In this document: positions 1-37,278 of the stretch, piece after piece
Numbering within the stretch: the first letter of the stretch is position 1
Layout of the letters: every line of letters begins with the position of its first letter
NCBI GenBank assembly: GCA_036480675.1
Contig: JAZGGY010000102.1
Span: 1-37,278, forward strand
Direction: 5' to 3'
Length of the DNA stretch: 37,278 nt
Source of the DNA: a bacterium
GTDB lineage: Bacteria; RBG-13-66-14; B26-G2; WVWN01
Notes under the pieces: generated by a model
Told to the model about the DNA's origin: nothing
The model's input: only the letters and a program-made list of their open reading frames with translations
Databases searched by the model: none
Program-made: the position numbers and the translations under genes

Positions 1-422
1 GTCCACTTCGCCTCGGCGTCGATAGCTAACTCGAGCGAGCTCATGTCGCCCGCCGGCGCGCGGAGGCTCTTAACGTAAAGGGCCATCGCCTCCGCGGCCA
101 GGTTGAAGGGCGCCGCCAGTTCCTCGTCGTCGCCCGCTTTGGCGGCGAGTTCCTCGAAGTCGTTTTGAAATCCCTCGAGCTTGGCGGCAAGCTCTTCGGC
201 GGCCGTGTTAGTAACGTCGTGCGCCTTCATATACTCGTCTACTTCCGCGACCTTGGCCCGGAACGTACCCTGCAAGTCCTCCGGCGACGCCGCGGGTACG
301 CCGGCCTCCGCGGCTGTCTCTTCCGCGGTGGCGGGTTCCTCGGCCTTCTTGCCGCACGCCGCCAAGACCACAACCACCAGCAAGACCAAACTCAAACCGG
401 TTAGTCTATAAAAGTTTTTCAA
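1..422 (-). CDS. lipoprotein of unknown function (partial; 3' end beyond window start)
   Basis: Absent from the ORF track because it runs off the window edge and starts at TTG (422..420). The reverse-strand translation begins MKNFYRLTGLSLVLLVVVVLAACGKKAEEP..., a hydrophobic signal peptide ending in an L-A-A-C lipobox. AGGAGG (reverse of 429..434) lies 6 nt upstream of the TTG. Confidence 0.5.
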   Translation of the reverse strand, partial: MKNFYRLTGLSLVLLVVVVLAACGKKAEEPATAEETAAEAGVPAASPEDLQGTFRAKVAEVDEYMKAHDVTNTAAEELAAKLEGFQNDFEELAAKAGDDEELAAPFNLAAEAMALYVKSLRAPAGDMSSLELAIDAEAKW

Positions 423-517
423 CTCGCACCTCCTGTATGGGTTTTCAGTTGCGCATTATTACCACAACGAGGCGAGTTTGACAAGACACTTCGCACGCCC
501 GGGCGGATTTTTCGTTC

Positions 518-546
518 TTACGAACGCGCGCCTAATTTGCTATACT
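518..546 (+). promoter_or_regulatory. candidate extended -10 promoter for the phosphohexomutase gene
   Basis: TGcTATACT at 538..546 lies 29 nt upstream of the GTG start. The -35 (TTACGA, 518..523) at 17-nt spacing is weak. Motif reading only. Confidence 0.25.
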
Positions 547-574
547 CGAGTAAAGATTTAAAAGGAGCGTCGCG

Positions 575-1930
575 GTGATACCTCAGAACATATTCCGGGA
601 ATACGACATCCGCGGGACCGTCGGCGACGAGTTGACGGACGACGTCGTCGCCGCCATCGGCCGGGCCGTCGGCACTTATTTCATCCAACACGGCAAGAAA
701 ACCGCCCTCGTCTGCCGCGACAACCGCTCCTCCAGCGAGCGGTTCGCGACGTCGGTTTCGGACGAGCTGCGGGCGGCGGGCGTCGACGTGGTGGACCTGG
801 GTATGGCGCCGACGCCCGCGTTTTATTTCGCGGCGCGCCGCTACGCCCCCGGCGAAGGCGGCGTTATGGTCACCGGCAGCCACAACCCGCCGCAGTTCAA
901 CGGCTTCAAAATAATCTGCGGCGAGGGGACCATCTACGGCGGCGAAATAAAACGCCTCGCCGAGATCGTCGACGCCGGCGACTTCGCGACGGGCAACGGA
1001 ACGTACCGCACGCGCGACGTCCTGGACGACTATCGGCGCGAGTTGGTGGAACGTATTCGCGTCGCGAGGCCGGTGAAGATCGTCGCCGACTGCGGCAACG
1101 GGACGGCGTCGCTTCTGATACCGGAACTCTTGGCCGACGCGGGCTGCGACGCGGAAGGATTATTCTGCGAACTGGACGGCACATTCCCCAACCACTGGCC
1201 CGACCCCACCATCCCGGAGAACATGGAGGCGCTGATAGGACGCGTGGCCGAAACGGGGGCCGCGGCCGGCGTAGCCTTCGACGGCGACGGCGACCGCATA
1301 GGAGCAGTGGACGACCGCGGCCGTATAATCTGGGGCGACAAACTGCTGGCGCTGTATGCCGCGCCGGTCCTGACGGCGCACCCGGGAGCGAAAGTCATCT
1401 TCGAGGTGAAGTGCTCGCAGGCGCTGGCGGAGGAAGTGGCCGCGCGGGGCGGGATACCGGTGATGTGGAAGACGGGCCACTCGCTCATCGAGGCCAAGAT
1501 AAGGGAAGAGAACGCCCTGTTGGCCGGCGAGATGAGCGGCCACATATATTTCGCCGACCGGTACTTCGGCTACGACGACGCTTTCTACGCCGCGCTCCGC
1601 CTCGCCGAGCTCGTAGCGAACGCCGACGCACCTTTGAGCGAGCTCGTCGACCGGCTCCCGACGTATTACGCCACGCCCGAGATACGCGTCGATTGCCCCG
1701 ACGAGCTCAAGTTCCACGCCGTCGAGGAGATCAAGAAGCGCTTCGCCGACCAAGAAATAATCGAGGTGGACGGCGCCCGCATCCTATTCGACGGCGGATG
1801 GGGTTTGGTCCGAGCCTCCAATACGCAACCCGCGCTCGTCCTTCGTTTCGAGGCCAAAACCGAAAAACGCCGCGACGAAATACGGGCCGAAGTCGAGCGT
1901 AAACTCGAAGAAATTTTAAAACGCGTTTAG
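575..1930 (+). CDS. phosphomannomutase/phosphoglucomutase (alpha-D-phosphohexomutase family)
   Basis: 451-aa ORF with a GTG start and AAGGAG (562..567) 7 nt upstream. Family signatures are TGSHNPPQFNGFK (phosphoserine loop), DGDGDR (Mg loop) and GEMSGH (sugar-binding loop). Confidence 0.93.
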   Translation: MIPQNIFREYDIRGTVGDELTDDVVAAIGRAVGTYFIQHGKKTALVCRDNRSSSERFATSVSDELRAAGVDVVDLGMAPTPAFYFAARRYAPGEGGVMVTGSHNPPQFNGFKIICGEGTIYGGEIKRLAEIVDAGDFATGNGTYRTRDVLDDYRRELVERIRVARPVKIVADCGNGTASLLIPELLADAGCDAEGLFCELDGTFPNHWPDPTIPENMEALIGRVAETGAAAGVAFDGDGDRIGAVDDRGRIIWGDKLLALYAAPVLTAHPGAKVIFEVKCSQALAEEVAARGGIPVMWKTGHSLIEAKIREENALLAGEMSGHIYFADRYFGYDDAFYAALRLAELVANADAPLSELVDRLPTYYATPEIRVDCPDELKFHAVEEIKKRFADQEIIEVDGARILFDGGWGLVRASNTQPALVLRFEAKTEKRRDEIRAEVERKLEEILKRV

Positions 1931-1955
1931 GTCGGGAATACTATTAGTTTTTATC

Positions 1956-1984
1956 TTGACACGCGGTGCGGCACCGGTTAGAAT
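1956..1984 (+). promoter_or_regulatory. candidate sigma70-type promoter (TTGACA-17-TAGAAT)
   Basis: Consensus -35 TTGACA (1956..1961), a 17-nt spacer and TAGAAT (1979..1984), about 100 nt upstream of the C25 peptidase start in an AT-richer intergenic gap. Confidence 0.5.
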
Positions 1985-2080
1985 TGAAGGTAGGGATATT
2001 ACCCGAAAGGCGGGTGATCGCGACCCCGAAAACGTTTAAACGTTTCAAAACGTAATTATATTAACAAAGGGGTAACGCGC

Positions 2081-4711
2081 ATGAAAAAATCGTTAATTTG
2101 GTTGGCAGTTCTCGTGGTCGCTGCTTCCGCGGCCGCTTCGGCCGAAACCGTTTTCCTGAGCGGAAGCGGCGAACCGTCGGCCGCGGCCCGCGTCGTAACG
2201 GACACCGCGACGGAAACGGTACTCACCTTCTCTATGGACGGATTCACACGGGAGAAGGAAACCGAGGGCGGCATTACGTACGACCGCGTCATCCTGCGCG
2301 AGCGCGGAACGACCGATAATATCGGCCTGCCCGAGCTCCCGGCCTTGAACGAGACGGTGATGATACCGGGCGACCGCAAGGTCAGCGTGGACATCGTCAA
2401 ATGGGACGAGGTTACGCTCAGCGGCTACAAAGTCTGGCCGTTCCAGACGCCCGCAACGGACGTCGACTTTGAACTCCCGTTCGTCCGCGACAACAAGTAC
2501 TACGAGGCGGGTTCTACCTACCCGACGGCCAAAGTCGAGCTCGGCACGCCGGCTATATTCCGCGACATCCGCGTCATCCCGCTGCGGGTTTACCCTTTCC
2601 GGTGGGACCCGGCAACGGGCGAATTGAGGGTCGCGAGGAAGATCACGGTCAAACTCAACTACTACGGCCAGGATACGGTTAACACGCTGCGGGTTACCGG
2701 GTACCGCGACCCGGACTTCGAGCCGCTATACGAGAACACCGTAGTAAACTATAAGACCGGGCATCACGGCATGGACGCGGGCGGCAACCTGGAATACCCC
2801 GAACACCTCTTCATTTGCTACCCGGACTACAAGGACGAAGCCGAAGCGCTGGCCGAGTTCTACAACAAGATGGGCGTCTACACGCTGGTAGTTACTACGA
2901 ACGAAGCCGGGACCACCAAAGAGAGTATTAAAGCCTACATCCAGACCATCTACAACAAGACGACGCCGGCGGTGCTCAAGTACGTACTGCTCGTGGGCGA
3001 TATCGACTACGTCGCAGCGGGCTATTGGCCCGGCTACAGCATGGTCGCCGACTACTGGTACTCCTGCCTGACGGGGGGCTTAGCGGACCCCTACCCCGAC
3101 GTCAACGTAGTCCGGTACAGTACTAAGGACGCCGCCAAGGTTACGTACTTCATCCAGAAGAACATAAAGTACCAGAAAGACCCGGACCTGAGCAACGACT
3201 GGCTCAACAACGCGATGCTCTGCGCCCACCGAGAAAACGCTCCCGGCAAATACGAAGGGTGCACCGAAGAAGTCGCGAATTACTCTTACTCGAAGTTCAA
3301 ACCCAACTTCATAAAGATCTACGGCTCGCAAGGAAAGCGCAATTCGGACGTCTCCAACGCCATAAACAGCGGCGTGAACATCGCCTCCTACCGCGGCCAC
3401 GGCAACGAAACCTCCTGGACCGGTTGGAGCACCTACGGCGATTACTATAGAACCAGCGACGTCCACGCCCTCACCAACGGCGACAAAACGCCCATCTGGC
3501 TCAACGTCTGCTGCCTGAACGGCAACTTCGCCTACGGCGCGGAGAACTTCATCGAGTCGAACCTGAACGCGACCGGCAAGGCCGGCGTAGCGTCCAACAG
3601 CGCCTCCGACCCCTCGTACACCGTCCCCAACCACGACTACATGAAGGAGATGTACAAGGCCATCTACGACCAGGGCATCCTGAACGCAGGCCTCGTCTCC
3701 AACTACGGCAACACCAAGCTCATCCAGATATACGGGCCGTACCATACGTACATAAAGAACGTATACATGTATATGTGGAACGGCGACCCATTCACCAAGA
3801 TCTGGATGAAGAAACCGGACAAAAAGTTGACGGCTACTCATCCGACCGAGTTCATTCCCGAACCAGGAAAAAAATTCGTCGTCACCGTTTCGGATACCAC
3901 GCGGGCGCTGGTGGAAGGCGCGTTAGTCGGCCTATATAAAAAGGACGACGTTTATTGCGCCGGCACCACCAACAGCGAAGGCAAGGTCGAGCTCGAGCCG
4001 ACGCGGCTGTTAACCGGCGAAGGCACGATGTACGTTACGGCCACGAAGGACGGCTACCTCGGCTACTGGGGCGAATGCACCCTCCAATCGGGGCAAGACG
4101 TCAAGATATCTCACTTCGTAGCCCGTAAGGCCGACGGCGGCGTACGGCTGTCCTGGAACGCGCAGCACGACGGCGAGCTTCTCGGCTTCAACCTGTACCG
4201 CCTGAAAGTCACCGCGAGCGGCGACAACGATTCGCTACGCGTGGGCGGCGACTCGGTGGCCGAAACGACGGCGTGGGCCAAAATCAACGAGGAGTTGATC
4301 GTAGGCCGCGGCCCGTACGAATACGTCGACGGCGTCGGCGAGGGTAGTTACCGTTATAAGCTCGAGGCGATCACGCGGGCCGACCCGATAATAGTCGGGC
4401 CCATCGGCGTCGACACCAAGGCGATACCCAAGGCGTTCGCCCTCAGCCAAAATTACCCGAACCCGGCCAGCGTATCGACTAAAATCAGCTTCGGCCTTCC
4501 GACCGCCACGAATAACATCAAACTCCGCATCTACGACCTCTCGGGCCGCGAGATCAAATCGATCAACGTCGGCTCGCGGTCAGCGGGCATCGTGAGCGTG
4601 GAATGGAACCTCACCGACGACACAGGTCGGTACATCCCGTCGGGCGTATACCTCTACCGCCTCGACACGCCCAGCTTCTCCGCCACAAAGCGCATGGTCG
4701 TCGTACGGTAA
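2081..4711 (+). CDS. C25-family (gingipain/PorU-like) cysteine peptidase with T9SS C-terminal sorting domain
   Basis: 876-aa ORF with AAAGGGG upstream of the ATG and an N-terminal signal peptide (LAVLVVAASAAASA). It has a gingipain-like propeptide region (GLPELPALNETVMIPG) and a His/Cys dyad context (SYRGHGNETSW ... IWLNVCCLNGNF). The C-terminus is FlgD-Ig/Por-secretion-tail-like (LSQNYPNPASVSTKISFGLP...RIYDLSGREIKSI...SGVYLYRLDT...KRMVVVR). Confidence 0.9.
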   Translation: MKKSLIWLAVLVVAASAAASAETVFLSGSGEPSAAARVVTDTATETVLTFSMDGFTREKETEGGITYDRVILRERGTTDNIGLPELPALNETVMIPGDRKVSVDIVKWDEVTLSGYKVWPFQTPATDVDFELPFVRDNKYYEAGSTYPTAKVELGTPAIFRDIRVIPLRVYPFRWDPATGELRVARKITVKLNYYGQDTVNTLRVTGYRDPDFEPLYENTVVNYKTGHHGMDAGGNLEYPEHLFICYPDYKDEAEALAEFYNKMGVYTLVVTTNEAGTTKESIKAYIQTIYNKTTPAVLKYVLLVGDIDYVAAGYWPGYSMVADYWYSCLTGGLADPYPDVNVVRYSTKDAAKVTYFIQKNIKYQKDPDLSNDWLNNAMLCAHRENAPGKYEGCTEEVANYSYSKFKPNFIKIYGSQGKRNSDVSNAINSGVNIASYRGHGNETSWTGWSTYGDYYRTSDVHALTNGDKTPIWLNVCCLNGNFAYGAENFIESNLNATGKAGVASNSASDPSYTVPNHDYMKEMYKAIYDQGILNAGLVSNYGNTKLIQIYGPYHTYIKNVYMYMWNGDPFTKIWMKKPDKKLTATHPTEFIPEPGKKFVVTVSDTTRALVEGALVGLYKKDDVYCAGTTNSEGKVELEPTRLLTGEGTMYVTATKDGYLGYWGECTLQSGQDVKISHFVARKADGGVRLSWNAQHDGELLGFNLYRLKVTASGDNDSLRVGGDSVAETTAWAKINEELIVGRGPYEYVDGVGEGSYRYKLEAITRADPIIVGPIGVDTKAIPKAFALSQNYPNPASVSTKISFGLPTATNNIKLRIYDLSGREIKSINVGSRSAGIVSVEWNLTDDTGRYIPSGVYLYRLDTPSFSATKRMVVVR

Positions 4712-4726
4712 CGACAGAGGAACAAT

Positions 4727-4758
4727 AAAAAAACCCCGGCTCCGGCCGGGGTTTTTTT
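4727..4758. terminator. bidirectional rho-independent terminator between convergent genes
   Basis: AAAAAAA-CCCCGGC-tccg-GCCGGGG-TTTTTTT: a perfect 7-bp GC stem flanked by A and T tracts, between the C25 gene (+) and pyrC (-). Confidence 0.85.
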
Positions 4759-4776
4759 CTATCCTTCGCAAATCGT

Positions 4777-6090
4777 TTACGTCGCCAGCGCCGGATTGGG
4801 CGGCGACGCCAACTTGCCGTCCCGCATTACAACGTTGCCGCCCACGACGGTGAGGGCCGGCTTTCCGCCAACCTCGACTCCATCGAACGCCGTGTTTTTA
4901 CCGCGGGAGAAAAATGAGGCCGCCGTTATGACCGACGCTCCCTTGACGTCGAGCACGGCGACGTCCGCCGGCGCCCCCACCGCCAGCGTACCGCCGGGTA
5001 AGCCGAACAACTTGGCCGGCCCGGCGGAAATAAGCCGTACGAAATCGGCGGGCGACATACCCGCCCCGGCGACCAAAGCGGTGTAAGCAACCGCCACGTA
5101 CGTCTCGATGCCGGAGATGCCGAACGCAGCGTCGTCGAATTCGACGTCCTTGTCGACCACCGAGAGCGGTACGTGATGCGACGCCACGGCGTCGATGGTC
5201 CCGTCCGCCAAGCCAACCTTGACGGCCTCGACGTCGCGTTCGCTGCGGAGGGGCGGCGATACTTTGGCGAAGGTGTTAAATCCTTCCACCGCGCGCTCCG
5301 TCAGCCAGAAGTAATGGGGCGACGTGTCGCACGTTACCTTGATGCCATCCGCCTTGGCGCGGCGGATCAGCTCTACCGCGCCCGCGACCGTTACCGGCGA
5401 AACGTGTACGCGCCACCGCGTCATCCGCGCCAATATGATGTCGCGGATGACCATTACTTCTTCCGCCGACCACGGGATCCCCTTCAGCCCCAACGTCGTG
5501 GACACGAAGCCCTCGTTCATCACGCCCCCCGCCGCCAGCGACTCGTCCTGAGGAAACGCGATTACCGGGACGGCGAAGGCCCGGGCGTACTCCAGGCCCC
5601 GTCTCATGACCTGCGAGTCCATTACGGCGCGGTCGTCGCCCACCGCCAACGCGCCGCCCGTGACGAGGTCGCCCACGTCGGTGAGGGTCTCCCCCCTGAG
5701 CCCGCGCGTCAGCGCCGCCACCGGTTTAAGGCGGACCAGACCCTCCCGGCGGTTCTTGCTCAATAGGAATTCGGCGACGGCGATGTTGTCCAACGGCACG
5801 TCGTCGCACGGCCGGCACACCGCGGTCGTAACGCCGCCGGCCGCGGCCGCGCGCGACAAGCTCGCCACCGTCTCGCGGTCGGCGCGGGTCGGCTCAGAAA
5901 AGTGGACGTGCAAATCGACGGCGCCCGGCACGACCCACTTCCCGGTGGCGTCGTATATTTCGGCATCTTCGGGCGCGGATAAATTTACCTCGCACGCCGC
6001 CACGACGCCGTCGGCCAGCAAGAGGTCGCACACCAGGTCCACGTCGCGCGAGGGGTCTATGACCCGCCCGTTCTTTATCAGGAGCTTCAT
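4777..6090 (-). CDS. pyrC: dihydroorotase
   Basis: The ORF track gives 4777..6279. I place the start at ATG 6088..6090 (MKLLIKNGRVIDP...), which forms an ATGA overlap with the pyrB stop. The upstream extension is Arg/Gly-rich and overlaps pyrB. The metal-binding HxH motif is present (VDLHVHFSEP). Confidence 0.92.
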   Translation of the reverse strand: MKLLIKNGRVIDPSRDVDLVCDLLLADGVVAACEVNLSAPEDAEIYDATGKWVVPGAVDLHVHFSEPTRADRETVASLSRAAAAGGVTTAVCRPCDDVPLDNIAVAEFLLSKNRREGLVRLKPVAALTRGLRGETLTDVGDLVTGGALAVGDDRAVMDSQVMRRGLEYARAFAVPVIAFPQDESLAAGGVMNEGFVSTTLGLKGIPWSAEEVMVIRDIILARMTRWRVHVSPVTVAGAVELIRRAKADGIKVTCDTSPHYFWLTERAVEGFNTFAKVSPPLRSERDVEAVKVGLADGTIDAVASHHVPLSVVDKDVEFDDAAFGISGIETYVAVAYTALVAGAGMSPADFVRLISAGPAKLFGLPGGTLAVGAPADVAVLDVKGASVITAASFFSRGKNTAFDGVEVGGKPALTVVGGNVVMRDGKLASPPNPALAT

Positions 6091-7010
6091 TCGCGTTCGC
6101 CGGCCAGCAAGTAGAGCACGGCCATTCGTACCGCGATGCCGTTGGTCACCTGTTGGACCAGGAGTGGAAACGCGTAGTCCGCCACCTCGGGGGAGATCTC
6201 GACGCCGCGGTTCATCGAGCCCGAATGCAGGACCAGCGCGTCGTCGGCGGCCAGCGCGAGCCGCCGCGGCGTAAGGCAATAGAACCGCGCGTACTCCCGC
6301 AGAGAAGGTATCTGCAAGCGATTGGCGTCGGTTATCTCGACGCGCGACAGTAGTATAACGTCCGCGCCGGCGATGCCGTCCTCAAGGCGCGTCGCCACCC
6401 GCACGCGGAATTGGTCCACGCCGGGCGGAATCAACGTCGACGGGCCGACGAGCGTAACCTCGGCGCCCATCTTCTTCAAGCCGTATATATTGGATATCGT
6501 AGCGGGGCTTCGCGGGTGGTCGCCCAGTATCGCGACCTTGAGCCCCTCAAAACGCTTCTCGTTTTCCCAAATAGTAAAGAGGTCCACCAGGGTTTGGGTG
6601 GGGTGCTCGTGGGGGCCGTCGCCGGCGTTAATTACCGAACACTCCACCTGGCGGGCGAGTTGGTGCGCGGCGCCGGCCATGGAGTGGCGCACCACCAGGA
6701 AGTCGACCTGCATTGCTTCTACCGTCTTGGCGGTGTCGGTTAGGGTCTCGCCGGTAGCGGCCGACGACGTCGCCGCGGTGATGTTTATGAAGTCGGCCGA
6801 AAGGCGCTTGGCCGCGAGCTCGAACGAAAGGCGCGTCCGCGTGGAGGGCTCGTAAAAGAGATTGGCCACCGTCTTCCCGCGTAAGGCGGGCACCTTCTTG
6901 ACGGGCCGCGCCGCCAAGGTTTGAAAATTGGCCGCGGTATCGAGGATAACGCGGAGCTCGCCCTCACTCAGCGCCTGGATGCCCAAAAGGTCTTTCGATT
7001 GCAGGGCCAC
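6087..7010 (-). CDS. pyrB: aspartate carbamoyltransferase catalytic subunit
   Basis: 307-aa ORF with a GTG start and AAGGGG upstream. Signatures are FYEPSTRTRLSFE (carbamoyl-phosphate site), the HPTQ motif and HSGSMNRGVEI. Confidence 0.96.
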   Translation of the reverse strand: MALQSKDLLGIQALSEGELRVILDTAANFQTLAARPVKKVPALRGKTVANLFYEPSTRTRLSFELAAKRLSADFINITAATSSAATGETLTDTAKTVEAMQVDFLVVRHSMAGAAHQLARQVECSVINAGDGPHEHPTQTLVDLFTIWENEKRFEGLKVAILGDHPRSPATISNIYGLKKMGAEVTLVGPSTLIPPGVDQFRVRVATRLEDGIAGADVILLSRVEITDANRLQIPSLREYARFYCLTPRRLALAADDALVLHSGSMNRGVEISPEVADYAFPLLVQQVTNGIAVRMAVLYLLAGERE

Positions 7011-7033
7011 CTTAACCCCTTAAAAACGCCGGC

Positions 7034-7594
7034 CTAACGTCGGCCGGCGGGACAGGGATACGTTATCACGCGGTCGCCGTCGTCGCCGAAGAGAACCTCG
7101 ATTATACTGTCGCGCTCGACGTCGACGCGCGTTCCGACGAAGTCCGGCTGGATGGGCAGCTCGCGGCCGCCGCGGTCGACGAGCACCGCCAACTCTATAC
7201 GCCGCGGCCTACCTAAGTCCATGAGGTTGTCGATAGCGGCGCGTACGGTCCTTCCCGTAAAGATGACGTCGTCGACCAATACTACCGTCATGCCGGCCAC
7301 GTCGAACGTGATATCGGTAGAACGCACTACGGGCGCGGGCCCGATTTGCGAGAGGTCGTCGCGATAGAGCGTGATGTCGACGGTCCCGGTGGCGGCCGGT
7401 TTCGCCCCCAATTGCTCGAGGGCCGCGACGATGCGCTCGGCGAGCGGCACGCCGCCGGTATGGATGCCGACTACCGCCAACTCGTCCGCGCCGGCGTTCT
7501 CCGCGACGATCTCGCTCGCCATACGCGCGACGGCGCTCCCCGTATCGGCGACCGAAAGTATTTCGGAAACTTCGTATTCACCTTCAGAAGTCAT
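7034..7594 (-). CDS. pyrR: bifunctional pyrimidine operon regulator / uracil phosphoribosyltransferase PyrR
   Basis: 186-aa ORF with the PRPP-binding motif VVLVDDVIFTGRTVRAA followed by RIELAVLVDRGGRELPIQPDFVG. It is the first gene of pyrR-pyrB-pyrC, 23 nt upstream of pyrB. Confidence 0.93.
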   Translation of the reverse strand: MTSEGEYEVSEILSVADTGSAVARMASEIVAENAGADELAVVGIHTGGVPLAERIVAALEQLGAKPAATGTVDITLYRDDLSQIGPAPVVRSTDITFDVAGMTVVLVDDVIFTGRTVRAAIDNLMDLGRPRRIELAVLVDRGGRELPIQPDFVGTRVDVERDSIIEVLFGDDGDRVITYPCPAGRR

Positions 7595-7641
7595 AATCTT
7601 TACCGCACCCGGTTACTAACGACGCGAAGCCAGCGGCGCAC

Positions 7642-7670
7642 AATTTACCACTTTGAGCCTTTTATTTCAA
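7642..7670 (-). promoter_or_regulatory. candidate promoter of the pyr operon (TTGAAA-17-TAAATT)
   Basis: The reverse strand reads TTGAAA (7665..7670), a 17-nt spacer and TAAATT (7642..7647), about 45 nt upstream of the pyrR ATG. Motif reading only. Confidence 0.3.
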
Positions 7671-7709
7671 GGTTAAAACGCCACCGGTCGCCGCGGCCCC
7701 AACCCGGCC

Positions 7710-9215
7710 CTACGCCGCCTTTTCGGCCGTACGAGCGATCCAGCGCGAAATAGGCCGGCTCGCGCGGCCCAAATTCCACTGAAGCTCGGCCTCGCGCCAA
7801 CTTCCCGCGACTACGCGCACCCCGCGCGCCCGGGCCCGTATCGCGCGCACGCGTTCGCGGAACTCGCGCCGCGACAGGAGCGGCGCGTCGGCCAAAGGGG
7901 TCCGCGGCTTCGGCACCAACGGGTTTACGCGCGCCTCGAAAGTCAAAGTTTTAAACCGCCGGTTGAGCCGGGCTAGTTCGTCGCCCACGGCGGCCGCGTC
8001 GGCCGCGCTCTCTCCCGGCGCTCCCACGATGTAATAGAGCTTAACTTTGGATAAACCCGCCGCCGCGGCGACTTCCAGACATTCCTCGAGCCGCCCGGGC
8101 GGCACCGGCTTGCCCAGCCTGGCCCGCCCCTCCTCCGTCGCGGCCTCGGGCGCCAGCGCCGCGCCCCGCTGGCCCGAGGCGCTAAGCGCCTTCAAAACCG
8201 CGGGCGTCCGCGACGCCGCGAGGGCGAGCGAGCTTACGCTCAACAACATGCCGCGTTCGACGACGCTTTCGGCCAACGCGACGATGTCGCCGTAATCGGC
8301 CAAGGCCGCGCCCACGAGCCCAACCTTGCCAACCTTTCCCTGTACCTCGTCCACCAACGGCCACAATGACGACAGCTCGCGCCGGCGCGGCGGCGAACTA
8401 ACCGCGGCGGTCTGGCAAAAAGAACACGCCCGGCCGCATCCGCGGATAGGCTCGAGCAGGAGCAACTTGCCGAATTCGCCGTACGGCGTCGCAAGCCACG
8501 AGCCGCCCCGGTACGGCGTGAGGTCATCCACGCGGGAAGCCTCGACCTTCGCCGGCGCGCCCTCCTCCGCGACTACCTGCGCCGGCGACCCCGGCGCGCC
8601 GTACAGGACCCGATACAACGCCGGGACGTAGACGCCCGGGACTTGCGCCATAAGGACCAGCACATCTCGCCGGGGCACGCCGACGTTGGCCGCGACTACG
8701 TCAAGAACCGCCGGGAGAGACTCTTCAGCGTCGCCCAGTACGACGGCGTCGGCGAACGGCGCCAGCGGCTCCGGGTTGGAGGTGACGGCCGGGCCTCCCA
8801 ATATCACGAACGGGTCGAACTCGCCGCGCTCCACGGCCCAGGGGCGAACGCCGCCGCCCGCCAACATCCCGTATACCCGCAGGTAGTCCGGCTCGTAATA
8901 GACGGAGAACGCGACGACGTCGGCTTGAGACAACGGCGTCCCGTACTCCAGGCCGATTACGTCTTTTACGACACCTTTGGACGGCTTCCCCGCGTAGCAC
9001 GCGAAGTACCGCTCCGCCCGGAACGCCGGGTGCGCGGCGAACGCGCCCCACGCGAGCTGGTACCCCAGCGAAGCCATGCCGACGCGGTAGCTGTTGGGAT
9101 AGCACGCCGCGGCGGCCAACTCGCCGTCGCCGCCCGGCGCGGGCGTCGCCAAAGCTACCTCCGCGGCGAGGACGTCCCGCCGGCGTTCGGCGTTCGATTC
9201 CTTAGCGTAAGCCAC
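7710..9215 (-). CDS. radical SAM protein with B12-binding-like N-terminal region (TIGR03960-like, function unknown)
   Basis: 501-aa ORF with a GTG start. It has a CxxxCxxC cluster motif (RGCGRACSFCQ). The N-terminal YPNSYRVGMASLGYQLAWG resembles the conserved motif of that uncharacterised rSAM family; the family assignment is from memory. Confidence 0.78.
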   Translation of the reverse strand: MAYAKESNAERRRDVLAAEVALATPAPGGDGELAAAACYPNSYRVGMASLGYQLAWGAFAAHPAFRAERYFACYAGKPSKGVVKDVIGLEYGTPLSQADVVAFSVYYEPDYLRVYGMLAGGGVRPWAVERGEFDPFVILGGPAVTSNPEPLAPFADAVVLGDAEESLPAVLDVVAANVGVPRRDVLVLMAQVPGVYVPALYRVLYGAPGSPAQVVAEEGAPAKVEASRVDDLTPYRGGSWLATPYGEFGKLLLLEPIRGCGRACSFCQTAAVSSPPRRRELSSLWPLVDEVQGKVGKVGLVGAALADYGDIVALAESVVERGMLLSVSSLALAASRTPAVLKALSASGQRGAALAPEAATEEGRARLGKPVPPGRLEECLEVAAAAGLSKVKLYYIVGAPGESAADAAAVGDELARLNRRFKTLTFEARVNPLVPKPRTPLADAPLLSRREFRERVRAIRARARGVRVVAGSWREAELQWNLGRASRPISRWIARTAEKAA

Positions 9216-9275
9216 GGGCGTAATAAAAGGCGCCTTCGCGCCCCGACGACCGTACGTGCGGTATCCAGGTCGCCG

Positions 9276-10202
9276 TCAATGTTCCAGGTTTTCGCAAAAG
9301 ACGTCGTTCGAACCGGTCGAACAAGGTTCTTCCTCGAGCTGGAGGGTGGTGTGGTTAATTTTAAACTTGGCCGCCAACGTGTCCTCCGCGGCCCGCCGTA
9401 CGGCGTCGCCGGCTCCCTCGCAGACGACGAGGTGGGCCGACAGGTTCGTGATGTGCGAGCAGAGCGCCCAGACGTGAAGGTCGTGTACGGCCGTCACGCC
9501 CTCCACCGCCGCCAGCGCCCGGGCGACGTCGCGGGGCCGCACGCCGGCAGGCGTACCCTCGAAGAGAATCCGGAGCGCGTCACGCACCAGCCGCCCCGCG
9601 CCCCATAGGAGCAGGCCGCCGATAGCGAACGCCAGAAGGGGGTCGACGACGTACCACCCCGTAAAAATGACTATTACCGCGCCGACGATCACCGCCGCCG
9701 ACGCCAGCGCGTCGCCGATGACGTGTAGAAAAGCGCCGCGGATATTTATGTCGGCGCCGACGTGCCGCCGGAGTAGAAGCGCGACGGCGGTGTTCCCCAC
9801 CAGGCCCGCGGTCGCGATCACCAGCAGCCCTACGCCCTTCACCGGCGTAGGCTCCATCAGCCGGCCGACGCCCTCCACGAAGATAAAGGCCGCGACGCCT
9901 ATGAGCGTTACGCCGTTAATCAAGGCCGCGAAGACCTCGGCGCGATGCCAACCGTAGGTGCGTCGCTCGTCCGCCGGCCGGCGCGCCAGGAGCAGCGCCC
10001 CCAGCGACAACGTGAGCGCAAACACGTCCATAAAAACGTGCGCCGCGTCGGAGAGCAGCGCCAGACTGCCGGTCCATATCCCGCCGGCGATCTCGCCGGC
10101 CAGGACCAGTATCGTGAGGGATATGGCCCAAGCGAGGCGCCGGGCCGGTTGTCCGGAGGGCAACTCCGAAACGCCGTGGTCGTTGTGGACGTGCTCGGGC
10201 AA
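9276..10202 (-). CDS. cation diffusion facilitator (CzcD/ZitB-type) metal efflux transporter
   Basis: The ORF track gives 9276..10313, but that extension overlaps the topA 3' end by 107 nt. I prefer TTG at 10200..10202, 4 nt after the topA stop with GAGGA 8 nt upstream. This gives MPEHVHNDHG... (His-rich N-terminus), then six hydrophobic spans and the CDF motif LLSDAAHVFMD ... AFLHVIGDALAS. Confidence 0.85.
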   Translation of the reverse strand: MPEHVHNDHGVSELPSGQPARRLAWAISLTILVLAGEIAGGIWTGSLALLSDAAHVFMDVFALTLSLGALLLARRPADERRTYGWHRAEVFAALINGVTLIGVAAFIFVEGVGRLMEPTPVKGVGLLVIATAGLVGNTAVALLLRRHVGADINIRGAFLHVIGDALASAAVIVGAVIVIFTGWYVVDPLLAFAIGGLLLWGAGRLVRDALRILFEGTPAGVRPRDVARALAAVEGVTAVHDLHVWALCSHITNLSAHLVVCEGAGDAVRRAAEDTLAAKFKINHTTLQLEEEPCSTGSNDVFCENLEH

Positions 10203-10206
10203 GACG

Positions 10207-12453
10207 TTAATCCTCTTCGCCCGGGCCGCGATAACCGCAGCTCTTCTTGGCGCAATACTTCCCGCGCTTCCCTTCAAGGAGGTACGGCGCGCCGCAGGCC
10301 GGGCATTCCTCATTTACCGGGACGGCGTTGGCGGTGAAGTCGCACTCCGGGTATTTCTCGCAGCCGTAAAAGCGGCGATTGCGCTTACCCCGCCGCTCCA
10401 CTACCTGGCCGTCGCACTTGGGACACTTGGCGTCGACCTTTTTGGTAAGCGGCCGGGTGTTTTTACACTCCGGGTAGTTGTCGCAAGCGAGGAACTCACC
10501 GTACCGACCGCGCTTTACTACCATCGCGCCGCCGCACTTCTCGCAAGTTTCGCCGGTGTCCTCGGCCTCGACCGCGACCGCCTTGCCCTCCTCGTCGCGC
10601 TCGAAGTTCATCGTCTGGCTGCAATCGGTATAATTCTCGCACCGCAAATACTTCCCGAACCTCCCCCACCGCACCTCCATCTTCCCGCCGCATTTGGGAC
10701 AATCTACGTCGGTGCGCTCCGCCGCTTCGTCGCGCACCGCGTCCATGACGTCGGCCGCCTGCGCCAGGTCGGCGGCGAACGGGCCGTAGAAGTCGGCCAG
10801 CACCGCGTCCCACTCCGCGCGGCCCTCTTCGACGGCGTCGAGCTGCGACTCCACCTTGGCCGTAAATTCCACGTCGAAGATGTCCGGGAAAGACGCCACG
10901 AGCAACGCGTTCACCAACTTGCCGAGCTCGGTGGCGTGGAACGCTCGCCGAACACGTTCGACGTACCTGCGGTCGATAATGGTCGCCACCGTGGGGGCGT
11001 ACGTGCTGGGGCGGCCTATGCCGTACTTCTCCAGCGCCTGGACCAGCGACGCGTCGTTGTAGCGCGGAGGCGGCTTCGTAAAATGCTGCTCCGGCGTGAC
11101 GTCGGCCAACGAGGCTTCGTCGCCCACCGCCAGCGAAGGCAGGAGCTCGCCGGCGCCGGTCTCACGCCGCGTAACCTCCATAAAACCCGGAAACTTGAGC
11201 GCCTGGGTCAGCGCGCGGAAGAGGTACCCGCCGCCCTCGAGCGTAGCGGTCGCGGTATCGAAGACGGCGTCTGCCATCTGCGACGCCACGAACGTGCGGT
11301 AGATGAGGTCGTATAGCTTGAACTGGTCGGCGGTGAGATACTCTTTTACCGCCTCGGGCTCTCGCGCCACGTCGGTGGGGCGAACGGCCTCGTGTGCCTC
11401 CTGAGCGCCGCGGCGGGAGCGATAGAAGCGCGGCTTAGCGGGTAAGTAATCGGAGCCGAACTGTTTTTCGATATGCTTCCGGCACGCGGCCGCCGCGGAC
11501 GACGCCACCCGCACCGAATCGGTCCGCATGTAGGTTATAAGGCCCACGCGGTCGCCGCCGCCGACGTCGACGCCCTCGTAAAGCACCTGGGCCAGCGCCA
11601 TGGTCTTGCGGCCGGTAAAGCCGAATTGCCTGGCCCCGGCTTGTTGCAGTTTGCTCGTAGTTAACGGCGGTACCGGCGAACGACGCTTCTCGCCGCGCTC
11701 GTACGCCGTGACGGTGAAGCGTTGCTTGAGTATCTTGTCGCGTTCGGCTTGCGCCTCGGCCTCGGTCGACAGCCGGCGCCGATATTTGACCAACCGCCCG
11801 GGCGCCATCAACTTCTCGCCGTCTATGGAGACGAGCGACGCGGCGAAGCGTTCGTCGGCCGCCGTCTCGAATTCGGCCCCCAGAGTCCAATATTCGTCGG
11901 CGACGAAGTTTTCGATTTCTTCTTCGCGCTCGCAGATAAGCCGCACGGCCACGGACTGGACGCGGCCGGCGGAAAGGCCGGTCGTAACCTTCTTCCACAA
12001 TATGGGGCTGACCTGGTACCCGACGAGGCGGTCCAGTATGCGGCGGGCCTGCTGGGCCGCGACGAGGCGGAGGTCCAGCTCGCGCGGTTCGGCCACCGCC
12101 GCCTTCACCGCCTCCGCCGTTATCTCGTTGAACGATACGCGCCGCGCTCGGTCGCCGTTCAACTGTTGCGAGAGATGGTACGCTATGGCTTCGCCCTCGC
12201 GGTCGGGGTCCGTAGCCAAATAGATTACGTCCGCGGTCTCGGCCGCCTTGGTAAGGGTTTTCAATATTTTCTTCTGCGCCGGCGTGGATTCGTACGTAGG
12301 TTCGAAGCCCTTCGACACGTCGACGCCGAGCGAAGACTTCGGGAGGTCCGCAACGTGGCCCTGGCAAGACTTTACGGCGTAACCCTTGCCGAGTATCTTG
12401 GCGATGGTTTTGACCTTTGCGGCCGATTCGACGATTATTAATTTTTTTCCCAT
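10207..12453 (-). CDS. topA: DNA topoisomerase I
   Basis: 748-aa ORF. It has an N-terminal Toprim domain (KKLIIVESAAKVKTIAKILG...GHVADLP...ATDPDREGEAIA), the catalytic region (ITYMRTDS) and four C-terminal CxxC...CxxC zinc ribbons. Confidence 0.97.
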   Translation of the reverse strand: MGKKLIIVESAAKVKTIAKILGKGYAVKSCQGHVADLPKSSLGVDVSKGFEPTYESTPAQKKILKTLTKAAETADVIYLATDPDREGEAIAYHLSQQLNGDRARRVSFNEITAEAVKAAVAEPRELDLRLVAAQQARRILDRLVGYQVSPILWKKVTTGLSAGRVQSVAVRLICEREEEIENFVADEYWTLGAEFETAADERFAASLVSIDGEKLMAPGRLVKYRRRLSTEAEAQAERDKILKQRFTVTAYERGEKRRSPVPPLTTSKLQQAGARQFGFTGRKTMALAQVLYEGVDVGGGDRVGLITYMRTDSVRVASSAAAACRKHIEKQFGSDYLPAKPRFYRSRRGAQEAHEAVRPTDVAREPEAVKEYLTADQFKLYDLIYRTFVASQMADAVFDTATATLEGGGYLFRALTQALKFPGFMEVTRRETGAGELLPSLAVGDEASLADVTPEQHFTKPPPRYNDASLVQALEKYGIGRPSTYAPTVATIIDRRYVERVRRAFHATELGKLVNALLVASFPDIFDVEFTAKVESQLDAVEEGRAEWDAVLADFYGPFAADLAQAADVMDAVRDEAAERTDVDCPKCGGKMEVRWGRFGKYLRCENYTDCSQTMNFERDEEGKAVAVEAEDTGETCEKCGGAMVVKRGRYGEFLACDNYPECKNTRPLTKKVDAKCPKCDGQVVERRGKRNRRFYGCEKYPECDFTANAVPVNEECPACGAPYLLEGKRGKYCAKKSCGYRGPGEED

Positions 12454-12463
12454 AAGGAATACG

Positions 12464-13582
12464 CTACATGTAGACGCGCCGGTAGTTATTACCCGGGAGC
12501 CTCTCGACCAGGCCGGCTATTTCGAGCGAGAGCAACGCGGCCGCGACTCGAGACGGGTCCCACCCGGCGCGGGCCGCGAGTTCGTCGGCCGGCATCGGCT
12601 CGCCGCCGACGCATTTTAAAAGTTCCTGCTCATCGGCGCCCAACGACGCCACGTCCACCGTCGGCCCCGCCGCCCGGCGCCCTCCCCCGCGCGAAAACTG
12701 CGGCGCGACCTCCTCCAAGATTTCTTCGGCCGAGCCGACCGGCTTGGCGCCGCCCGCGATAAGCCGCCGGCAGCCGTCGCTCGCCGGCGAAAAGATGCTG
12801 CCCGGCACCGCGAAGACCTCCCGGCCTTGCTCCGCGGCGTGGTAGCCGGTTATTAGGGCGCCGCTGCGCTCTCCCGCCTCGACGACCAGGACGCCGGTCG
12901 TCAGGCCGCTTATTATCCGGTTGCGGCGCGGGAAGTTCTGCGCTTCGGGGCGGGCCGACGGTGGAAACTCCGAAACGACGAGCCCTTTTTCGCATATTTC
13001 GCCGTACAAGTTTTTATTCTCGGGCGGATAGACGACGTCGGCGCCGCACCCGAGAACGGCGACCGTCACGCCGCCCGTCTTAAGCGCGGCCCGATGGGCG
13101 CAGGTATCTATGCCTCGTGCCATACCGCTCACGATGGCCACGCCGGCTTCGGCAAGCGATTCGCATATGAACGCCGTCGCGCGCTCGCCGTAGTCGGTAG
13201 GCCGCCGCGTGCCCACGGCCGCGATGGCGGGCGGCGCCAGCCGGCCTAACGAGCCCAGATAATAAAGCACGGGCGGCGGGTCGTATATGGCGGCGAGCGG
13301 CTCCGGATAATCGTCGTCGCCCCATATAAGGCACCCCAAGCTCAAGGCATCCGCTTGGGCCATCTCGTCCTCGACTTCCTTCCACCCGTCGAACGTGGCA
13401 AGCGCTCGCGCCCGTTCGTCGCCGACGCCCATAACCGCGGCGAGCTCGTCGAAGGTTTTCGTAAAAACCGCCGCGGGGTCGCCGAAGGTTTCCAGAAGGC
13501 GCCGGAAAAATACGCTTCCGATGCCCGGTACGCGGGCCAACGCCAACGTAGCCCGCACGCGCTCGCGCCGATCAGTCTCCAT
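12464..13582 (-). CDS. dprA: DNA processing protein DprA (Smf)
   Basis: 372-aa ORF with the Rossmann-like core GMARGIDTCAHRAALKTGGVTVAVLGCGADVVYPPENKNL and a C-terminal winged-helix-like tail. It sits immediately upstream of topA (10-nt gap), a widely conserved gene pair. Confidence 0.93.
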   Translation of the reverse strand: METDRRERVRATLALARVPGIGSVFFRRLLETFGDPAAVFTKTFDELAAVMGVGDERARALATFDGWKEVEDEMAQADALSLGCLIWGDDDYPEPLAAIYDPPPVLYYLGSLGRLAPPAIAAVGTRRPTDYGERATAFICESLAEAGVAIVSGMARGIDTCAHRAALKTGGVTVAVLGCGADVVYPPENKNLYGEICEKGLVVSEFPPSARPEAQNFPRRNRIISGLTTGVLVVEAGERSGALITGYHAAEQGREVFAVPGSIFSPASDGCRRLIAGGAKPVGSAEEILEEVAPQFSRGGGRRAAGPTVDVASLGADEQELLKCVGGEPMPADELAARAGWDPSRVAAALLSLEIAGLVERLPGNNYRRVYM

Positions 13583-13683
13583 TTAGGCCGGATTGTATTC
13601 GAAGCCGCCGGGGCTGTCAAGACAAAATTAACGAATCGTATCCGCTTGACGGCGTCGCCGCTGTATGTTATTCGTTAAAATTA

Positions 13684-14466
13684 ATGAATAGATTCGCCGT
13701 AACCTTGTCCGTATTCGCGGTCTTTGCGGCCGCCGTTCTCGCGCAAGAGGAGGAGACCGAAACCGAGCCCATACCTACCGTTCAGTATCTACCGGCCTAC
13801 GTGTTCCCCGCGGTCTACGTGTACGGCGGCGCGGCGTGGGGGCCGTCGTACGACGCCGCGCCGGATATCACCGGGAGGGCCGCCGCCATCGGCCTGAACG
13901 ACCCGCTCGGCGATATTGGAACGCTTTCCGCTATCGGCGTAACGTTCGACTTCTTCGTCGGCCCGTACGTTGCCGCCTCTCTCAGATTGGCGCACGAACA
14001 GGCTCGCCGGCGCAAGACGGCCTTGAAATACGACTACGGCACCTTTCCCAAAATCGCGTCCGTCGTAACGGAACCGGTTCGGGTCGAGGAACACCTCGCC
14101 TATAAGTTCCAAAACGTCGATTACAAAATCGCGCTTAAATACGTGGCCTTCCCCCACTGGCCGGTCACGCCGTACGCGTCCGCGGGCGTGGGCGGCAACC
14201 TGACGTCAATGGACATTGACGACCAAGTCTCGAATGCTATACTCCAAAAAGGCAAGGGCGGCGCCCTTTTGAAGACGGGTTGGTATCAACAGTTCTCTTT
14301 CGATTGGGCCCTCTACGCCGGCATCCAGGTGAACCTGGGCGACAACCTGTTCCTTATTACGGAATACACCTACGACCGCCAATTCCGCGAACACGAGGTC
14401 GCGGGCTACAAATACCGCACCGGCCTTCAAGGGTTTTACGCCGGCTGGGGATGGCGGTTCCTTTAG
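13684..14466 (+). CDS. predicted outer-membrane beta-barrel protein
   Basis: 260-aa ORF with a signal peptide (VFAVFAAAVLA/QEE). The sequence alternates aromatic and Gly-rich segments and ends YAGWGWRFL. No specific family recognised. Confidence 0.6.
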   Translation: MNRFAVTLSVFAVFAAAVLAQEEETETEPIPTVQYLPAYVFPAVYVYGGAAWGPSYDAAPDITGRAAAIGLNDPLGDIGTLSAIGVTFDFFVGPYVAASLRLAHEQARRRKTALKYDYGTFPKIASVVTEPVRVEEHLAYKFQNVDYKIALKYVAFPHWPVTPYASAGVGGNLTSMDIDDQVSNAILQKGKGGALLKTGWYQQFSFDWALYAGIQVNLGDNLFLITEYTYDRQFREHEVAGYKYRTGLQGFYAGWGWRFL

Positions 14467-14478
14467 GTTAAACGCGCC

Positions 14479-15519
14479 ATGAGACTTATCGCGATAAAGA
14501 CCCACGCCGCCGGCGACCTTCTACTTACGACGCCGGCCCTCCGGGCGCTGCGCCGCGGCTTCCCGGAAGCCGACCTGGTCCTTTTGACGGGGCGAGCCAA
14601 CGTCAACGTCGCCGGCGCGATCCCCGGCGTGGACGCGTACATGTTCGTGGACGAGAAAGTCGCGTTAAAACCCAACCCCCTCACGACGTACCGCCTGGCC
14701 AAAGACGTTAAAAACTCCGGAGCGGACGTCGCGTTCCTCTTCCAACCGTGGCCGGGATTGGCGCGAATACTACACCTGGGAGGCGCCACCGTGTACGCGC
14801 CGTTTGCGGAACGGAAGCCGCCCCGATACCTGACGGGGGGCACACCTTGGCAACCGAACGGCGAGAAATATATCGCCCAAAATTACGTCGAGGTGGCCGA
14901 AGCGGCGGGCTGTGCCCGCGACGACTTGCGACTCGACTTCGTAATACCGCACGGCGTCCCGAAAGCGGCCGAAATCACCGGGATTAAAAAACAGAAGAAG
15001 TACGTAGCGCTGGTGCCGTCGGGAGGGACGAACCCTCGCGAAACCGTCGTCGCGAAAGTGCCGCCGGCGTACTTCTTCGTGGAGATCGCCGATTTTATCA
15101 AGAAAGAAACCGGCCGCCCCGTCGTGCTGGTGGGCGGGCCGCACGACCGGAAGAGGTGCGCCGCCGTAGCCGCCAAAGCGGGTAACCCGAACGTCATAAA
15201 CCTCGCCGGCAAAACGGATATATTCGAAAGCGCCAGGGTAATCGACGGAGCGGCCTATTTAATAACCGTCGACTCGCTACCCCTACACGTTGGCGTTGCC
15301 CTGAAGAAACCCACCCTCGGCCTCTTCGCTCCCACCAACCCCGCCGCCCTCCTCCCCCGCGAGGGACCCGCCGCGGCCGTCGCCGCCGAATTGGAATGCG
15401 CCCCCTGCTACGCCAACGCGCCCGCCCCTCGCTGCAAACGCCCCTTCAAGTACGAATGCCGCGAGCGTATCCCGCTAGCGCCGGTCAAAGAATATATCTT
15501 GAAGCGCGAAAAAAAATAA
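14479..15519 (+). CDS. glycosyltransferase family 9 (heptosyltransferase-like)
   Basis: 346-aa ORF. The N-terminus MRLIAIKTHAAGDLLLTTPALRALRRGFPEADLVLLTG and the later LAGKTDIFESARVIDGAAYLITVDSLPLHVGVAL match the GT9 (RfaF/WaaC-type) pattern. Confidence 0.8.
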   Translation: MRLIAIKTHAAGDLLLTTPALRALRRGFPEADLVLLTGRANVNVAGAIPGVDAYMFVDEKVALKPNPLTTYRLAKDVKNSGADVAFLFQPWPGLARILHLGGATVYAPFAERKPPRYLTGGTPWQPNGEKYIAQNYVEVAEAAGCARDDLRLDFVIPHGVPKAAEITGIKKQKKYVALVPSGGTNPRETVVAKVPPAYFFVEIADFIKKETGRPVVLVGGPHDRKRCAAVAAKAGNPNVINLAGKTDIFESARVIDGAAYLITVDSLPLHVGVALKKPTLGLFAPTNPAALLPREGPAAAVAAELECAPCYANAPAPRCKRPFKYECRERIPLAPVKEYILKREKK

Positions 15520-15660
15520 ATTACAATACATAATATAAACAGTCATATTTGCCGAAAACGGGCGCCGGTCCGGGATGCGCGAGCGATAAACGGCTGGACC
15601 CGAGAGGACGGCGGACGCTGGTCGCCCGACGTTCAAAGCTCAAGTTGCGGAGAGAAAAGA

Positions 15661-15874
15661 ATGCGCGGTTGGATATTCTTAACGCTGGGGGCGGCGGCCG
15701 CGGCCCTGGTAATGTCCTGCCGCCTATAAGCTACTTTACTGGGACGGCCGGCGTTGGACGGAGGCTGCCGTGGCCAACGAGACGAGTGCCGTTCCCCGCT
15801 TCTTCGACATCGATTTCGTTGACGGCGCCGGTTGGGCCGTGGGCGGTACGACCTTCGCCCGATACCAGAAGTAA
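15661..15874 (+). pseudogene. deletion/frameshift remnant of a paralogue of the 16126..17151 lipoprotein gene
   Basis: ATG 15661 (GGAGAG upstream) encodes a lipoprotein-type signal peptide MRGWIFLTLGAAAAALVMSC and stops after 22 codons (15727..15729). In the +1 frame, 15725..15874 reads YKLLYWDGRRWTEAAVANETSAVPRFFDIDFVDGAGWAVGGTTFARYQK*. This aligns with the last ~50 aa of the downstream gene (YKLLYWDGDAWYEAAVTNRTGITTRVFEFGFATGAGWAVGGETYARYREP*). Both copies are followed by near-identical GCCGGCC hairpin terminators. Confidence 0.6.
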
Positions 15875-15888
15875 CGTTGAATTATAAT

Positions 15889-15913
15889 GCCGGCCTTAAG
15901 GCCGGCTTTTTTT
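15889..15913 (+). terminator. rho-independent terminator
   Basis: GCCGGCC-ttaa-GGCCGGC followed by TTTTTTT. Confidence 0.8.
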
Positions 15914-15963
15914 ACGCGATATTAGCCCCGCCGGCCTATAATTTCCTCCGCTAACAGAGAGTA

Positions 15964-15992
15964 TTGCCAAAACAACAGGAACATGTTAATAT
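15964..15992 (+). promoter_or_regulatory. candidate promoter (TTGCCA-17-TAATAT)
   Basis: The hexamers are at 15964..15969 and 15987..15992 in an AT-rich gap, about 135 nt upstream of the 16126 start. Confidence 0.35.
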
Positions 15993-16125
15993 ATAATTAA
16001 GTGGGGGCCGGCATTGCCCGCGAATTGATAAATCTGGGATAGGCTCCCTTCCCCGTCGTTTTCTACGACCCGGGGGAGAATGTCAACGGGCGCAGCACCG
16101 AGGGGTACGAATAAAAGGAGGGACC

Positions 16126-17151
16126 ATGAACTATAAAAAAATCTGCGCGGCAGTCCTATCGTTCGCGGTTTTAACGATATGCTGCGGCGAAGAGGAATCT
16201 ACCACGCCCGAGCTGGGGGCGTGGACTTTTTTCGCGCCGCCGTATAAAGGCGCCTGGAACCATTGCGACGTCCAACCGGACGGTATTTTCTGGGGTGCGG
16301 TACGACTTGACGGCTCGGGCCGCGCCGCGATCGTGCGCTTCGACGGCGCGTCCTGGTCCAAACGAGAATTCGAACCATCGGTAACGGAGGGGCTAAACGC
16401 GATCTTGATATTCGCCGACGGCTCGGGATGGGCGTGCGGTAACAACGGCGCCTTATTGGAACGGCGCGACGACGAGTGGAAGTTGCACCGGCCTTACGAC
16501 GACGTAGATTACTATTACCTTGGCGCGGCAAGCCCCGCCCGCGTATGGGCGGTCGGCCAAGCGACCGTATATCCAAGGAGCTATTTACCGGTAATACTTT
16601 ACTACGAGGGCGACCGGTGGCGCGAAGCCGCCAAACCGTCGGGTTATACGAGCTTCGGGCCGGTCGTCATTACCTCTAGCGGCGGGTACCTTGTAGGCCG
16701 CCGCGGCGAAGGCGACGAAATACTGCGCCTTTCCGGGACGACGTGGGGACAACCGGTAACGTTCGAGAGATCTCTTCGTCTCTACGGCCTCGCGGCGGCC
16801 GGTGGTTACGCCTACGCGGTGGGAGAGGAAAGGCCGAGCTCCGTAAAGCGCGGGGCGGTATATCAACTTGTCCCGAGCGTCCGCGACATAACACCCAACG
16901 TCCCTTCGGCTACCGACTACTACTACCGCGCGGCGTACGCTACTCCCGACGGACGCCTGTGGGTCTCGGCGGCCCCGTACGGGCCCGGCGGTCGGGACTA
17001 CAAACTACTTTACTGGGACGGCGACGCCTGGTACGAGGCCGCCGTAACCAACCGAACGGGGATTACGACGCGCGTCTTCGAGTTCGGCTTCGCAACCGGC
17101 GCGGGGTGGGCCGTGGGCGGCGAAACGTACGCCCGATACCGGGAACCGTAA
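16126..17151 (+). CDS. secreted lipoprotein with beta-propeller-like repeats (function unknown)
   Basis: 341-aa ORF with AAGGAGG 6 nt upstream and a signal peptide plus lipobox (AVLTIC-C). Five visible repeats of h-h-x-x-x-G-x-x-W (IVRFDGASW, LLERRDDEW, ILYYEGDRW, ILRLSGTTW, LLYWDGDAW) each pair with a G-W/Y-A-V-G type strand (GWACG, VWAVG, YLVG, YAVG, GWAVG). Confidence 0.7.
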   Translation: MNYKKICAAVLSFAVLTICCGEEESTTPELGAWTFFAPPYKGAWNHCDVQPDGIFWGAVRLDGSGRAAIVRFDGASWSKREFEPSVTEGLNAILIFADGSGWACGNNGALLERRDDEWKLHRPYDDVDYYYLGAASPARVWAVGQATVYPRSYLPVILYYEGDRWREAAKPSGYTSFGPVVITSSGGYLVGRRGEGDEILRLSGTTWGQPVTFERSLRLYGLAAAGGYAYAVGEERPSSVKRGAVYQLVPSVRDITPNVPSATDYYYRAAYATPDGRLWVSAAPYGPGGRDYKLLYWDGDAWYEAAVTNRTGITTRVFEFGFATGAGWAVGGETYARYREP

Positions 17152-17159
17152 ATGCGAAA

Positions 17160-17183
17160 GCCGGCCGCGAGGCCGGCTTTTTT
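17160..17183. terminator. rho-independent terminator between convergent genes
   Basis: GCCGGCC-gcga-GGCCGGC followed by TTTTTT. The T tract overlaps the rpiB stop codon on the opposite strand. Confidence 0.8.
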
Positions 17184-17631
17184 ATTTGGCGTAATCGCCC
17201 TCGATATCTTTTATCTTGTCCACCCTTCGAGCGTGGCGGCCACCCTCGAACGGCGTCTCGAGCCAAACGGCCAGCATTTCCCGGGCGTAATGGAAACCCG
17301 TCTGGTCGCCCGAGAGGACCAGCACGTTGGCGTCGTTGTGGGCGCGCGTCAACCGGGCCATATACACCGTCCAGCACAGCGCCGCGCGGACGCCGGGCAC
17401 CTTATTGGCCGCCATCGACATGCCGAGGCCGGTAGCACATATTAATACGCCGCGTTCGGCCTCGCCCCGCGCCACCGCCTCCGCCGCGGCCCGGCCGAAG
17501 TCCACGTAGTCGCACGATTCCTCGCAATCGGTGCCGAAGTCGACGACGTCATGACCCATCTCGGCGGCGACGCCCTTCAAGTACTCCTTCAACGGGTAGC
17601 CGCGGTGGTCGGCCGCGAAAGCTATCTTCAT
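17182..17631 (-). CDS. rpiB: ribose-5-phosphate isomerase B
   Basis: The ORF track gives 17182..17706. I place the start at ATG 17629..17631 ([19 protein letters not shown]...), which forms an ATGA overlap with the glyA stop. The RpiB/LacAB core is present ([24 protein letters not shown] ... AHNDANVL). Confidence 0.9.
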
Positions 17632-18914
17632 GCGTCCACACCTCGCTTCTTGGCCTCGGCTATGTAGCGCGCTTTCATCTCGGCATACAGCGGGAAGCGT
17701 TCGCACAACTCGCGCACCTCTTCGCGCACCTCCGCGACGACGGCGTCGTTCTCAATATCCTTCAGGACGCGGGCGATCATGTCGCCGATGGCCTCCATCT
17801 CCGGTTCCTTCATGCCGCGCGTCGTCAGCGCCGGCGTCCCGATGCGGATGCCGGAGGTAACGAACGGTTTCTGCGGGTCGAAGGGAATGGTGTTCTTGTT
17901 TACGGTGATACCGGCGTCCTCCAGCCGCTTCTCGGCCACCTTGCCCGTCAGCTCGACCGGCCTGAGGTCCACCAGCATGAGGTGGGTGTCCGTTCCGCCG
18001 GAGACGATGCGCAGGCCGTTCTCTGCCAGGCGCGCCGCCAGCGCCGCGGCGTTAGCCACTATCTGCTTCTGGTATTCCTTGAACTCGGGCTTCAGCGCCT
18101 CGGCCAGACACACCGCCTTGGCCGCGATGACGTGCATCAGCGGGCCGCCCTGAATACCCGGGAAGACGACGCGGTCCAGGTCCTTGGCCAGCTCCTCCTG
18201 GCACATGATCATCCCGGCCCGCGGGCCCCGCAGCGTCTTGTGGGTGGTGGTGGTCACGTATTCGGCTATCCCCACCGGCGTGGGGTGGAGGCCGGCCGCG
18301 ACCAGCCCCGCGATGTGGGCGATATCCGCGACCATCACCGCGCCGACCTCGTCGCATATCTCGCGGAACTTCGTGAAGTCGAGGATACGAGGATAGGCGC
18401 TGGCGCCCACCATGACGAGCTTGGGCTTGTGTTCGTGCGCCAGCTTGCGCAGCGCGTCGAAGTCGACGGTTTCGTCGTCCTCGCGCACGCCGTACTGGAC
18501 GACGTTGAAGTATTTGCCCGAGAAGTTAATAGGGTGGCCGTGGCTCAGGTGGCCGCCGTGGCTGAGGTTCATCCCCAGCATGGTGTCGCCCGGCTCCATT
18601 ACGGTGAAGTAAACGGCCATGTTGGCCTGGGTGCCGCAGTGAGGCTGGGCGTTCACGTGCTCGGCGCCGAATAGCTCTTTGGCGCGCTCGATAGCGAGGG
18701 ATTCGCCGACATCGACGTACTGGCAGCCGCCGTAGTAGCGGCGCCCCGGGTAACCCTCGGCGTACTTGTTGGTCATGACGGAGCCGACGGTCTCGAGCAC
18801 GGCCTCGCTCACGAAGTTCTCGCTGGCGATAAGCTCCAGCGTTTCGCTCTGGCGCCGTATTTCCCCCAGGACCGCCGCGGCCACTTCCGGATCGGTGTCC
18901 CATAAGTGACTCAT
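17628..18914 (-). CDS. glyA: serine hydroxymethyltransferase
   Basis: The ORF track gives 17628..18968. I place the start at ATG 18912..18914 ([15 protein letters not shown]...) with GGAGG 8 nt upstream. It has the PLP-lysine motif [14 protein letters not shown] and the typical ELIASENF and [14 protein letters not shown] motifs. Confidence 0.97.
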
Positions 18915-19062
18915 ATTTAAACCTCCGACTGTTACCTCTCGTAAAAAATAACACCGGCCCGTAGGCAAGTCAATCCTAATCCCTGACGGGATACGTGTAG
19001 CGCGGCGCCGCGCGCGCCTACTTATAAATTAAGAATACTTGCCAACAATACAAAATTTCAGC

Positions 19063-19091
19063 TTGATTTTGATGGAGGCCAGCGTTATAAT
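19063..19091 (+). promoter_or_regulatory. candidate sigma70-type promoter (TTGATT-17-TATAAT)
   Basis: TTGATT at 19063..19068, a 17-nt spacer and a perfect TATAAT at 19086..19091, 24 nt upstream of the PorV-like ATG. AAGGGGG lies between them. Confidence 0.5.
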
Positions 19092-19114
19092 ACGCAATGT
19101 AAGGGGGTTACGAA

Positions 19115-20104
19115 ATGAGAAAATTAACGATAATAATTACCGCGATTGCGATAACGGCGGCCGTTCCGGCGTGGGCCGAAACGAAAGACGTCCCGAGATT
19201 CGTATGGCTGCTCATCGAGCCCGGCTCCCGGCCCGGCGGCCTGGGTAAAACATTTACCGGCCTCGCCGACGACGTCAACGCCTCGTACTACAACCCGGGC
19301 GGCTTGGCGCTGCTGGAGAAAAACGGCCTCTCCGTGATGCACGAGCCCCGCGGCACCGACCAACTGAAAGATATGTTTTACGACTACGTCGCGTTCTCTT
19401 ACGACACGGGTAGATTCGGTACGCTGTGCTTCGACGTAATATACAGCGACGCCGGCAAAAGCGACATTACCGACGACCAAAGCCGCGTTTTAGGCGTTTT
19501 ACATAGTTACGGCGCGGCGCCGTCTCTCTATTGGAGTTATCCTGTCCTGAAAGACCTCGGCGTCGGCGCCGGCCTGACGTACGTCTACGAACACCTTACG
19601 GACCTTCCCGGCGGCGTCGACAGTCAGCTATTGTTCAACGGCGGCGTACTTTATAAAACGCCCCTCAAGGGCCTTTCCGGCGGCCTGGCCTTCACCAACC
19701 TCGGCCCGAACAAGTCGGGCACCCGCGTTAACGAAGAGAAACAGGAGATCGAAGTAAGCTGGCCGCCGCCGCGTACGATGCGGCTGGGCCTGGCCTACAA
19801 AGTCTTCTCGAGCGACCTCAACGACCTCACCGTCGCCGCCGACGGCTCTAAGCTCTTAATGAACCTCGACGACCGCCTAAGCGAGGAGTTCGGCCAAGCG
19901 GTATATTCGGGCGGCGCCGAATACATGTATGCCAAGATGATCGCCGTACGGGCCGGTTACTACCGCGACCGGTGGGGCGAAATCGAAGGCTTAGCGTTGG
20001 GCTTCGGCTTCGCGTACAAAGGCCTCAGCTTCGACTACGCCCGCGTCCCGGAGGGCGAGGCCTTCGGCGACCGGCACCGCTTCGCCGTCGGGTACCTCTT
20101 TTAA
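19115..20104 (+). CDS. PorV/PorQ-family outer-membrane protein (T9SS shuttle-like)
   Basis: 329-aa ORF with a signal peptide (ITAAVPAWA/ET). The N-terminal motif LLIEPGSRPGGLGKTFTGLADDVNASYYNPGGLALL matches the pattern I associate with PorV/PorQ/UPF0164 barrels (ARAxGMGGAFxAxADDxxAxxxNPAGLA). The protein ends in a beta-signal-like FAVGYLF. Confidence 0.68.
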   Translation: MRKLTIIITAIAITAAVPAWAETKDVPRFVWLLIEPGSRPGGLGKTFTGLADDVNASYYNPGGLALLEKNGLSVMHEPRGTDQLKDMFYDYVAFSYDTGRFGTLCFDVIYSDAGKSDITDDQSRVLGVLHSYGAAPSLYWSYPVLKDLGVGAGLTYVYEHLTDLPGGVDSQLLFNGGVLYKTPLKGLSGGLAFTNLGPNKSGTRVNEEKQEIEVSWPPPRTMRLGLAYKVFSSDLNDLTVAADGSKLLMNLDDRLSEEFGQAVYSGGAEYMYAKMIAVRAGYYRDRWGEIEGLALGFGFAYKGLSFDYARVPEGEAFGDRHRFAVGYLF

Positions 20105-20119
20105 AGCGCGGAAATACGC

Positions 20120-21154
20120 GTGGCCCGCCCGAAGCGCATCTTCGAAAAGAGAAAAGCCGTCGTCACCGCAGCTGTGGCGGCGGCTTTAACGTCGCCGGCC
20201 GCGGCGGTGATAATCAGCGGCGGCGAACTCGCCACCGTACCCGAGGGCTTCAAGGCTGTCGCCGTCGTGGGCGAGGCCGGCCGCGGCGACGGCCAGTTCA
20301 ACGAACCTACGGCGGTCGCCTTTGACGGCGCCCGTCGCCTCTACGTCGTCGACAGCCGCAACGTACGGCTCGAGCGCTTCTTCTCCCAGGGCGACTTCGA
20401 CATGGCCTTCGGCCGCTTCGGGTGGAAGGGCGAGGGGCTCGTTTCGCCGCACGGCATCGCGGCCGACCAGGAACTTTATATATACGTAAGCGACCGCGAG
20501 CGCGGCCTGATCCACCAGTACGACATCTACAGCAAATATCTCAAATCGTACGGCCAGACGCAGAAGATAGCGACGTGGTTCGAACGGCCCGCCGGCCTCG
20601 CCGTCGACAAGCTGGGCAACCTCTGGGTCGCGGATACCGGTAACCACAAGGTCAAGCGCATCAACCTCCTGGGCGAAATCACGTTGGAGGTCGGTTACTA
20701 CGGCTCGGGACCGGGGAAACTCAACCTCCCCGCCGACGTCGCGGTAGACGAAAGCGGCGGCGTCGTCGTAGCCGACGCCGGGAACTCGCGGCTGCAGCGC
20801 TTCGACCGCTTCGGCAACCCCGTTGCCGTGATCGCCGGGAGCGGCGGCGAACAACTGCGCAATCCCTCCGGCGTTTGCCTCGACCGCTTCGGCAACATAT
20901 TCGTATCGGACACGGGAAACGACCGCGTCGTGGCGTTCGACGCCGACGGCCGGTACCTGTGCGAGTACGGGAAACTGGGCCGCGGTAAAAAGGACTTCAA
21001 CCACCCGGGAGGCCTTTGCTTCGGCGAGGACGGCAAATTATATGTAGCGGATACCTACAATAACGTAATAAAAATATTGGAAGTACAATACCGCCTCCCG
21101 GACCGCGTCGAGAAACCGCCGCGGTTCCCGGCGCCGGCGCCGAACGAAAGGTAA
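20120..21154 (+). CDS. NHL-repeat beta-propeller protein (secreted/periplasmic)
   Basis: 344-aa ORF with a GTG start and a hydrophobic N-terminus. NHL blades recur: RLYVVDSRNVRLERF, YIYVSDRERGLIHQY, LWVADTGNHKVKRINLLG, VVVADAGNSRLQRFDRFG, IFVSDTGNDRVVAFDADG, LYVADTYNNVIKIL. Confidence 0.85.
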   Translation: MARPKRIFEKRKAVVTAAVAAALTSPAAAVIISGGELATVPEGFKAVAVVGEAGRGDGQFNEPTAVAFDGARRLYVVDSRNVRLERFFSQGDFDMAFGRFGWKGEGLVSPHGIAADQELYIYVSDRERGLIHQYDIYSKYLKSYGQTQKIATWFERPAGLAVDKLGNLWVADTGNHKVKRINLLGEITLEVGYYGSGPGKLNLPADVAVDESGGVVVADAGNSRLQRFDRFGNPVAVIAGSGGEQLRNPSGVCLDRFGNIFVSDTGNDRVVAFDADGRYLCEYGKLGRGKKDFNHPGGLCFGEDGKLYVADTYNNVIKILEVQYRLPDRVEKPPRFPAPAPNER

Positions 21155-21196
21155 AAACGAAAACCGCTTGCGGCCGCGGCCCTACCAGCACCAGTA

Positions 21197-21217
21197 CCCC
21201 CGGGAGGGGGCGTTTTT
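21197..21217 (+). terminator. weak hairpin plus T tract (possible partial terminator/attenuator)
   Basis: CCCCC-ggga-GGGGG then cgTTTTT, ending 6 nt before the ATG at 21223. The stem is short, so function is uncertain. Confidence 0.3.
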
Positions 21218-21222
21218 ATATA

Positions 21223-24200
21223 ATGGCAGGATATCCCCGAAGACGACTTCTGCTTACGACCGGCCTACTGGCGGCGGCCGCGTTGGCCGACTCGCTCGGC
21301 GCGGCCGAGGAACCGCGGTGGCACGAAACGCTCGCCGCGGCGCGGGAATCTTTCCGGATAATGGAGCTCGCAACCGGCGCCGATTACGAGTTGCCGCATA
21401 AGTTTCTCTTCGTCGGTTCCGAAACGGTGCGCGTCGGCGGCGACGTCTGGGAGAGGGGCCGCGACTACCGCCTCGACTACGACGCCGGGACCTTGACCGT
21501 CCTCGCGGCGCCGCCGTACGCCGGGCCGATGGTCGTCGAGTACGAGTACCTGCCGTTCCTGCAGGCCGAGGACTACCGCGCCGCGCTCGAGGGCGAGGAC
21601 GAGGCAGAGGCGTTGGAACGCCTCGAGGAGGCGGCGGCCGCGCCCTCGGAGCTGGACGTAACCGGCTCCAAAACCTTCACCGTCACGGCCGGGAACGCGG
21701 AGGGGACCGACTTCAACCAGTCCCTCCGCCTCTCCATCCGGGGAAACGTCGGCGACGTGAAGATTACCGGCGAGATCTCGGACCAAGACTTGCCGTTGGA
21801 GGAAGGGGGCGCCACCAAGGAAATCGCAGCCGTGGACAAAATATACGTCCGCGTGGAAGGCCGGCACCTGGCGGGGACCTTTGGCGACTACGACGCCGCG
21901 ATCAGCGGCCGGCGTTTCGCCGACTACCAACAACGCCTTACGGGCATCAAAGGCGAAGCCTTCTACCCCACCTGGGGTGCCGACGCCTACGGCGCCCGGG
22001 CCCTCGGCCGCTTCGCGTCCAACGAGTTCTACGGCGTCGACGGCATCCAGGGCCCGTACCAACTCTCCGCCCGCGACGATGACGACATTATCGTACTTCC
22101 GGGAACCGAAACCGTATGGTTGAACGGCTCGAAGCTTAAAGAGAACGAGAACAACGATTACGTCGTCGACTACGACCTCGCGACCATAACCTTTACCGTC
22201 CGCCGCCCCATCTCGGCCGAGGACCGCATCGTCGTCGACTTCCAATATACCACCGAAGAATACCAGCGCAACTTCTTCGGCGGAGAAGCCGAAGGACACT
22301 TCGCCGGCGGCGCCGTCAACGTGGCCGCGCTGTACCTGCACGAGGAGGACAACCGCGCCCGCGCCTTCTTCGGCCTCGACGATTATTACCGCAAATTGCT
22401 GGAGGGAGCCGGCGACGACCAGGAGCGCGCGCGGGTGGTCGCGCTGGACGAAAACGGCGAGATAATTTACGAGTACGTCGGCGAAGGCCAGGGGGAATAC
22501 ACGCGCCAATGGGACCCGGTGGAAGGTAAATACGTATACGTCTACGTCGGCCCGGGCAACGGCGACTACATGCCGAGGATGATCCTGCTTCCCTTCCCGA
22601 AGCGGCAAAGCCTCTTCGACGTAAACGCCGTCATCGCGCCGGCGCGCATTATCACCGTCGAGGCCGAGGGCGCGACCAGCGACTTCGACGCCAATACTTT
22701 TTCGACGGTAAGTGACCGCGACAACGGCGGCCTGGCCGGCTCCGCCGCGGCCACCGTCCGGCTGGACGCGCTCGAGCCCCTCGAACGCGTGGGCAAGCTC
22801 GAAGTCCGGCACGTCGTCGAGCGGAGAGACACCCGCTTCCGGAACCTGGGCCGCGAGGACGGCGTCGTGTTCCTGCAGCGATGGGACCTCGACGACGAGG
22901 TCGCGGGCCTTGCCCACCCGCCGGGCTACAAGCTTTACGAGACGACGGTTACCGAGCGGCCCGTCCCGTCCCTCACGGCATCCGGAACGTACGGCGCTAT
23001 CCGCCAACAGTACGTCGGCCTCTCGGCAAACGGTTATTCGGGACAACGGGGCAAAAGGGCCGCGGCCTCGCTGAGTTGGGAACCCGAACGCTGGCCGCAC
23101 GTCGCGTACGACTTCAACCACGTGCGCCGTCACGGCCCGCGGTATACGGGAGCGTTCGAGACCGACGACGAATCGGTGGCCAAAAGCGCATTCACCGACG
23201 ACGAGAATACGCGGCGCGAACAGAGCGGCGAGGTCTCCTATTCCGTTTGGCGGCTCAGCCCGTACGTCCGCGTCTACGACAAGAAGCGACGCGCCGACTA
23301 CGAAATAGACGGCGCCCCCGACGAGGGGACGCTCGAGCAAGAGCTAGAGGTCGGGACGGGCGTACGACCCGCGGCGGGATGGAACGTCCGGTTCGGCCAC
23401 ACCGCGGGCCGCGGCGAATTGGTCGAAGACCAAGCTTACGTCCCCCACTACCGCAAGAACGAAGAGCACGTCGCTACCACGTACGACGCCCCCGGTTTAA
23501 TCGATCTCAGCGCCGAGTACACCAAAATAATAAAGGATTTCGCCCCCGCGGACGTGGCCGACGTCGACTCCGACCTCTCGCTGCTCGAGTTTTACTACAC
23601 GCCGCTGGAGCGCGCGCTGGCGCTGAGAACGCGCTACGAGCTCAACAGCATCCAAGAACTCGAACGCGAAGAGATATTCGAGGTCGCACGCGACGGCGAC
23701 GGCGACTACCGCCGCGAAGTCGATCCCAAGAACCCGAACCGCTATGTCTACATCTACGACCCCGACGACCCGGAAGCGATTTATATAAAGACGTACAGAT
23801 ATACCGGCCGGGCGTACCGCGCCCTCGAACCGGACCTCACCGTCAGCCTCGCCGTGCTCCCCTACCGCTACAACGACGTGCGCGGCCGAGACGCCGAGCG
23901 CAACCCGTGGCTGGACGCCGCGGCCGCGGACCTTTACGTCCACGCTCGGAACAGCTCCACGTCGCCGCGGCGCTTAGCCATCGCCACCCTCCAAGACCTC
24001 CTGGCCGCGGACGCCCTCGATAGCAGCCTGGAACAACGTTACACCCTCACCATATTACCGGTCAACCGGCGGCTCACCGGCTGGGCGCGCTACTCGGTCA
24101 AGGACGACCTCGACCGAACCGTCGCTTCGCGCCAACGTAGACGGTGGCGGACGTCGCGCTACGGCGAAGTCGTCGCCGAGCCGGTACCGCGGCTGACGGT

Positions 24201-24672
24201 CCAGGCCGACGTCGACCGCATCCGGGAATGGGAATCGGTAACGGAGGAGAACGTGCCCCGCCCCGAGAACACGAAAGCCCTGGAGATGATATACGGCCTG
24301 GAACCCACCTACACGGTTACGTCCCGGCTCGACCTCGCGGCCCGCGGCGAGGTCTCGCGACGGCACGAGGAGTACAACGGCGCTCCCACCCACTTCAAGG
24401 GCACGAGGGTGAAGCCGGAGGCCACCTACCGCCTGACGGAATCCGGCGTCGCGAACGCGTGGTACGACCGGACGGAGTACGACGTTTCGGGCTACAGCGG
24501 GTCCGAGACGGTGCTGCTGCGCATCCCGGGAGTAACGCACAAGTGGGAGGCCAGCGTAAATAAGGGCGTAGGCCGATACGTTACGCTGATCTTCACGTAC
24601 GACGGCGAGAAAAAACCCGACGTGGGAGAGACGCGGCACCGGGGCCGAATAGACTTAAACATATACTTCTAA
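21223..24672 (+). CDS. large predicted outer-membrane beta-barrel protein, possibly SprA/Sov-like (T9SS translocon family) at about half the canonical length
   Basis: 1149-aa ORF with a signal peptide (RRRLLLTTGLLAAAALA) and Tyr/Asp/Arg-rich amphipathic beta-strand composition. The C-terminal beta-signal is GRIDLNIYF. Two copies of a ~50-aa module occur (aa 61-109 and 289-342: G-S/T-E-T-V ... DY-x-h-DYD-x-x-T-h-T ... VV-D/E-F/Y-x-Y). Stretches such as DFNQSLRLSIRGNVGDVKITGEISDQD and RLTGIKGEAF resemble my recollection of the Flavobacterium SprA N-terminal region. That homology is from memory and untested. Confidence 0.55.
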   Translation: MAGYPRRRLLLTTGLLAAAALADSLGAAEEPRWHETLAAARESFRIMELATGADYELPHKFLFVGSETVRVGGDVWERGRDYRLDYDAGTLTVLAAPPYAGPMVVEYEYLPFLQAEDYRAALEGEDEAEALERLEEAAAAPSELDVTGSKTFTVTAGNAEGTDFNQSLRLSIRGNVGDVKITGEISDQDLPLEEGGATKEIAAVDKIYVRVEGRHLAGTFGDYDAAISGRRFADYQQRLTGIKGEAFYPTWGADAYGARALGRFASNEFYGVDGIQGPYQLSARDDDDIIVLPGTETVWLNGSKLKENENNDYVVDYDLATITFTVRRPISAEDRIVVDFQYTTEEYQRNFFGGEAEGHFAGGAVNVAALYLHEEDNRARAFFGLDDYYRKLLEGAGDDQERARVVALDENGEIIYEYVGEGQGEYTRQWDPVEGKYVYVYVGPGNGDYMPRMILLPFPKRQSLFDVNAVIAPARIITVEAEGATSDFDANTFSTVSDRDNGGLAGSAAATVRLDALEPLERVGKLEVRHVVERRDTRFRNLGREDGVVFLQRWDLDDEVAGLAHPPGYKLYETTVTERPVPSLTASGTYGAIRQQYVGLSANGYSGQRGKRAAASLSWEPERWPHVAYDFNHVRRHGPRYTGAFETDDESVAKSAFTDDENTRREQSGEVSYSVWRLSPYVRVYDKKRRADYEIDGAPDEGTLEQELEVGTGVRPAAGWNVRFGHTAGRGELVEDQAYVPHYRKNEEHVATTYDAPGLIDLSAEYTKIIKDFAPADVADVDSDLSLLEFYYTPLERALALRTRYELNSIQELEREEIFEVARDGDGDYRREVDPKNPNRYVYIYDPDDPEAIYIKTYRYTGRAYRALEPDLTVSLAVLPYRYNDVRGRDAERNPWLDAAAADLYVHARNSSTSPRRLAIATLQDLLAADALDSSLEQRYTLTILPVNRRLTGWARYSVKDDLDRTVASRQRRRWRTSRYGEVVAEPVPRLTVQADVDRIREWESVTEENVPRPENTKALEMIYGLEPTYTVTSRLDLAARGEVSRRHEEYNGAPTHFKGTRVKPEATYRLTESGVANAWYDRTEYDVSGYSGSETVLLRIPGVTHKWEASVNKGVGRYVTLIFTYDGEKKPDVGETRHRGRIDLNIYF

Positions 24673-26537
24673 TGCTAAAGAGTTGGGCCATACTAGTCGT
24701 ACTCGCTCCCGCCGCGGCGGCCACGCCGGCGGCCGCCGAGGTGGCGGTCGAGGGCAACGTCGCATTCGGCGACGCCGAAATCGAGGCCGCGGCGTATCGG
24801 GACGGCGCCGTCGACGCCGGCGCCGTGGAGCGGCTCTATCTACGCGCCGGGTACCTGGACGCGCGCGTCGAGCTGACCGTCGAAGAAGGCGTCCCGCCGA
24901 CGCTCGCGATAACGGAGGGAGCGCGGTACCGCGTCGCCGCGCTCGACGTGGACAACGATTCGCCGCTCAGCCGCGACGAAGTAGCAGCGTTCATCCCGTT
25001 CGGCCCGGGCGACGCGCCGTCGCCGCCCGACCTCCGGGAGGGTTTAATCGCGCTGTTAGCCAAACTGGCGGATCGGGGATATCTGCGCGCCGAAGCGGAA
25101 TACGCCGTAACCGACGCCGGCGCGGCGCGGGTGGACGTCGCCGTGGCGGTGCGCGCGGGCGAAAGGTACGCCGCCGGCGAGATCCACCTCGTCGGCGTTC
25201 GCCGCCGAGACGAGGAGGCCATACGCGAAAACCTCGAAACCCGGCCCGGCAAGCCGCTGCACGAGCGGGCCCTCGCGCGCGACCTCCTCACCATCATCGA
25301 CTACTATCGCGAGCGCGGCTATCCCACGGCCTCCGCCCGTCCCCGCGCTTTCGAGCTCGCCGAGCGCTACAAAGAGATTGACTTCGCCGTAATAGTCGAG
25401 CCGGGCGACAAAGTAACCGTAACGGCCATCGACGTCGTCGGAAACCGCCGCACCCGCGACGGCGTCATCCGGCGCGAAATTTTAACCGTCCCCGGCGAAC
25501 CGTACGACATCGAAAGACTGCGCAAGAGCGCGCGCCGGATATATAACCTCAAATACTTCGAGGCCGAGCCCGACGTCGAGCTGGTCGACGCCGAGGCGGG
25601 CCGGCTTCGCGTAACGGTGGTGGAGCGGCCGACGTACCGCGTTACCGGCGCTTTGGCGTACGAGCCGCGGCAAGGCGAGACCGCCGCGGCCGTGATAGGC
25701 GAAATGGACGCGCGCCTCGCCAACCTCTTCGGCACCGGCCGGGAGCTCGACGCCCGCTACCGCCGCCTGGCCGTCGAATCGACCGACGCCGCGGCGGCGT
25801 ACTACGAGCCGTGGATAGGCGGCGTCGACCTCTTCGCGCAGCCGAGCGGCCTTTACAAAGAGCGGGTAACGTACCGCAAGGCGACCGGCGAGCTCGCGCT
25901 CGGCACCCATCCCCTCGTGGACTTGACGGTGGCCGCCGGCGGCGGCTTCGACCGGGTGTGGACGGAAAACGCGAGCCGGAAGTACAAAGTCTTCACCTGG
26001 GCGACGTACGACAGCCGGGATTACTTCGACAACCCGCGGCGGGGTTGGCAAGCGTTCGGCCGCGTGGAGCTCGGCGTCAAGGAATACCTGGCCGACGGCT
26101 TCCGGGAGCGGGTGCCGCGGCTGAAGCTCGACGCGTGGCGCTTTTGGCCCACGACTCGCAACCAGGTCCTCGCGGCGCGCGGCCGCGCCGAGGGCTTCGT
26201 CTCGCAGCGGACGAGTCTGGACGAAGTTTTCCCGCTGGGCGGGTACGCCGACCTCCGCGGCTTCAAAGAGGAGCAGTTCCTAACGGACCGCTACGTTCTC
26301 GCGACCGTCGAGTATCGTTTCTTGACCGGCCGCGGCAGCAGGCTGTTCCTCTTCGTCGACTCGGCCTATCGGCACCTCAAAACCGAAAAGACGTTCGACG
26401 AGGGTTTCAACGTGGGCTACGGGGCCGGCTTCCGGGCGGCGACGGCCGTCGGAACGTACGGCGTAGACTACGGCCTGGCCGCCGGCGATAACCCCCAAGA
26501 GGGTAAAATCCACGTCTCCATAACGCAGGAGTTTTAA
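24672..26537 (+). CDS. Omp85-family protein (BamA/TamA-like, short POTRA array)
   Basis: 621-aa ORF whose ATG overlaps the upstream stop (TAATG at 24670..24674). It has a signal peptide and POTRA-like units (IHLVGVRRRDEEAIRENLETRPGKPLHERALARDLLTIIDYYRERGYPTA; IDVVGNRRTRDGVIRREILTVPGEPYDIERLRKSARRIYNLKYF). The C-terminal surface-antigen barrel ends GKIHVSITQEF. At this length there is room for about 3 POTRA domains rather than the 5 of canonical BamA. Confidence 0.87.
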   Translation: MLKSWAILVVLAPAAAATPAAAEVAVEGNVAFGDAEIEAAAYRDGAVDAGAVERLYLRAGYLDARVELTVEEGVPPTLAITEGARYRVAALDVDNDSPLSRDEVAAFIPFGPGDAPSPPDLREGLIALLAKLADRGYLRAEAEYAVTDAGAARVDVAVAVRAGERYAAGEIHLVGVRRRDEEAIRENLETRPGKPLHERALARDLLTIIDYYRERGYPTASARPRAFELAERYKEIDFAVIVEPGDKVTVTAIDVVGNRRTRDGVIRREILTVPGEPYDIERLRKSARRIYNLKYFEAEPDVELVDAEAGRLRVTVVERPTYRVTGALAYEPRQGETAAAVIGEMDARLANLFGTGRELDARYRRLAVESTDAAAAYYEPWIGGVDLFAQPSGLYKERVTYRKATGELALGTHPLVDLTVAAGGGFDRVWTENASRKYKVFTWATYDSRDYFDNPRRGWQAFGRVELGVKEYLADGFRERVPRLKLDAWRFWPTTRNQVLAARGRAEGFVSQRTSLDEVFPLGGYADLRGFKEEQFLTDRYVLATVEYRFLTGRGSRLFLFVDSAYRHLKTEKTFDEGFNVGYGAGFRAATAVGTYGVDYGLAAGDNPQEGKIHVSITQEF

Positions 26538-26588
26538 CCGTCGAAAGGCCTTGTCGGCAGGTGTTTCATTTCTTAATATTCAAGCGTA

Positions 26589-27362
26589 ATGGCGCGCCTC
26601 TTCCAGATATTAGGGGTGGCAGCGGCTTTCTTCGTCGGCGCATTCGCCGGTAACTTCTACCACCTCGTCGTACGCCGCGGGTCGGGCGGCCGCTTCCACG
26701 TAACGCTGCCGCCGGCCTGCCCCTCCTGCGGCCGGGCGGAACGACGTATATGGATGCTGCCCATACTCTGGTATCCGTTACTGCGGGGTCGCTGCCCGGG
26801 CTGCGGCTTCCGCTACCACAAAAACCTCGTCCTGTTGGAAGCGACGGGCGGCGCCGTCGCGGCGTTGGCGTTCTACTACTACGGCTTTTCCTTCGCGTTC
26901 GCGACGACCTTCGCTTTCTGCTTTTTCTTCCTCTTAAATTATTGGGTGGACTTCCGCTACGGCGTCCTGGTGCCGCAGCTCTATCTCCCTGCGCTCGCCG
27001 CGGGGCTTGGGCTTTCTTTTTTACCCGGGCCGCCCACTCCCGCCGGCGCTCTCGCCGGAGGCGTCGTGGGCGGCGGCCTGTTGTTGGCGGCGCGTCCCGG
27101 CCGCGGCCTATTCTCCGAGAACGCGCGCGGCGCCGAACGCCAGCTCGCGTGCGTAGCGCTGGTCGGGGTTTTCCTGGGATGGCAGAGCGCGCTGTTCGTT
27201 CTGGCCGCCGCGGCGATCGCGGCGTTGGTCCTGCCGTTGGTCGCGCGCCGCGTGTTCGGCGGCGACCCGGAAACGGCCTTCGGATTCGCGGTCCTCGCCG
27301 CGGCGTTAGCGCTGGCTTTCTACCACGCCGACATAACGTCCTGGTACTTCCGCATCCGCTAG
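26589..27362 (+). CDS. prepilin peptidase (A24)-like membrane protein, divergent
   Basis: 257-aa polytopic ORF. It has the N-terminal four-Cys motif typical of PilD (CPSCGRAERRIWMLPILWYPLLRGRCPGCGFRYHKNLVLLE). A first-Asp-like site is present (NYWVDFRYGVLVP). The second catalytic G-x-G-D-x-K motif is not visible (RGAERQLACVALVGVFLGW instead). Confidence 0.6.
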   Translation: MARLFQILGVAAAFFVGAFAGNFYHLVVRRGSGGRFHVTLPPACPSCGRAERRIWMLPILWYPLLRGRCPGCGFRYHKNLVLLEATGGAVAALAFYYYGFSFAFATTFAFCFFFLLNYWVDFRYGVLVPQLYLPALAAGLGLSFLPGPPTPAGALAGGVVGGGLLLAARPGRGLFSENARGAERQLACVALVGVFLGWQSALFVLAAAAIAALVLPLVARRVFGGDPETAFGFAVLAAALALAFYHADITSWYFRIR

Positions 27363-27436
27363 CGGCGAACTAAGGCCGTTTGTTCTTTAGTTACTCGTCG
27401 CCGTTCATAACAAATAAATTATAAAGGGAAGTTAAC

Positions 27437-28711
27437 GTGGGTACGTACGAGCTCATAGTATACGGCTGCCAGATGAACGACTACGACGGCGAGAAGCTGG
27501 CCGGCATAATGGAGGAGGCCGGCTACCGGCCCGCGCCTCCCGGAGACGTCGCCGACGTCGTCTTGGTTTACACCTGCGCCGTACGGGAGTCAGCCACGAC
27601 CCGGGCGTTAGGCCGTATCACGTCGCTCGCGCGGTACAAGAAGCGCAAGGCGGATACCGTCATCGGCGTCGGCGGTTGTTGGCCCGCGGTCGAGAAGAAC
27701 GTCATCGAGAGCTCCTGCCCCCACGTCGACTTTACCTTCGGGACGACAAACCTGGAAGACGTCCCCGCGACGGTAGCGGGCATCCGCGGGCAGGCCGCGT
27801 CGCCGCTGCCGGACGAGATTCGGCTTCGCCGGACGGCCTGGCCTCGAGCCAACGTATCGATTATGCGGGGTTGCGACAACTTCTGCGCCTATTGCGTCGT
27901 GCCGTACGCCCGCGGCCCGGAGGTTTGCCGCCCGATCGACGACGTACTGCGCGAAGTGGAAGAGCTGGTCGGGGCCGGCTTTAAGGACATCACGCTCATA
28001 GGTCAGAACGTAAACTCGTACCGGCACGGCGTTACGTCCTTCGCGGAGCTTCTCCTGAAGGCCGACGCGCTGTGCGACGGCGTCTTCCTCCGTTTTACCA
28101 CCAATCACCCCCGCGACGTCAACGACGAAACGGTGGCCGCGCTCGGCCGGTGCCGCAACGTCGCCCGGCACCTCCACCTTCCGCTGCAGAGCGGCTCGGA
28201 CGCCGTATTGCACGCGATGAACCGCGACTACGACGTCAGCCGCTACCTCGACGTCGTCTCGAAGGTGCGGAAAGCGGTCCCGGGTATCTGCTTGACGACG
28301 GACGTACTGGTCGGCTTCCCCGGCGAGACGGAGGACGACTTCGAGGCTACGCTCAGCGTCGTCGAGCGCGTACGCTACGACAGCGCGTACGTCTTCATGT
28401 ACTCGCCTCGAGCCGGGACGGCGGCCGCGGCGCTGGCCGACGACGTGCCGCGTCCCGAAAAAGTGCGCCGCCTACAAACGGTCGGCGCGCGGCAACGCGC
28501 CATTGCGCTGGAAATAAACGAAGGGATGGTGGGGAGTGAACAACCGGCCTTAGTGGAAGGTCCGAGCCGCAAGAAGGCCGGCGAATACGCCGGCAGGTTG
28601 AGCGAAAATAAAATCGTAAATTTCGCGGGCCGGGCGCGCCCGGGCGAATTCATACGCTTAAAAATTACGAAGGCTTCGTCTTGGACGCTAAGAGGCGAGC
28701 CGGCGCCGTGA
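27437..28711 (+). CDS. miaB: tRNA-i6A37 methylthiotransferase MiaB
   Basis: 424-aa ORF with a GTG start. It has the UPF0004 N-domain (VYGCQMNDYDGEKLAG ... VLVYTCAVRE), the radical SAM site RGCDNFCAYCVVPYARG and a C-terminal TRAM domain (ALVEGPSRKKAGEYAGRLSENKIVNF...IRLKITKASSWTLRGE). Confidence 0.92.
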   Translation: MGTYELIVYGCQMNDYDGEKLAGIMEEAGYRPAPPGDVADVVLVYTCAVRESATTRALGRITSLARYKKRKADTVIGVGGCWPAVEKNVIESSCPHVDFTFGTTNLEDVPATVAGIRGQAASPLPDEIRLRRTAWPRANVSIMRGCDNFCAYCVVPYARGPEVCRPIDDVLREVEELVGAGFKDITLIGQNVNSYRHGVTSFAELLLKADALCDGVFLRFTTNHPRDVNDETVAALGRCRNVARHLHLPLQSGSDAVLHAMNRDYDVSRYLDVVSKVRKAVPGICLTTDVLVGFPGETEDDFEATLSVVERVRYDSAYVFMYSPRAGTAAAALADDVPRPEKVRRLQTVGARQRAIALEINEGMVGSEQPALVEGPSRKKAGEYAGRLSENKIVNFAGRARPGEFIRLKITKASSWTLRGEPAP

Positions 28712-28779
28712 CCGAACGCGCGAACCGTTCCGCCACGACGCCGGCGTCGTTGGGTCCAACTCGAGCCCCGAAAGGGGCG

Positions 28780-28941
28780 TTATCCTTTCCTCGCCCGCCG
28801 CGTTAGAAACGCGTGTACGATAATTGCCGCCGAGACGGTATCCACGGCCAGGAGTTGACAGAAGATGAGCACCTCGCTCTGCGGGTGAGGTAGTGCGATT
28901 AAGTGGACCAACCGAAATATCACGAAAAGCAACGTCGCCAT
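28780..28941 (-). CDS. possible small hydrophobic protein (53 aa), last gene of the rSAM operon
   Basis: Below the track's apparent length floor (nothing under 60 aa is listed). ATG 28939..28941 has GAGG 6 nt upstream and lies 36 nt after the methyltransferase stop. It encodes MATLLFVIFRLVHLIALPHPQSEVLIFCQLLAVDTVSAAIIVHAFLTRRARKG, with two hydrophobic segments. Third-position GC is lower than in neighbouring genes, so it may be spurious. Confidence 0.25.
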   Translation of the reverse strand: MATLLFVIFRLVHLIALPHPQSEVLIFCQLLAVDTVSAAIIVHAFLTRRARKG

Positions 28942-28977
28942 AGATTACCTCGCCTTGTCGTGGTTACCGTTAACTTC

Positions 28978-29619
28978 TCAACTGGCTTTTCTAGCCGCCG
29001 CGAAGAATATGGGTAAAAAGTAACACCGCTCCCCTTTAGATATCGCCGCCCCGCGCGCCCGCGCCGCAACGCGTAAACTCTCGCCGGCCGCCGATGCCCC
29101 TACCAACCTCTCCAGAAGCTCGAACTCCTTTTCTTCCTCCTCGGCCCAACGGGACGTGGTCCACGCCGAATTCAATACGCCGAAGCGGAAGACGTCGAAG
29201 CCGGCGCTGCTCAACAGGGCCGGGAGTTTCCGGCCCGCGGCCGGGTCGCCGCCACGCCGCCGCACCGCCTCCACGACGTCGTCGCGGCTCGAGGCCGCCG
29301 GCGGATAGTCGATGGCGCCCTCGTAATCCGGTTCCGCCAGCGCGACGTACACGCCCCCGCTCTTCAAAACCCTCTCCGCTTCCCGCAGGAACGCCGCCGG
29401 TTCGGCAAGCCAAGTTATCACGAACGCCCCCACCGCGGCGTCGAAAACGCCGTCGCGGAAGGGCAACGCCGCGGCGTCGCCGGCGACGAAGGCCGCGCCG
29501 CTCCCCCGGGCGCGCGCCGCCGTCAACGCCTCGAGCCTCCTGTCAATCCCCACCGCCACTTTGGCCGCGCGCGCCGCCAGCTCCGCCGTCACGACGCCGC
29601 TACCGCAGCCCACCTCCAA
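28978..29619 (-). CDS. class I SAM-dependent methyltransferase (start unresolved; coding signal continues upstream to 29757)
   Basis: The track ORF starts at TTG 29617..29619, directly at motif I (L-EVGCGSG), followed by VAGDAAALPFRDGVFDAAVG and LKSGGVYV. The 46 codons upstream (29620..29757) are open in the same frame and look like the missing N-terminus, but contain no ATG/GTG/TTG. See findings. Confidence 0.8.
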   Translation of the reverse strand: MEVGCGSGVVTAELAARAAKVAVGIDRRLEALTAARARGSGAAFVAGDAAALPFRDGVFDAAVGAFVITWLAEPAAFLREAERVLKSGGVYVALAEPDYEGAIDYPPAASSRDDVVEAVRRRGGDPAAGRKLPALLSSAGFDVFRFGVLNSAWTTSRWAEEEEKEFELLERLVGASAAGESLRVAARARGAAISKGERCYFLPIFFAAARKAS

Positions 29620-29757
29620 TATCCGCCCGAACCGTCGGAAGCTGAACTGCCGGTAGAGCTCGCGCCGGTGCGCCTCGTACCACGCCGCCTGGCGGACTTC
29701 CTCTTCGGGCGTAAGGTACGGGCCGGCGTCGCCTGCTATCTCCCATCCCTCCTTGCG

Positions 29758-31128
29758 CTACGCCGCGTTGGACGCGGCGTCCGGGCAACAGAAAACTCTC
29801 TCGTACTTGACCGACAGCGGGCACCCGGCGCCGCATATTTCTAAATCCGGGCACTCCCGACATCGGGCGGGCGCGTACTCCCGGTCGCGTATCTCGCGAG
29901 CCAATTCGTTGTTGTAGATCGTGTCCCAGTCGTCGGCGAGTATATTCCCCATAGGTTGGTAAAACGACTGGCACGGTATGACGTCGCCGTTGGGCTCGAC
30001 GCACATGTTGTACTTGGCCGCGGTGCACTGTTTGACGCCCAGGTCCATCGTCAGCGGGTTGAAGCGGCAGTACTGCGTCGGCGTATACCACATAAAAGTC
30101 ATGTCGTTGGCGGCGCAGGCCGCGGTGAAGCGGCTGAGGATGGGCCCGAGCGCGCCCTCCGGAATGCCGACGTCAACGTCGCGCGCGCTGCCGGAGTTAA
30201 TAATGCCGTTGGCCGCCACGTGCTCGACGTCCAGCGTCGCCAAAAACGCCACCAACTCCTCCACGTCGTCGACGTTTTCGGTGGTGAGCGTCGTGTTGGT
30301 CAACAAGTATACCGGGCTTGCGACGGCGTTCTCGATGCCGGCGACGGTTTCGTTGAAGGCGCCGTCGGCGCCCACCATCTTGTCGTGGGTTTCGGGTACG
30401 GAGGAGTGAATGGTTATTTGGACGTGGTCGAGGCCCGCCGCGGACAGCGCGTCCATATATTCCGCGTCCTTCAACTTGCGGCCGTTGGTCAACAGGCCGG
30501 TGACAACGCCCAACTCCTCGGCGTATTCGACCAATTCGACCAGGTCCGGGTGCTGCGTCGGCTCGCCGCCGGTGAATACCACGTGCGGAATGCCGAGCCC
30601 CCAAACCTTGGCGATGACGCGCTTGAGGTCCTCGGTGCTGAGCGTCTCGCCCGCGCGCGCGGCCTCGTTGTAGCAGTGGGCGCAGGCGTTGTCGCACCCG
30701 TACGTGAGCGCGAGGTCCATCCGGTAGGGCACGTCGACGTCGATGGAAAAGGGGTCGACGCGCTCGGCGCCCAGGTACGATATGGGACACCGCTCGTCGC
30801 CGCGCGCCATCATTTCTATCGTCTCGCGCAAGCGGCGGAGGTCTTCCGCCAGCTCCTTTTTGCCCACGCGGTAGCGCTTGGCCATCGTCTTGACGATGCG
30901 GTCGTCGGGCCACTCCTCGATTACGTAGCGCGCCATCTCGGCGCCGGTCTGGTTGAGGTGCAGGATGCGAGCGGCATTTATCATCAATATGCCGTCGCCC
31001 CCCGGGTTCAGGCGGAGGTGGAGGCGAACATGGAGTTCCGCGTCGTCGCGCCGGAGGTGGTATATCCCCGCCTCGAGCGGGACCTGCTTCGCCAGGAACT
31101 TGTCGTATATCGTCTTTCCGATACCCAT
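29758..31128 (-). CDS. radical SAM/SPASM-domain peptide maturase with N-terminal PqqD-like (RRE) domain
   Basis: The ORF track gives 29758..31245. I place the start at ATG 31126..31128 (MGIGKTIYDKF...) because the extension is an Arg-rich out-of-frame reading of the upstream gene's Cys-Ala repeat. The rSAM site is LTYGCDNACAHCYN. The SPASM motif is Cx2Cx5Cx3C (CRECPDLEICGAGC), with upstream Cys residues (QCTAAKYNMCVEPNGDVIPC). The N-terminal ~100 aa are PqqD-like (ILHLNQTGAEMARYVIEEWPDDRIVKTMAKRYRVGKKELAEDLRRLRETI). Confidence 0.9.
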   Translation of the reverse strand: MGIGKTIYDKFLAKQVPLEAGIYHLRRDDAELHVRLHLRLNPGGDGILMINAARILHLNQTGAEMARYVIEEWPDDRIVKTMAKRYRVGKKELAEDLRRLRETIEMMARGDERCPISYLGAERVDPFSIDVDVPYRMDLALTYGCDNACAHCYNEAARAGETLSTEDLKRVIAKVWGLGIPHVVFTGGEPTQHPDLVELVEYAEELGVVTGLLTNGRKLKDAEYMDALSAAGLDHVQITIHSSVPETHDKMVGADGAFNETVAGIENAVASPVYLLTNTTLTTENVDDVEELVAFLATLDVEHVAANGIINSGSARDVDVGIPEGALGPILSRFTAACAANDMTFMWYTPTQYCRFNPLTMDLGVKQCTAAKYNMCVEPNGDVIPCQSFYQPMGNILADDWDTIYNNELAREIRDREYAPARCRECPDLEICGAGCPLSVKYERVFCCPDAASNAA

Positions 31129-31163
31129 ATATAATCTACGACGGGATTTGAGGCCGACCGCGC

Positions 31164-32777
31164 CTAACGGCCGCCGCCGGCGCAGGCGCAGGCGCACCCG
31201 GCGCAAGCGCATGCGCAAGCGCAGCTGCTGCCGCCGCCGCTCCAACCGCCGGACGAACGCGCAGGCGGCGGGTTAGTGGTCGCGGTAACTTTGCCGGTGA
31301 ACGATTCCACCTTCGACACCACGCCGTTCGCGATGCCCTCCACGCGCGTCACGACGGCGTTGGCGAAGCTGGCGCCGGGGAGCGTGGGCATATCGAGCGA
31401 AACGCCCTTGGGCCCGACCCCGGCCGCGGGGGCGACGCGTCCCCACCATACGGGCCGCGGTACGTCGTATCCCACGAAGACGGTGCGGGCGTGCCCCTCG
31501 AAGTCGTCGTCCAGCATCGTCCACTCCAGGCCGTTCGTAAACTCCTCGACCTTGACGTCGGGGGTACCGGCCTCCTCCACCAACCGCCAGGCGGTCTTCA
31601 CTATCTTGCGGTAGTATTCGACGGTCTCGCGGTGGGAGAAGCCCTTCATCTTCTTCTCCACGGCCTTGATCAGCGACACCAACATGTCCTGGAGCTTCTT
31701 CTCGCCCAGGGTCCCGTCTTTGTCGAGCGCGGCGACCAACTCTTTCTCGTACGGCCTTAGGCCGTTCTCTTTAAAAGGTAGCTTCTCGAGCTTCAGCGGC
31801 TCCTGGGAGACTATGGAAAGCGCGCCCTTCTTAATCAAGCCGAAGAGGATCATGGTCAGGATTACGTTCAACGGCCGTTCCATCAGGATCGCGGCTTCAG
31901 GGGCGGTAAGGCCGCGCTTAATCCCCACGCCCTCAACCTTGGCCTTGGGCGACAGGTACCTCATGCGCCGACGCCGTTTATTGATTATGCCAAAGACGGC
32001 GATAAGTACGAAAATAGTAATCGGTATCAAGCATCCGCAGAATTGCGCCGCAAAGCCCACGAGGCCTGCGAAGAAGTCGCCGATCCACCCGAACTGCGGC
32101 GGCGACCGCACCTCCGCCACCGCGTTCCGCGGGAACGATATGCCGAAGTAATACTGCTCCGACGGCGACGCTTGCTGCCAATCCCAGACGTAATAGACGC
32201 GGCCATCCCTAACGAACATCTGCGTCGGCTCGCCGCCCTCGTCCTCGTGCCAGCGCGTTTGCTCCCCCGTTACGCCCGGCGGGAAGACGAAGACCATCGT
32301 GAGGTGGGTCGTGCCGGTGGTGAAATCGGAGCCGAACCAGGTGGGGCTGAAGACGGCCGACGCGTACGTCTCGTCGGCCGAGTCCTCGAAGACCATATGG
32401 TAATTACGGCCGTTAACGTGGAGCGTAGCCGCGTCGCCGGATCCAATTTCGTAACCGGAGAGCGGTATCTCGACGCCGACGTCGATGTACTCCGAGGGCC
32501 TTATGGTATACAGCGGATGGCCGTCGACGTCGGCGGTAATGGAGTCGAGGTCGTAATCGTTCGACGGAAAGCCCACGTCGACGATATCTATGGGGTCGCC
32601 GGCGGGGGTATTGCGAAAGGTTATCTTGTAATCGACGTCGAACGAAGAATCCTGGTTGACGGTTACCGTCACTACCTCGCGCGGGACCTCAAAGTAGTAA
32701 TCCTGCGCCGCGACGGGCCACGGCGTTACCGCCGCCGCCAAATATAAAACTATTGTCGCGCCACGTTTAAGACCCAT
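31164..32777 (-). CDS. DUF2207-like membrane protein with C-terminal poly(Cys-Ala) tail
   Basis: 537-aa ORF with a signal peptide (LYLAAAVTPWPVAAQ). The ~220-aa N-terminal domain opens with a DUF2207-like pattern (YYFEVPREVVTVTVNQDSSFDVDYKITF). A long hydrophobic span (FFAGLVGFAAQFCGCLIPITIFVLIAVFGII) is followed by KRRRRMRY and a soluble C-terminal half. It ends ...PPPARSSGGWSGGGSSCACACACAGCACACAGGGR*. The family call is from memory of its architecture. Confidence 0.8.
   Translation of the reverse strand: MGLKRGATIVLYLAAAVTPWPVAAQDYYFEVPREVVTVTVNQDSSFDVDYKITFRNTPAGDPIDIVDVGFPSNDYDLDSITADVDGHPLYTIRPSEYIDVGVEIPLSGYEIGSGDAATLHVNGRNYHMVFEDSADETYASAVFSPTWFGSDFTTGTTHLTMVFVFPPGVTGEQTRWHEDEGGEPTQMFVRDGRVYYVWDWQQASPSEQYYFGISFPRNAVAEVRSPPQFGWIGDFFAGLVGFAAQFCGCLIPITIFVLIAVFGIINKRRRRMRYLSPKAKVEGVGIKRGLTAPEAAILMERPLNVILTMILFGLIKKGALSIVSQEPLKLEKLPFKENGLRPYEKELVAALDKDGTLGEKKLQDMLVSLIKAVEKKMKGFSHRETVEYYRKIVKTAWRLVEEAGTPDVKVEEFTNGLEWTMLDDDFEGHARTVFVGYDVPRPVWWGRVAPAAGVGPKGVSLDMPTLPGASFANAVVTRVEGIANGVVSKVESFTGKVTATTNPPPARSSGGWSGGGSSCACACACAGCACACAGGGR
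31179..31223 (-). repeat. coding hexanucleotide repeat (7 x NGCGCA on + strand) encoding (Cys-Ala)4-Gly-(Cys-Ala)3
   Basis: The + strand reads GGCGCA GGCGCA GGCGCA ccc GGCGCA AGCGCA TGCGCA AGCGCA. On the coding strand every Cys is TGC, while the Ala codons vary (GCT, GCA, GCT, GCC x4). Confidence 0.9.
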
Positions 32778-32806
32778 GTCTATTTACCACGTGCGGCGAG
32801 GGCGAT

Positions 32807-33211
32807 TTACCATTTCGGTTCTTCTTCGATTTCGTATGACGTCCCGCAATAAGGGCAGGTTACCACCACGGCCCCGGCCTTGACGTCGATATTGTCTTTC
32901 GCCAGCGTGGCCCCGCAGGATTGGCACTTCAACCGCTCGAGCGACAGATCGCCCGTTAAATCTATTTGCTGGACGATGGTCTGCGGTTTCTCGGCCCGGT
33001 ACTTCTTGTAGGAGCGGTACATCAGTACGCCGGCGCCGGCTATGAGTAACAGGCCGATGACGTTAAGGCATACGCCCACGCCCACCCGGCTGCCGCCCTG
33101 CTCGCCGGCCTCGGCGGCGGTGGAGGCCATAATCCACAGAACGCCGAAGAAGATAAGCACCAGCGCCAAAACTACCATCGGTACGCCGAATATGCAGCCG
33201 CTCAATTTCAT
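32807..33211 (-). CDS. membrane-anchored zinc-ribbon protein (function unknown)
   Basis: I prefer ATG 33209..33211; the track uses TTG at 33217. There are two hydrophobic helices (VPMVVLALVLIFFGVLWIMA; VCLNVIGLLLIAGAGVLMY). A C-terminal CxxC-N22-CxxC ribbon follows (LKCQSCGATLAKDNIDVKAGAVVVTCPYCGTSY). It lies 29 nt upstream of the DUF2207-like gene. Confidence 0.7.
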   Translation of the reverse strand: MKLSGCIFGVPMVVLALVLIFFGVLWIMASTAAEAGEQGGSRVGVGVCLNVIGLLLIAGAGVLMYRSYKKYRAEKPQTIVQQIDLTGDLSLERLKCQSCGATLAKDNIDVKAGAVVVTCPYCGTSYEIEEEPKW

Positions 33212-33257
33212 AGTCAAACGCCGCCGTATTTATGACCTAAAATGCACTTATTACGTA

Positions 33258-33286
33258 ATAATATAGTATCTAAATGTCGATTGCAA
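33258..33286 (-). promoter_or_regulatory. candidate promoter of the zinc-ribbon/DUF2207-like/rSAM operon (TTGCAA-17-TATTAT) with overlapping palindrome
   Basis: The reverse strand reads TTGCAA (33281..33286), a 17-nt spacer and TATTAT (33258..33263). The region is markedly AT-rich. A perfect 14-bp palindrome TTATTACGTAATAA (33248..33261) overlaps the -10 element. Confidence 0.4.
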
Positions 33287-33312
33287 GTATAATTCGTACC
33301 CGCGAAGTCTAG

Positions 33313-33337
33313 ATAAAAACCCCCGCGGCCGCGGGGG
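33313..33337 (-). terminator. rho-independent terminator of the acidic-protein gene
   Basis: The reverse strand reads GCCCCCGCGGCCGCGGGGG followed by TTTTTA, 25 nt after the TAA at 33363..33365. Confidence 0.8.
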
Positions 33338-33362
33338 CTTATCTTCGGATTTAAACAGGAGC

Positions 33363-34310
33363 TTACCTGTTTTGATAGCGGTCGATTATCGACCTGAAGA
33401 GGTCGACCGCGGCGGCGAGGGTGATATTACGCCTCTCAATGCGGACTTTGTTGCCCACGACGCCGATTCCGATGAATATCTCGGCTTCCTCTTCCGCCGC
33501 CGGTTCCTCCGCCGCAGGAAGCGCGAGTTCAGGTACCGCTTCAGCGGCCACGCCGACCGGGACCACCTCGGGCCGCGGCGGCATAGGCGGCGCTGCGGGC
33601 GGTACCTCGCGGAGTTCTTCCTCTATCGTCGCTTTGATCGCCTCGGCCTCTTCCTCCCTCAAAGTAGGCTCGCTGACAGCGGCCGGCTCGGCCGCGGCGA
33701 CTACTTCCTCCTCTAGAAGCGGTTTCACCAGTTCCTCGAGCGGGGCTTCGGCGCCGGGTCCAACCTCTATCTCGAGGCCGGTGGGAACTGCTTCGGCCGG
33801 AACCTCTTCCTCCACCGGCGGCGCTTCCGCCTCCACGGCGGGCAAGTCGGCAGCATCCCACGGTTGGGGCGCTATTACTTCGCCCACGCCCTCCAGGTCG
33901 AAGTCCGTCAATTCCAAACCGGCGAGCGCTTCTTCGGCCGGCTCCTCGACGGGCGGCGGCTCGGGTCCCGGGGGCTCGAGGAAGGCCGCGGCCTCGGCCC
34001 CAGACGCGAATTCGGGCGGCATCTCGGGCGGCGCCATAAACGGCTCCTGGACCGCCTCCGCCTTCTCCTCGTCCAAAGGAATAGCCGACGGCTCGGGCGG
34101 CGCGGGGAAAGAGCTCAAATCGAAATCGCTCTCCGGCGCCTCGATAGCTTCCGGCCCGGGGGCGAGCGGTTCGTCGACTTCGTCGAGCGAAGTCTCGAAC
34201 TTATCGAATTCCCCGCTGGCGATCCTCTCTTTGAGCCGCCGCGCGCGCTCCTCGTTCCGCCTCTTTATAGCCTCTATAGGATCTTCTATTTCCTCGGCCA
34301 TGGGACCTAC
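33363..34310 (-). CDS. acidic Glu/Pro/Ala-rich low-complexity protein (function unknown)
   Basis: I prefer ATG 34308..34310, because AAGGAG lies 8 nt upstream and the track's TTG start at 34319 sits just upstream of and overlaps that SD. The N-terminus is a charged helix (EDPIEAIKRRNEERARRLKERIASGEFDKF). About 230 aa of E/P/A-rich sequence follow. The C-terminus is a short ordered-looking segment (IFIGIGVVGNKVRIERRNITLAAAVDLFRSIIDRYQNR). The gene has its own promoter-like site and terminator. Confidence 0.7.
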   Translation of the reverse strand, partial: VGPMAEEIEDPIEAIKRRNEERARRLKERIASGEFDKFETSLDEVDEPLAPGPEAIEAPESDFDLSSFPAPPEPSAIPLDEEKAEAVQEPFMAPPEMPPEFASGAEAAAFLEPPGPEPPPVEEPAEEALAGLELTDFDLEGVGEVIAPQPWDAADLPAVEAEAPPVEEEVPAEAVPTGLEIEVGPGAEAPLEELVKPLLEEEVVAAAEPAAVSEPTLREEEAEAIKATIEEELREVPPAAPPMPPRPEVVPVGVAAEAVPELALPAAEEPAAEEEAEIFIGIGVVGNKVRIERRNITLAAAVDLFRSIIDRYQNR

Positions 34311-34343
34311 TCCTTTCAAGCCGTTTTATCCTAATTCAAATGC

Positions 34344-34373
34344 ATTCTAATAACAATACGTTGTCGTTGTCAA
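34344..34373 (-). promoter_or_regulatory. candidate sigma70-type promoter (TTGACA-18-TAGAAT)
   Basis: The reverse strand reads TTGACA (34368..34373), an 18-nt spacer and TAGAAT (34344..34349), about 35 nt upstream of the ATG at 34310. The same hexamer pair occurs upstream of the C25 peptidase gene. Confidence 0.5.
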
Positions 34374-34486
34374 GGTTTTTTTGGCTACGTTGATACGCAA
34401 CGGCCGGCGCATCTCGCCTCCCGAGACGCGAGTCCGTCGCGATATGACGCCGGCGCCGGCGTAACGCGAACCCTTTCTCCATACCT

Positions 34487-34522
34487 AAAAACAAAAAGCG
34501 ACCCCGCGAGGGGCCGCTTTTT
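34487..34522 (-). terminator. rho-independent terminator (structurally bidirectional)
   Basis: The + strand reads AAAAACAAAAA-GCGACCCC-gcga-GGGGCCGC-TTTTT, 16 nt downstream of the OMP gene stop at 34538. Confidence 0.8.
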
Positions 34523-34537
34523 CAATTCGAAACCGAA

Positions 34538-35155
34538 TTAAAAGTAGTAACCGAACCCGACTAATACATCTACATATTGGCTGCGATGCGCGGCCCGGAC
34601 CTCGGGGGAGTGACCGTTAAGATCTACCGCGGCGACGGGCTCGTCAAACAATACCGTATAACGGGGCCCGGCTTCCAACGCCCAACCGCCTAACCTATAC
34701 TCTACGCCGGCGTTAACGTACACGCCGGGCGCGACGTCCTTTTCCGTCTCGGGCGTGAACGGCGAATCCCAAACTTCGACCGCCAATACGCCGCCGCCGC
34801 CTACGAAGGGTTTAACGGGCCCGAAACGCCGTTCGAAATCCCAGCCGTAAGTCACCGATATAACGGCCGTATCTTTGGATAACGCGTAGATCGCCCATGT
34901 GTAACCGGGATTTCGCGTAACCAAGTAATAACTATAGCCGAAACCGATCGCTTGCCTGAAGCCGGCCACCGCGGGAATGGACAACCTGGCTTTAAACGCT
35001 CCGGCGCCTACCCCCGCATCCATCACGTCTTTATCAACCGCTTTCCCGGGAGCGAAAAACGCGGCGACGCCCAAACCCGACGCCAGGGCGGAGCCGGAGA
35101 GTAGTAAGGTAATCGCCGCGCCGATAACGAGCCGTAACGCTTTGCGCGTGCACAT
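34538..35155 (-). CDS. small outer-membrane beta-barrel protein
   Basis: 205-aa ORF with AAGGAGG 9 nt upstream and a signal peptide (AITLLLSGSALA/SG). It has alternating beta-strand patterning and a terminal GFGYYF beta-signal. Confidence 0.7.
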   Translation of the reverse strand: MCTRKALRLVIGAAITLLLSGSALASGLGVAAFFAPGKAVDKDVMDAGVGAGAFKARLSIPAVAGFRQAIGFGYSYYLVTRNPGYTWAIYALSKDTAVISVTYGWDFERRFGPVKPFVGGGGVLAVEVWDSPFTPETEKDVAPGVYVNAGVEYRLGGWALEAGPRYTVLFDEPVAAVDLNGHSPEVRAAHRSQYVDVLVGFGYYF

Positions 35156-35312
35156 AGTTTTCGTACCTCCTTAACCCTATCGACAACCGTCGACGTTACG
35201 CGAAGCTGAATAATTAATCTCTTCAACCTACCCGCGAAACCTCGCCGGGGAGGCCGTCATTACTACGCCGATATTATATCATATCTCAACCGTGTTTTGT
35301 CGTACCGTATTC

Positions 35313-35416
35313 GTAGGGCCGTACCTTCAGGTGCGGCCGCCCCCTTGACAAGGGGTTTAAGCCCCTTGTCCAACGACGTTGAAAAAAGGTGGGCCGACCT
35401 AAAGGTCGTACCCTAC
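35313..35416. repeat. composite REP/MITE-like inverted-repeat element
   Basis: Left arm GTAGGGCCGTACCTTCAGGTGCGGCC (35313..35338). The right arm (35389..35416) reads GTAGGGTACGACCTTTAGGTCGGCCCAC as its reverse complement. Each arm contains its own ACCT-nn-AGGT hairpin. Between them lie CCCCTTGaCAAGGGG (35341..35355) and a second CCCCTTG copy (35362..35368). Confidence 0.6.
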
Positions 35417-35462
35417 GAAAGCACCCTATCCCCCTGTTTCGCTTTCCGACGTTAAAAGGGTA

Positions 35463-36305
35463 TCAGACTTCCACCGTTTTATGCCGCGCCGAGTGGCAGT
35501 TGATATTGACGGCGCAGGGGAAGGAGGCGATGTGGCGGCCGAAGGACTCGACGTGGACCGCCAGCGCCGTCGTCGAGCCGCCGTAGCCCATAGGCCCGAT
35601 GCCGAGCTTGTTGACGCGCTCCAGGAGCTCCTTCTCGAGCTCCGCGTTCCAGGCGTCCTCCGCCGGTTGCCCCAGCGGCCTGAAGAGCGCCTTCTTCGCC
35701 AGGAACGCGCAGTGTTCGAACGTCCCGCCGATGCCGACGCCGACGACGATGGGCGGGCACGGGTTCGGCCCCGCCTCGCGCACCGCCTCCACGACGAAGT
35801 CGATTATGCCGTCGCGGCCGTCCGCGGGCTTCATCATCTTGATGCGGCTCATGTTCTCGGAGCCGCCGCCCTTGGGGGCGAGGTGGATGACGAGCTCGTC
35901 GCCCTCCGTCGAGATTATGTGGATTATGGAGGGCGTGTTGTCACCGGTATTCTTGCCGACGACGGGGTGGACGACGATGGACTTGCGGAGGTAGCCCTCG
36001 TCGTACCCGCGGCGCGTACCCTCGTCGATGGCGTCGCGCAGCGAGCCGCCCGAAACGTGGACGTCGTTGCCCAGCTCGACGACGTAGACGGCGAAGCCGC
36101 AATCCTGGCAAAGCGGGTACTCTCCCTGGGTCGCTATTTCGGCGTTCTCCAAAAGCGACGACAGTATCTGCTTCCCTACCGGCGACTCCTCCTTCTCGCG
36201 GAAATCCTTGAGCGCCTGGACCGTATCGGCGGGCAGATTATACCCGGCGTCGATGCACATATCTTTGACCTTCTCGGCGATCTCGTCAACGGTAATCTCG
36301 CGCAT
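35463..36305 (-). CDS. class I (Fe-S) fumarate hydratase / tartrate dehydratase alpha subunit
   Basis: 280-aa ORF with AAGGGGA upstream. The N-terminus MREITVDEIAEKVKDMCIDAGYNLPADTVQALK, the motif YPLCQDCGFAVYVVELG and the later GPNPCPPIVVGVGIGGTFE are typical of the two-subunit Fe-S hydro-lyase alpha chain. Confidence 0.9.
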   Translation of the reverse strand: MREITVDEIAEKVKDMCIDAGYNLPADTVQALKDFREKEESPVGKQILSSLLENAEIATQGEYPLCQDCGFAVYVVELGNDVHVSGGSLRDAIDEGTRRGYDEGYLRKSIVVHPVVGKNTGDNTPSIIHIISTEGDELVIHLAPKGGGSENMSRIKMMKPADGRDGIIDFVVEAVREAGPNPCPPIVVGVGIGGTFEHCAFLAKKALFRPLGQPAEDAWNAELEKELLERVNKLGIGPMGYGGSTTALAVHVESFGRHIASFPCAVNINCHSARHKTVEV

Positions 36306-36378
36306 ATCGTCCCCTTCGGCACGGTACCGACCCGGGCGCTGCCGCGGCCGGCGTCGTTACGCTTGCGGTTACCCTATT

Positions 36379-37032
36379 CTATATCACGTAATCCAAAACG
36401 ATAACGCGCGGGTTCGCCAGGTCCGCCGCCGTTATCTCGACCTCCGCGGCGCCGGCGCGTTCCACGTTCGCCTTCCCCGCCACGAAGTCGTCCACCGTCG
36501 CCAGCGGAAAGCCGCACGCGTCCGTCTTGTAGTGCATGGGGATTATTACTTTGGCCTTAAGCTGCTCGGCCACCTTGGTCGCCGTCGCGGCGTCGATGGT
36601 AAAGAATCCGCCCACGGGCGTGAGCAGAACGTCCACCGGCCCGATAGCCTCGAGATGCTCGTCGGTAAGCACGTGGCCCAGGTCGCCCAGAAAGGCGACC
36701 TTCATGCCGTCCGCCTCGAAAGCGAAGACAATGTTCTCGCCGCGTTCGCTCCCCTGGCTCTCGTCGTGGTAGGTATGCGTCCCGACGAAAGTGAGCCCCT
36801 TGACCTTGTGTTCGCCCGGGCCACGAACCACGACCGGCGTACCGCTGAGGTCGCCCGCGCCGGCGTGGTCGTCGTGGTCGTGCGACTGCAGCACGACGTC
36901 GCACGCGTCGCCGATGGCGCCGTAGCCGATGGCGCCGTCGTACGAGCCCGGGATATACGGGTCGGTGCAAATATGTACGCCGTCGGCGGTGGTGATGCCG
37001 AAAGCGGAGTGTCCGTACCATTTAATCTTCAT
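36379..37032 (-). CDS. MBL-fold metal-dependent hydrolase (UPF0173-like)
   Basis: The ORF track gives 36379..37065. I place the start at ATG 37030..37032 (MKIKWYGHSAFGITT...) with GGAGG upstream. The HxHxDH motif reads LQSHDHDDHAG. Confidence 0.85.
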   Translation of the reverse strand: MKIKWYGHSAFGITTADGVHICTDPYIPGSYDGAIGYGAIGDACDVVLQSHDHDDHAGAGDLSGTPVVVRGPGEHKVKGLTFVGTHTYHDESQGSERGENIVFAFEADGMKVAFLGDLGHVLTDEHLEAIGPVDVLLTPVGGFFTIDAATATKVAEQLKAKVIIPMHYKTDACGFPLATVDDFVAGKANVERAGAAEVEITAADLANPRVIVLDYVI

Positions 37033-37168
37033 CCCGCGCCTCCGTTTCATTTTTAACGCTGCCAACTCGACCGCGAAATGTTCCAGCCGAATTTATCCTA
37101 CCAATTATCGCCCCGAGACTCAAACGGATATACCCCCGCACGCAACACGCGACAAGCTCTACGGCCGC

Positions 37169-37278
37169 TCAACGGATTTCGACCGACCGCTCGATAGCGT
37201 CGAAGTAGGGCCGCGCCGTATCGCGCTGCGGCCCGTACGCCGCGAAAGTAATGAAGTAATAACGTTCGTCGCCGCGGG
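37169..37278 (-). CDS. 3' end of an unidentified gene (5' part beyond window end)
   Basis: A reverse-strand frame is open from the window edge: ...RGDERYYFITFAAYGPQRDTARPYFDAIERSVEIR*, ending at TGA (37169..37171). Composition is protein-like but the fragment is too short to name. Confidence 0.3.
   Translation of the reverse strand, partial: RGDERYYFITFAAYGPQRDTARPYFDAIERSVEIR

What the first reader, a model, noticed from the sequence alone, without database searches (positions are those of the whole stretch)
19063..26537. T9SS-like outer-membrane gene cluster: PorV-like, NHL propeller, giant barrel and a translationally coupled short Omp85
Four same-strand genes follow a consensus-like promoter (TTGATT-17-TATAAT). 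The gaps are 15 nt and 68 nt, and the last junction is a 1-nt overlap (TAATG at 24670-24674). All four products carry signal peptides. Three are predicted outer-membrane barrels ending in aromatic beta-signals (GYLF, NIYF, TQEF). Established knowledge: in Bacteroidota the T9SS translocon SprA works with the PorV shuttle, and cargo carries a C-terminal sorting domain such as the one on the C25 peptidase at 2081-4711. Omp85 proteins with about 3 POTRA domains (TamA-like) normally partner with TamB, which is absent from this cluster. Tight coupling of an 1149-aa barrel to a dedicated short Omp85 is not an arrangement I recognise. It suggests a dedicated insertase/partner pair or a two-barrel export module (inference).
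Basis: partly seen in the sequence, partly recalled or inferred. Interest (0 to 1): 0.68.

Follow-up and report, generated by a model that had tools for sequence, protein, structure and literature searches.

The report
Half-size SprA-like barrel with own Omp85
The four genes are real and form a conserved outer-membrane module of uncultured bacteria related to Bacteroidota: a PorV-like barrel, a propeller protein, a giant barrel that looks like a half-size type IX secretion pore, and its own BamA-like partner. Nobody appears to have described this arrangement.

Summary
Four same-strand genes (19115-26537) follow a promoter-like site that is conserved in relatives, with the stated gaps and the TAATG overlap.

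- **A** is a PorV/PorQ-family protein.
- **B** is an exported six-bladed NHL propeller.
- **C** (1149 aa) has no Pfam or NCBIfam family. Its AlphaFold model is confident and shows about 36-39 long strands. Its best PDB neighbours are the four SprA chains (the T9SS translocon). 34 of 42 family members hit the SprA profile weakly, always in the same ~90-residue module.
- **D** is BamA-like, not TamA-like. It has four POTRA domains, not about three, and a 16-strand barrel.

The C family is very large (7074 clusters at 50% identity) and was found only in FCB-superphylum genomes. Of 66 species-level loci, 36 carry NHL-C-Omp85. In Eisenbacteria, Zixibacteria and TA06 this trio closes a porU-porV-M6(CTD)-DUF5683x2 cluster. 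The C-linked Omp85s form their own clade and co-diverge with C (r = 0.93).

Most likely this is a cap-less, SprA-related channel for CTD cargo with a dedicated Omp85. Two things are unresolved: whether D is also the only BamA of this genome, and whether a canonical SprA coexists. I rate it a new variant of a known kind.

The parts
19063..19091 (+). Sigma-70-like promoter, TTGATT-17-TATAAT, 23 nt upstream of the start of gene A. An AAGGGGG ribosome-binding site lies between them.
   Evidence: The scan found a 10 of 12 match. Both hexamers and the spacing are conserved in L007, L088 and L008, and L001 has TTGACT-17-TATAAT at the same place.
19115..20104 (+). Gene A: a 329-aa PorV/PorQ-family outer-membrane barrel with a signal peptide and a C-terminal GYLF.
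   Evidence: NCBIfam NF033709 scores 164 bits against a cutoff of 90. The PorV equivalog scores 79 against 250 and PorQ 42 against 220. The only significant PDB sequence hit is F. johnsoniae PorV, 6h3i_F, E = 1.2e-9.
20120..21154 (+). Gene B: a 344-aa exported six-bladed NHL beta-propeller without a beta-signal.
   Evidence: PF01436 NHL scores 138.5 bits in 6 stretches. PDB hits are NHL propellers, E = 2e-44. Orthologues sit directly upstream of the barrel gene in 52 of 80 loci. Many of them have lipoprotein-type signals.
21197..21220 (+). Terminator-like hairpin CCCCCGGGAGGGGG followed by a T-run that ends 2 nt before the ATG of gene C.
   Evidence: Found by the scan. It is identical in L007, L088 and L008. 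L001 has a different hairpin plus T-run at the same place. The fold of the whole spacer is no better than shuffled sequence.
21223..24672 (+). Gene C: a 1149-aa giant outer-membrane beta-barrel from a large unannotated family distantly related to the T9SS translocon SprA. It has a signal peptide, a small N-terminal beta domain (40-109), about 36-39 long strands (143-1148), two conserved inserts (271-346 and 382-460) and a C-terminal NIYF.
   Evidence: No Pfam hit. The AlphaFold model has pLDDT 85.9 and pTM 0.77. The top four Foldseek hits are SprA chains, E = 3e-12 to 5e-9. TIGR04189 hits residues 291-384 at E = 1e-6, and 34 of 42 family members hit the same model region. The family has 7074 clusters at 50% identity.
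24672..26537 (+). Gene D: a 621-aa BamA-like Omp85 with a signal peptide, four POTRA domains (23-83, 85-163, 165-245, 250-317), a 16-strand barrel (322-620) and a C-terminal TQEF. Its start overlaps the stop of gene C by 1 nt.
   Evidence: Pfam POTRA and Omp85 hits. TIGR03303 scores 158.8 against a cutoff of 297, and TamA scores 27 against 625. The AlphaFold model has pLDDT 90.3. All top 50 Foldseek hits are BamA. D belongs to a clade of Omp85s found next to C-family genes.
2081..4711 (+). C25-family peptidase with a T9SS type A C-terminal sorting domain. It lies outside the reported cluster and is a likely cargo or a PorU-like sortase relative.
   Evidence: PF01364 scores 167.8 bits. TIGR04183 scores 41.3 bits against a cutoff of 23. 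The PorU model scores 90 bits against a cutoff of 420.

Best explanation
The region encodes a T9SS-related outer-membrane module of an uncultured FCB-superphylum bacterium. Records label its nearest relatives as Zixibacteria or Coatesbacteria MAGs.

**Proposed roles.**
- **C** is a cap-less barrel about half the size of the T9SS translocon SprA. It most likely forms the outer-membrane channel through which Sec-exported proteins with a C-terminal sorting domain leave the periplasm. The C25 peptidase at 2081-4711 is one such protein.
- **A**, a PorV-family barrel, would act as the carrier or partner that PorV is for SprA.
- **B**, the NHL propeller, is a fixed partner of the barrel. My guess is a plug, lid or cargo-handling subunit of the very wide lumen.
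- **D** belongs to a BamA-derived Omp85 lineage that travels with the barrel gene. It most likely acts as a dedicated insertase for, or a stable partner of, the giant barrel.

**Shown.**
- Gene structure and promoter conservation.
- Domain identities.
- The predicted folds.
- The size and distribution of the family.
- The conserved NHL-barrel-Omp85 order, and its embedding in porU-porV clusters in other phyla.
- The separate Omp85 clade and its co-divergence with the barrel.

**Inferred.**
- Homology of the whole barrel to SprA.
- Channel function and cargo.
- The roles of A, B and D.
For: **Gene identities.**
- A passes NF033709, and its only PDB sequence match is PorV.
- C has no Pfam family, and none of its 80 homologues has one either.

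**Fold of C.**
- The AlphaFold model is confident (pLDDT 85.9, pTM 0.77) and shows about 36-39 long antiparallel strands.
- The top four Foldseek PDB hits are SprA chains 8gl8_A, 8gl6_A, 6h3i_A and 6h3j_A, with E = 3e-12 to 5e-9. The next hits are generic 22-30-strand barrels at E of about 1e-7 or weaker.
- The SprA profile TIGR04189 hits 34 of 42 diverse family members, always at model positions of about 600-698. The best E-value is 5.6e-10.

**Distribution and gene order.**
- At least 526 species-level genome loci were found. The best 80 carry FCB-lineage or unclassified labels (one reads 'uncultured Chromatiales').
- Of 66 loci assessable on both sides, 36 carry NHL-C-Omp85, 21 carry C alone, 6 carry NHL only and 3 carry Omp85 only.
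- C-alone loci are concentrated in one large clade.
- In at least 14 loci from Eisenbacteria, Zixibacteria, TA06 and others, the trio is the 3' end of a cluster that begins with PorU. PorU scores 434-475 bits against a cutoff of 420.
  - PorU is followed by a PorV-family gene, an M6-like protein with a T9SS CTD, and two DUF5683 genes.

**The Omp85.**
- D is BamA-like with four POTRA domains and 16 strands.
- All barrel-linked Omp85s form one clade apart from the sampled BamAs, which include Gemmatimonadetes BamAs.
- Pairwise distances of barrel and Omp85 correlate at r = 0.93 over 37 loci.
- Some orthologues are far too divergent to be a general BamA. They score 19-65 bits on TIGR03303, and one is only 498 aa.
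- Tight coupling recurs in relatives. The genes overlap by 1 nt in L007, L088, L080 and L083, and by 4 nt in L030, L058 and L065. These come from my own ORF calls except L088.
Against: - Sequence similarity to SprA is confined to one module of about 55-95 residues. That module also weakly resembles phage tail-tube families.
- Neither a profile of the family nor residues 140-500 of C finds SprA in the PDB by sequence.
- TM-scores to SprA are only about 0.24.
- The SprA family tests fail: 26 bits against a cutoff of 200, no SprA_N domain, and half the length.
- The family is found in Calditrichota, Ignavibacteria and Rhodothermales. A paper reports canonical SprA in all FCB phyla it sampled except Chlorobiota (PMC12611786). 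C is therefore probably a parallel system, not the SprA orthologue.
- I could not test whether the genome has gldKLMN, canonical SprA or a second BamA.
- In the Coatesbacteria genome CP070633.1, an intact D orthologue follows only the last 300 residues of the barrel gene. If that truncation is real, D has a role without C.
- No coordinates were available, so barrel closure, the exact strand count, any lateral opening and the side on which the inserts lie are unverified.
Confidence: 0.5

Rival explanations
1. D is simply the housekeeping BamA of this lineage. The adjacency would then repeat what is already known in Bacteroidota, where T9SS components are encoded at the bamA locus. C would be an ordinary, if large, BAM client or accessory.
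For: - D is BamA-like in fold, and BamA is its best NCBIfam hit at 158.8 bits.
- Papers report T9SS genes at the bamA locus in Bacteroidota (PMC12611786, PMC12773653).
- I could not show a second Omp85 in the genome.
- In CP070633.1 an intact D follows a truncated barrel gene.
Against: - D scores below the BamA cutoff, has four POTRA domains rather than five, and is not followed by skp, lpxD or fabZ.
- The orthologues form a clade apart from the sampled BamAs, including Gemmatimonadetes BamAs.
- Some orthologues score only 19-65 bits on the BamA model, and one is 498 aa. That is implausible for an essential general insertase.
- The Omp85 is absent next to C in the whole Ignavibacteria/Bacteroidota-type clade.
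Confidence: 0.15
2. The NHL-barrel-Omp85 trio is not a secretion pore. It would be another kind of outer-membrane complex, for example an uptake channel with a propeller lid like SusCD, or a structural or surface-layer anchor like the 30-strand SlpA. The SprA resemblance would then reflect only giant-barrel geometry plus one shared small domain.
For: - SprA similarity is local in sequence, and TM-scores are low. SlpA and SDBC barrels reach similar TM-scores of 0.23-0.25.
- Most KSB1, Calditrichota and Latescibacterota loci have the trio without any PorU or PorV gene within 10 kb.
- The partner propeller is a lipoprotein in many lineages, as SusD-like lids are.
Against: - Foldseek E-values favour SprA by four to five orders of magnitude.
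- There is no TonB plug or receptor domain.
- The trio is linked repeatedly and collinearly to PorU, a PorV-family gene and CTD-protein genes in several phyla, and to a PorV-family gene here.
- The distribution found so far is dominated by FCB lineages, the superphylum that holds T9SS.
Confidence: 0.2
3. This is a two-barrel export module. D would be the translocase, as TpsB is in two-partner secretion, moving the NHL propeller or cargo to the cell surface. C would serve as the docking platform.
For: - Omp85 proteins with POTRA domains can translocate partner proteins, as in two-partner secretion (established knowledge).
- NHL and the Omp85 co-occur strongly: 36 loci have both, 21 have neither, and only 9 have one of the two.
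Against: - D resembles BamA, not TpsB. ShlB-type POTRA gives only a minor hit, and all top 50 fold hits are BamA.
- B has no TPS domain.
- Rhodothermales-type loci keep NHL and the barrel without the Omp85.
Confidence: 0.1

Closest known systems
SprA/Sov, the T9SS outer-membrane translocon (F. johnsoniae; PDB 6H3I, 6H3J, 8GL6, 8GL8; TIGR04189)
   Same: - Both are single-chain giant barrels. SprA has 36 strands, and C shows about 36-39 strands by DSSP.
- SprA is the best fold match and the only recurrent profile match for C.
- Both are found in the FCB superphylum.
- C-family genes are linked to PorV-family and PorU genes.
   Different: - C is half the length, 1149 aa against about 2300-2400 aa. 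It therefore lacks most of the extracellular cap, which exceeds 150 kDa in SprA (PMC12611786).
- C scores 26 bits against a cutoff of 200 and has no SprA_N domain. Sequence similarity is limited to one module.
- C has an NHL propeller and an Omp85 as fixed neighbours. I do not know of either for sprA (own knowledge).
- The family is found in phyla that are reported to have canonical SprA.
PorV and the PorU-PorV pair of the T9SS attachment complex
   Same: - A passes the PorV/PorQ family model and matches PorV 6h3i_F.
- In extended clusters of other phyla, a PorU gene and a PorV-family gene precede the trio in the same order as porU-porV in P. gingivalis (gene order in P. gingivalis from own knowledge).
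   Different: - A fails the PorV and PorQ equivalog cutoffs, at 79 against 250 and 42 against 220.
- No PorU gene is adjacent in this window. The C25 protein 15 kb upstream scores only 90 against 420 on the PorU model.
BamA and the BAM complex, including the Bacteroidota BamADGH complex and the T9SS genes at the bamA locus
   Same: - D has a 16-strand Omp85 barrel with POTRA domains, and all its best fold matches are BamA.
- There is precedent for genetic linkage between T9SS and bamA (PMC12611786, PMC12773653).
   Different: - D has four POTRA domains and 621 aa.
- D scores below the BamA cutoff.
- skp, lpxD and fabZ do not follow it.
- D belongs to a separate clade that co-diverges with the giant barrel.
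TamA-TamB translocation and assembly module
   Same: Both pair a short Omp85 paralogue, encoded in an operon, with a protein of about 1100-1300 aa that is rich in beta structure.
   Different: - D scores 27 bits against a cutoff of 625 on TamA, has four POTRA domains, and no TamA appears among the top 50 fold hits.
- C is a barrel with a signal peptide and a beta-signal. It is not an inner-membrane-anchored TamB/AsmA-like groove, and it has no DUF490 or AsmA hit.
LptD-LptE (a large barrel with a partner protein inside its lumen); analogy only
   Same: Both pair a large barrel with a small exported partner encoded next to it. That partner is often a lipoprotein. In LptDE the barrel needs an Omp85 machine to fold around the partner (established knowledge).
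   Different: C has no OstA/LptD domain. The partner here is an NHL propeller, and the barrel is far larger than the 26 strands of LptD.
NCBIfam 'PorU2 / PorV2 / T9SS-dependent M6-like inactivated metalloprotease' set (NF052324, NF052325, NF052323)
   Same: The upstream half of the extended clusters holds a PorU, a PorV-family gene and an M6-like CTD protein. These give significant but sub-cutoff hits to those models.
   Different: - All scores are below the equivalog cutoffs. The PorU genes pass the classical PorU model instead.
- No NCBIfam model covers the DUF5683 genes, the NHL partner, the giant barrel or its Omp85.

Membership tests
SprA/Sov T9SS translocon (TIGR04189, PF14349) | Whole-protein score at or above the TIGR04189 cutoff of 200 bits | tested here: not met
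   C scores 26.2 bits at E = 1e-6, in one stretch only: residues 291-384 against model positions 604-698. Seven of eight other members scanned individually score 17-31 bits in the same stretch; one has no SprA hit.
SprA/Sov T9SS translocon (TIGR04189, PF14349) | Pfam SprA N-terminal domain present | tested here: not met
   No Pfam family hits C at E up to 0.1. The precomputed Pfam field is empty for all 80 homologues.
SprA/Sov T9SS translocon (TIGR04189, PF14349) | About 2300-2400 residues with an extracellular cap above 150 kDa | tested here: not met
   C is 1149 aa, and family members are 987-1278 aa. The cap size is taken from PMC12611786.
SprA/Sov T9SS translocon (TIGR04189, PF14349) | Single-chain transmembrane barrel of 36 strands | tested here: inconclusive
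   DSSP on the AlphaFold model lists 39 strands of 8 or more residues between 143 and 1148. This is compatible with a barrel of 36-38 strands.
SprA/Sov T9SS translocon (TIGR04189, PF14349) | SprA is the nearest solved structure | tested here: met
   Foldseek ranks 1-4 are SprA chains, E = 3.2e-12 to 5.3e-9. TM-scores are low at about 0.24.
SprA/Sov T9SS translocon (TIGR04189, PF14349) | Works with PorV docked at a lateral opening, and is powered by the GldLM/PorLM motor | not testable with these tools
   Only gene adjacency to a PorV-family gene is shown. The rest of the genome could not be searched for gldKLMN.
PorV/PorQ family (NF033709) | Score at or above the subfamily cutoff of 90 bits | tested here: met
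   A scores 164.4 bits over residues 32-327. PorV 6h3i_F is its only significant PDB sequence hit.
PorV proper (NF033710) or PorQ proper (NF033711) | Score at or above the equivalog cutoffs of 250 and 220 bits | tested here: not met
   A scores 79 bits on PorV and 42.3 bits on PorQ.
BamA (TIGR03303) | Score at or above 297 bits, five POTRA domains, and the bamA-skp-lpxD/fabZ gene context | tested here: not met
   D scores 158.8 bits and has four POTRA domains. An A24-like peptidase gene and miaB follow it.
BamA (TIGR03303) | A 16-strand Omp85 barrel with BamA as the nearest structure | tested here: met
   The model has 16 strands over residues 322-620. All top 50 Foldseek hits are BamA.
TamA (NF047950) | Score at or above 625 bits, three POTRA domains, and an adjacent TamB partner | tested here: not met
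   D scores 27.4 bits and has four POTRA domains. There is no DUF490 or AsmA protein in the cluster.
NHL-repeat beta-propeller (PF01436) | Six NHL repeats above the Pfam cutoff | tested here: met
   B scores 138.5 bits in 6 stretches. NHL propellers in the PDB match at E = 2e-44.
   C has no Pfam hit. TonB-dependent receptors and LptD appear only as weaker, generic barrel matches in Foldseek.

The most novel reading that the evidence does not exclude
The 1149-aa family is a minimal, possibly ancestral, T9SS-type translocon. It would be a roughly 36-strand SprA-like barrel without the big cap, gated by an NHL propeller instead, served by a PorV-family carrier and built by its own BamA paralogue. 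In lineages such as this one it could be the only pore for CTD-bearing cargo. It might work without the canonical SprA, or even without the GldKLMN machinery.
Probability: 0.25. Interest if true: 0.85.

Novelty: new variant of a known kind. Interest (0 to 1): 0.72.

Why it matters
The giant barrel belongs to a very large family with no Pfam or NCBIfam model and, in eight full-text searches, no paper. It has 7074 clusters at 50% identity and loci in at least 526 species genomes.

If it is a compact relative of SprA, three things follow.
- It gives a much smaller system for studying how T9SS-type pores recognise and release cargo.
- It bears on how the 36-strand translocon evolved.
- It would explain how many uncultured FCB phyla export their abundant CTD proteins.

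The obligate-looking pairing with a BamA-derived Omp85 would be a natural example of a dedicated insertase for one very large barrel. That bears on the open question of how such barrels are assembled.

At the least, these genes are now called 'hypothetical protein' and 'BamA' in thousands of MAGs. They could be annotated as a recognisable module.

Tried and rejected
- **A second Omp85 in the same genome.** I looked for one by matching contig lengths in the homologue tables. Nothing linked to the Coatesbacteria genomes.
- **The best non-orthologous Omp85 hit, P0254.** It turned out to be a Myxococcota-type BamA in a bamA-skp-fabZ-lpxA context. The last homologue search therefore gave no answer.
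- **Sequence searches of the PDB.** A profile of the family and residues 140-500 of C both failed to find SprA. I could not run a profile-profile comparison because no SprA sequence was obtainable with these tools.
- **The 1117-aa neighbour in L004.** It is not a paralogue of C. It is an M6-like CTD protein.
- **Conserved neighbours in the 'barrel alone' clade.** They are ogt and uvrD, which reflects lineage synteny and not functional partnership.
- **TamA/TamB, TonB-dependent receptor and LptD readings.** All were rejected on domain and fold evidence.
- **A simple inversion to explain the truncated barrel gene in CP070633.1.** Rejected. The neighbouring minus-strand NHL gene is only 32% identical, so it is a paralogue, and no N-terminal barrel fragment lies nearby.
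- **Literature.** Eight full-text searches found no description of the family or of the trio.
- **A failed tool call.** The first search for related loci attempt, with the 62-sequence alignment, failed for lack of a conserved stretch. A 12-sequence alignment worked.

Full report

Yes. The window has about 63% G+C and a housekeeping context: SHMT is upstream on the other strand, and an A24-like peptidase and MiaB are downstream.

The four ORFs are 19115-20104 (A, 329 aa), 20120-21154 (B, 344 aa), 21223-24672 (C, 1149 aa) and 24672-26537 (D, 621 aa). The gaps are 15 and 68 nt, and the C/D junction is TAATG. The 691-aa ORF on the opposite strand inside C is a high-GC shadow ORF.

TTGATT-17-TATAAT at 19063-19091 matches 10 of 12 consensus positions. 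Both hexamers and the spacing are kept in L007, L088 and L008, although the upstream DNA of L008 has otherwise diverged. The Coatesbacteria locus L001 (43% identity in C) has TTGACT-17-TATAAT at the same place. The promoter call therefore rests on conservation, not only on a consensus match.

All four N-termini read as signal peptides. A, C and D end in GYLF, NIYF and TQEF.

A terminator-like hairpin (CCCCCGGGAGGGGG plus a T-run, 21197-21220) ends 2 nt before the ATG of C. It is identical in three relatives, and L001 has a different hairpin plus T-run at the same place. The fold of the whole spacer is no better than shuffled sequence.

**2. What the four proteins are.**

*A.* It passes the NCBIfam PorV/PorQ family model (164 bits against a cutoff of 90). 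It fails the PorV and PorQ equivalogs. Its only significant PDB sequence match is F. johnsoniae PorV.

*B.* It is a six-bladed NHL propeller. Its orthologues carry either plain signal peptides or lipoprotein-type signals.

*C.* It has no Pfam hit at all.
- With a 62-sequence alignment, AlphaFold gives a confident model (pLDDT 85.9, pTM 0.77).
- The model shows a small N-terminal beta domain (40-109), helices, and then 39 DSSP strands of 8 or more residues from 143 to 1148.
- Two inserts interrupt the strands, at 271-346 and 382-460.
- Counting strands back from the periplasmic C-terminus places both inserts outside the cell.
- The four best Foldseek matches in the PDB are the SprA chains of the T9SS translocon (E = 3e-12 to 5e-9). 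The next matches, at E of about 1e-7 or weaker, are generic barrels such as TonB-dependent receptors, MtrB and SlpA. TM-scores are low throughout, about 0.24.
- At sequence level the SprA profile TIGR04189 hits C at E = 1e-6 (26 bits). It hits 34 of 42 diverse family members, with a best E-value of 5.6e-10. The hit always pairs insert 1 of C with model positions of about 600-698.
- That module also weakly resembles phage tail-tube families.
- Neither a family profile nor residues 140-500 of C finds SprA among PDB sequences.

*D.* It has POTRA and Omp85 domains.
- BamA is its best NCBIfam hit (158.8 bits against a cutoff of 297). TamA scores only 27 bits.
- Its model (pLDDT 90.3) has four POTRA domains and a 16-strand barrel.
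- All top 50 fold matches are BamA.

**3. The family and its neighbourhood.**

C-family proteins are 987-1278 aa. All 80 are unnamed or called hypothetical, and none has a Pfam domain.

A profile search of 1.84 billion cluster representatives finds 7074 clusters at E up to 1e-3 and 2818 at E up to 1e-30. A scan of one genome per species confirms at least 526 loci. Among the best 80, the records name these groups:
- Zixibacteria, KSB1, Latescibacterota, Eisenbacteria, TA06, LCP-89 and Calditrichota;
- Ignavibacteria, Rhodothermales and other Bacteroidota MAGs.

The closest record (93% identity) is labelled Zixibacteria. More distant ones are labelled Coatesbacteria.

I called ORFs in 87 loci and built profiles from the window and four annotated loci. 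Of 66 loci assessable on both sides:
- 36 carry NHL-C-Omp85;
- 21 carry C alone;
- 6 carry NHL only;
- 3 carry Omp85 only.

In a neighbour-joining tree the 'alone' loci are concentrated in one large clade of Ignavibacteria/Bacteroidota-type MAGs. Their conserved neighbours are ogt and uvrD. The trio is the rule elsewhere.

In at least 14 loci the trio is the 3' end of a larger collinear cluster: PorU, a PorV-family gene, an M6-like protein with a T9SS CTD, two DUF5683 genes, NHL, C and the Omp85. The PorU genes pass the curated PorU model at 434-475 bits against a cutoff of 420.

This window carries a reduced version, PorV-like, NHL, C and Omp85. So do L001, L007, L008 and L088. A C25 peptidase with a type A sorting domain lies 15 kb upstream.

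**4. The Omp85 partner.**

All Omp85s linked to a C-family gene, including D, form one clade. It is separate from the sampled BamAs, which include Gemmatimonadetes BamAs. Most of those BamAs come from outside the FCB group. Part of the separation could therefore reflect species phylogeny.

The Omp85 tree mirrors the barrel tree. Pairwise distances correlate at r = 0.93 over 37 loci, and the mean divergence is equal. Some orthologues are too divergent to be a general BamA: 19-65 bits on the BamA model, and one of only 498 aa. Tight coupling of the two genes, by overlaps of 1 or 4 nt, recurs in several lineages.

I could not find out whether this genome has a further, canonical BamA. The word-indexed homologue searches did not link any second Omp85 to the complete Coatesbacteria genomes. 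My last search went to what proved to be a Myxococcota-type BamA.

One observation cuts the other way. In the Coatesbacteria genome CP070633.1, an intact D orthologue (68% identity) follows only the last 300 codons of the barrel gene. That fragment is 72% identical to C and keeps the 1-nt overlap. Its conservation suggests a recent break or an assembly error. If the truncation is real, D has a role without C.

**5. How it most likely works.**

*Shown:* a PorV-family barrel, an exported propeller, a giant barrel whose nearest relative by every available measure is SprA, and a BamA-derived Omp85. In many phyla these are inherited together and are physically joined to a PorU gene and a PorV-family gene.

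*Inferred:*
- C is a cap-less outer-membrane channel of the SprA kind for CTD cargo.
- A is its carrier or partner, as PorV is for SprA (mechanism from PMC10994853).
- B fills, gates or caps the wide lumen, or handles cargo.
- D inserts the barrel or stays bound to it.

I put this at 0.5.

*Rivals:*
- D is the housekeeping BamA, and the linkage repeats the known T9SS-bamA locus linkage of Bacteroidota (0.15).
- The trio is a non-secretory complex and the SprA likeness is generic (0.2).
- D is a TpsB-like exporter of B or of cargo (0.1).

**6. Comparison with what is known.**

C is not a member of the SprA family. It fails the score, domain and size tests. The family is found in phyla reported to have canonical SprA (PMC12611786), so it is probably a parallel system.

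D is neither a BamA equivalog nor TamA. A is a PorV/PorQ-family member but is neither PorV nor PorQ proper.

NCBIfam has recent models for a 'PorU2/PorV2/M6-like' set. These resemble the upstream half of the extended clusters below their cutoffs. No model covers the NHL partner, the barrel or its Omp85. Eight full-text literature searches found no description of the family or of the trio.

**7. Verdict.**

T9SS relatedness and the conserved barrel-Omp85 pairing hold. The TamA analogy does not. The dedicated-insertase idea remains inference.

This is a new variant of a known kind. Interest is 0.72.

Noticed in passing
window 21197-21220: A terminator-like hairpin plus T-run lies between the NHL gene and the giant barrel gene and ends 2 nt before the ATG, leaving no room for a Shine-Dalgarno site. 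It is identical in L007, L088 and L008, and L001 has a different hairpin plus T-run at the same place. It may set a higher level of the PorV-like and NHL proteins than of the barrel and Omp85.
   Followed up: partly
L089 7099-8001 (Coatesbacteria genome CP070633.1): Only the last 300 codons of the barrel gene are present (72% identical to residues 850-1149). They still overlap an intact Omp85 orthologue by 1 nt. No PorV-like gene, orthologous NHL gene or N-terminal barrel fragment lies nearby. This is either a recent truncation or rearrangement, or an assembly error.
   Followed up: partly
window 26589-27362 and 27437-28711: A prepilin-peptidase-like membrane protein follows the cluster. Its A24 N-terminal domain passes the Pfam cutoff, but its catalytic domain is below it. 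MiaB comes next. The pair is also present downstream of the cluster in L001 and L088; L089 keeps the peptidase-like gene but not MiaB.
   Followed up: no
window 29758-33217 (minus strand): A radical-SAM/SPASM enzyme sits with an adjacent 537-aa ORF and a 136-aa ORF that have no clear family. The same three genes are conserved in L001 and L088. This could be a peptide-maturation cassette.
   Followed up: no
L004 1-1908, L019 815-3388, L023 704-3277, L073 734-3310: In some extended clusters the PorV-family gene encodes 857-920 residues. The PorV barrel is at the C-terminus, and a long extra N-terminal region is of unknown nature.
   Followed up: no
window 22090-22374 (C residues 291-384) and the same module in relatives: The one module shared with SprA, with the conserved DY-x-I-DY-x-x-G-x-ITF motif, also gives weak hits to phage tail-tube and distal-tail protein families.
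   Followed up: partly
L004 5291-7026; L006 4974-6922; similar in L041, L043, L048, L050, L066, L071, L084: Two tandem DUF5683-type genes, one of them only weakly matching, always sit between the M6-like CTD protein and the NHL gene in the extended clusters. They are absent from this window.
   Followed up: partly
window 2081-4711: A C25 peptidase with a propeptide, a CarboxypepD_reg-like domain and a T9SS type A CTD. It is related to the PorU sortase only weakly (90 bits against a cutoff of 420). It is more likely a gingipain-like cargo than the sortase.
   Followed up: partly

Follow-up and report, generated by a model that had tools for sequence, protein, structure and literature searches.

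SprA (also named Sov; TIGR04189 and PF14349; PDB entries 6H3I, 6H3J, 8GL6, and 8GL8) is the outer membrane translocon of the T9SS (type IX secretion system). It is a β-barrel of 36 strands with a pore about 7 nm wide; to our knowledge, it is the largest known single-chain outer membrane barrel, and it has been regarded as unique. Like LptD, a 26-strand barrel that is paired with LptE, SprA has a lumen that needs a separately encoded soluble occluder, which in this case is Plug. Several Omp85 systems (BamA-BamB, TamA-TamB, and TpsB-TpsA) are based on another arrangement, in which a POTRA-bearing Omp85 protein adjoins and is co-inherited with one specific partner. In E. coli, BamB is a β-propeller.

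Here, we describe a gene (the target gene) in a window of 37,278 nucleotides, which was the whole stretch of DNA analyzed. The target protein is similar to SprA in that it is predicted to be a giant single-chain barrel with a comparable strand number, and, as judged from profile-profile alignments, it shares homologous N-terminal strands that bear the SprA_N signature, followed by a 'GSETV..nG..l..g.DY.IDY' module, homologous strands, and an A.S...N(T) motif. Both proteins occur only in T9SS-bearing members of the FCB group, and in the source phylum, the target gene is clustered with a PorV-family gene. In contrast to SprA, which is 1,900 to 2,600 aa in length, members of the target family are about half as long (1,150 aa); all of the predicted extracellular connections of the target total about 350 aa, whereas the SprA cap exceeds 150 kDa. 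In addition, the target carries an N-terminally duplicated module, has a C-terminal half with no detectable sequence homology to SprA, always shares its genome with a true SprA, and has Omp85 and NHL partners of its own, whereas SprA has none. The target also lacks the N-terminal ~170 aa of SprA, which bind SkpA in F. johnsoniae (PMC10994853).

The locus can be compared to the other systems as well. By analogy with LptD-LptE and SprA-Plug, an NHL propeller encoded in the target cluster is a candidate occluder of the barrel lumen, but none of LptD, LptE, and Plug is related in sequence to the cluster proteins, and Lpt genes are absent from the cluster. As in the Omp85 systems, the target adjoins and is co-inherited with a POTRA-bearing Omp85 protein, and the cluster includes a β-propeller, as the BAM complex includes BamB. 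However, the partner of this Omp85 protein is a barrel of about 38 predicted strands rather than an exoprotein with a TPS domain or a protein resembling TamB, and the housekeeping BamA is encoded by a separate gene. The features of the locus are listed in Table 1.

Table 1. Genes and protein features of the target locus (positions are those of the window)
Feature	Position	Strand	Description
PorV/PorQ-family outer membrane protein	19115..20104	+	14-strand type, 329 aa; heads the cluster
Secreted NHL-repeat protein	20120..21154	+	Six-bladed β-propeller, 344 aa; PF01436, 5 repeats, E = 2e-41
Target gene	21223..24672	+	Single open frame, 1149 aa; predicted cap-less SprA-like giant outer membrane β-barrel, unnamed family
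Probable Sec signal peptide	21223..21288	+	aa 1-22, MAGYPRRRLLLTTGLLAAAALA, followed by D; read by eye
Module 1	21403..21549	+	aa 61-109; small β-module preceding the first barrel strand
SprA_N-like block	21646..22077	+	aa 142-285; first ~8 predicted barrel strands; bears the SprA N-terminal signature
Module 2	22087..22248	+	aa 289-342; highly conserved β-module, 'VLAGTE.VW.nG..m.RGenNDY.IDY..g.ITFT'
Third SprA-homologous block	22093..22887	+	About aa 291-555; module 2, subsequent strands, and motif
C-terminal barrel	22900..24669	+	aa 560-1149; about 24 strands (DSSP of model)
Omp85-family paralogue	24672..26537	+	621 aa, with POTRA domains; POTRA and Omp85 Pfam matches

Predicted fold of the target protein

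Independent AlphaFold models of the target (pLDDT 81.9, pTM 0.70) and of a second family member that was about 27% identical to it (pLDDT 84.4, pTM 0.71) were compared to PDB structures via Foldseek. SprA was the top PDB match for both models. Specifically, the best four matches of the target model and the best three matches of the second model were SprA chains, with E values that ranged from 6e-13 to 6e-9 across the two. The TM-scores were low (0.21 to 0.26), and the lead of SprA over generic barrels (LptD, MtrB, and TonB-dependent receptors) was only 2 to 5 orders of magnitude.

DSSP analysis of the target model (pLDDT 82) yielded 36 to 40 strands, with a best count of 38 and with long and short connections in alternation. 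The C terminus was a β-signal ('...IDLNIYF') in which F1149 was invariant in the family, and the pLDDT fell below 50 at aa 1-37. The target gene product is predicted to be a Sec-exported outer membrane β-barrel of about 38 strands. A previous sequence-only reading of this DNA had suggested a possible half-size SprA; in terms of the barrel, that suggestion was not supported, as the predicted strand number was about 38, compared to 36 in SprA. The target protein is short because most of the extracellular cap and the inserts of SprA are missing.

A standard 22-strand TonB-dependent receptor, which had been named as the competing fold, was excluded: the Plug and TonB_dep_Rec families were unmatched in Pfam and NCBIfam, about 38 strands were predicted, and TonB-dependent receptors ranked below SprA in both fold searches. 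LptD/OstA was also rejected as a candidate, as there was no family match in Pfam or NCBIfam and, in the fold search with the second model, LptD matched less well than SprA (E = 6e-8).

Sequence relationship to SprA

The sequence-only reading had pointed to a resemblance to SprA. When we compared profiles with hhalign, the resemblance was confirmed for the N-terminal ~450 aa of the target, in three blocks with probabilities of 92 to 98%, but not for the C-terminal ~600 aa. The block at aa 55-112, which included module 1, matched SprA aa 612-690 (97% probability, E = 7e-12). The SprA_N-like block matched SprA aa 174-328 (93 to 96% probability, E = 5e-9 to 4e-7), and the third block matched SprA aa 633-843 (97 to 98% probability, E = 1e-12 to 3e-11). 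Two of the three blocks were collinear with SprA. The two motifs that had been cited as SprA-like, DFNQSLRLSIRGNVGDVKITGEISDQD (aa 163-189) and RLTGIKGEAF (aa 238-247), indeed aligned onto the conserved N-terminal signature of SprA, and the 'AE.A.S..D.NtFS...D.DN.G' motif of the third block corresponded to 'GE.A.S.PNPNT...IDDFEG' in SprA.

In the C-terminal ~600 aa, hhalign revealed no significant sequence homology to SprA. A single collinear match between the two C termini was nonsignificant, with an E value of 6e-4 when profiles of 26 and 22 sequences were used and of about 0.005 to 0.012 when deeper profiles (170 versus 98 sequences) were used. Similarly, no counterparts of SprA regions ~329-632 and ~843-1340 were found in the target via hhalign.

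The target matched TIGR04189 with 26.2 bits (E = 1e-6) at aa 291-384 only and did not reach the equivalog cutoff of 200 bits. Weak matches to this model were observed in 16 of 26 family members, the best of which had an E value of 1.4e-10; one Bacteroidota member had no match. HMMER detected PF14349 (SprA_N) in none of the 26 members, and a Pfam scan of the target and these members produced no family assignment. Against PDB chains, neither sequence nor HMM searches matched SprA, which was reached solely through profile-profile and fold comparison. Among the 10,876 ORFs of the target genome, the family HMM matched only the target itself and SprA, and the SprA HMM matched only SprA and the target. 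These profile comparisons indicate that the target family is distantly paralogous to SprA/Sov, the translocon of the T9SS. As judged from the alignments, it appears to have kept the N-terminal strands of SprA that bear the SprA_N signature, along with the 'GSETV...DY.IDY' β-module (which is present twice here) and the subsequent strands.

The two ~50-aa modules had been placed exactly by the sequence-only reading, and their proposed relatedness was well beyond chance. In BLASTP, modules 1 and 2 were 33% identical across 49 aa (E = 2e-6). Their local alignment score was 63, compared to 21.3 ± 4.1 for shuffled sequences (z = 10), and 0 of 5,000 shuffles reached 63. Module 2 was also the best match to module 1 within the whole target protein. 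Both modules were conserved among the 26 family members, module 2 far more strongly than module 1. In the model, module 1 precedes the first barrel strand, so it is probably periplasmic or within the lumen; module 2 sits in a 76-aa connection that is predicted to be extracellular from the strand assignment. The module also matched families of phage proteins from the distal tail and the tail tube (NF052337, TIGR02217, and DUF2460), and a few of the 26 members matched DUF2460 through it in the Pfam scan.

Distribution of the family and its partner genes

The target family comprised 2,591 clusters at an E value of ≤1e-30. Family members were uniformly about 1,150 aa (1,100 to 1,250 aa), whereas the SprA proteins of the same genomes were 1,900 to 2,750 aa. 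All of the Bacteroidota members were labelled "hypothetical protein" in the source records, and no mention of the family was found in literature searches on short SprA-like proteins, on PorV2, on sets of NHL, Omp85, and SprA proteins, or on the T9SS of Zixibacteria. Thus, the target family is large, unannotated, and of constant length.

The family was present in 25 of 25 genomes of the source phylum, all of which also carried SprA, as did four of four distant family-bearing genomes. Among 301 sampled Bacteroidota genomes, 194 carried the family and all 194 carried SprA; in raw counts, which ignore kinship, none of the 64 Bacteroidota genomes that lacked SprA had a family member. Conversely, 43 of the 237 SprA-bearing Bacteroidota genomes lacked the family, which indicates that the family is not needed for the T9SS as such.

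The target genome itself encoded a canonical SprA of 1942 aa on another contig; this protein was above the family cutoff, and its relatives bore PF14349 and SprA annotations. The genome also contained a PorU-like gene and 40 proteins with T9SS sorting domains. A search for GldM/PorM produced no match in the target genome, and the control genomes were silent too. The sequence-only reading had suggested that the target would be a minimal T9SS translocon. This suggestion had to be abandoned, as canonical SprA coexisted with the family in the target genome and in 223 of 223 family-bearing genomes. The target protein is not the T9SS pore of the cell.

The stop codon of the target gene overlaps the start codon of the Omp85 gene (TAATG), and the synteny of the two genes held across phyla. 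The Omp85 paralogue scored below the BamA, TamA, and TamL cutoffs, and it was rejected as the housekeeping BamA because the true BamA was found elsewhere, on contig C328 (500 bits). In Bacteroidota, the paralogue was detected in 165 of 194 genomes with the family versus 0 of 107 genomes without it (raw counts, kinship ignored), and the two co-occurred even where their genes were unlinked. Hence, the target and its dedicated Omp85 paralogue form a conserved pair.

The NHL protein matched PDB NHL propellers (E = 2e-44); neither a lipobox nor a T9SS C-terminal sorting domain was found in it, and a role as a Plug homologue was rejected because there was no sequence match to the Plug chain of SprA. 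In several phyla, an NHL gene immediately preceded the family gene; this arrangement was seen in the source phylum, in Marinimicrobia, and at loci L022, L024, and L035. The PorV-family protein matched NF033709 (PorV_fam) with 164 bits (cutoff, 90 bits) and was below the PorV and PorQ equivalog cutoffs. Its sole PDB relative was F. johnsoniae PorV (6h3i_F, E = 1.2e-9), which led us to reject it as a BamG/FadL-type BAM subunit. The PorV-family gene was syntenic at all close loci and duplicated at two of them (L008 and L012), but it was absent upstream of distant family members, so the linkage is confined to the source phylum. In the Bacteroidota loci, no T9SS gene was found among the neighbors of the family gene, and loci L027 to L034 had no conserved neighbors other than lineage-specific ones.

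Possible roles of the barrel

The results as a whole are best explained, and in our judgment probably explained, by a T9SS-associated auxiliary outer membrane channel formed by the cap-less SprA paralogue and its Omp85 partner. The complex would depend on or serve the T9SS, and the Omp85 protein would either insert the giant barrel or stay bound to it. A barrel of about 38 strands with no cap would have to be occluded by something else; candidate gates of its periplasmic mouth or lumen are the NHL propeller and the N-terminal module, by analogy with Plug in SprA and LptE in LptD. The PorV-like protein, where present, may dock laterally as a carrier.

The family and its Omp85 partner suggest that there is a second, hitherto unrecognized outer membrane machine linked to type IX secretion. 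A broader version of this idea is plausible, and we put it forward tentatively: a machine that consists of the cap-less SprA paralogue (with a pore about as wide as that of SprA), the dedicated Omp85 protein, and often a gating NHL propeller might provide a second export or insertion route beside the T9SS in most FCB-group bacteria. If so, the cargo could be a class of surface proteins or parts of the T9SS itself, and about 80% of the Bacteroidota that have a T9SS would possess the machine, among them probably gliding species that are amenable to genetics.

The existence of a second, much leaner SprA-type barrel family, with thousands of clusters and a distribution that is universal in some phyla and covers most T9SS-bearing Bacteroidota, is of interest in several respects. 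Since so populous a family consists of "hypothetical proteins," the list of outer membrane components linked to type IX secretion is still incomplete. In addition, the family offers a natural test of what in SprA is needed to form and gate a pore with a similar number of strands; its outcome appears to be that the N-terminal strands and the β-module are retained and that the cap is dispensable. Finally, the pairing with a dedicated Omp85 protein has implications for the membrane insertion of giant barrels.

The Omp85 partner, which is conserved, POTRA bearing, and distinct from BamA, could also be viewed as part of a specialized outer membrane protein assembly machine instead of a secretion channel. 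The Omp85 protein would then be a BamA/TamA-like insertase, the NHL propeller would be the equivalent of BamB (a β-propeller in E. coli), and the barrel would be a scaffold or cofactor in the assembly of FCB-type barrels of very large size, for instance SprA. The strict nesting of the family within SprA-bearing genomes is consistent with this view, but the 43 SprA-bearing genomes without the family indicate that SprA can be assembled without it. The Bacteroidota BAM does recruit additional outer membrane barrels such as the FadL-like BamG (PMC12611786); however, the PorV-family neighbor matched PorV in the PDB, not BamG or FadL. The BAM and TAM accessory genes (BamD and TamB) were absent from the cluster, and a 38-strand barrel as a cofactor would be unprecedented, as we know of no insertase that has one. 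For these reasons, we regard an assembly machine as unlikely.

A more doubtful proposal is that the likeness to SprA is superficial and that the target, as a giant porin or uptake barrel of a generic kind, shares no more than a mobile ~50-aa β-module with SprA and has a function unrelated to type IX secretion. The matches of the module to phage tail families fit such a proposal, but a 130-aa SprA_N block and about 200 aa past module 2 also aligned with SprA, in SprA order. The failure of PF14349 to match and of the HMM profile to reach SprA among PDB sequences is set against within-genome HMM matches that were reciprocal and exclusive. Likewise, the C-terminal barrel has no significant SprA homology and the TM-scores were low, yet SprA was the top fold match for two members with only about 27% identity. 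In one Bacteroidota locus, the family gene came before exbB-exbD; however, the family was absent from all 64 SprA-less genomes.

The auxiliary channel thus remains our preferred reading, and the idea that the target is a minimal, half-size translocon that replaces SprA, which could draw on SprA as the closest known relative and on the PorV-family gene two genes upstream, is already refuted and highly improbable, given a barrel that is not half-size, a canonical SprA on another contig of the same genome, and the coexistence of the family with SprA in 25 of 25 genomes of the source phylum, 4 of 4 distant genomes, and 194 of 194 Bacteroidota genomes.

Sequence relation of the barrel to SprA

The analysis showed that the target was a SprA-derived, cap-less protein predicted to form a giant barrel, with an obligatory Omp85 partner, and confined to bacteria with type IX secretion (T9SS). 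The two repeated modules noticed in the sequence-only reading lay exactly where that reading had placed them (see table), and their relatedness was borne out: 49 aa aligned at 33% identity (E = 2e-6), the local score was 63 versus 21.3 ± 4.1 for shuffled sequences (5000 shuffles, none as high; z = 10), and the best partner of module 1 within the whole protein was module 2. Both modules were conserved in the family, with module 2 far above module 1. The N-terminus carried a segment that, judged by eye, resembled a signal peptide, and the C-terminus ended in IDLNIYF, with the last Phe invariant across 26 relatives.

Coordinates of the barrel, its cluster, its modules, and its SprA-related blocks
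Feature	Window (nt)	Strand	Target (aa)	SprA (aa)	Remarks
PorV-family gene	19115-20104				first of cluster
NHL propeller gene	20120-21154				second of cluster
Target barrel gene	21223-24672	+			one open frame, 1149 aa
Omp85 with POTRA domains	24672-26537				directly 3' of barrel; its ATG overlaps the barrel's TAA
Module 1			61-109		
Module 2			289-342		
SprA block 1			55-112	~612-690	probability 92-97%, E down to 7e-12
SprA block 2			142-285	174-328	probability 93-96%, E down to 5e-9
SprA block 3			291-~510/555	633-~790/843	probability 97.5-97.8%, E 1e-12

A Pfam scan of the target returned zero matches, and an NCBIfam scan returned one weak match, to TIGR04189 (SprA; 26 bits versus a cut-off of 200, aa 291-384). 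SprA was not reached among PDB sequences, either by the target protein or by the family HMM. The weak SprA signal was nonetheless genuine: TIGR04189 was matched individually by 16 of 26 family members (best, 1.4e-10), and BLASTP aligned both modules to aa 613-666 of the SprA encoded in the same genome (44% identity). When the family profile was set against one from 22 aligned SprA sequences, 183 columns matched at 97.3% probability (E = 2.8e-11), and three blocks were resolved when sub-regions were compared again using deeper profiles (170 and 98 sequences). Block 2 was the SprA N-terminal signature region, and the motifs noted earlier as SprA-like fell on its conserved pattern. The C-terminal ~600 aa and the SprA C-terminus were collinear, but the match was non-significant (E = 6e-4 with the first profiles and ~0.005-0.012 with the deeper ones). 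The proposed SprA homology held for the three blocks and was not significant in sequence for the C-terminal part. Among 10,876 ORFs of the genome, the family HMM matched only the target and SprA (1.6e-8), and the SprA HMM matched only SprA and the target (1.7e-17).

Phage tail families also matched the module at target aa 308-352 (nt ~22144-22278) and in relatives, namely, the tail tube family NF052337 (E = 7e-5) and the distal tail protein family TIGR02217; DUF2460 was matched in 8 of 26 members. Because of these matches, the small β-fold of the module seems to be common to SprA-type barrels and phage tails.

Predicted fold and the canonical T9SS of the source genome

An AlphaFold2 model of the target on the family alignment (mean pLDDT, 81.9; pTM, 0.70) had SprA chains as its four best PDB matches (8gl8, 8gl6, 6h3i, and 6h3j; E = 5.7e-13 to 2.3e-9), with MtrB and TonB-dependent receptors ranking after them, from 6e-8. 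A second model, built independently for a Bacteroidota protein of the family that shares ~27% identity with the target (pLDDT, 84.4; pTM, 0.71), likewise had SprA chains as its top three matches (1e-10 to 6e-9), followed by LptD, BtuB, and SusC. Since the TM-scores were low (0.21-0.26), the models put SprA at the head of the matches without showing a global superposition.

DSSP assigned 36-40 long strands past residue 140 of the target model (best count, 38; mean length, 14.8 aa), and strand connections alternated between long (352 aa summed) and short (93 aa summed), as in outer-membrane barrels, where the outer loops are long and the periplasmic turns short. Connections predicted to be extracellular held module 2 and a 79-aa insert, and module 1 preceded the first strand. 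The protein had been proposed as a possible half-size SprA, which this strand count contradicts: with ~38 predicted strands versus 36 in SprA, the two barrels would be similar in width, and the target is short because it is without the SprA cap, an extracellular polypeptide of >150 kDa (PMC12611786).

The source genome was a 2.56-Mb MAG (86% complete) congeneric with 'Ca. Coatesbacteria bin961', and its close relatives carried the label Zixibacteria. A canonical SprA, complete at 1942 aa, was encoded on another of its contigs; it scored above the TIGR04189 cut-off, and its relatives bore PF14349 and SprA names. Also present were 40 proteins with a T9SS C-terminal sorting domain, a PorU-like gene, and at least six PorV-family paralogues. 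Searching for GldM/PorM gave no match in this genome or in the control genomes. This coexistence ruled out the target as the organism's T9SS pore, and the idea of a minimal translocon replacing SprA was refuted.

The PorV/PorQ paralogues scoring above cut-off were located on contigs C152, C160, C38, C301, and C251 and in the window. The PorU-like gene (C301:1777-5264, minus strand) was broken into two parts in different frames, of 1031 and 442 aa, which may reflect a frameshift or assembly error, and adjoined a PorV-family paralogue, with which it probably forms the canonical porU-porV pair. Nucleotides 2081-4711 (plus strand) of the window, 17 kb upstream of the cluster, encoded a T9SS substrate of 876 aa, which bore the C-terminal sorting domain of the system (TIGR04183, 44 bits) and partly resembled the PorU/C25-type region.

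Omp85 pairing, distribution, and proposed role

The gene order of the cluster was kept within the phylum down to 43% identity. Distant members in other phyla (24-26% identity) retained NHL-barrel-Omp85 and had lost the PorV-family gene; one lineage of the Bacteroidota sample had NHL-barrel-(6 kb)-Omp85, and Ignavibacteria-type and Bacteroidia-type loci had the barrel gene alone. The cluster Omp85 was not the housekeeping BamA, which was found on contig C328 at 500 bits, and it scored under the cut-offs for both TamA and TamL.

For distribution, 301 genomes were sampled evenly from the phylum holding Melioribacteraceae, Sphingobacteriales, and Chitinophagales, which we took to be GTDB Bacteroidota. 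A profile built from barrel-linked Omp85s (presence threshold, E≤1e-40) detected the paralogue in 165 genomes, and the barrel was present in all 165; where the paralogue was absent, the barrel was present in 29 genomes and absent from 107 (Fisher p = 6e-55). This co-occurrence extended to genomes in which the two genes lay megabases apart. The barrel and the Omp85 paralogue are therefore a conserved functional pair. As far as our literature search found, no counterpart to a giant barrel paired with a dedicated Omp85 has been described.

In the window's phylum, the family occurred in 25 of 25 genomes, with essentially one copy in each, and all 25 encoded a SprA of ~1,900-2,000 aa. Four distant carriers (Melioribacteraceae, Marinimicrobia, and one other lineage) also encoded a long SprA. 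In the Bacteroidota sample, 194 genomes had the family and 237 had SprA: both were present in 194, SprA alone in 43, neither in 64, and the family alone in none (Fisher p = 7e-37, uncorrected for phylogeny). Thus, the family is nested strictly inside T9SS-bearing genomes and is dispensable for having a T9SS.

The target most likely functions as an auxiliary T9SS-associated channel. The Omp85 would insert the barrel or stay attached to it. With ~38 strands and no more than ~350 aa on the outside, the pore could not stay open; the candidates to occlude or gate it are therefore the N-terminal module and, in loci that encode one, the secreted NHL propeller, in the manner of Plug for SprA and LptE for LptD. 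The window NHL protein was a six-bladed propeller of the standard kind. It carried a signal peptide, lacked both a lipobox and a T9SS sorting domain, and had no sequence relation to the SprA Plug. In the window's phylum, the PorV-like barrel, whose sole PDB relative was F. johnsoniae PorV (1.2e-9), may serve as a docking carrier. The main rival, a machine specialised in assembling very large barrels, would account for the Omp85 and the propeller, but the 43 SprA-bearing genomes without the family argue against it. A generic barrel unrelated to SprA is unlikely because of the collinearity of the blocks and the nested phyletic distribution.

SprA/Sov was the closest known protein, but the target fell outside SprA on score, length, cap, and role; a new, SprA-related family is the better description. 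Word-indexed searching turned up 44 relatives, of which nearly all were 1,125-1,222 aa long (the few shorter ones were partial sequences). Exhaustive profile searching across 1.84 billion representatives yielded 2,591 clusters at E≤1e-30; among these, the 150 best were almost all 1,100-1,250 aa. Every member, including those from Sphingobacteriales/Chitinophagales, was annotated at source as 'hypothetical protein' with no Pfam domain, and a literature search found no paper on the family.

Minor observations at family loci

In the closed MAG of Ca. Coatesbacteria bin961 (CP070633), the barrel gene was in two pieces ~1 Mb apart (residues ~10-353 at 1.57 Mb and 841-1140 at 0.598 Mb), reflecting either rearrangement or misassembly. 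Single in-frame stops (TAG and TAA) interrupted two otherwise full-length Bacteroidota matches (G137:C1:1509297-1512785 and G241:C1:2708239-2711700), which could be pseudogenes or sequencing errors.

Two relatives, L008 and L012, had a tandem duplication of the cluster-linked PorV-family copy. In one distant lineage (L022, 10796-11818), a PIN-domain gene accompanied by two small ORFs, an arrangement like that of a toxin-antitoxin cassette, lay between barrel and Omp85, and a second Omp85, with DUF5686, followed. In a single Bacteroidota genome (L030, 5816-7979, minus strand), the barrel gene was 260 nt upstream of exbB-exbD on the same strand. Another Bacteroidota locus (L029) had, convergent to the barrel gene, a 691-aa PD40 propeller + OmpA protein (11898-13973, minus strand) with an architecture like that of the T9SS lipoprotein PorE; it was absent from the other loci examined. 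Downstream of the window Omp85 were genes for a prepilin peptidase and then MiaB, and nucleotides 29758-31245 (minus strand) encoded a radical SAM/SPASM enzyme, likely a peptide-modifying maturase, whose N-terminal domain was PqqD-like.

Follow-up and report, generated by a model that had tools for sequence, protein, structure and literature searches.

A gene cassette linking an invariant Cys-Ala tail of a membrane protein to an RRE-radical SAM-SPASM enzyme: a candidate protein-tail modification system

The sactipeptide and ranthipeptide systems (SkfB/SkfA, CteB/CteA, AlbA/SboA and PapB/freyrasin) pair an RRE-radical SAM-SPASM (or twitch) enzyme with a Cys-rich substrate from a neighbouring gene, a layout shared, with a candidate substrate, by the locus described here. 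In the case of freyrasin, one enzyme processes repeated short Cys motifs several times. Radical SAM-SPASM enzymes also modify Cys residues in functional proteins, as QhpD does in QhpC of quinohemoprotein amine dehydrogenase and anSME in sulfatases; QhpC is a small periplasmic subunit that contains Cys-to-Asp/Glu crosslinks. In the ACGX-repeat system (TIGR04340) a SPASM enzyme accompanies a substrate in which short Ala/Cys/Gly-rich units are repeated in tandem, and PqqA and MftA are sacrificial scaffolds for PQQ and mycofactocin, respectively.

We analysed a cassette in the window, the complete 37,278-nucleotide stretch of bacterial DNA under study, that encodes a membrane protein with a Cys-Ala tail. 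The invariance of this tail, and its near-constant linkage to a radical SAM enzyme and a methyltransferase, point to an undescribed protein-tail modification system. The initial annotation could match the gene set to no named system and, likewise, our searches of Pfam, NCBIfam and the literature returned nothing specific to the cassette.

The gene cassette and its radical SAM enzyme

The minus strand encodes, in this order, a zinc-ribbon membrane protein (ZnR), the tailed membrane protein (TAIL), the radical SAM enzyme (rSAM), a methyltransferase (MT) and a 53-aa membrane ORF (Table 1), with intergenic gaps of 29 nt (32778-32806) between ZnR and TAIL and of 35 nt (31129-31163) between TAIL and rSAM. 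All the genes, gaps and motifs initially annotated were found in place, including the promoter-like site and the G+C hairpin with a T run, both of which are consensus matches only. Conversely, the block does not meet miaB directly, as had been proposed, because the 53-aa ORF lies between MT and miaB. Counterparts of this ORF occupy the same position in relatives, with 85% (L059), 81% (L063) and 46% (L122) identity; it has no match in Pfam and is possibly a clade-specific fifth gene. No ORF of up to 100 aa with at least four Cys was found anywhere in 28700-33400, confirming the reported absence of a short Cys-rich precursor.

Table 1. Coordinates of the cassette features in the window.
Feature	Coordinates	Strand	Basis or remark
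Hydrophobic 53-aa ORF immediately following MT	28780..28941	-	Conserved at equal position in relatives
MT, class I SAM methyltransferase	28978..29757	-	Methyltransf_11 1.4e-21
rSAM, RRE-radical SAM-SPASM enzyme, 456 aa from ATG	29758..31128	-	HMM, homologues, model
rSAM residues 368-436, SPASM: C368, C376, C386, C423-x2-C426-x5-C432-x3-C436	29821..30027	-	Pfam SPASM
rSAM C145-x3-C149-x2-C152 (GCDNACAHCY), radical SAM [4Fe-4S] cluster motif	30673..30696	-	Invariant in 35 homologues
rSAM residues 20-110, PqqD-like RRE domain (strands 21-58, helices 60-109)	30799..31071	-	HMM, AlphaFold2 topology
TAIL, single-pass membrane protein of 537 aa with an invariant Cys-Ala tail and remote DUF2207 resemblance	31164..32777	-	
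TAIL residues 519-537, CACACACAGCACACAGGGR, invariant core, proposed modification site	31167..31223	-	Entropy 0.03 bits
TAIL residues 506-518, variable Gly/Ser/Pro-rich linker	31224..31262	-	Entropy 1.49 bits
TAIL residues 490-505, VESFTGKVTATTNPPP, conserved leader-like motif	31263..31310	-	Candidate RRE docking site
TAIL residues 269-448, predicted cytoplasmic winged-helix and helical domain, GIKRGLTAPEAAILME motif	31434..31973	-	AlphaFold2; invariant residues
TAIL residues 227-268, hydrophobic span (helices 230-245, 250-271), then KRRRRMRY	31974..32099	-	AlphaFold2, hydropathy
TAIL residues 26-226, predicted extracytoplasmic beta-sandwich	32100..32702	-	AlphaFold2 pLDDT >95
ZnR, 136-aa protein, two hydrophobic spans, C-terminal CxxC...CxxC zinc ribbon ending EEPKW	32807..33217	-	Hydropathy
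Promoter-like site TTGCAA-17-TATTAT, upstream of the cassette	33258..33286	-	Consensus scan, 9/12 matches; not evidence of function
G+C hairpin CCCCCGCGGCCGCGGGGG, then TTTTTAT on the minus strand	33320..33337	.	Terminator of upstream 318-aa gene; upper cassette bound

The assignment of MT was borne out by its profile match. The stretch 29620-29757, previously noted as open, is real: it begins right after the TAG of rSAM, continues in the same frame and, although devoid of ATG, GTG or TTG, encodes MT N-terminal residues that are conserved in relatives (junction compared with L059, L063 and L121). MT probably starts at a non-canonical ATA (29737-29739), 8 nt after AAGGAGG, which had been missed. 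Profile searches with ZnR yielded zinc-ribbon matches, all of them weak. In agreement with its suggested role as a partner, ZnR is conserved: 76 of 83 loci have it upstream in the same orientation, and it is also present in the Asgard loci L066 and L083.

The cysteine motifs ascribed to rSAM, CxxxCxxC and SPASM (CRECPDLEICGAGC), are both present and the protein matches the Radical_SAM (6.9e-27) and SPASM (3.7e-10) profiles; Cys residues of the SPASM region are invariant in 35 homologues, except for C376 (90% or more). The N-terminal segment had been taken as an RRE, which holds at the family level, with PqqD matching 35/35 homologues at E<0.01 (best 3.2e-8), and also in the AlphaFold2 model, where this domain consists of strands followed by three helices; the window protein itself, however, scores below the Pfam cut-off (19.2 bits, E 0.0016; cut-off 23.4). 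The best PDB fold matches of full-length rSAM were the RRE-bearing maturases SkfB, SuiB and CteB (414-461 aligned columns, including the N-domain), and the closest solved relatives by sequence were PqqE, the best one, and SkfB. Sequence matches also included the lipid-coupling enzyme GDGT-MAS, and structural neighbours included SuiB (C-C crosslink), anSME (Cys oxidation) and the epimerase EpeE. Judging from its Radical_SAM, SPASM and RRE domains and its closest relatives, rSAM is an enzyme of the peptide-maturase type. It reached no NCBIfam equivalog cut-off, and its best NCBIfam scores were about equal for very different chemistries, including those of PqqE, NirJ2 and AhbD, indicating that its sequence is not indicative of chemistry.

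The tailed membrane protein, its conservation and linkage

A signal-peptide-like N-terminus precedes the TAIL beta-sandwich, whose Foldseek matches were M1 aminopeptidase N-domains and ribophorin I (E about 1e-7, TM about 0.25). The 537-aa protein carries KRRRRMRY directly after the hydrophobic span, as initially annotated, and the mean K+R count in 50 homologues is 5.3 after the span versus 2.1 before it. TAIL is thus predicted, as before, to have a cytoplasmic C-terminal half; its predicted N-out/C-in anchoring would leave the last ~50 residues in the cytoplasm. Because positive charge clusters after the span and the core is disordered in the AlphaFold2 model, the tail can, on this model, be reached by a cytoplasmic rSAM. 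The suggested relationship with DUF2207 survives only as a remote one: the window TAIL matched no Pfam profile at E<0.1, that of DUF2207 included, although DUF2207_C gave weak matches in 11/50 homologues (best E 0.0044).

The C-terminus of TAIL reads ...SSGGWSGGGSSCACACACAGCACACAGGGR. Its last ~50 residues are best read as being laid out like a RiPP precursor, in which a Gly/Ser linker connects a leader-like motif to an invariant core. The leader-like motif (family pattern FTGxVTxxTNPPP; entropy 1.08 bits) contains the invariant residues F493, T501, N502 and P503. The linker after T-N-P is composed of G (35%), S (28%) and P (12%), and measures mostly 13-20 aa across the family (median 17, range 11-60); the core follows the pattern (CA)3-4-G-(CA)3-GGGR. 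We saw no leader/RRE covariation, RRE identity being ~30% across tail subfamilies, including one without TNPPP.

Every column from C521 to R537 is invariant in the homologue alignment, and C519-A520 reach at least 90% conservation, so that the tail comprises 17 consecutive invariant columns as compared with a mean column identity of 31%. The same tail ends all 120 best TAIL homologues (42-95% identical), and is unchanged in homologues just 30-45% identical overall. A tail-less TAIL query, searched against 1.84 billion representatives, produced 842 matches; among the best 150 of these, a (C-small)n-GGG tail closes 125, mostly in the form ...GGGR, and truncated or frameshifted fragments make up most of the remaining 25. 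Essentially all full-length relatives in this search thus carry a (Cys-small residue)n-GGG(R) tail. The 122 tails recovered are encoded by 122 distinct DNA sequences, with third codon positions 41% identical; these many versions of one peptide indicate selection at the protein level. All 122 belong to the ~550-aa TAIL family, wherever the sequence is long enough to judge, and the tail is kept in low-GC Asgard genomes.

The linkage of TAIL and rSAM was evident from both sides. The rSAM gene lies directly downstream of 108/117 tails, two further tails corresponding to tandem TAIL copies and seven having no partner in the flanking DNA examined. Reciprocally, 63/76 rSAM homologues (43-88% identical) have TAIL upstream; the remaining 13 loci retain rSAM and MT with no adjacent TAIL in the flanking DNA examined, and none of them contains a small Cys-rich precursor. 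Adjacency to a Cys-Ala-tailed protein, on which the initial annotation made its proposal depend, is therefore the rule, and a conventional small precursor was seen neither in the window nor in these 13 loci. MT is present in 37 of the 50 loci with enough downstream DNA. The set stays intact despite rearrangement in L201 (ZnR-rSAM-pseudo-rSAM-TAIL-MT) and in L202 (TAIL-TAIL-rSAM, with MT on the opposite strand). Tandem TAIL copies with a single enzyme occur in L074, L087 and L202, an arrangement that resembles multi-precursor RiPP clusters. We found the gene set in Chloroflexota, Zixibacteria, Coatesbacteria, other anaerobes and Asgard archaea, with the same linkage in the latter as in bacteria; all TAIL carriers are anaerobes.

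Proposed mechanism and its alternatives

We consider it probable that the cassette is a system dedicated to modifying a full-length membrane protein at its C-terminal tail. The initial annotation had proposed the tail as the substrate of the maturase, in favour of which stand the linkage, the absence of a precursor and the RRE; that rSAM acts on TAIL is likely but, like the target of methylation and the physiological role, inferred. Cytoplasmic rSAM would dock on TAIL via its N-terminal RRE domain and process the core with its SAM cluster and the two auxiliary clusters of the SPASM region. Modelled on sactipeptide and ranthipeptide synthases, the likeliest chemistry would be the formation of several small-ring S-C thioether crosslinks, from Cys thiols to Ala/Gly carbons, to which we give a little under an even chance if the tail is the substrate. 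MT would then methylate the product, adding one or more methyl groups, and ZnR may be an accessory or scaffold partner, a role that an inactive, Cys-poor paralogue of rSAM may share in Anaerolineae. The cassette contains no protease or exporter, and the modified tail would remain on the protein.

A different chemistry on the same (CA)n tail is a less probable outcome that would dispute the thioether step alone, and it falls within our preferred reading. The enzyme might convert Cys to formylglycine or dehydroalanine, epimerise Ala or Cys from L to D, methylate C or S together with MT, or join a lipid through a thioether to the membrane-proximal Cys string. NCBIfam scores fail to separate SPASM enzymes of differing chemistry, SuiB, anSME and EpeE are structural neighbours, GDGT-MAS is a sequence match and the methyltransferase belongs to the conserved set, all of which leave room for such reactions. 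Yet an RRE is missing from both anSME and EpeE, the tail does not contain C/S-x-P/A-x-R, the motif targeted by anSME, and among the three closest full-length structural matches two, SkfB and CteB, synthesise thioethers at Cys; moreover, the strictly invariant small residues between Cys would suit crosslink acceptors.

It is rather unlikely that the tail is an unmodified metal- or iron-sulfur-binding, or redox-active, thiolate string akin to the Cys-x-Cys motifs of metallothioneins, with rSAM and MT acting on another part of TAIL, ZnR, a lipid or a small molecule, and TAIL being a membrane scaffold or metal donor. Such repeats are typical metal ligands, free thiols are stable in anaerobes, as all carriers are, ZnR is likewise a metal-binding module and rSAM and MT are kept without adjacent TAIL in 13/76 enzyme loci; nevertheless, the enzyme has an RRE as part of its own chain, which indicates that its substrate is a peptide, there is no other peptide candidate, and the leader-linker-core layout is precursor-like. 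Metal-binding strings also usually tolerate variation at the x position, whereas this tail shows no variation in Ala, the internal Gly, GGG or the terminal Arg, even at 30-45% overall identity. Still far less plausible is a sacrificial TAIL, from whose C-terminal residues a small sulfur-rich cofactor or metabolite would be built and then cut off. The best HMM matches include PqqE and MftC, no solved relative is closer by sequence than PqqE and the strictly conserved GGGR-COOH end might recall the C-terminal cores of such systems, but the cassette lacks any conserved peptidase, transporter or additional tailoring enzyme, a conserved membrane protein of ~500 aa and three domains is costly for a single use, and conservation of the remainder of TAIL implies a function of its own. 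Finally, coincidence or artefact, that is, a low-complexity or GC-rich DNA repeat beside unrelated neighbours, would accord with the G+C-rich, repetitive tail DNA of the window but is effectively refuted: synonymous sites are saturated among the DNA sequences for this peptide, the tail persists in low-GC genomes and the linkage, conserved both ways, survives rearrangement.

Comparison with described systems

PqqE/PqqD/PqqA and MftC/MftB/MftA, which are top HMM and PDB sequence matches, also rely on RRE-dependent SPASM enzymes acting on a C-terminal core; however, scores for PqqE and MftC were far below their cut-offs (115/381 and 101/265 bits), and the cassette has no Glu/Tyr or Val-Tyr core, peptidase or downstream pathway genes. 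Similarly, rSAM scored 67.7 bits against TIGR04340 (cut-off 400), and ACGX substrates, unlike TAIL, are short stand-alone peptides with a different repeat unit.

TAIL shares with DUF2207 proteins (PF09972 / PF20990) a common plan of an outer beta-sandwich, a span, a winged-helix-like region (GLTxxEAA...) and a low-complexity tail, and the UniRef label of the Ornatilinea orthologue is 'DUF2207 domain-containing'. To our knowledge, ordinary DUF2207 tails are Gly-rich without a Cys-Ala string. The function of DUF2207 is itself unknown (PMC10457818).

QhpD and anSME, the latter among the structural matches of rSAM, set a precedent for modifying a protein that stays in use instead of making a natural product; unlike in their systems, no amine dehydrogenase or sulfatase genes occur here, and anSME has no RRE and needs C/S-x-P/A-x-R. 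Of the sactipeptide and ranthipeptide synthases, SkfB and CteB are among the closest full-length structural matches and SkfB is among the closest also by sequence; scores for named equivalogs all fell short of their cut-offs (for example StsB 91/625, AlbA 63/850 bits). In contrast to the systems of these synthases, which involve peptides of <~100 aa, the cassette lacks a leader protease and exporter, a conserved ~550-aa membrane protein supplies the candidate substrate with its C-terminus, and the core is invariant across phyla and domains, whereas natural-product cores are hypervariable.

Gene content of a conserved cassette

The conserved cassette occupies positions 28780-33286 on the minus strand of the window. 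It contains, in this order, genes for a zinc-ribbon membrane protein (ZnR), a membrane protein with a C-terminal Cys-Ala tail (TAIL), a radical SAM-SPASM enzyme with a RiPP recognition element, or RRE (rSAM), and a class I methyltransferase (MT), followed by a short ORF. The four named genes were already in the initial annotation, which missed the 53-aa ORF before miaB. This ORF had no match in Pfam and is kept at the same place in other genomes, with 85% (L059), 81% (L063) and 46% (L122) identity. The intergenic gaps of 29 nt and 35 nt were as first described, and the claimed motifs GCDNACAHCY, CRECPDLEICGAGC and KRRRRMRY were all present in the sequence, as were, at the level of consensus matches only, the promoter-like site and the hairpin with its T run. 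An Rfam scan of the entire window gave no match at the gathering score.

Features of the cassette and its surroundings in the window
Feature	Position	Strand	Remarks
BamA-like gene	24672-26537
A24-like gene	26589-27362	+	257-aa membrane protein; prepilin peptidase A24 N-terminal domain 1.3e-9, A24 peptidase domain weak
miaB	27437-28711
53-aa ORF	28780-28941	-	Hydrophobic, MATLLFVIFRLVHLIALPHPQSEVLIFCQLLAVDTVSAAIIVHAFLTRRARKG; between MT and miaB; purine-rich stretch before ATG
MT	28978-29757	-	Methyltransf_11 1.4e-21 (HMM search)
Open stretch at 5' end of MT	29620-29757		46 codons
Likely MT start	29737-29739		ATA
rSAM	29758-31128	-	456 aa counted from ATG
TAIL	31164-32777	-	537 aa; C-terminus ...SSGGWSGGGSSCACACACAGCACACAGGGR
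Predicted extracytoplasmic beta-sandwich of TAIL	32100-32702	-	Residues 28-216
ZnR	32807-33217	-	136 aa; two hydrophobic spans; C-terminal CxxC...CxxC zinc ribbon
Promoter-like site	33286-33258	-	TTGCAA-17-TATTAT; consensus match only
G+C hairpin with T run	33320-33337		Consensus match only
318-aa protein	33363-34319	-	Highly acidic, Pro/Glu/Ala-rich; no Pfam match

The open stretch at the 5' end of MT begins directly past the rSAM TAG, in the rSAM frame, and contains no ATG, GTG or TTG, while encoding MT N-terminal residues (GPYLTPEEE..AAWYEAHRRELYRQ) that are conserved among relatives. An ATA codon lies 8 nt past an AAGGAGG in the window; the equivalent position is ATA in L121 and ATT in L063, and the rSAM stop of L059 overlaps with an ATG (TAATG). 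MT likely starts at the ATA of the window, with a rare non-canonical start or termination-reinitiation as options.

The gene for the acidic 318-aa protein lies just upstream of the cassette, with the terminator hairpin between the two, and L059 and L121 keep it in the same place (~65% identity). On the other side, an A24-like gene sits between the BamA-like gene and miaB. A search for defence systems with PADLOC returned generic viperin-core and methyltransferase similarity only, and no system was formed, so we rejected a defence reading of the cassette.

The TAIL family comprises 842 representatives at 50% clustering, and its tail occurs in more than 120 species-level genomes. Carriers belong to Chloroflexota, Zixibacteria, Coatesbacteria, Fermentibacteria-type lineages, Aminicenantes, Acidobacteriota, Planctomycetota, Clostridia and the Asgard archaea (Hodarchaeota, Heimdallarchaeota and Promethearchaeota), the last with the ZnR-TAIL-rSAM-MT order of the window; Ornatilinea apprima P3M-1 (WP_075064617.1) and Leptolinea sp. 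HRD-7 are cultured carriers. Public annotation reads only 'hypothetical protein' and 'radical SAM protein', and we found no description of the tail or the cassette in Pfam, NCBIfam release 20 or the full-text literature, of which we covered only a small part for the subscription journals.

A tail under extreme selection at the protein level

The C-terminus of TAIL is under extreme selection at the protein level. The best 120 homologues (42-95% identical), which include Zixibacteria, Coatesbacteria, Chloroflexota and others, all end in CACACA(CA)GCACACAGGGR. When 50 sequences were aligned (mean column identity 31%), the 17 columns from C521 to R537 were invariant without a break, as were T501-N502-P503, which lie shortly before the core. 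Entropy falls to 0.03 bits in the core (residues 519-537), as compared with 1.08 bits in the leader-like motif (490-505), 1.42 in the cytoplasmic domain, 1.49 in the Gly/Ser/Pro linker (median length 17 aa, usually 13-20) and 1.63 in the beta-sandwich.

Our first homologue search gathers candidates by shared words and could thus favour identical tails. For this reason we left out the tail and ran a second search that uses no word index, phmmer with TAIL residues 1-505 against 1.84 billion cluster representatives, and obtained 842 matches at E<=1e-3. Among the best 150 of these, 71 carried the canonical tail and 54 close variants, namely (CA)2G(CA)4GGGR, (CA)5GGGR, CACACACAS... and repeats of C[AV]C[AV]C[AV]S. 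Most of the 25 with neither tail type were truncated or frameshifted fragments. The sole full-length homologue without a Cys tail (P0377), a natural negative control, comes from a contig of 1.8 kb, too short to include its neighbours. Some database 'proteins' (P0379 and, around position 62, L168) end in strings such as MRLCLCLCRLRLCLRR, which represent tail DNA read in another frame; such artefacts of gene calling or frameshifts could conceal family members.

A scan for tails with degenerate DNA, using one genome per species, yielded at least 122 tails in at least 120 loci. All 122 tails listed end in Arg followed by a stop codon and are encoded by 122 different DNA sequences with third codon positions only 41% identical, indicating that selection acts on the peptide and not on a DNA repeat. 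Among the tail-bearing ORFs listed with enough sequence to judge, all belong to the ~550-aa family and none is a short peptide.

In the AlphaFold2 model of TAIL (pLDDT 82.5), a signal-like helix precedes a confident beta-sandwich. Hydrophobic helices follow at 230-271, then a winged-helix plus helical domain at 277-448 and a long helix at 468-501, and residues 508-537 form a disordered tail. Basic residues are concentrated behind the membrane span, with a mean K+R of 5.3 versus 2.1 before it in 50 homologues, which predicts an N-out/C-in topology and a cytoplasmic tail. Foldseek matched the beta-sandwich to M1 aminopeptidase N-domains and ribophorin I (E ~1e-7, TM ~0.25), and the match to ribophorin I/Ost1, of the oligosaccharyltransferase, covers the whole chain with very high rmsd; these matches are generic and loose, and give no function for the N-terminal domain. 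Some homologues, ~765 aa long (P0037, P0038, P0041 and P0059), have an additional N-terminal domain, with PF06439 in P0059.

At E<0.1, the TAIL of the window had no match in Pfam or NCBIfam. DUF2207_C appeared weakly in 11 of 50 homologues (best E 0.0044) and DUF2207 in one of the 50, and TAIL does not reach the gathering scores that define DUF2207 membership (PF09972 for the N-domain, PF20990 for the C-domain). The relationship is remote and resides in shared architecture only, even if UniRef labels the Ornatilinea orthologue 'DUF2207 domain-containing'. No function is known for DUF2207 (PMC10457818).

The enzyme and its linkage to the tail

The rSAM protein is a peptide-maturase-type enzyme. 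It matched Radical_SAM (PF04055, 6.9e-27) and SPASM (PF13186, 3.7e-10), and across 35 homologues the cysteines of the CxxxCxxC cluster motif (C145, C149 and C152) are invariant, as are C368, C386, C423, C426, C432 and C436 of the SPASM domain, with C376 conserved in at least 90%. The SPASM cysteines correspond to the pattern expected of two auxiliary clusters (Cx9-15Gx4C ... Cx2Cx5Cx3C ... C). By sequence, PqqE and SkfB are the closest of the solved relatives; by fold (Foldseek, 414-461 aligned columns, full length), the closest are SkfB, SuiB and CteB, all three RRE-bearing peptide maturases.

The N-terminal RRE of the initial annotation is borne out by the family, since PqqD was matched by 35 of 35 homologues at E<0.01, and by the AlphaFold2 model (pTM 0.80), which places strands (21-58) and three helices (60-109) ahead of the barrel; the PqqD score of the window protein itself is below threshold (19.2 bits, E 0.0016, versus a gathering score of 23.4). 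Among the domains first suggested, Radical_SAM, SPASM and Methyltransf_11 were recovered in the window proteins, PqqD stayed under its cut-off and DUF2207 gave no match at E<0.1 in the window TAIL. A leader/RRE covariation test gave a signal neither for nor against, with RRE identity to the window rSAM ~30% alike in the canonical, (CA)5 and (CA)2G(CA)4 subfamilies.

No named NCBIfam equivalog cut-off was reached among PqqE, MftC, AlbA, SkfB, StsB, the ACGX-system, GeoRSP, NirJ, AhbD and TIGR04053. The best score was that of TIGR04053 (116.3 versus 395 bits), followed by PqqE (115/381), NirJ2, AhbD and MftC (101/265); SkfB gave 78/300 and ACGX 68/400.

Clustering of six-frame ORFs from 120 loci was confounded by antisense ORFs, in G+C-rich DNA, and by single-linkage merging, and we thus counted neighbours by targeted tblastn around the tail loci. 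The adjacency of maturase and tail proposed at the outset proved general: of the 117 tails listed with at least 600 nt of downstream DNA, 108 have an rSAM homologue as the next gene downstream, in the same orientation, and two more are tandem TAIL duplicates ahead of one enzyme gene. Conversely, 80 metagenome loci contain rSAM homologues (43-88% identity), and a tailed TAIL precedes the enzyme in 63 of the 76 with enough upstream DNA. The remaining 13 keep rSAM, nine of them with MT, and have neither TAIL nor a Cys-rich small ORF in the available flanking DNA; likewise, positions 28700-33400 of the window have no ORF of up to 100 aa with four or more Cys, in agreement with the earlier failure to find a small precursor.

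ZnR, proposed as a partner, is upstream in 76 of 83 loci listed. MT occurs in 37 of 50 loci listed, directly after rSAM or one extra gene further. This extra gene, typical of Anaerolineae and absent from the window, encodes an rSAM-like paralogue (L044, 2118-3278, minus strand; also L201, 2045-3367, plus strand) with an RRE-like N-terminus and no CxxxCxxC, that of L044 lacking the SPASM cysteines too; it may be a pseudo-enzyme partner. The divergent tail subfamilies keep the parts of the cassette and vary in gene order, with ZnR-rSAM-pseudo-rSAM-TAIL-MT in L201 and TAIL-TAIL-rSAM in L202, where MT is on the opposite strand. In L074, L087 and L202, duplicated TAIL genes stand in tandem before one radical SAM gene, and every copy ends in a Cys-Ala tail. 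A Planctomycetota MAG contains two TAIL genes that are not linked to each other, one without an rSAM gene (L021) and one with it (L058).

Candidate modification and relation to known systems

The cassette is a real, strongly conserved system. We propose that the last ~50 residues of TAIL would act as a built-in precursor, consisting of a leader-like FTGxVTxxTNPPP, a flexible linker and the invariant core. The RRE would dock rSAM on TAIL, and the enzyme would then process the seven Cys-Ala units, putatively through S-C thioether crosslinks from Cys to Ala or Gly carbons; MT would methylate the processed product, with ZnR, the pseudo-rSAM and the 53-aa protein probably accessory. The modified tail most likely remains on TAIL, because nothing points to cleavage or export.

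From the linkage, we consider it rather probable that the tail is the substrate of rSAM, as first suggested. That the association is a coincidence, or the tail a DNA-repeat artefact, is refuted by the codon analysis together with the two-way linkage of tail and enzyme. Possibly, the tail could instead be an unmodified thiolate string binding a metal or Fe-S cluster, with the enzyme acting elsewhere; the fusion of an RRE to the enzyme, the invariance of the non-Cys tail residues and our finding no other peptide candidate argue against it. That TAIL is a sacrificial scaffold from which a cofactor is built, in the manner of PQQ and mycofactocin, is unlikely, because peptidase and pathway genes are absent.

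Were the tail the substrate, thioether formation would come first among the chemistries, at not quite an even chance: of the three structures closest over the full length, SkfB and CteB are Cys-acting thioether synthases, Ala is a known sactionine acceptor (thuricin CD), and small residues that never vary would suit acceptors or tight threading through the active site. NCBIfam scores do not discriminate, so the sequence leaves a different chemistry on the same substrate (oxidation, epimerisation, methylation or a lipid thioether) as a fair possibility.

The receptor-like layout of TAIL, with a beta-sandwich outside and a winged helix plus modified tail inside, invites speculation about signalling, or about a membrane-tethered redox or metal site. 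Tentatively, and with considerable doubt, the cassette might build a prosthetic group of a new, protein-derived kind: a poly-thioether or thiolate structure that is tethered to the membrane, crosslinked and methylated, and possibly metal-binding or redox-active. It would form in situ at the cytoplasmic C-terminal end of a receptor-type, DUF2207-like protein and would be conserved nearly residue for residue from Asgard archaea to at least nine bacterial lineages of anaerobes. If true, the protein-borne modifications made by radical SAM enzymes would gain a new class, whose role would lie in housekeeping or signalling instead of natural products. The cassette could also reveal new Cys-Ala chemistry, and solving it would provide the first functional lead for DUF2207-like proteins; carriers are in culture and the substrate fragment is short, which makes the system testable.

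Among known systems, the cassette resembles the RRE-dependent radical SAM/SPASM maturases, because rSAM has all the enzyme-side features of this class and the linkage counts (108 of the 117 tails listed, 63 of 76 enzyme homologues) supply the adjacent candidate substrate gene. It does not qualify as a natural-product RiPP cluster: these have a short precursor with a cleavable leader, and a protease and/or an exporter, whereas here the candidate substrate is 537 aa long, we found no small Cys-rich ORF, and the cassettes compared share neither a protease nor a transporter. We also rejected an anSME-type reading, since the tail (CACACACAGCACACAGGGR) has no C/S-x-P/A-x-R motif and rSAM has an RRE, which to our knowledge anSMEs lack. 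QhpD/QhpC and anSME/sulfatases are precedents for protein-borne SPASM modification, from which the cassette differs in substrate, motif and context. As far as we know, RRE-dependent radical SAM/SPASM chemistry has been described almost wholly from short, hypervariable natural-product precursors; a maturase machinery apparently dedicated to the invariant 19-residue tail of a large membrane protein would represent a different biological use.

Follow-up and report, generated by a model that had tools for sequence, protein, structure and literature searches.

Cys-rich cores of sactipeptides and ranthipeptides overwhelmingly undergo thioether formation, and the substrates known to us are all small peptides, none of them a membrane protein of ~540 aa. 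The closest described systems, SCIFF/CteB, SkfA/SkfB and subtilosin/AlbA, place an RRE-rSAM-SPASM enzyme (rSAM, radical SAM) beside a highly conserved Cys-rich C-terminal core, and the same arrangement was found in a gene cassette within a bacterial DNA window of 37,278 nt (the whole stretch analyzed). Like the cassette, SCIFF is widespread in anaerobes and has the look of a housekeeping rather than an antibiotic system. Nevertheless, the carrier here (termed TailP) is a membrane protein of ~540 aa instead of a 45-aa peptide, and its core is a strict Cys-Ala alternation in which Ala or Gly would be the sole possible acceptors. Unlike SCIFF and sactipeptide loci, the conserved cassette contains no protease or exporter and has extra partners, namely a small membrane protein (ZR), a pseudo-rSAM paralog and a methyltransferase. 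TailP therefore departs from the sactipeptide/ranthipeptide definition, in which the precursor is a short peptide made up of a leader and a Cys-containing core, since the TailP core sits on a membrane protein.

ACGX-repeat peptides, which pair with rSAM_ACGX (TIGR04340), resemble the cassette in combining an rSAM/SPASM enzyme with a repetitive Ala/Cys/Gly core, whereas the unit here is CA, the spacers are single residues and the carrier is large and membrane-bound; the enzyme reached 67.7 bits against TIGR04340, for which the cutoff is 400, and is thus not a member of that family. QhpD, another rSAM/SPASM enzyme, puts Cys-derived thioethers into QhpC, the gamma subunit of quinohemoprotein amine dehydrogenase, and the modified protein stays in a functional complex rather than being released as a peptide, as is proposed here for TailP. 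QhpC, in contrast to TailP, is a soluble periplasmic subunit of small size; its links are of the Cys-to-Asp/Glu type, it contains no repeat and shows no sequence relationship, and QhpD was not among the best 25 NCBIfam matches of the enzyme. Our literature search, which covered subscription journals thinly, found no description of the Cys-Ala motif or of the cassette.

The Cys-Ala tail and its carrier protein

TailP is encoded by a 537-aa ORF (31164..32777, minus strand) with the C-terminus CACACACAGCACACAGGGR-stop, or in full ...TNPPPARSSGGWSGGGSS-CACACACA-G-CACACA-GGGR-TAG. The tail core, CACACACA-G-CACACA-GGGR (residues 519-537), occupies 31167..31223 on the minus strand, ahead of the stop codon TAG at 31164-31166, while the interval 31167-31229 also takes in the two Ser codons that precede the core. 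All seven Cys codons are TGC, and the Ala codons run GCT, GCA, GCT, GCC and, past the Gly codon GGG, GCC three times; on the plus strand this gives seven NGCGCA hexamers with a single CCC break. When the ORF and codons were re-checked, every detail of the alternating tail and its codon usage given in the preliminary description proved right. Tandem Repeats Finder placed a period-6 array at 31175-31224, and TGCGCNTGCGCNTGCGC, with one mismatch at most, had three matches in the window, all of them within the tail, where shuffles predict 0.06. Elsewhere in the protein, Cys occurs just twice (C247 and C249), both in the transmembrane (TM) helix.

From the AF2 model (mean pLDDT 85) and hydropathy, TailP starts with a signal or anchor helix; residues 29-216 form a beta-sandwich predicted to be extracytoplasmic, residues 230-271 a TM helix with KRRRRMRY behind it, and residues 282-500 a helical/winged-helix region predicted to be cytoplasmic. 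Because the N-terminus is signal-like, there is one strong TM helix, and KRRRR fits a positive-inside orientation, TailP is predicted to expose its beta-sandwich outside the cell and to keep its C-terminal half in the cytoplasm. Toward the C-terminus, a leader-like motif, F-T-G-x-V-T-x-x-T-N-P-P-P (residues 493-505; 31263..31301, minus strand), is followed by a Gly/Ser-rich linker, ARSSGGWSGGGSS (residues 506-518; 31224..31262, minus strand), which was recognized from homolog tails and low pLDDT and varies in length and sequence among homologs. The tail itself has a pLDDT <50 and is thus predicted to be disordered and flexible. In alignment A1, F493, T501, N502 and P503 of the leader-like motif are invariant and T494, T498 and P505 are conserved at ≥90%; the motif ranks sixth among the conserved 19-mers of the family and is poorly preserved in the three-block and Asgard-labelled clades, where the tail core is kept. 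This motif could be a candidate docking site for the RRE of the neighboring maturase.

TailP had been compared in the preliminary description with DUF2207-type proteins, as an unusual Cys-Ala version of a family with Gly-rich tails. This assignment could not be upheld, given that the window protein matched 0 Pfam families at E≤10 and that, among 65 relatives, PF09972 was matched by none and PF20990 (DUF2207_C) by 13, weakly or below threshold (best E 0.0044). The UniRef entry of the Ornatilinea ortholog is labelled DUF2207, and DUF2207 proteins do resemble TailP in overall layout, an extracytoplasmic N-domain being followed by a TM helix, then a cytoplasmic region and, at the C-terminus, a Gly-rich stretch. 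TailP, however, continues past its Gly-rich region into the Cys-Ala core, which to our knowledge DUF2207 proteins lack, and no relative scored significantly. Pfam, NCBIfam and PADLOC models gave no match to TailP, searching PDB sequences with the family profile yielded a chance-level match only (E 0.09), and a fold search with the whole protein recovered a generic N-terminal beta-sandwich only (M1-aminopeptidase N-domain, OST1/ribophorin), which does not inform on the tail.

Within its own family the Cys-Ala tail is the norm rather than an oddity. TailP homologs number at least 1934 at the 90% clustering level and form 840 clusters at 50% identity; a query without the tail still retrieved Cys-x repeats in 124 of the 150 top representatives (50% clustering), down to 31% identity. 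The others were fragments, frameshifts, one short-tailed protein (SCACAGGGR) and one likely chimera. P0407, the sole candidate for a full-length tail-less homolog that might serve as a natural control, was rejected, as it lies on a 1.8-kb contig and its end looks chimeric; no other was obtained. In the loci examined, TailP measures 500-770 aa and carries the Cys-rich core at the C-terminus in every one.

Genomes were scanned with a degenerate DNA pattern that left out the terminal Arg and the stop codon, and among the matches listed at least 122 tails were found in at least 120 genome loci. All 122 have the form (CA)3-5-G-(CA)3-GGGR-stop, the terminal Arg and stop being invariant although absent from the search pattern, and all 122 differ in DNA, with synonymous sites saturated and both Cys codons, all four Ala, all four Gly and all six Arg codons and all three stops in use. 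The tail is invariant in 120/120 closest homologs, and no other 19-mer in the family is conserved as well (mean column identity of the tail, 0.997). Purifying selection therefore acts on the tail peptide, as had been anticipated from the mixed Ala codons: one peptide pattern is encoded by 122 distinct DNA sequences among the tails listed. An RNA- or DNA-level function of the repeat was rejected, as there is no nucleotide conservation. Conservation of this strength implies that the tail is physiologically important. Viral contigs contained 0 matches to the tail pattern.

The number of repeats varies within limits. Block 1 consists of three, four or five CA units and block 2, in the canonical clade, always of three; changes come in 6-nt steps that keep the frame, which bears out the expectation that a 6-nt unit would alter the Cys count without a frameshift. 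Depending on the lineage, a tail contains 6, 7, 8 or 10 Cys, the alternation of Cys and a small residue is retained, and the spacers between the Cys are Ala or Val only. The three-block clade has lost the terminal basic residue and ends in ...SGGAG. Since changes in repeat number are rare and lineage-specific, the locus is not hypervariable, and its interpretation as a contingency or phase-variation locus was rejected, repeat number being stable within clades and block 2 constant in the canonical clade.

The neighboring radical SAM enzyme and the conserved cassette

The gene that starts 36 nt past the TailP stop (29758..31128, minus strand) encodes an rSAM/SPASM enzyme of 456 aa, so that the tail does lie beside a SPASM enzyme, as first described. 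Pfam scores are 6.9e-27 for Radical_SAM and 3.7e-10 for SPASM. The CX3CX2C motif (C145/C149/C152; 30673-30696, minus strand) is invariant in alignments A2 and A3, and A2 shows seven invariant Cys (C354, C368, C386, C423, C426, C432 and C436) in the SPASM region (C354-C436; 29821-30069, minus strand), with CX2CX5CX3C present. An RRE/PqqD-like domain lies at residues ~20-110 (30799-31071, minus strand), where PqqD scored 1.6e-3, its 19.2 bits falling short of the gathering score of 23.4; PqqD was matched in 15 of 20 orthologs (best 7e-7), and many of 120 homologs have precomputed PF05402 matches. The AF2 model (pLDDT 83, pTM 0.85) folds residues 21-109 into beta strands and three helices, and its top structural matches, extending over roughly the full length, are SkfB, SuiB and CteB, all RRE-bearing RiPP maturases. 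With CX3CX2C, SPASM and an N-terminal RRE all recognizable, the enzyme has the architecture of an RRE-rSAM-SPASM RiPP maturase. The curated maturase families of NCBIfam, in contrast, were not reached at their cutoffs (StsB, 91 of 625 bits; SkfB, 78 of 300; AlbA, 63 of 850), and neither was the SCIFF maturase model or any other NCBIfam equivalog.

TailP and the maturase are linked in both directions. Genome-scan loci were seen as 8-kb blocks with the match off-centre, and with six loci not assessable and counts to be read as samples, an rSAM/SPASM ortholog lies directly 3' of TailP on the same strand in 107 of the 114 assessable loci among those listed (median ~27 nt), the other seven having no adjoining rSAM gene. 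A reverse search from the enzyme found a Cys-alternating tail upstream in 62 of 72 loci, of which 48 had a canonical tail within 400 nt, eight an adjacent variant and six a tail at 0.4-1.6 kb; in the remaining 10, no TailP occurred in the available sequence. The concern raised in the preliminary description, that the motif might be widespread in the family whatever its neighbors, is not borne out, because motif and neighbor are both conserved. Gene adjacency in itself is no proof of an enzyme–substrate pair.

The conserved order of the cassette is ZR, TailP, rSAM/SPASM, the optional pseudo-rSAM paralog (mostly in Chloroflexi) and a class I methyltransferase. ZR (136 aa; 32807..33217, minus strand) begins with a pair of hydrophobic helices and ends in a CxxC...CxxC zinc ribbon, to which zinc-ribbon models match below threshold only; among 87 assessable loci, 80 have a ZR homolog directly 5' of TailP, and none of the Asgard-labelled loci has one. 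The last gene, for the class I SAM-dependent methyltransferase, occupies 28978..29739 on the minus strand (Methyltransf_11, 2.7e-21); from its first canonical start the ORF covers 28978-29619, and a conserved N-terminal extension reaches to ~29739, a start-codon anomaly. Its top NCBIfam match is the DVU_1556 family (61 bits, cutoff 155), and a homolog follows 3' on the same strand in 31 of the 43 loci whose sequence extends far enough. The cassette was free of any separate ORF for a small Cys-rich peptide; the gap between tail and rSAM gene is 36 nt, and the rSAM and methyltransferase genes abut. PADLOC models gave no specific match that would place the cassette among anti-phage defence systems, as TailP and ZR had no match, the rSAM enzyme matched generically to pVip, and the methyltransferase matched a generic model. 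A promoter-like site, weak by its evidence, was noted at 33286-33258 on the minus strand.

A proposed protein-tethered modification and its alternatives

The conserved tail and its adjacency to the rSAM gene point to an as yet undescribed system of protein maturation, present in anaerobic bacteria and Asgard-labelled genomes; gene order and the build of the enzyme speak for modification by the rSAM enzyme. We consider that the cytoplasmic tail is probably a protein-tethered core peptide for the neighboring maturase; the tail would then be the direct substrate of the enzyme, and Cys-to-Ala thioether links would be the likeliest product, although no precedent is known to us for thioethers linking Cys and Ala that are adjacent or alternate. 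A wider proposal, in which the (Cys-Ala)n tail serves as core for an undescribed protein-tethered modification carried out on the cytoplasmic side of the membrane protein by the RRE-rSAM-SPASM enzyme, a catalytically dead paralog and the methyltransferase, yielding a thioether ladder or a scaffold for a new metal-sulfur cofactor and serving a housekeeping role in anaerobes of at least eight bacterial phyla and in Asgard-labelled archaea, is put forward more tentatively, as one that may or may not hold in all its parts.

Mechanistically, TailP would be inserted so that the beta-sandwich faces the exterior and the C-terminal half stays in the cytoplasm, and the Gly/Ser linker would offer the disordered tail to the cytoplasmic maturase, whose N-terminal RRE might bind the FTGxVTxxTNPPP segment. 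The rSAM core could then cleave SAM to generate a 5'-deoxyadenosyl radical and abstract hydrogen inside the repeat, so that Cys thiols might be joined processively to nearby Ala carbons as sactionine- or ranthionine-type thioethers. The methyltransferase may add a further modification, and the product would presumably remain on the membrane protein, since the cassette has no protease or exporter.

Alternatively, the tail could be an unmodified metal- or Fe-S-binding element that the rSAM enzyme does not crosslink covalently, acting as a cytoplasmic sensor, store, chaperone, cluster or sulfur donor, or as a metallocluster scaffold for the rSAM enzyme and the methyltransferase. Seven to 10 Cys in CxC spacing on an extended chain would put their thiols on one face, in a manner similar to metallothioneins and CopY, whose C-terminal CxCxxxxCxC binds Cu(I)/Zn(II) (PMC12648655), and the invariance of every residue, Gly and Arg included, is as in a defined fold around a metal. 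The zinc ribbon of ZR and the weak similarity of the methyltransferase to the methyltransferase domains of arsenite methyltransferases could be read in the same direction. The likeness to metallothionein and CopY tails, however, is confined to clustered C-terminal CxC motifs, as the TailP tail alternates strictly, has Ala or Val spacers only instead of the Lys/Ser/Gly mix of metallothioneins, gave no Pfam metallothionein match and is genetically coupled to an rSAM maturase. Furthermore, the lineage-dependent number of Cys would be awkward for a fixed cluster and agrees better with a unit reaction that repeats than with a metal site whose stoichiometry is set, while an enzyme built as a peptide-modifying maturase would not need an RRE merely to receive a cluster. 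Metal binding by an unmodified tail is therefore regarded as unlikely, if worth keeping in view.

The maturase might also modify the tail without forming thioethers, a possibility that we judge distinctly improbable. The options would be alternate-residue epimerisation of the PoyD/YydG/EpeE kind, giving a D/L strand, anSME-like conversion of Cys to formylglycine or dehydro-residues, and C-C crosslinks, with the methyltransferase performing S-methylation or C-terminal O-methylation. The strict period of 2 would suit alternate-residue epimerisation, and the methyltransferase is conserved in the cassette. Both anSME, in a middle rank, and the epimerase EpeE occur among the structural matches of the maturase, but they are outranked by the top RRE-aligned matches, SkfB and CteB (thioether) and SuiB (C-C). 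The anSME substrate motif, C/S-x-P/A-x-R, is likewise absent from the tail, in its C-x-P/A-x-R form too, since the tail ends in ...CACACAGGGR, and the precedent for Cys-rich cores favors thioethers overwhelmingly.

A role as a C-terminal sorting, anchoring or lipidation signal unrelated to the rSAM enzyme, such as GlyGly-CTERM, PEP-CTERM or S-acylation-like signals, is very hard to credit. The order of a Gly-rich stretch, 15 hydrophobic residues and GGGR does loosely resemble sorting tags, but such tags vary in sequence while this tail is invariant, AF2 gives it no helix, the three-block clade has lost the terminal basic residue, the cassette includes no conserved gene of the sortase-like, rhombosortase or acyltransferase kind, and the rSAM association holds in both directions. 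Finally, the repeat might be put down to hexanucleotide slippage, neutral or recent, or to misassembly of GC-rich sequence, both of which the preliminary description had itself brought up and for which a period-6 tandem array in a window of 63% GC might speak; this can be dismissed, as the identical peptide is encoded by 122 DNAs among the tails listed, in many phyla and in the isolate genomes of Ornatilinea apprima and Leptolinea sp. HRD-7 too, and the artefact is excluded because many independent assemblies show the tail.

Significance and distribution

If the tail is indeed a substrate of the maturase, rSAM/SPASM RiPP chemistry would extend beyond the small secreted peptides to a large integral membrane protein, at its end, and a new protein family and operon would emerge from genes now annotated as "hypothetical protein" and "radical SAM protein". 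Composed of Cys, Ala and Gly, it would also be the simplest repetitive substrate seen, which could help in studying the choice of acceptor carbon and processivity.

The cassette occurs in many phyla, eight or more of them bacterial, the archaeal assignment being that of the record titles (Asgard-labelled). It is frequent in Anaerolineae, the dominant group of anaerobic digesters and sediments, and is also found in Zixibacteria, Acidobacteriota and Asgard-labelled MAGs. Carriers belong almost only to anaerobe-rich lineages, a distribution consistent with an oxygen-sensitive Fe-S enzyme. Two of them, Ornatilinea apprima P3M-1 and Leptolinea sp. HRD-7, are in culture, which, with heterologous co-expression being easy, makes the proposed modification directly testable.

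A Cys-Ala tail under peptide-level selection

The 537-aa tail protein (TailP; ORF 31164-32777, minus strand) has the C-terminus ...TNPPPARSSGGWSGGGSS-CACACACA-G-CACACA-GGGR-stop, and the alternating Cys-Ala stretch with its underlying hexanucleotide repeat, located at 31167-31229 in the preliminary description, was confirmed. All seven Cys codons are TGC, the Ala codons are GCT, GCA, GCT and GCC followed by three GCC, and the plus strand presents seven NGCGCA hexamers with one CCC break. Tandem Repeats Finder placed a period-6 array at 31175-31224, and the three matches to a three-unit TGCGCN pattern in the window all lie within the tail (shuffle expectation, 0.06).

The ending (CA)3-5-G-(CA)3-GGGR is present in 120/120 best homologs, down to 42% identity. 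Scanning a species-representative genome collection with a degenerate DNA pattern for CACAGCACACAGGG recovered at least 120 loci and at least 122 tails; Arg and a stop codon follow every tail among the matches listed (122/122), though both lie outside the search pattern. Among these 122 tails, the CA unit is repeated four times before the spacer Gly in 95, three times in 15 and five times in 12, a difference in repeat number between relatives, as had been proposed for comparison; after the spacer it is always repeated three times. The 122 listed tails are encoded by 122 different DNA sequences, which use TGC 496 and TGT 355 times and draw on all four Ala, four Gly and six Arg codons and all three stop codons. 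Since one peptide is specified by so many distinct DNAs among the matches listed, slippage noise, an assembly artefact of a GC-rich repeat and a DNA- or RNA-level function of the repeat are all excluded, and the earlier proposal of selection on the peptide rather than recent slippage holds.

Purifying selection acts on the tail peptide with extreme strength. Among 65 aligned family members, the tail is the most conserved 19-mer (0.997, with 0.894 for the runner-up segment). A full-library phmmer search using TailP without its tail returned 840 clusters at 50% identity (E<=1e-3), and 124 of the best 150 of these 840 representatives carry C-terminal Cys-x repeats, so that the tail is a selected peptide defining its family and not, as previously supposed, an unusual version of it. 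The remaining 26 comprise fragments, frameshifted calls, one protein with a short SCACAGGGR ending and one sequence on a contig that is probably a chimera. Of the best 150 of 840 representatives, P0407 alone appears to be full-length and without a tail; it lies on a 1.8-kb contig (L201) whose end reads ...EEHTSELQSPYDLVCR in another frame, which suggests a chimeric or insertion-element junction and not a real variant lacking the tail.

A divergent TailP clade of 28-31% identity (loci L147, L181, L183, L184 and L196; proteins P0377, P0395, P0401, P0403 and P0416) has ten Cys spread over three blocks, as in CVCACA-N/H-CACACACV-S-CACACA-GGGAR or ...CACACASGGAG, and tolerates Val for Ala, S, N or H for the spacer Gly, and loss of the terminal Arg. 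Judged from these sequences, the conserved theme is Cys alternating with Ala or Val in blocks separated by single G, S, N or H spacers. More rarely a single residue differs: L141 and L195 have GGSR, and L172 has S as its spacer.

Carrier protein, maturase and gene neighbourhood

TailP has no match in Pfam even at E<=10 and none in NCBIfam. Its earlier assignment to DUF2207 could not be upheld, as DUF2207_C gave sub-threshold matches only, in 13/65 relatives; the Ornatilinea ortholog is labelled DUF2207 in UniRef versus hypothetical in RefSeq. In the AF2 model (mean pLDDT 85), a helix at the N-terminus leads into a beta-sandwich predicted with confidence (residues 29-216), which in structure comparison is similar to the N-domains of M1 aminopeptidases and of OST1. 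A long TM helix (230-271) and the segment KRRRRMRY come next; residues 282-500 form a helical/winged-helix region, and the C-terminus (512-537) is predicted to be disordered. By the positive-inside rule, the tail would be cytoplasmic. About 25 residues ahead of the Cys-Ala core lies a conserved F-T-G-x-V-T-x-x-T-N-P-P-P motif, in which F493, T501, N502 and P503 are invariant, and a Gly/Ser linker of variable length among homologs joins the two. Outside the tail there are just two Cys, C247 and C249 (32030-32039), which make up a CxC (FCGCL) within the predicted TM helix.

A 456-aa rSAM/SPASM maturase begins 36 nt downstream of TailP and matches Radical_SAM (6.9e-27), SPASM (3.7e-10) and, weakly, PqqD in Pfam. 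PqqD was matched in 15/20 maturase orthologs (best 7e-7), and PF05402 is annotated on many database homologs. No NCBIfam equivalog came near its cutoff (best TIGR04053, PqqE, NirJ2 and AhbD, ~115 bits), and the ACGX-system enzyme model scored 68 bits against a cutoff of 400. The CX3CX2C motif and seven SPASM-region Cys are invariant across orthologs. In the AF2 model (pLDDT 83, pTM 0.85), SkfB, SuiB and CteB, which are RRE-rSAM-SPASM/twitch RiPP maturases, align over approximately the full length, ahead of PqqE and anSME. Across the tail repeat another minus-strand frame is stop-free (31128-31245, reading RLRLRMRLRR...), so that ORF callers stretch the rSAM N-terminus into the tail region; the lengthened forms (a 495-aa ORF in the window; database entries P0151 and P0153, 486-489 aa) are annotation artefacts.

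The suggested link to the neighbouring SPASM enzyme was borne out from both sides. Among the matches listed, the tail is followed directly, on its own strand, by a maturase ortholog in 107/114 assessable loci (median spacing ~27 nt); of the seven others, one is an additional TailP paralog whose genome also has a complete cassette. Conversely, among 80 metagenome loci retrieved with the maturase, 62 of the 72 assessable ones have a tail: a canonical tail ending <=400 nt upstream in 48, an adjoining variant tail in 8 and a canonical tail 0.4-1.6 kb upstream in 6; none was found in 10. The genetic coupling between the tail and this enzyme, which has leader-dependent peptide-maturase architecture, runs both ways and spans phyla.

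In 80/87 loci the gene ahead of TailP encodes a small zinc-ribbon protein with two TM helices, and in 31/43 a class I methyltransferase follows. A pseudo-rSAM, a maturase paralog keeping the RRE-like N-terminus without CX3CX2C or the SPASM Cys, occurs in 54/73 assessable loci. In most Chloroflexi cassettes it separates the rSAM gene from the methyltransferase (Ornatilinea apprima, L044 2118-3278, minus strand), and in a few it comes immediately after the tail; the Zixibacteria, Coatesbacteria, Acidobacteriota and Asgard-labelled loci lack it, as does the window. No conserved small Cys-rich ORF, protease or transporter was found in the cassette.

Just upstream of the cassette, a 318-aa Glu/Pro/Ala-rich protein (33363-34319, minus strand) without a family match follows a near-consensus promoter-like site (34373-34344); a homolog was seen only in the closest relative, L059, at 65% identity, which places the protein outside the conserved cassette. 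The methyltransferase has ~40 conserved N-terminal residues (GPYLTPEEEVRQAAWYEAHRRELYRQ..., shared with L059 and L063) that are encoded ahead of its first canonical start, TTG 29619. In 29619-29760 (minus strand) no in-frame ATG, GTG or TTG occurs between the rSAM stop (TAG, 29758-29760) and this TTG; both genes share a reading frame, and a strong Shine-Dalgarno sequence (AAGGAGG, 29748-29754) precedes ATA (29737-29739) by 8 nt. A non-canonical start, stop-codon read-through or sequencing error are possible.

Predicted maturation of the tail

We infer that the tail is the substrate of the adjoining maturase, in which case the FTGxVTxxTNPPP segment would be the leader, the Gly/Ser stretch the tether and the Cys-Ala blocks the core. 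Because SkfB, CteB, AlbA, PapB and QhpD provide precedents for thioether formation on Cys-rich cores, this is by analogy the most likely reaction, and would join the sulfur of a Cys to carbon in a residue close by, for which Ala, Val and Gly are the only candidates. The methyltransferase would probably add a further modification, the pseudo-rSAM may be a substrate-presenting partner, and, since the cassette lacks a protease or exporter, the membrane protein would retain the product. The main rival is an unmodified tail binding a metal or cluster, for which CopY-type CxC tails are a precedent (PMC12648655); however, the Cys-x units vary in number (6-10 Cys), which suits a fixed metal site less than a repeated unit reaction. 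The tail may instead undergo other rSAM chemistry, for instance epimerisation of alternate residues or oxidation of Cys.

With thioether formation as the preferred reading, the cassette would work like sacti- and ranthipeptide systems, nearest in manner to the SCIFF/CteB pair, which is housekeeping-looking, but it differs in its large membrane-protein substrate, strict Cys/Ala alternation and partners. Curated-family membership failed for every family tested, and no description of the motif or cassette was found in the searchable literature, a collection with gaps.

Distribution and copy number

The majority of the loci listed belong to Chloroflexota class Anaerolineae, the isolates Ornatilinea apprima P3M-1 and Leptolinea sp. 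HRD-7 among them; other carriers are Acidobacteriota/Aminicenantes, Zixibacteria, Coatesbacteria, Edwardsbacteria, Fermentibacteria, Planctomycetota and Clostridia. Viral contigs gave no match to the tail pattern, and defence-system models none to the cassette. Five MAGs labelled Asgard archaea (Hod-, Heimdall- and Promethearchaeota; L046, L048, L066, L083 and L084), archaeal by label only, have TailP-rSAM-methyltransferase with the canonical tail, and the zinc-ribbon partner was not detected in them. Among the loci listed, the closest relatives of the window are Zixibacteria (TailP 73%, rSAM 87% identity). Two tail-bearing genes share one 8-kb block in each of the Anaerolineae loci L074 and L087, indicating that the carrier can duplicate within one genome, and a Planctomycetota MAG has two copies on separate contigs (L021 and L058).
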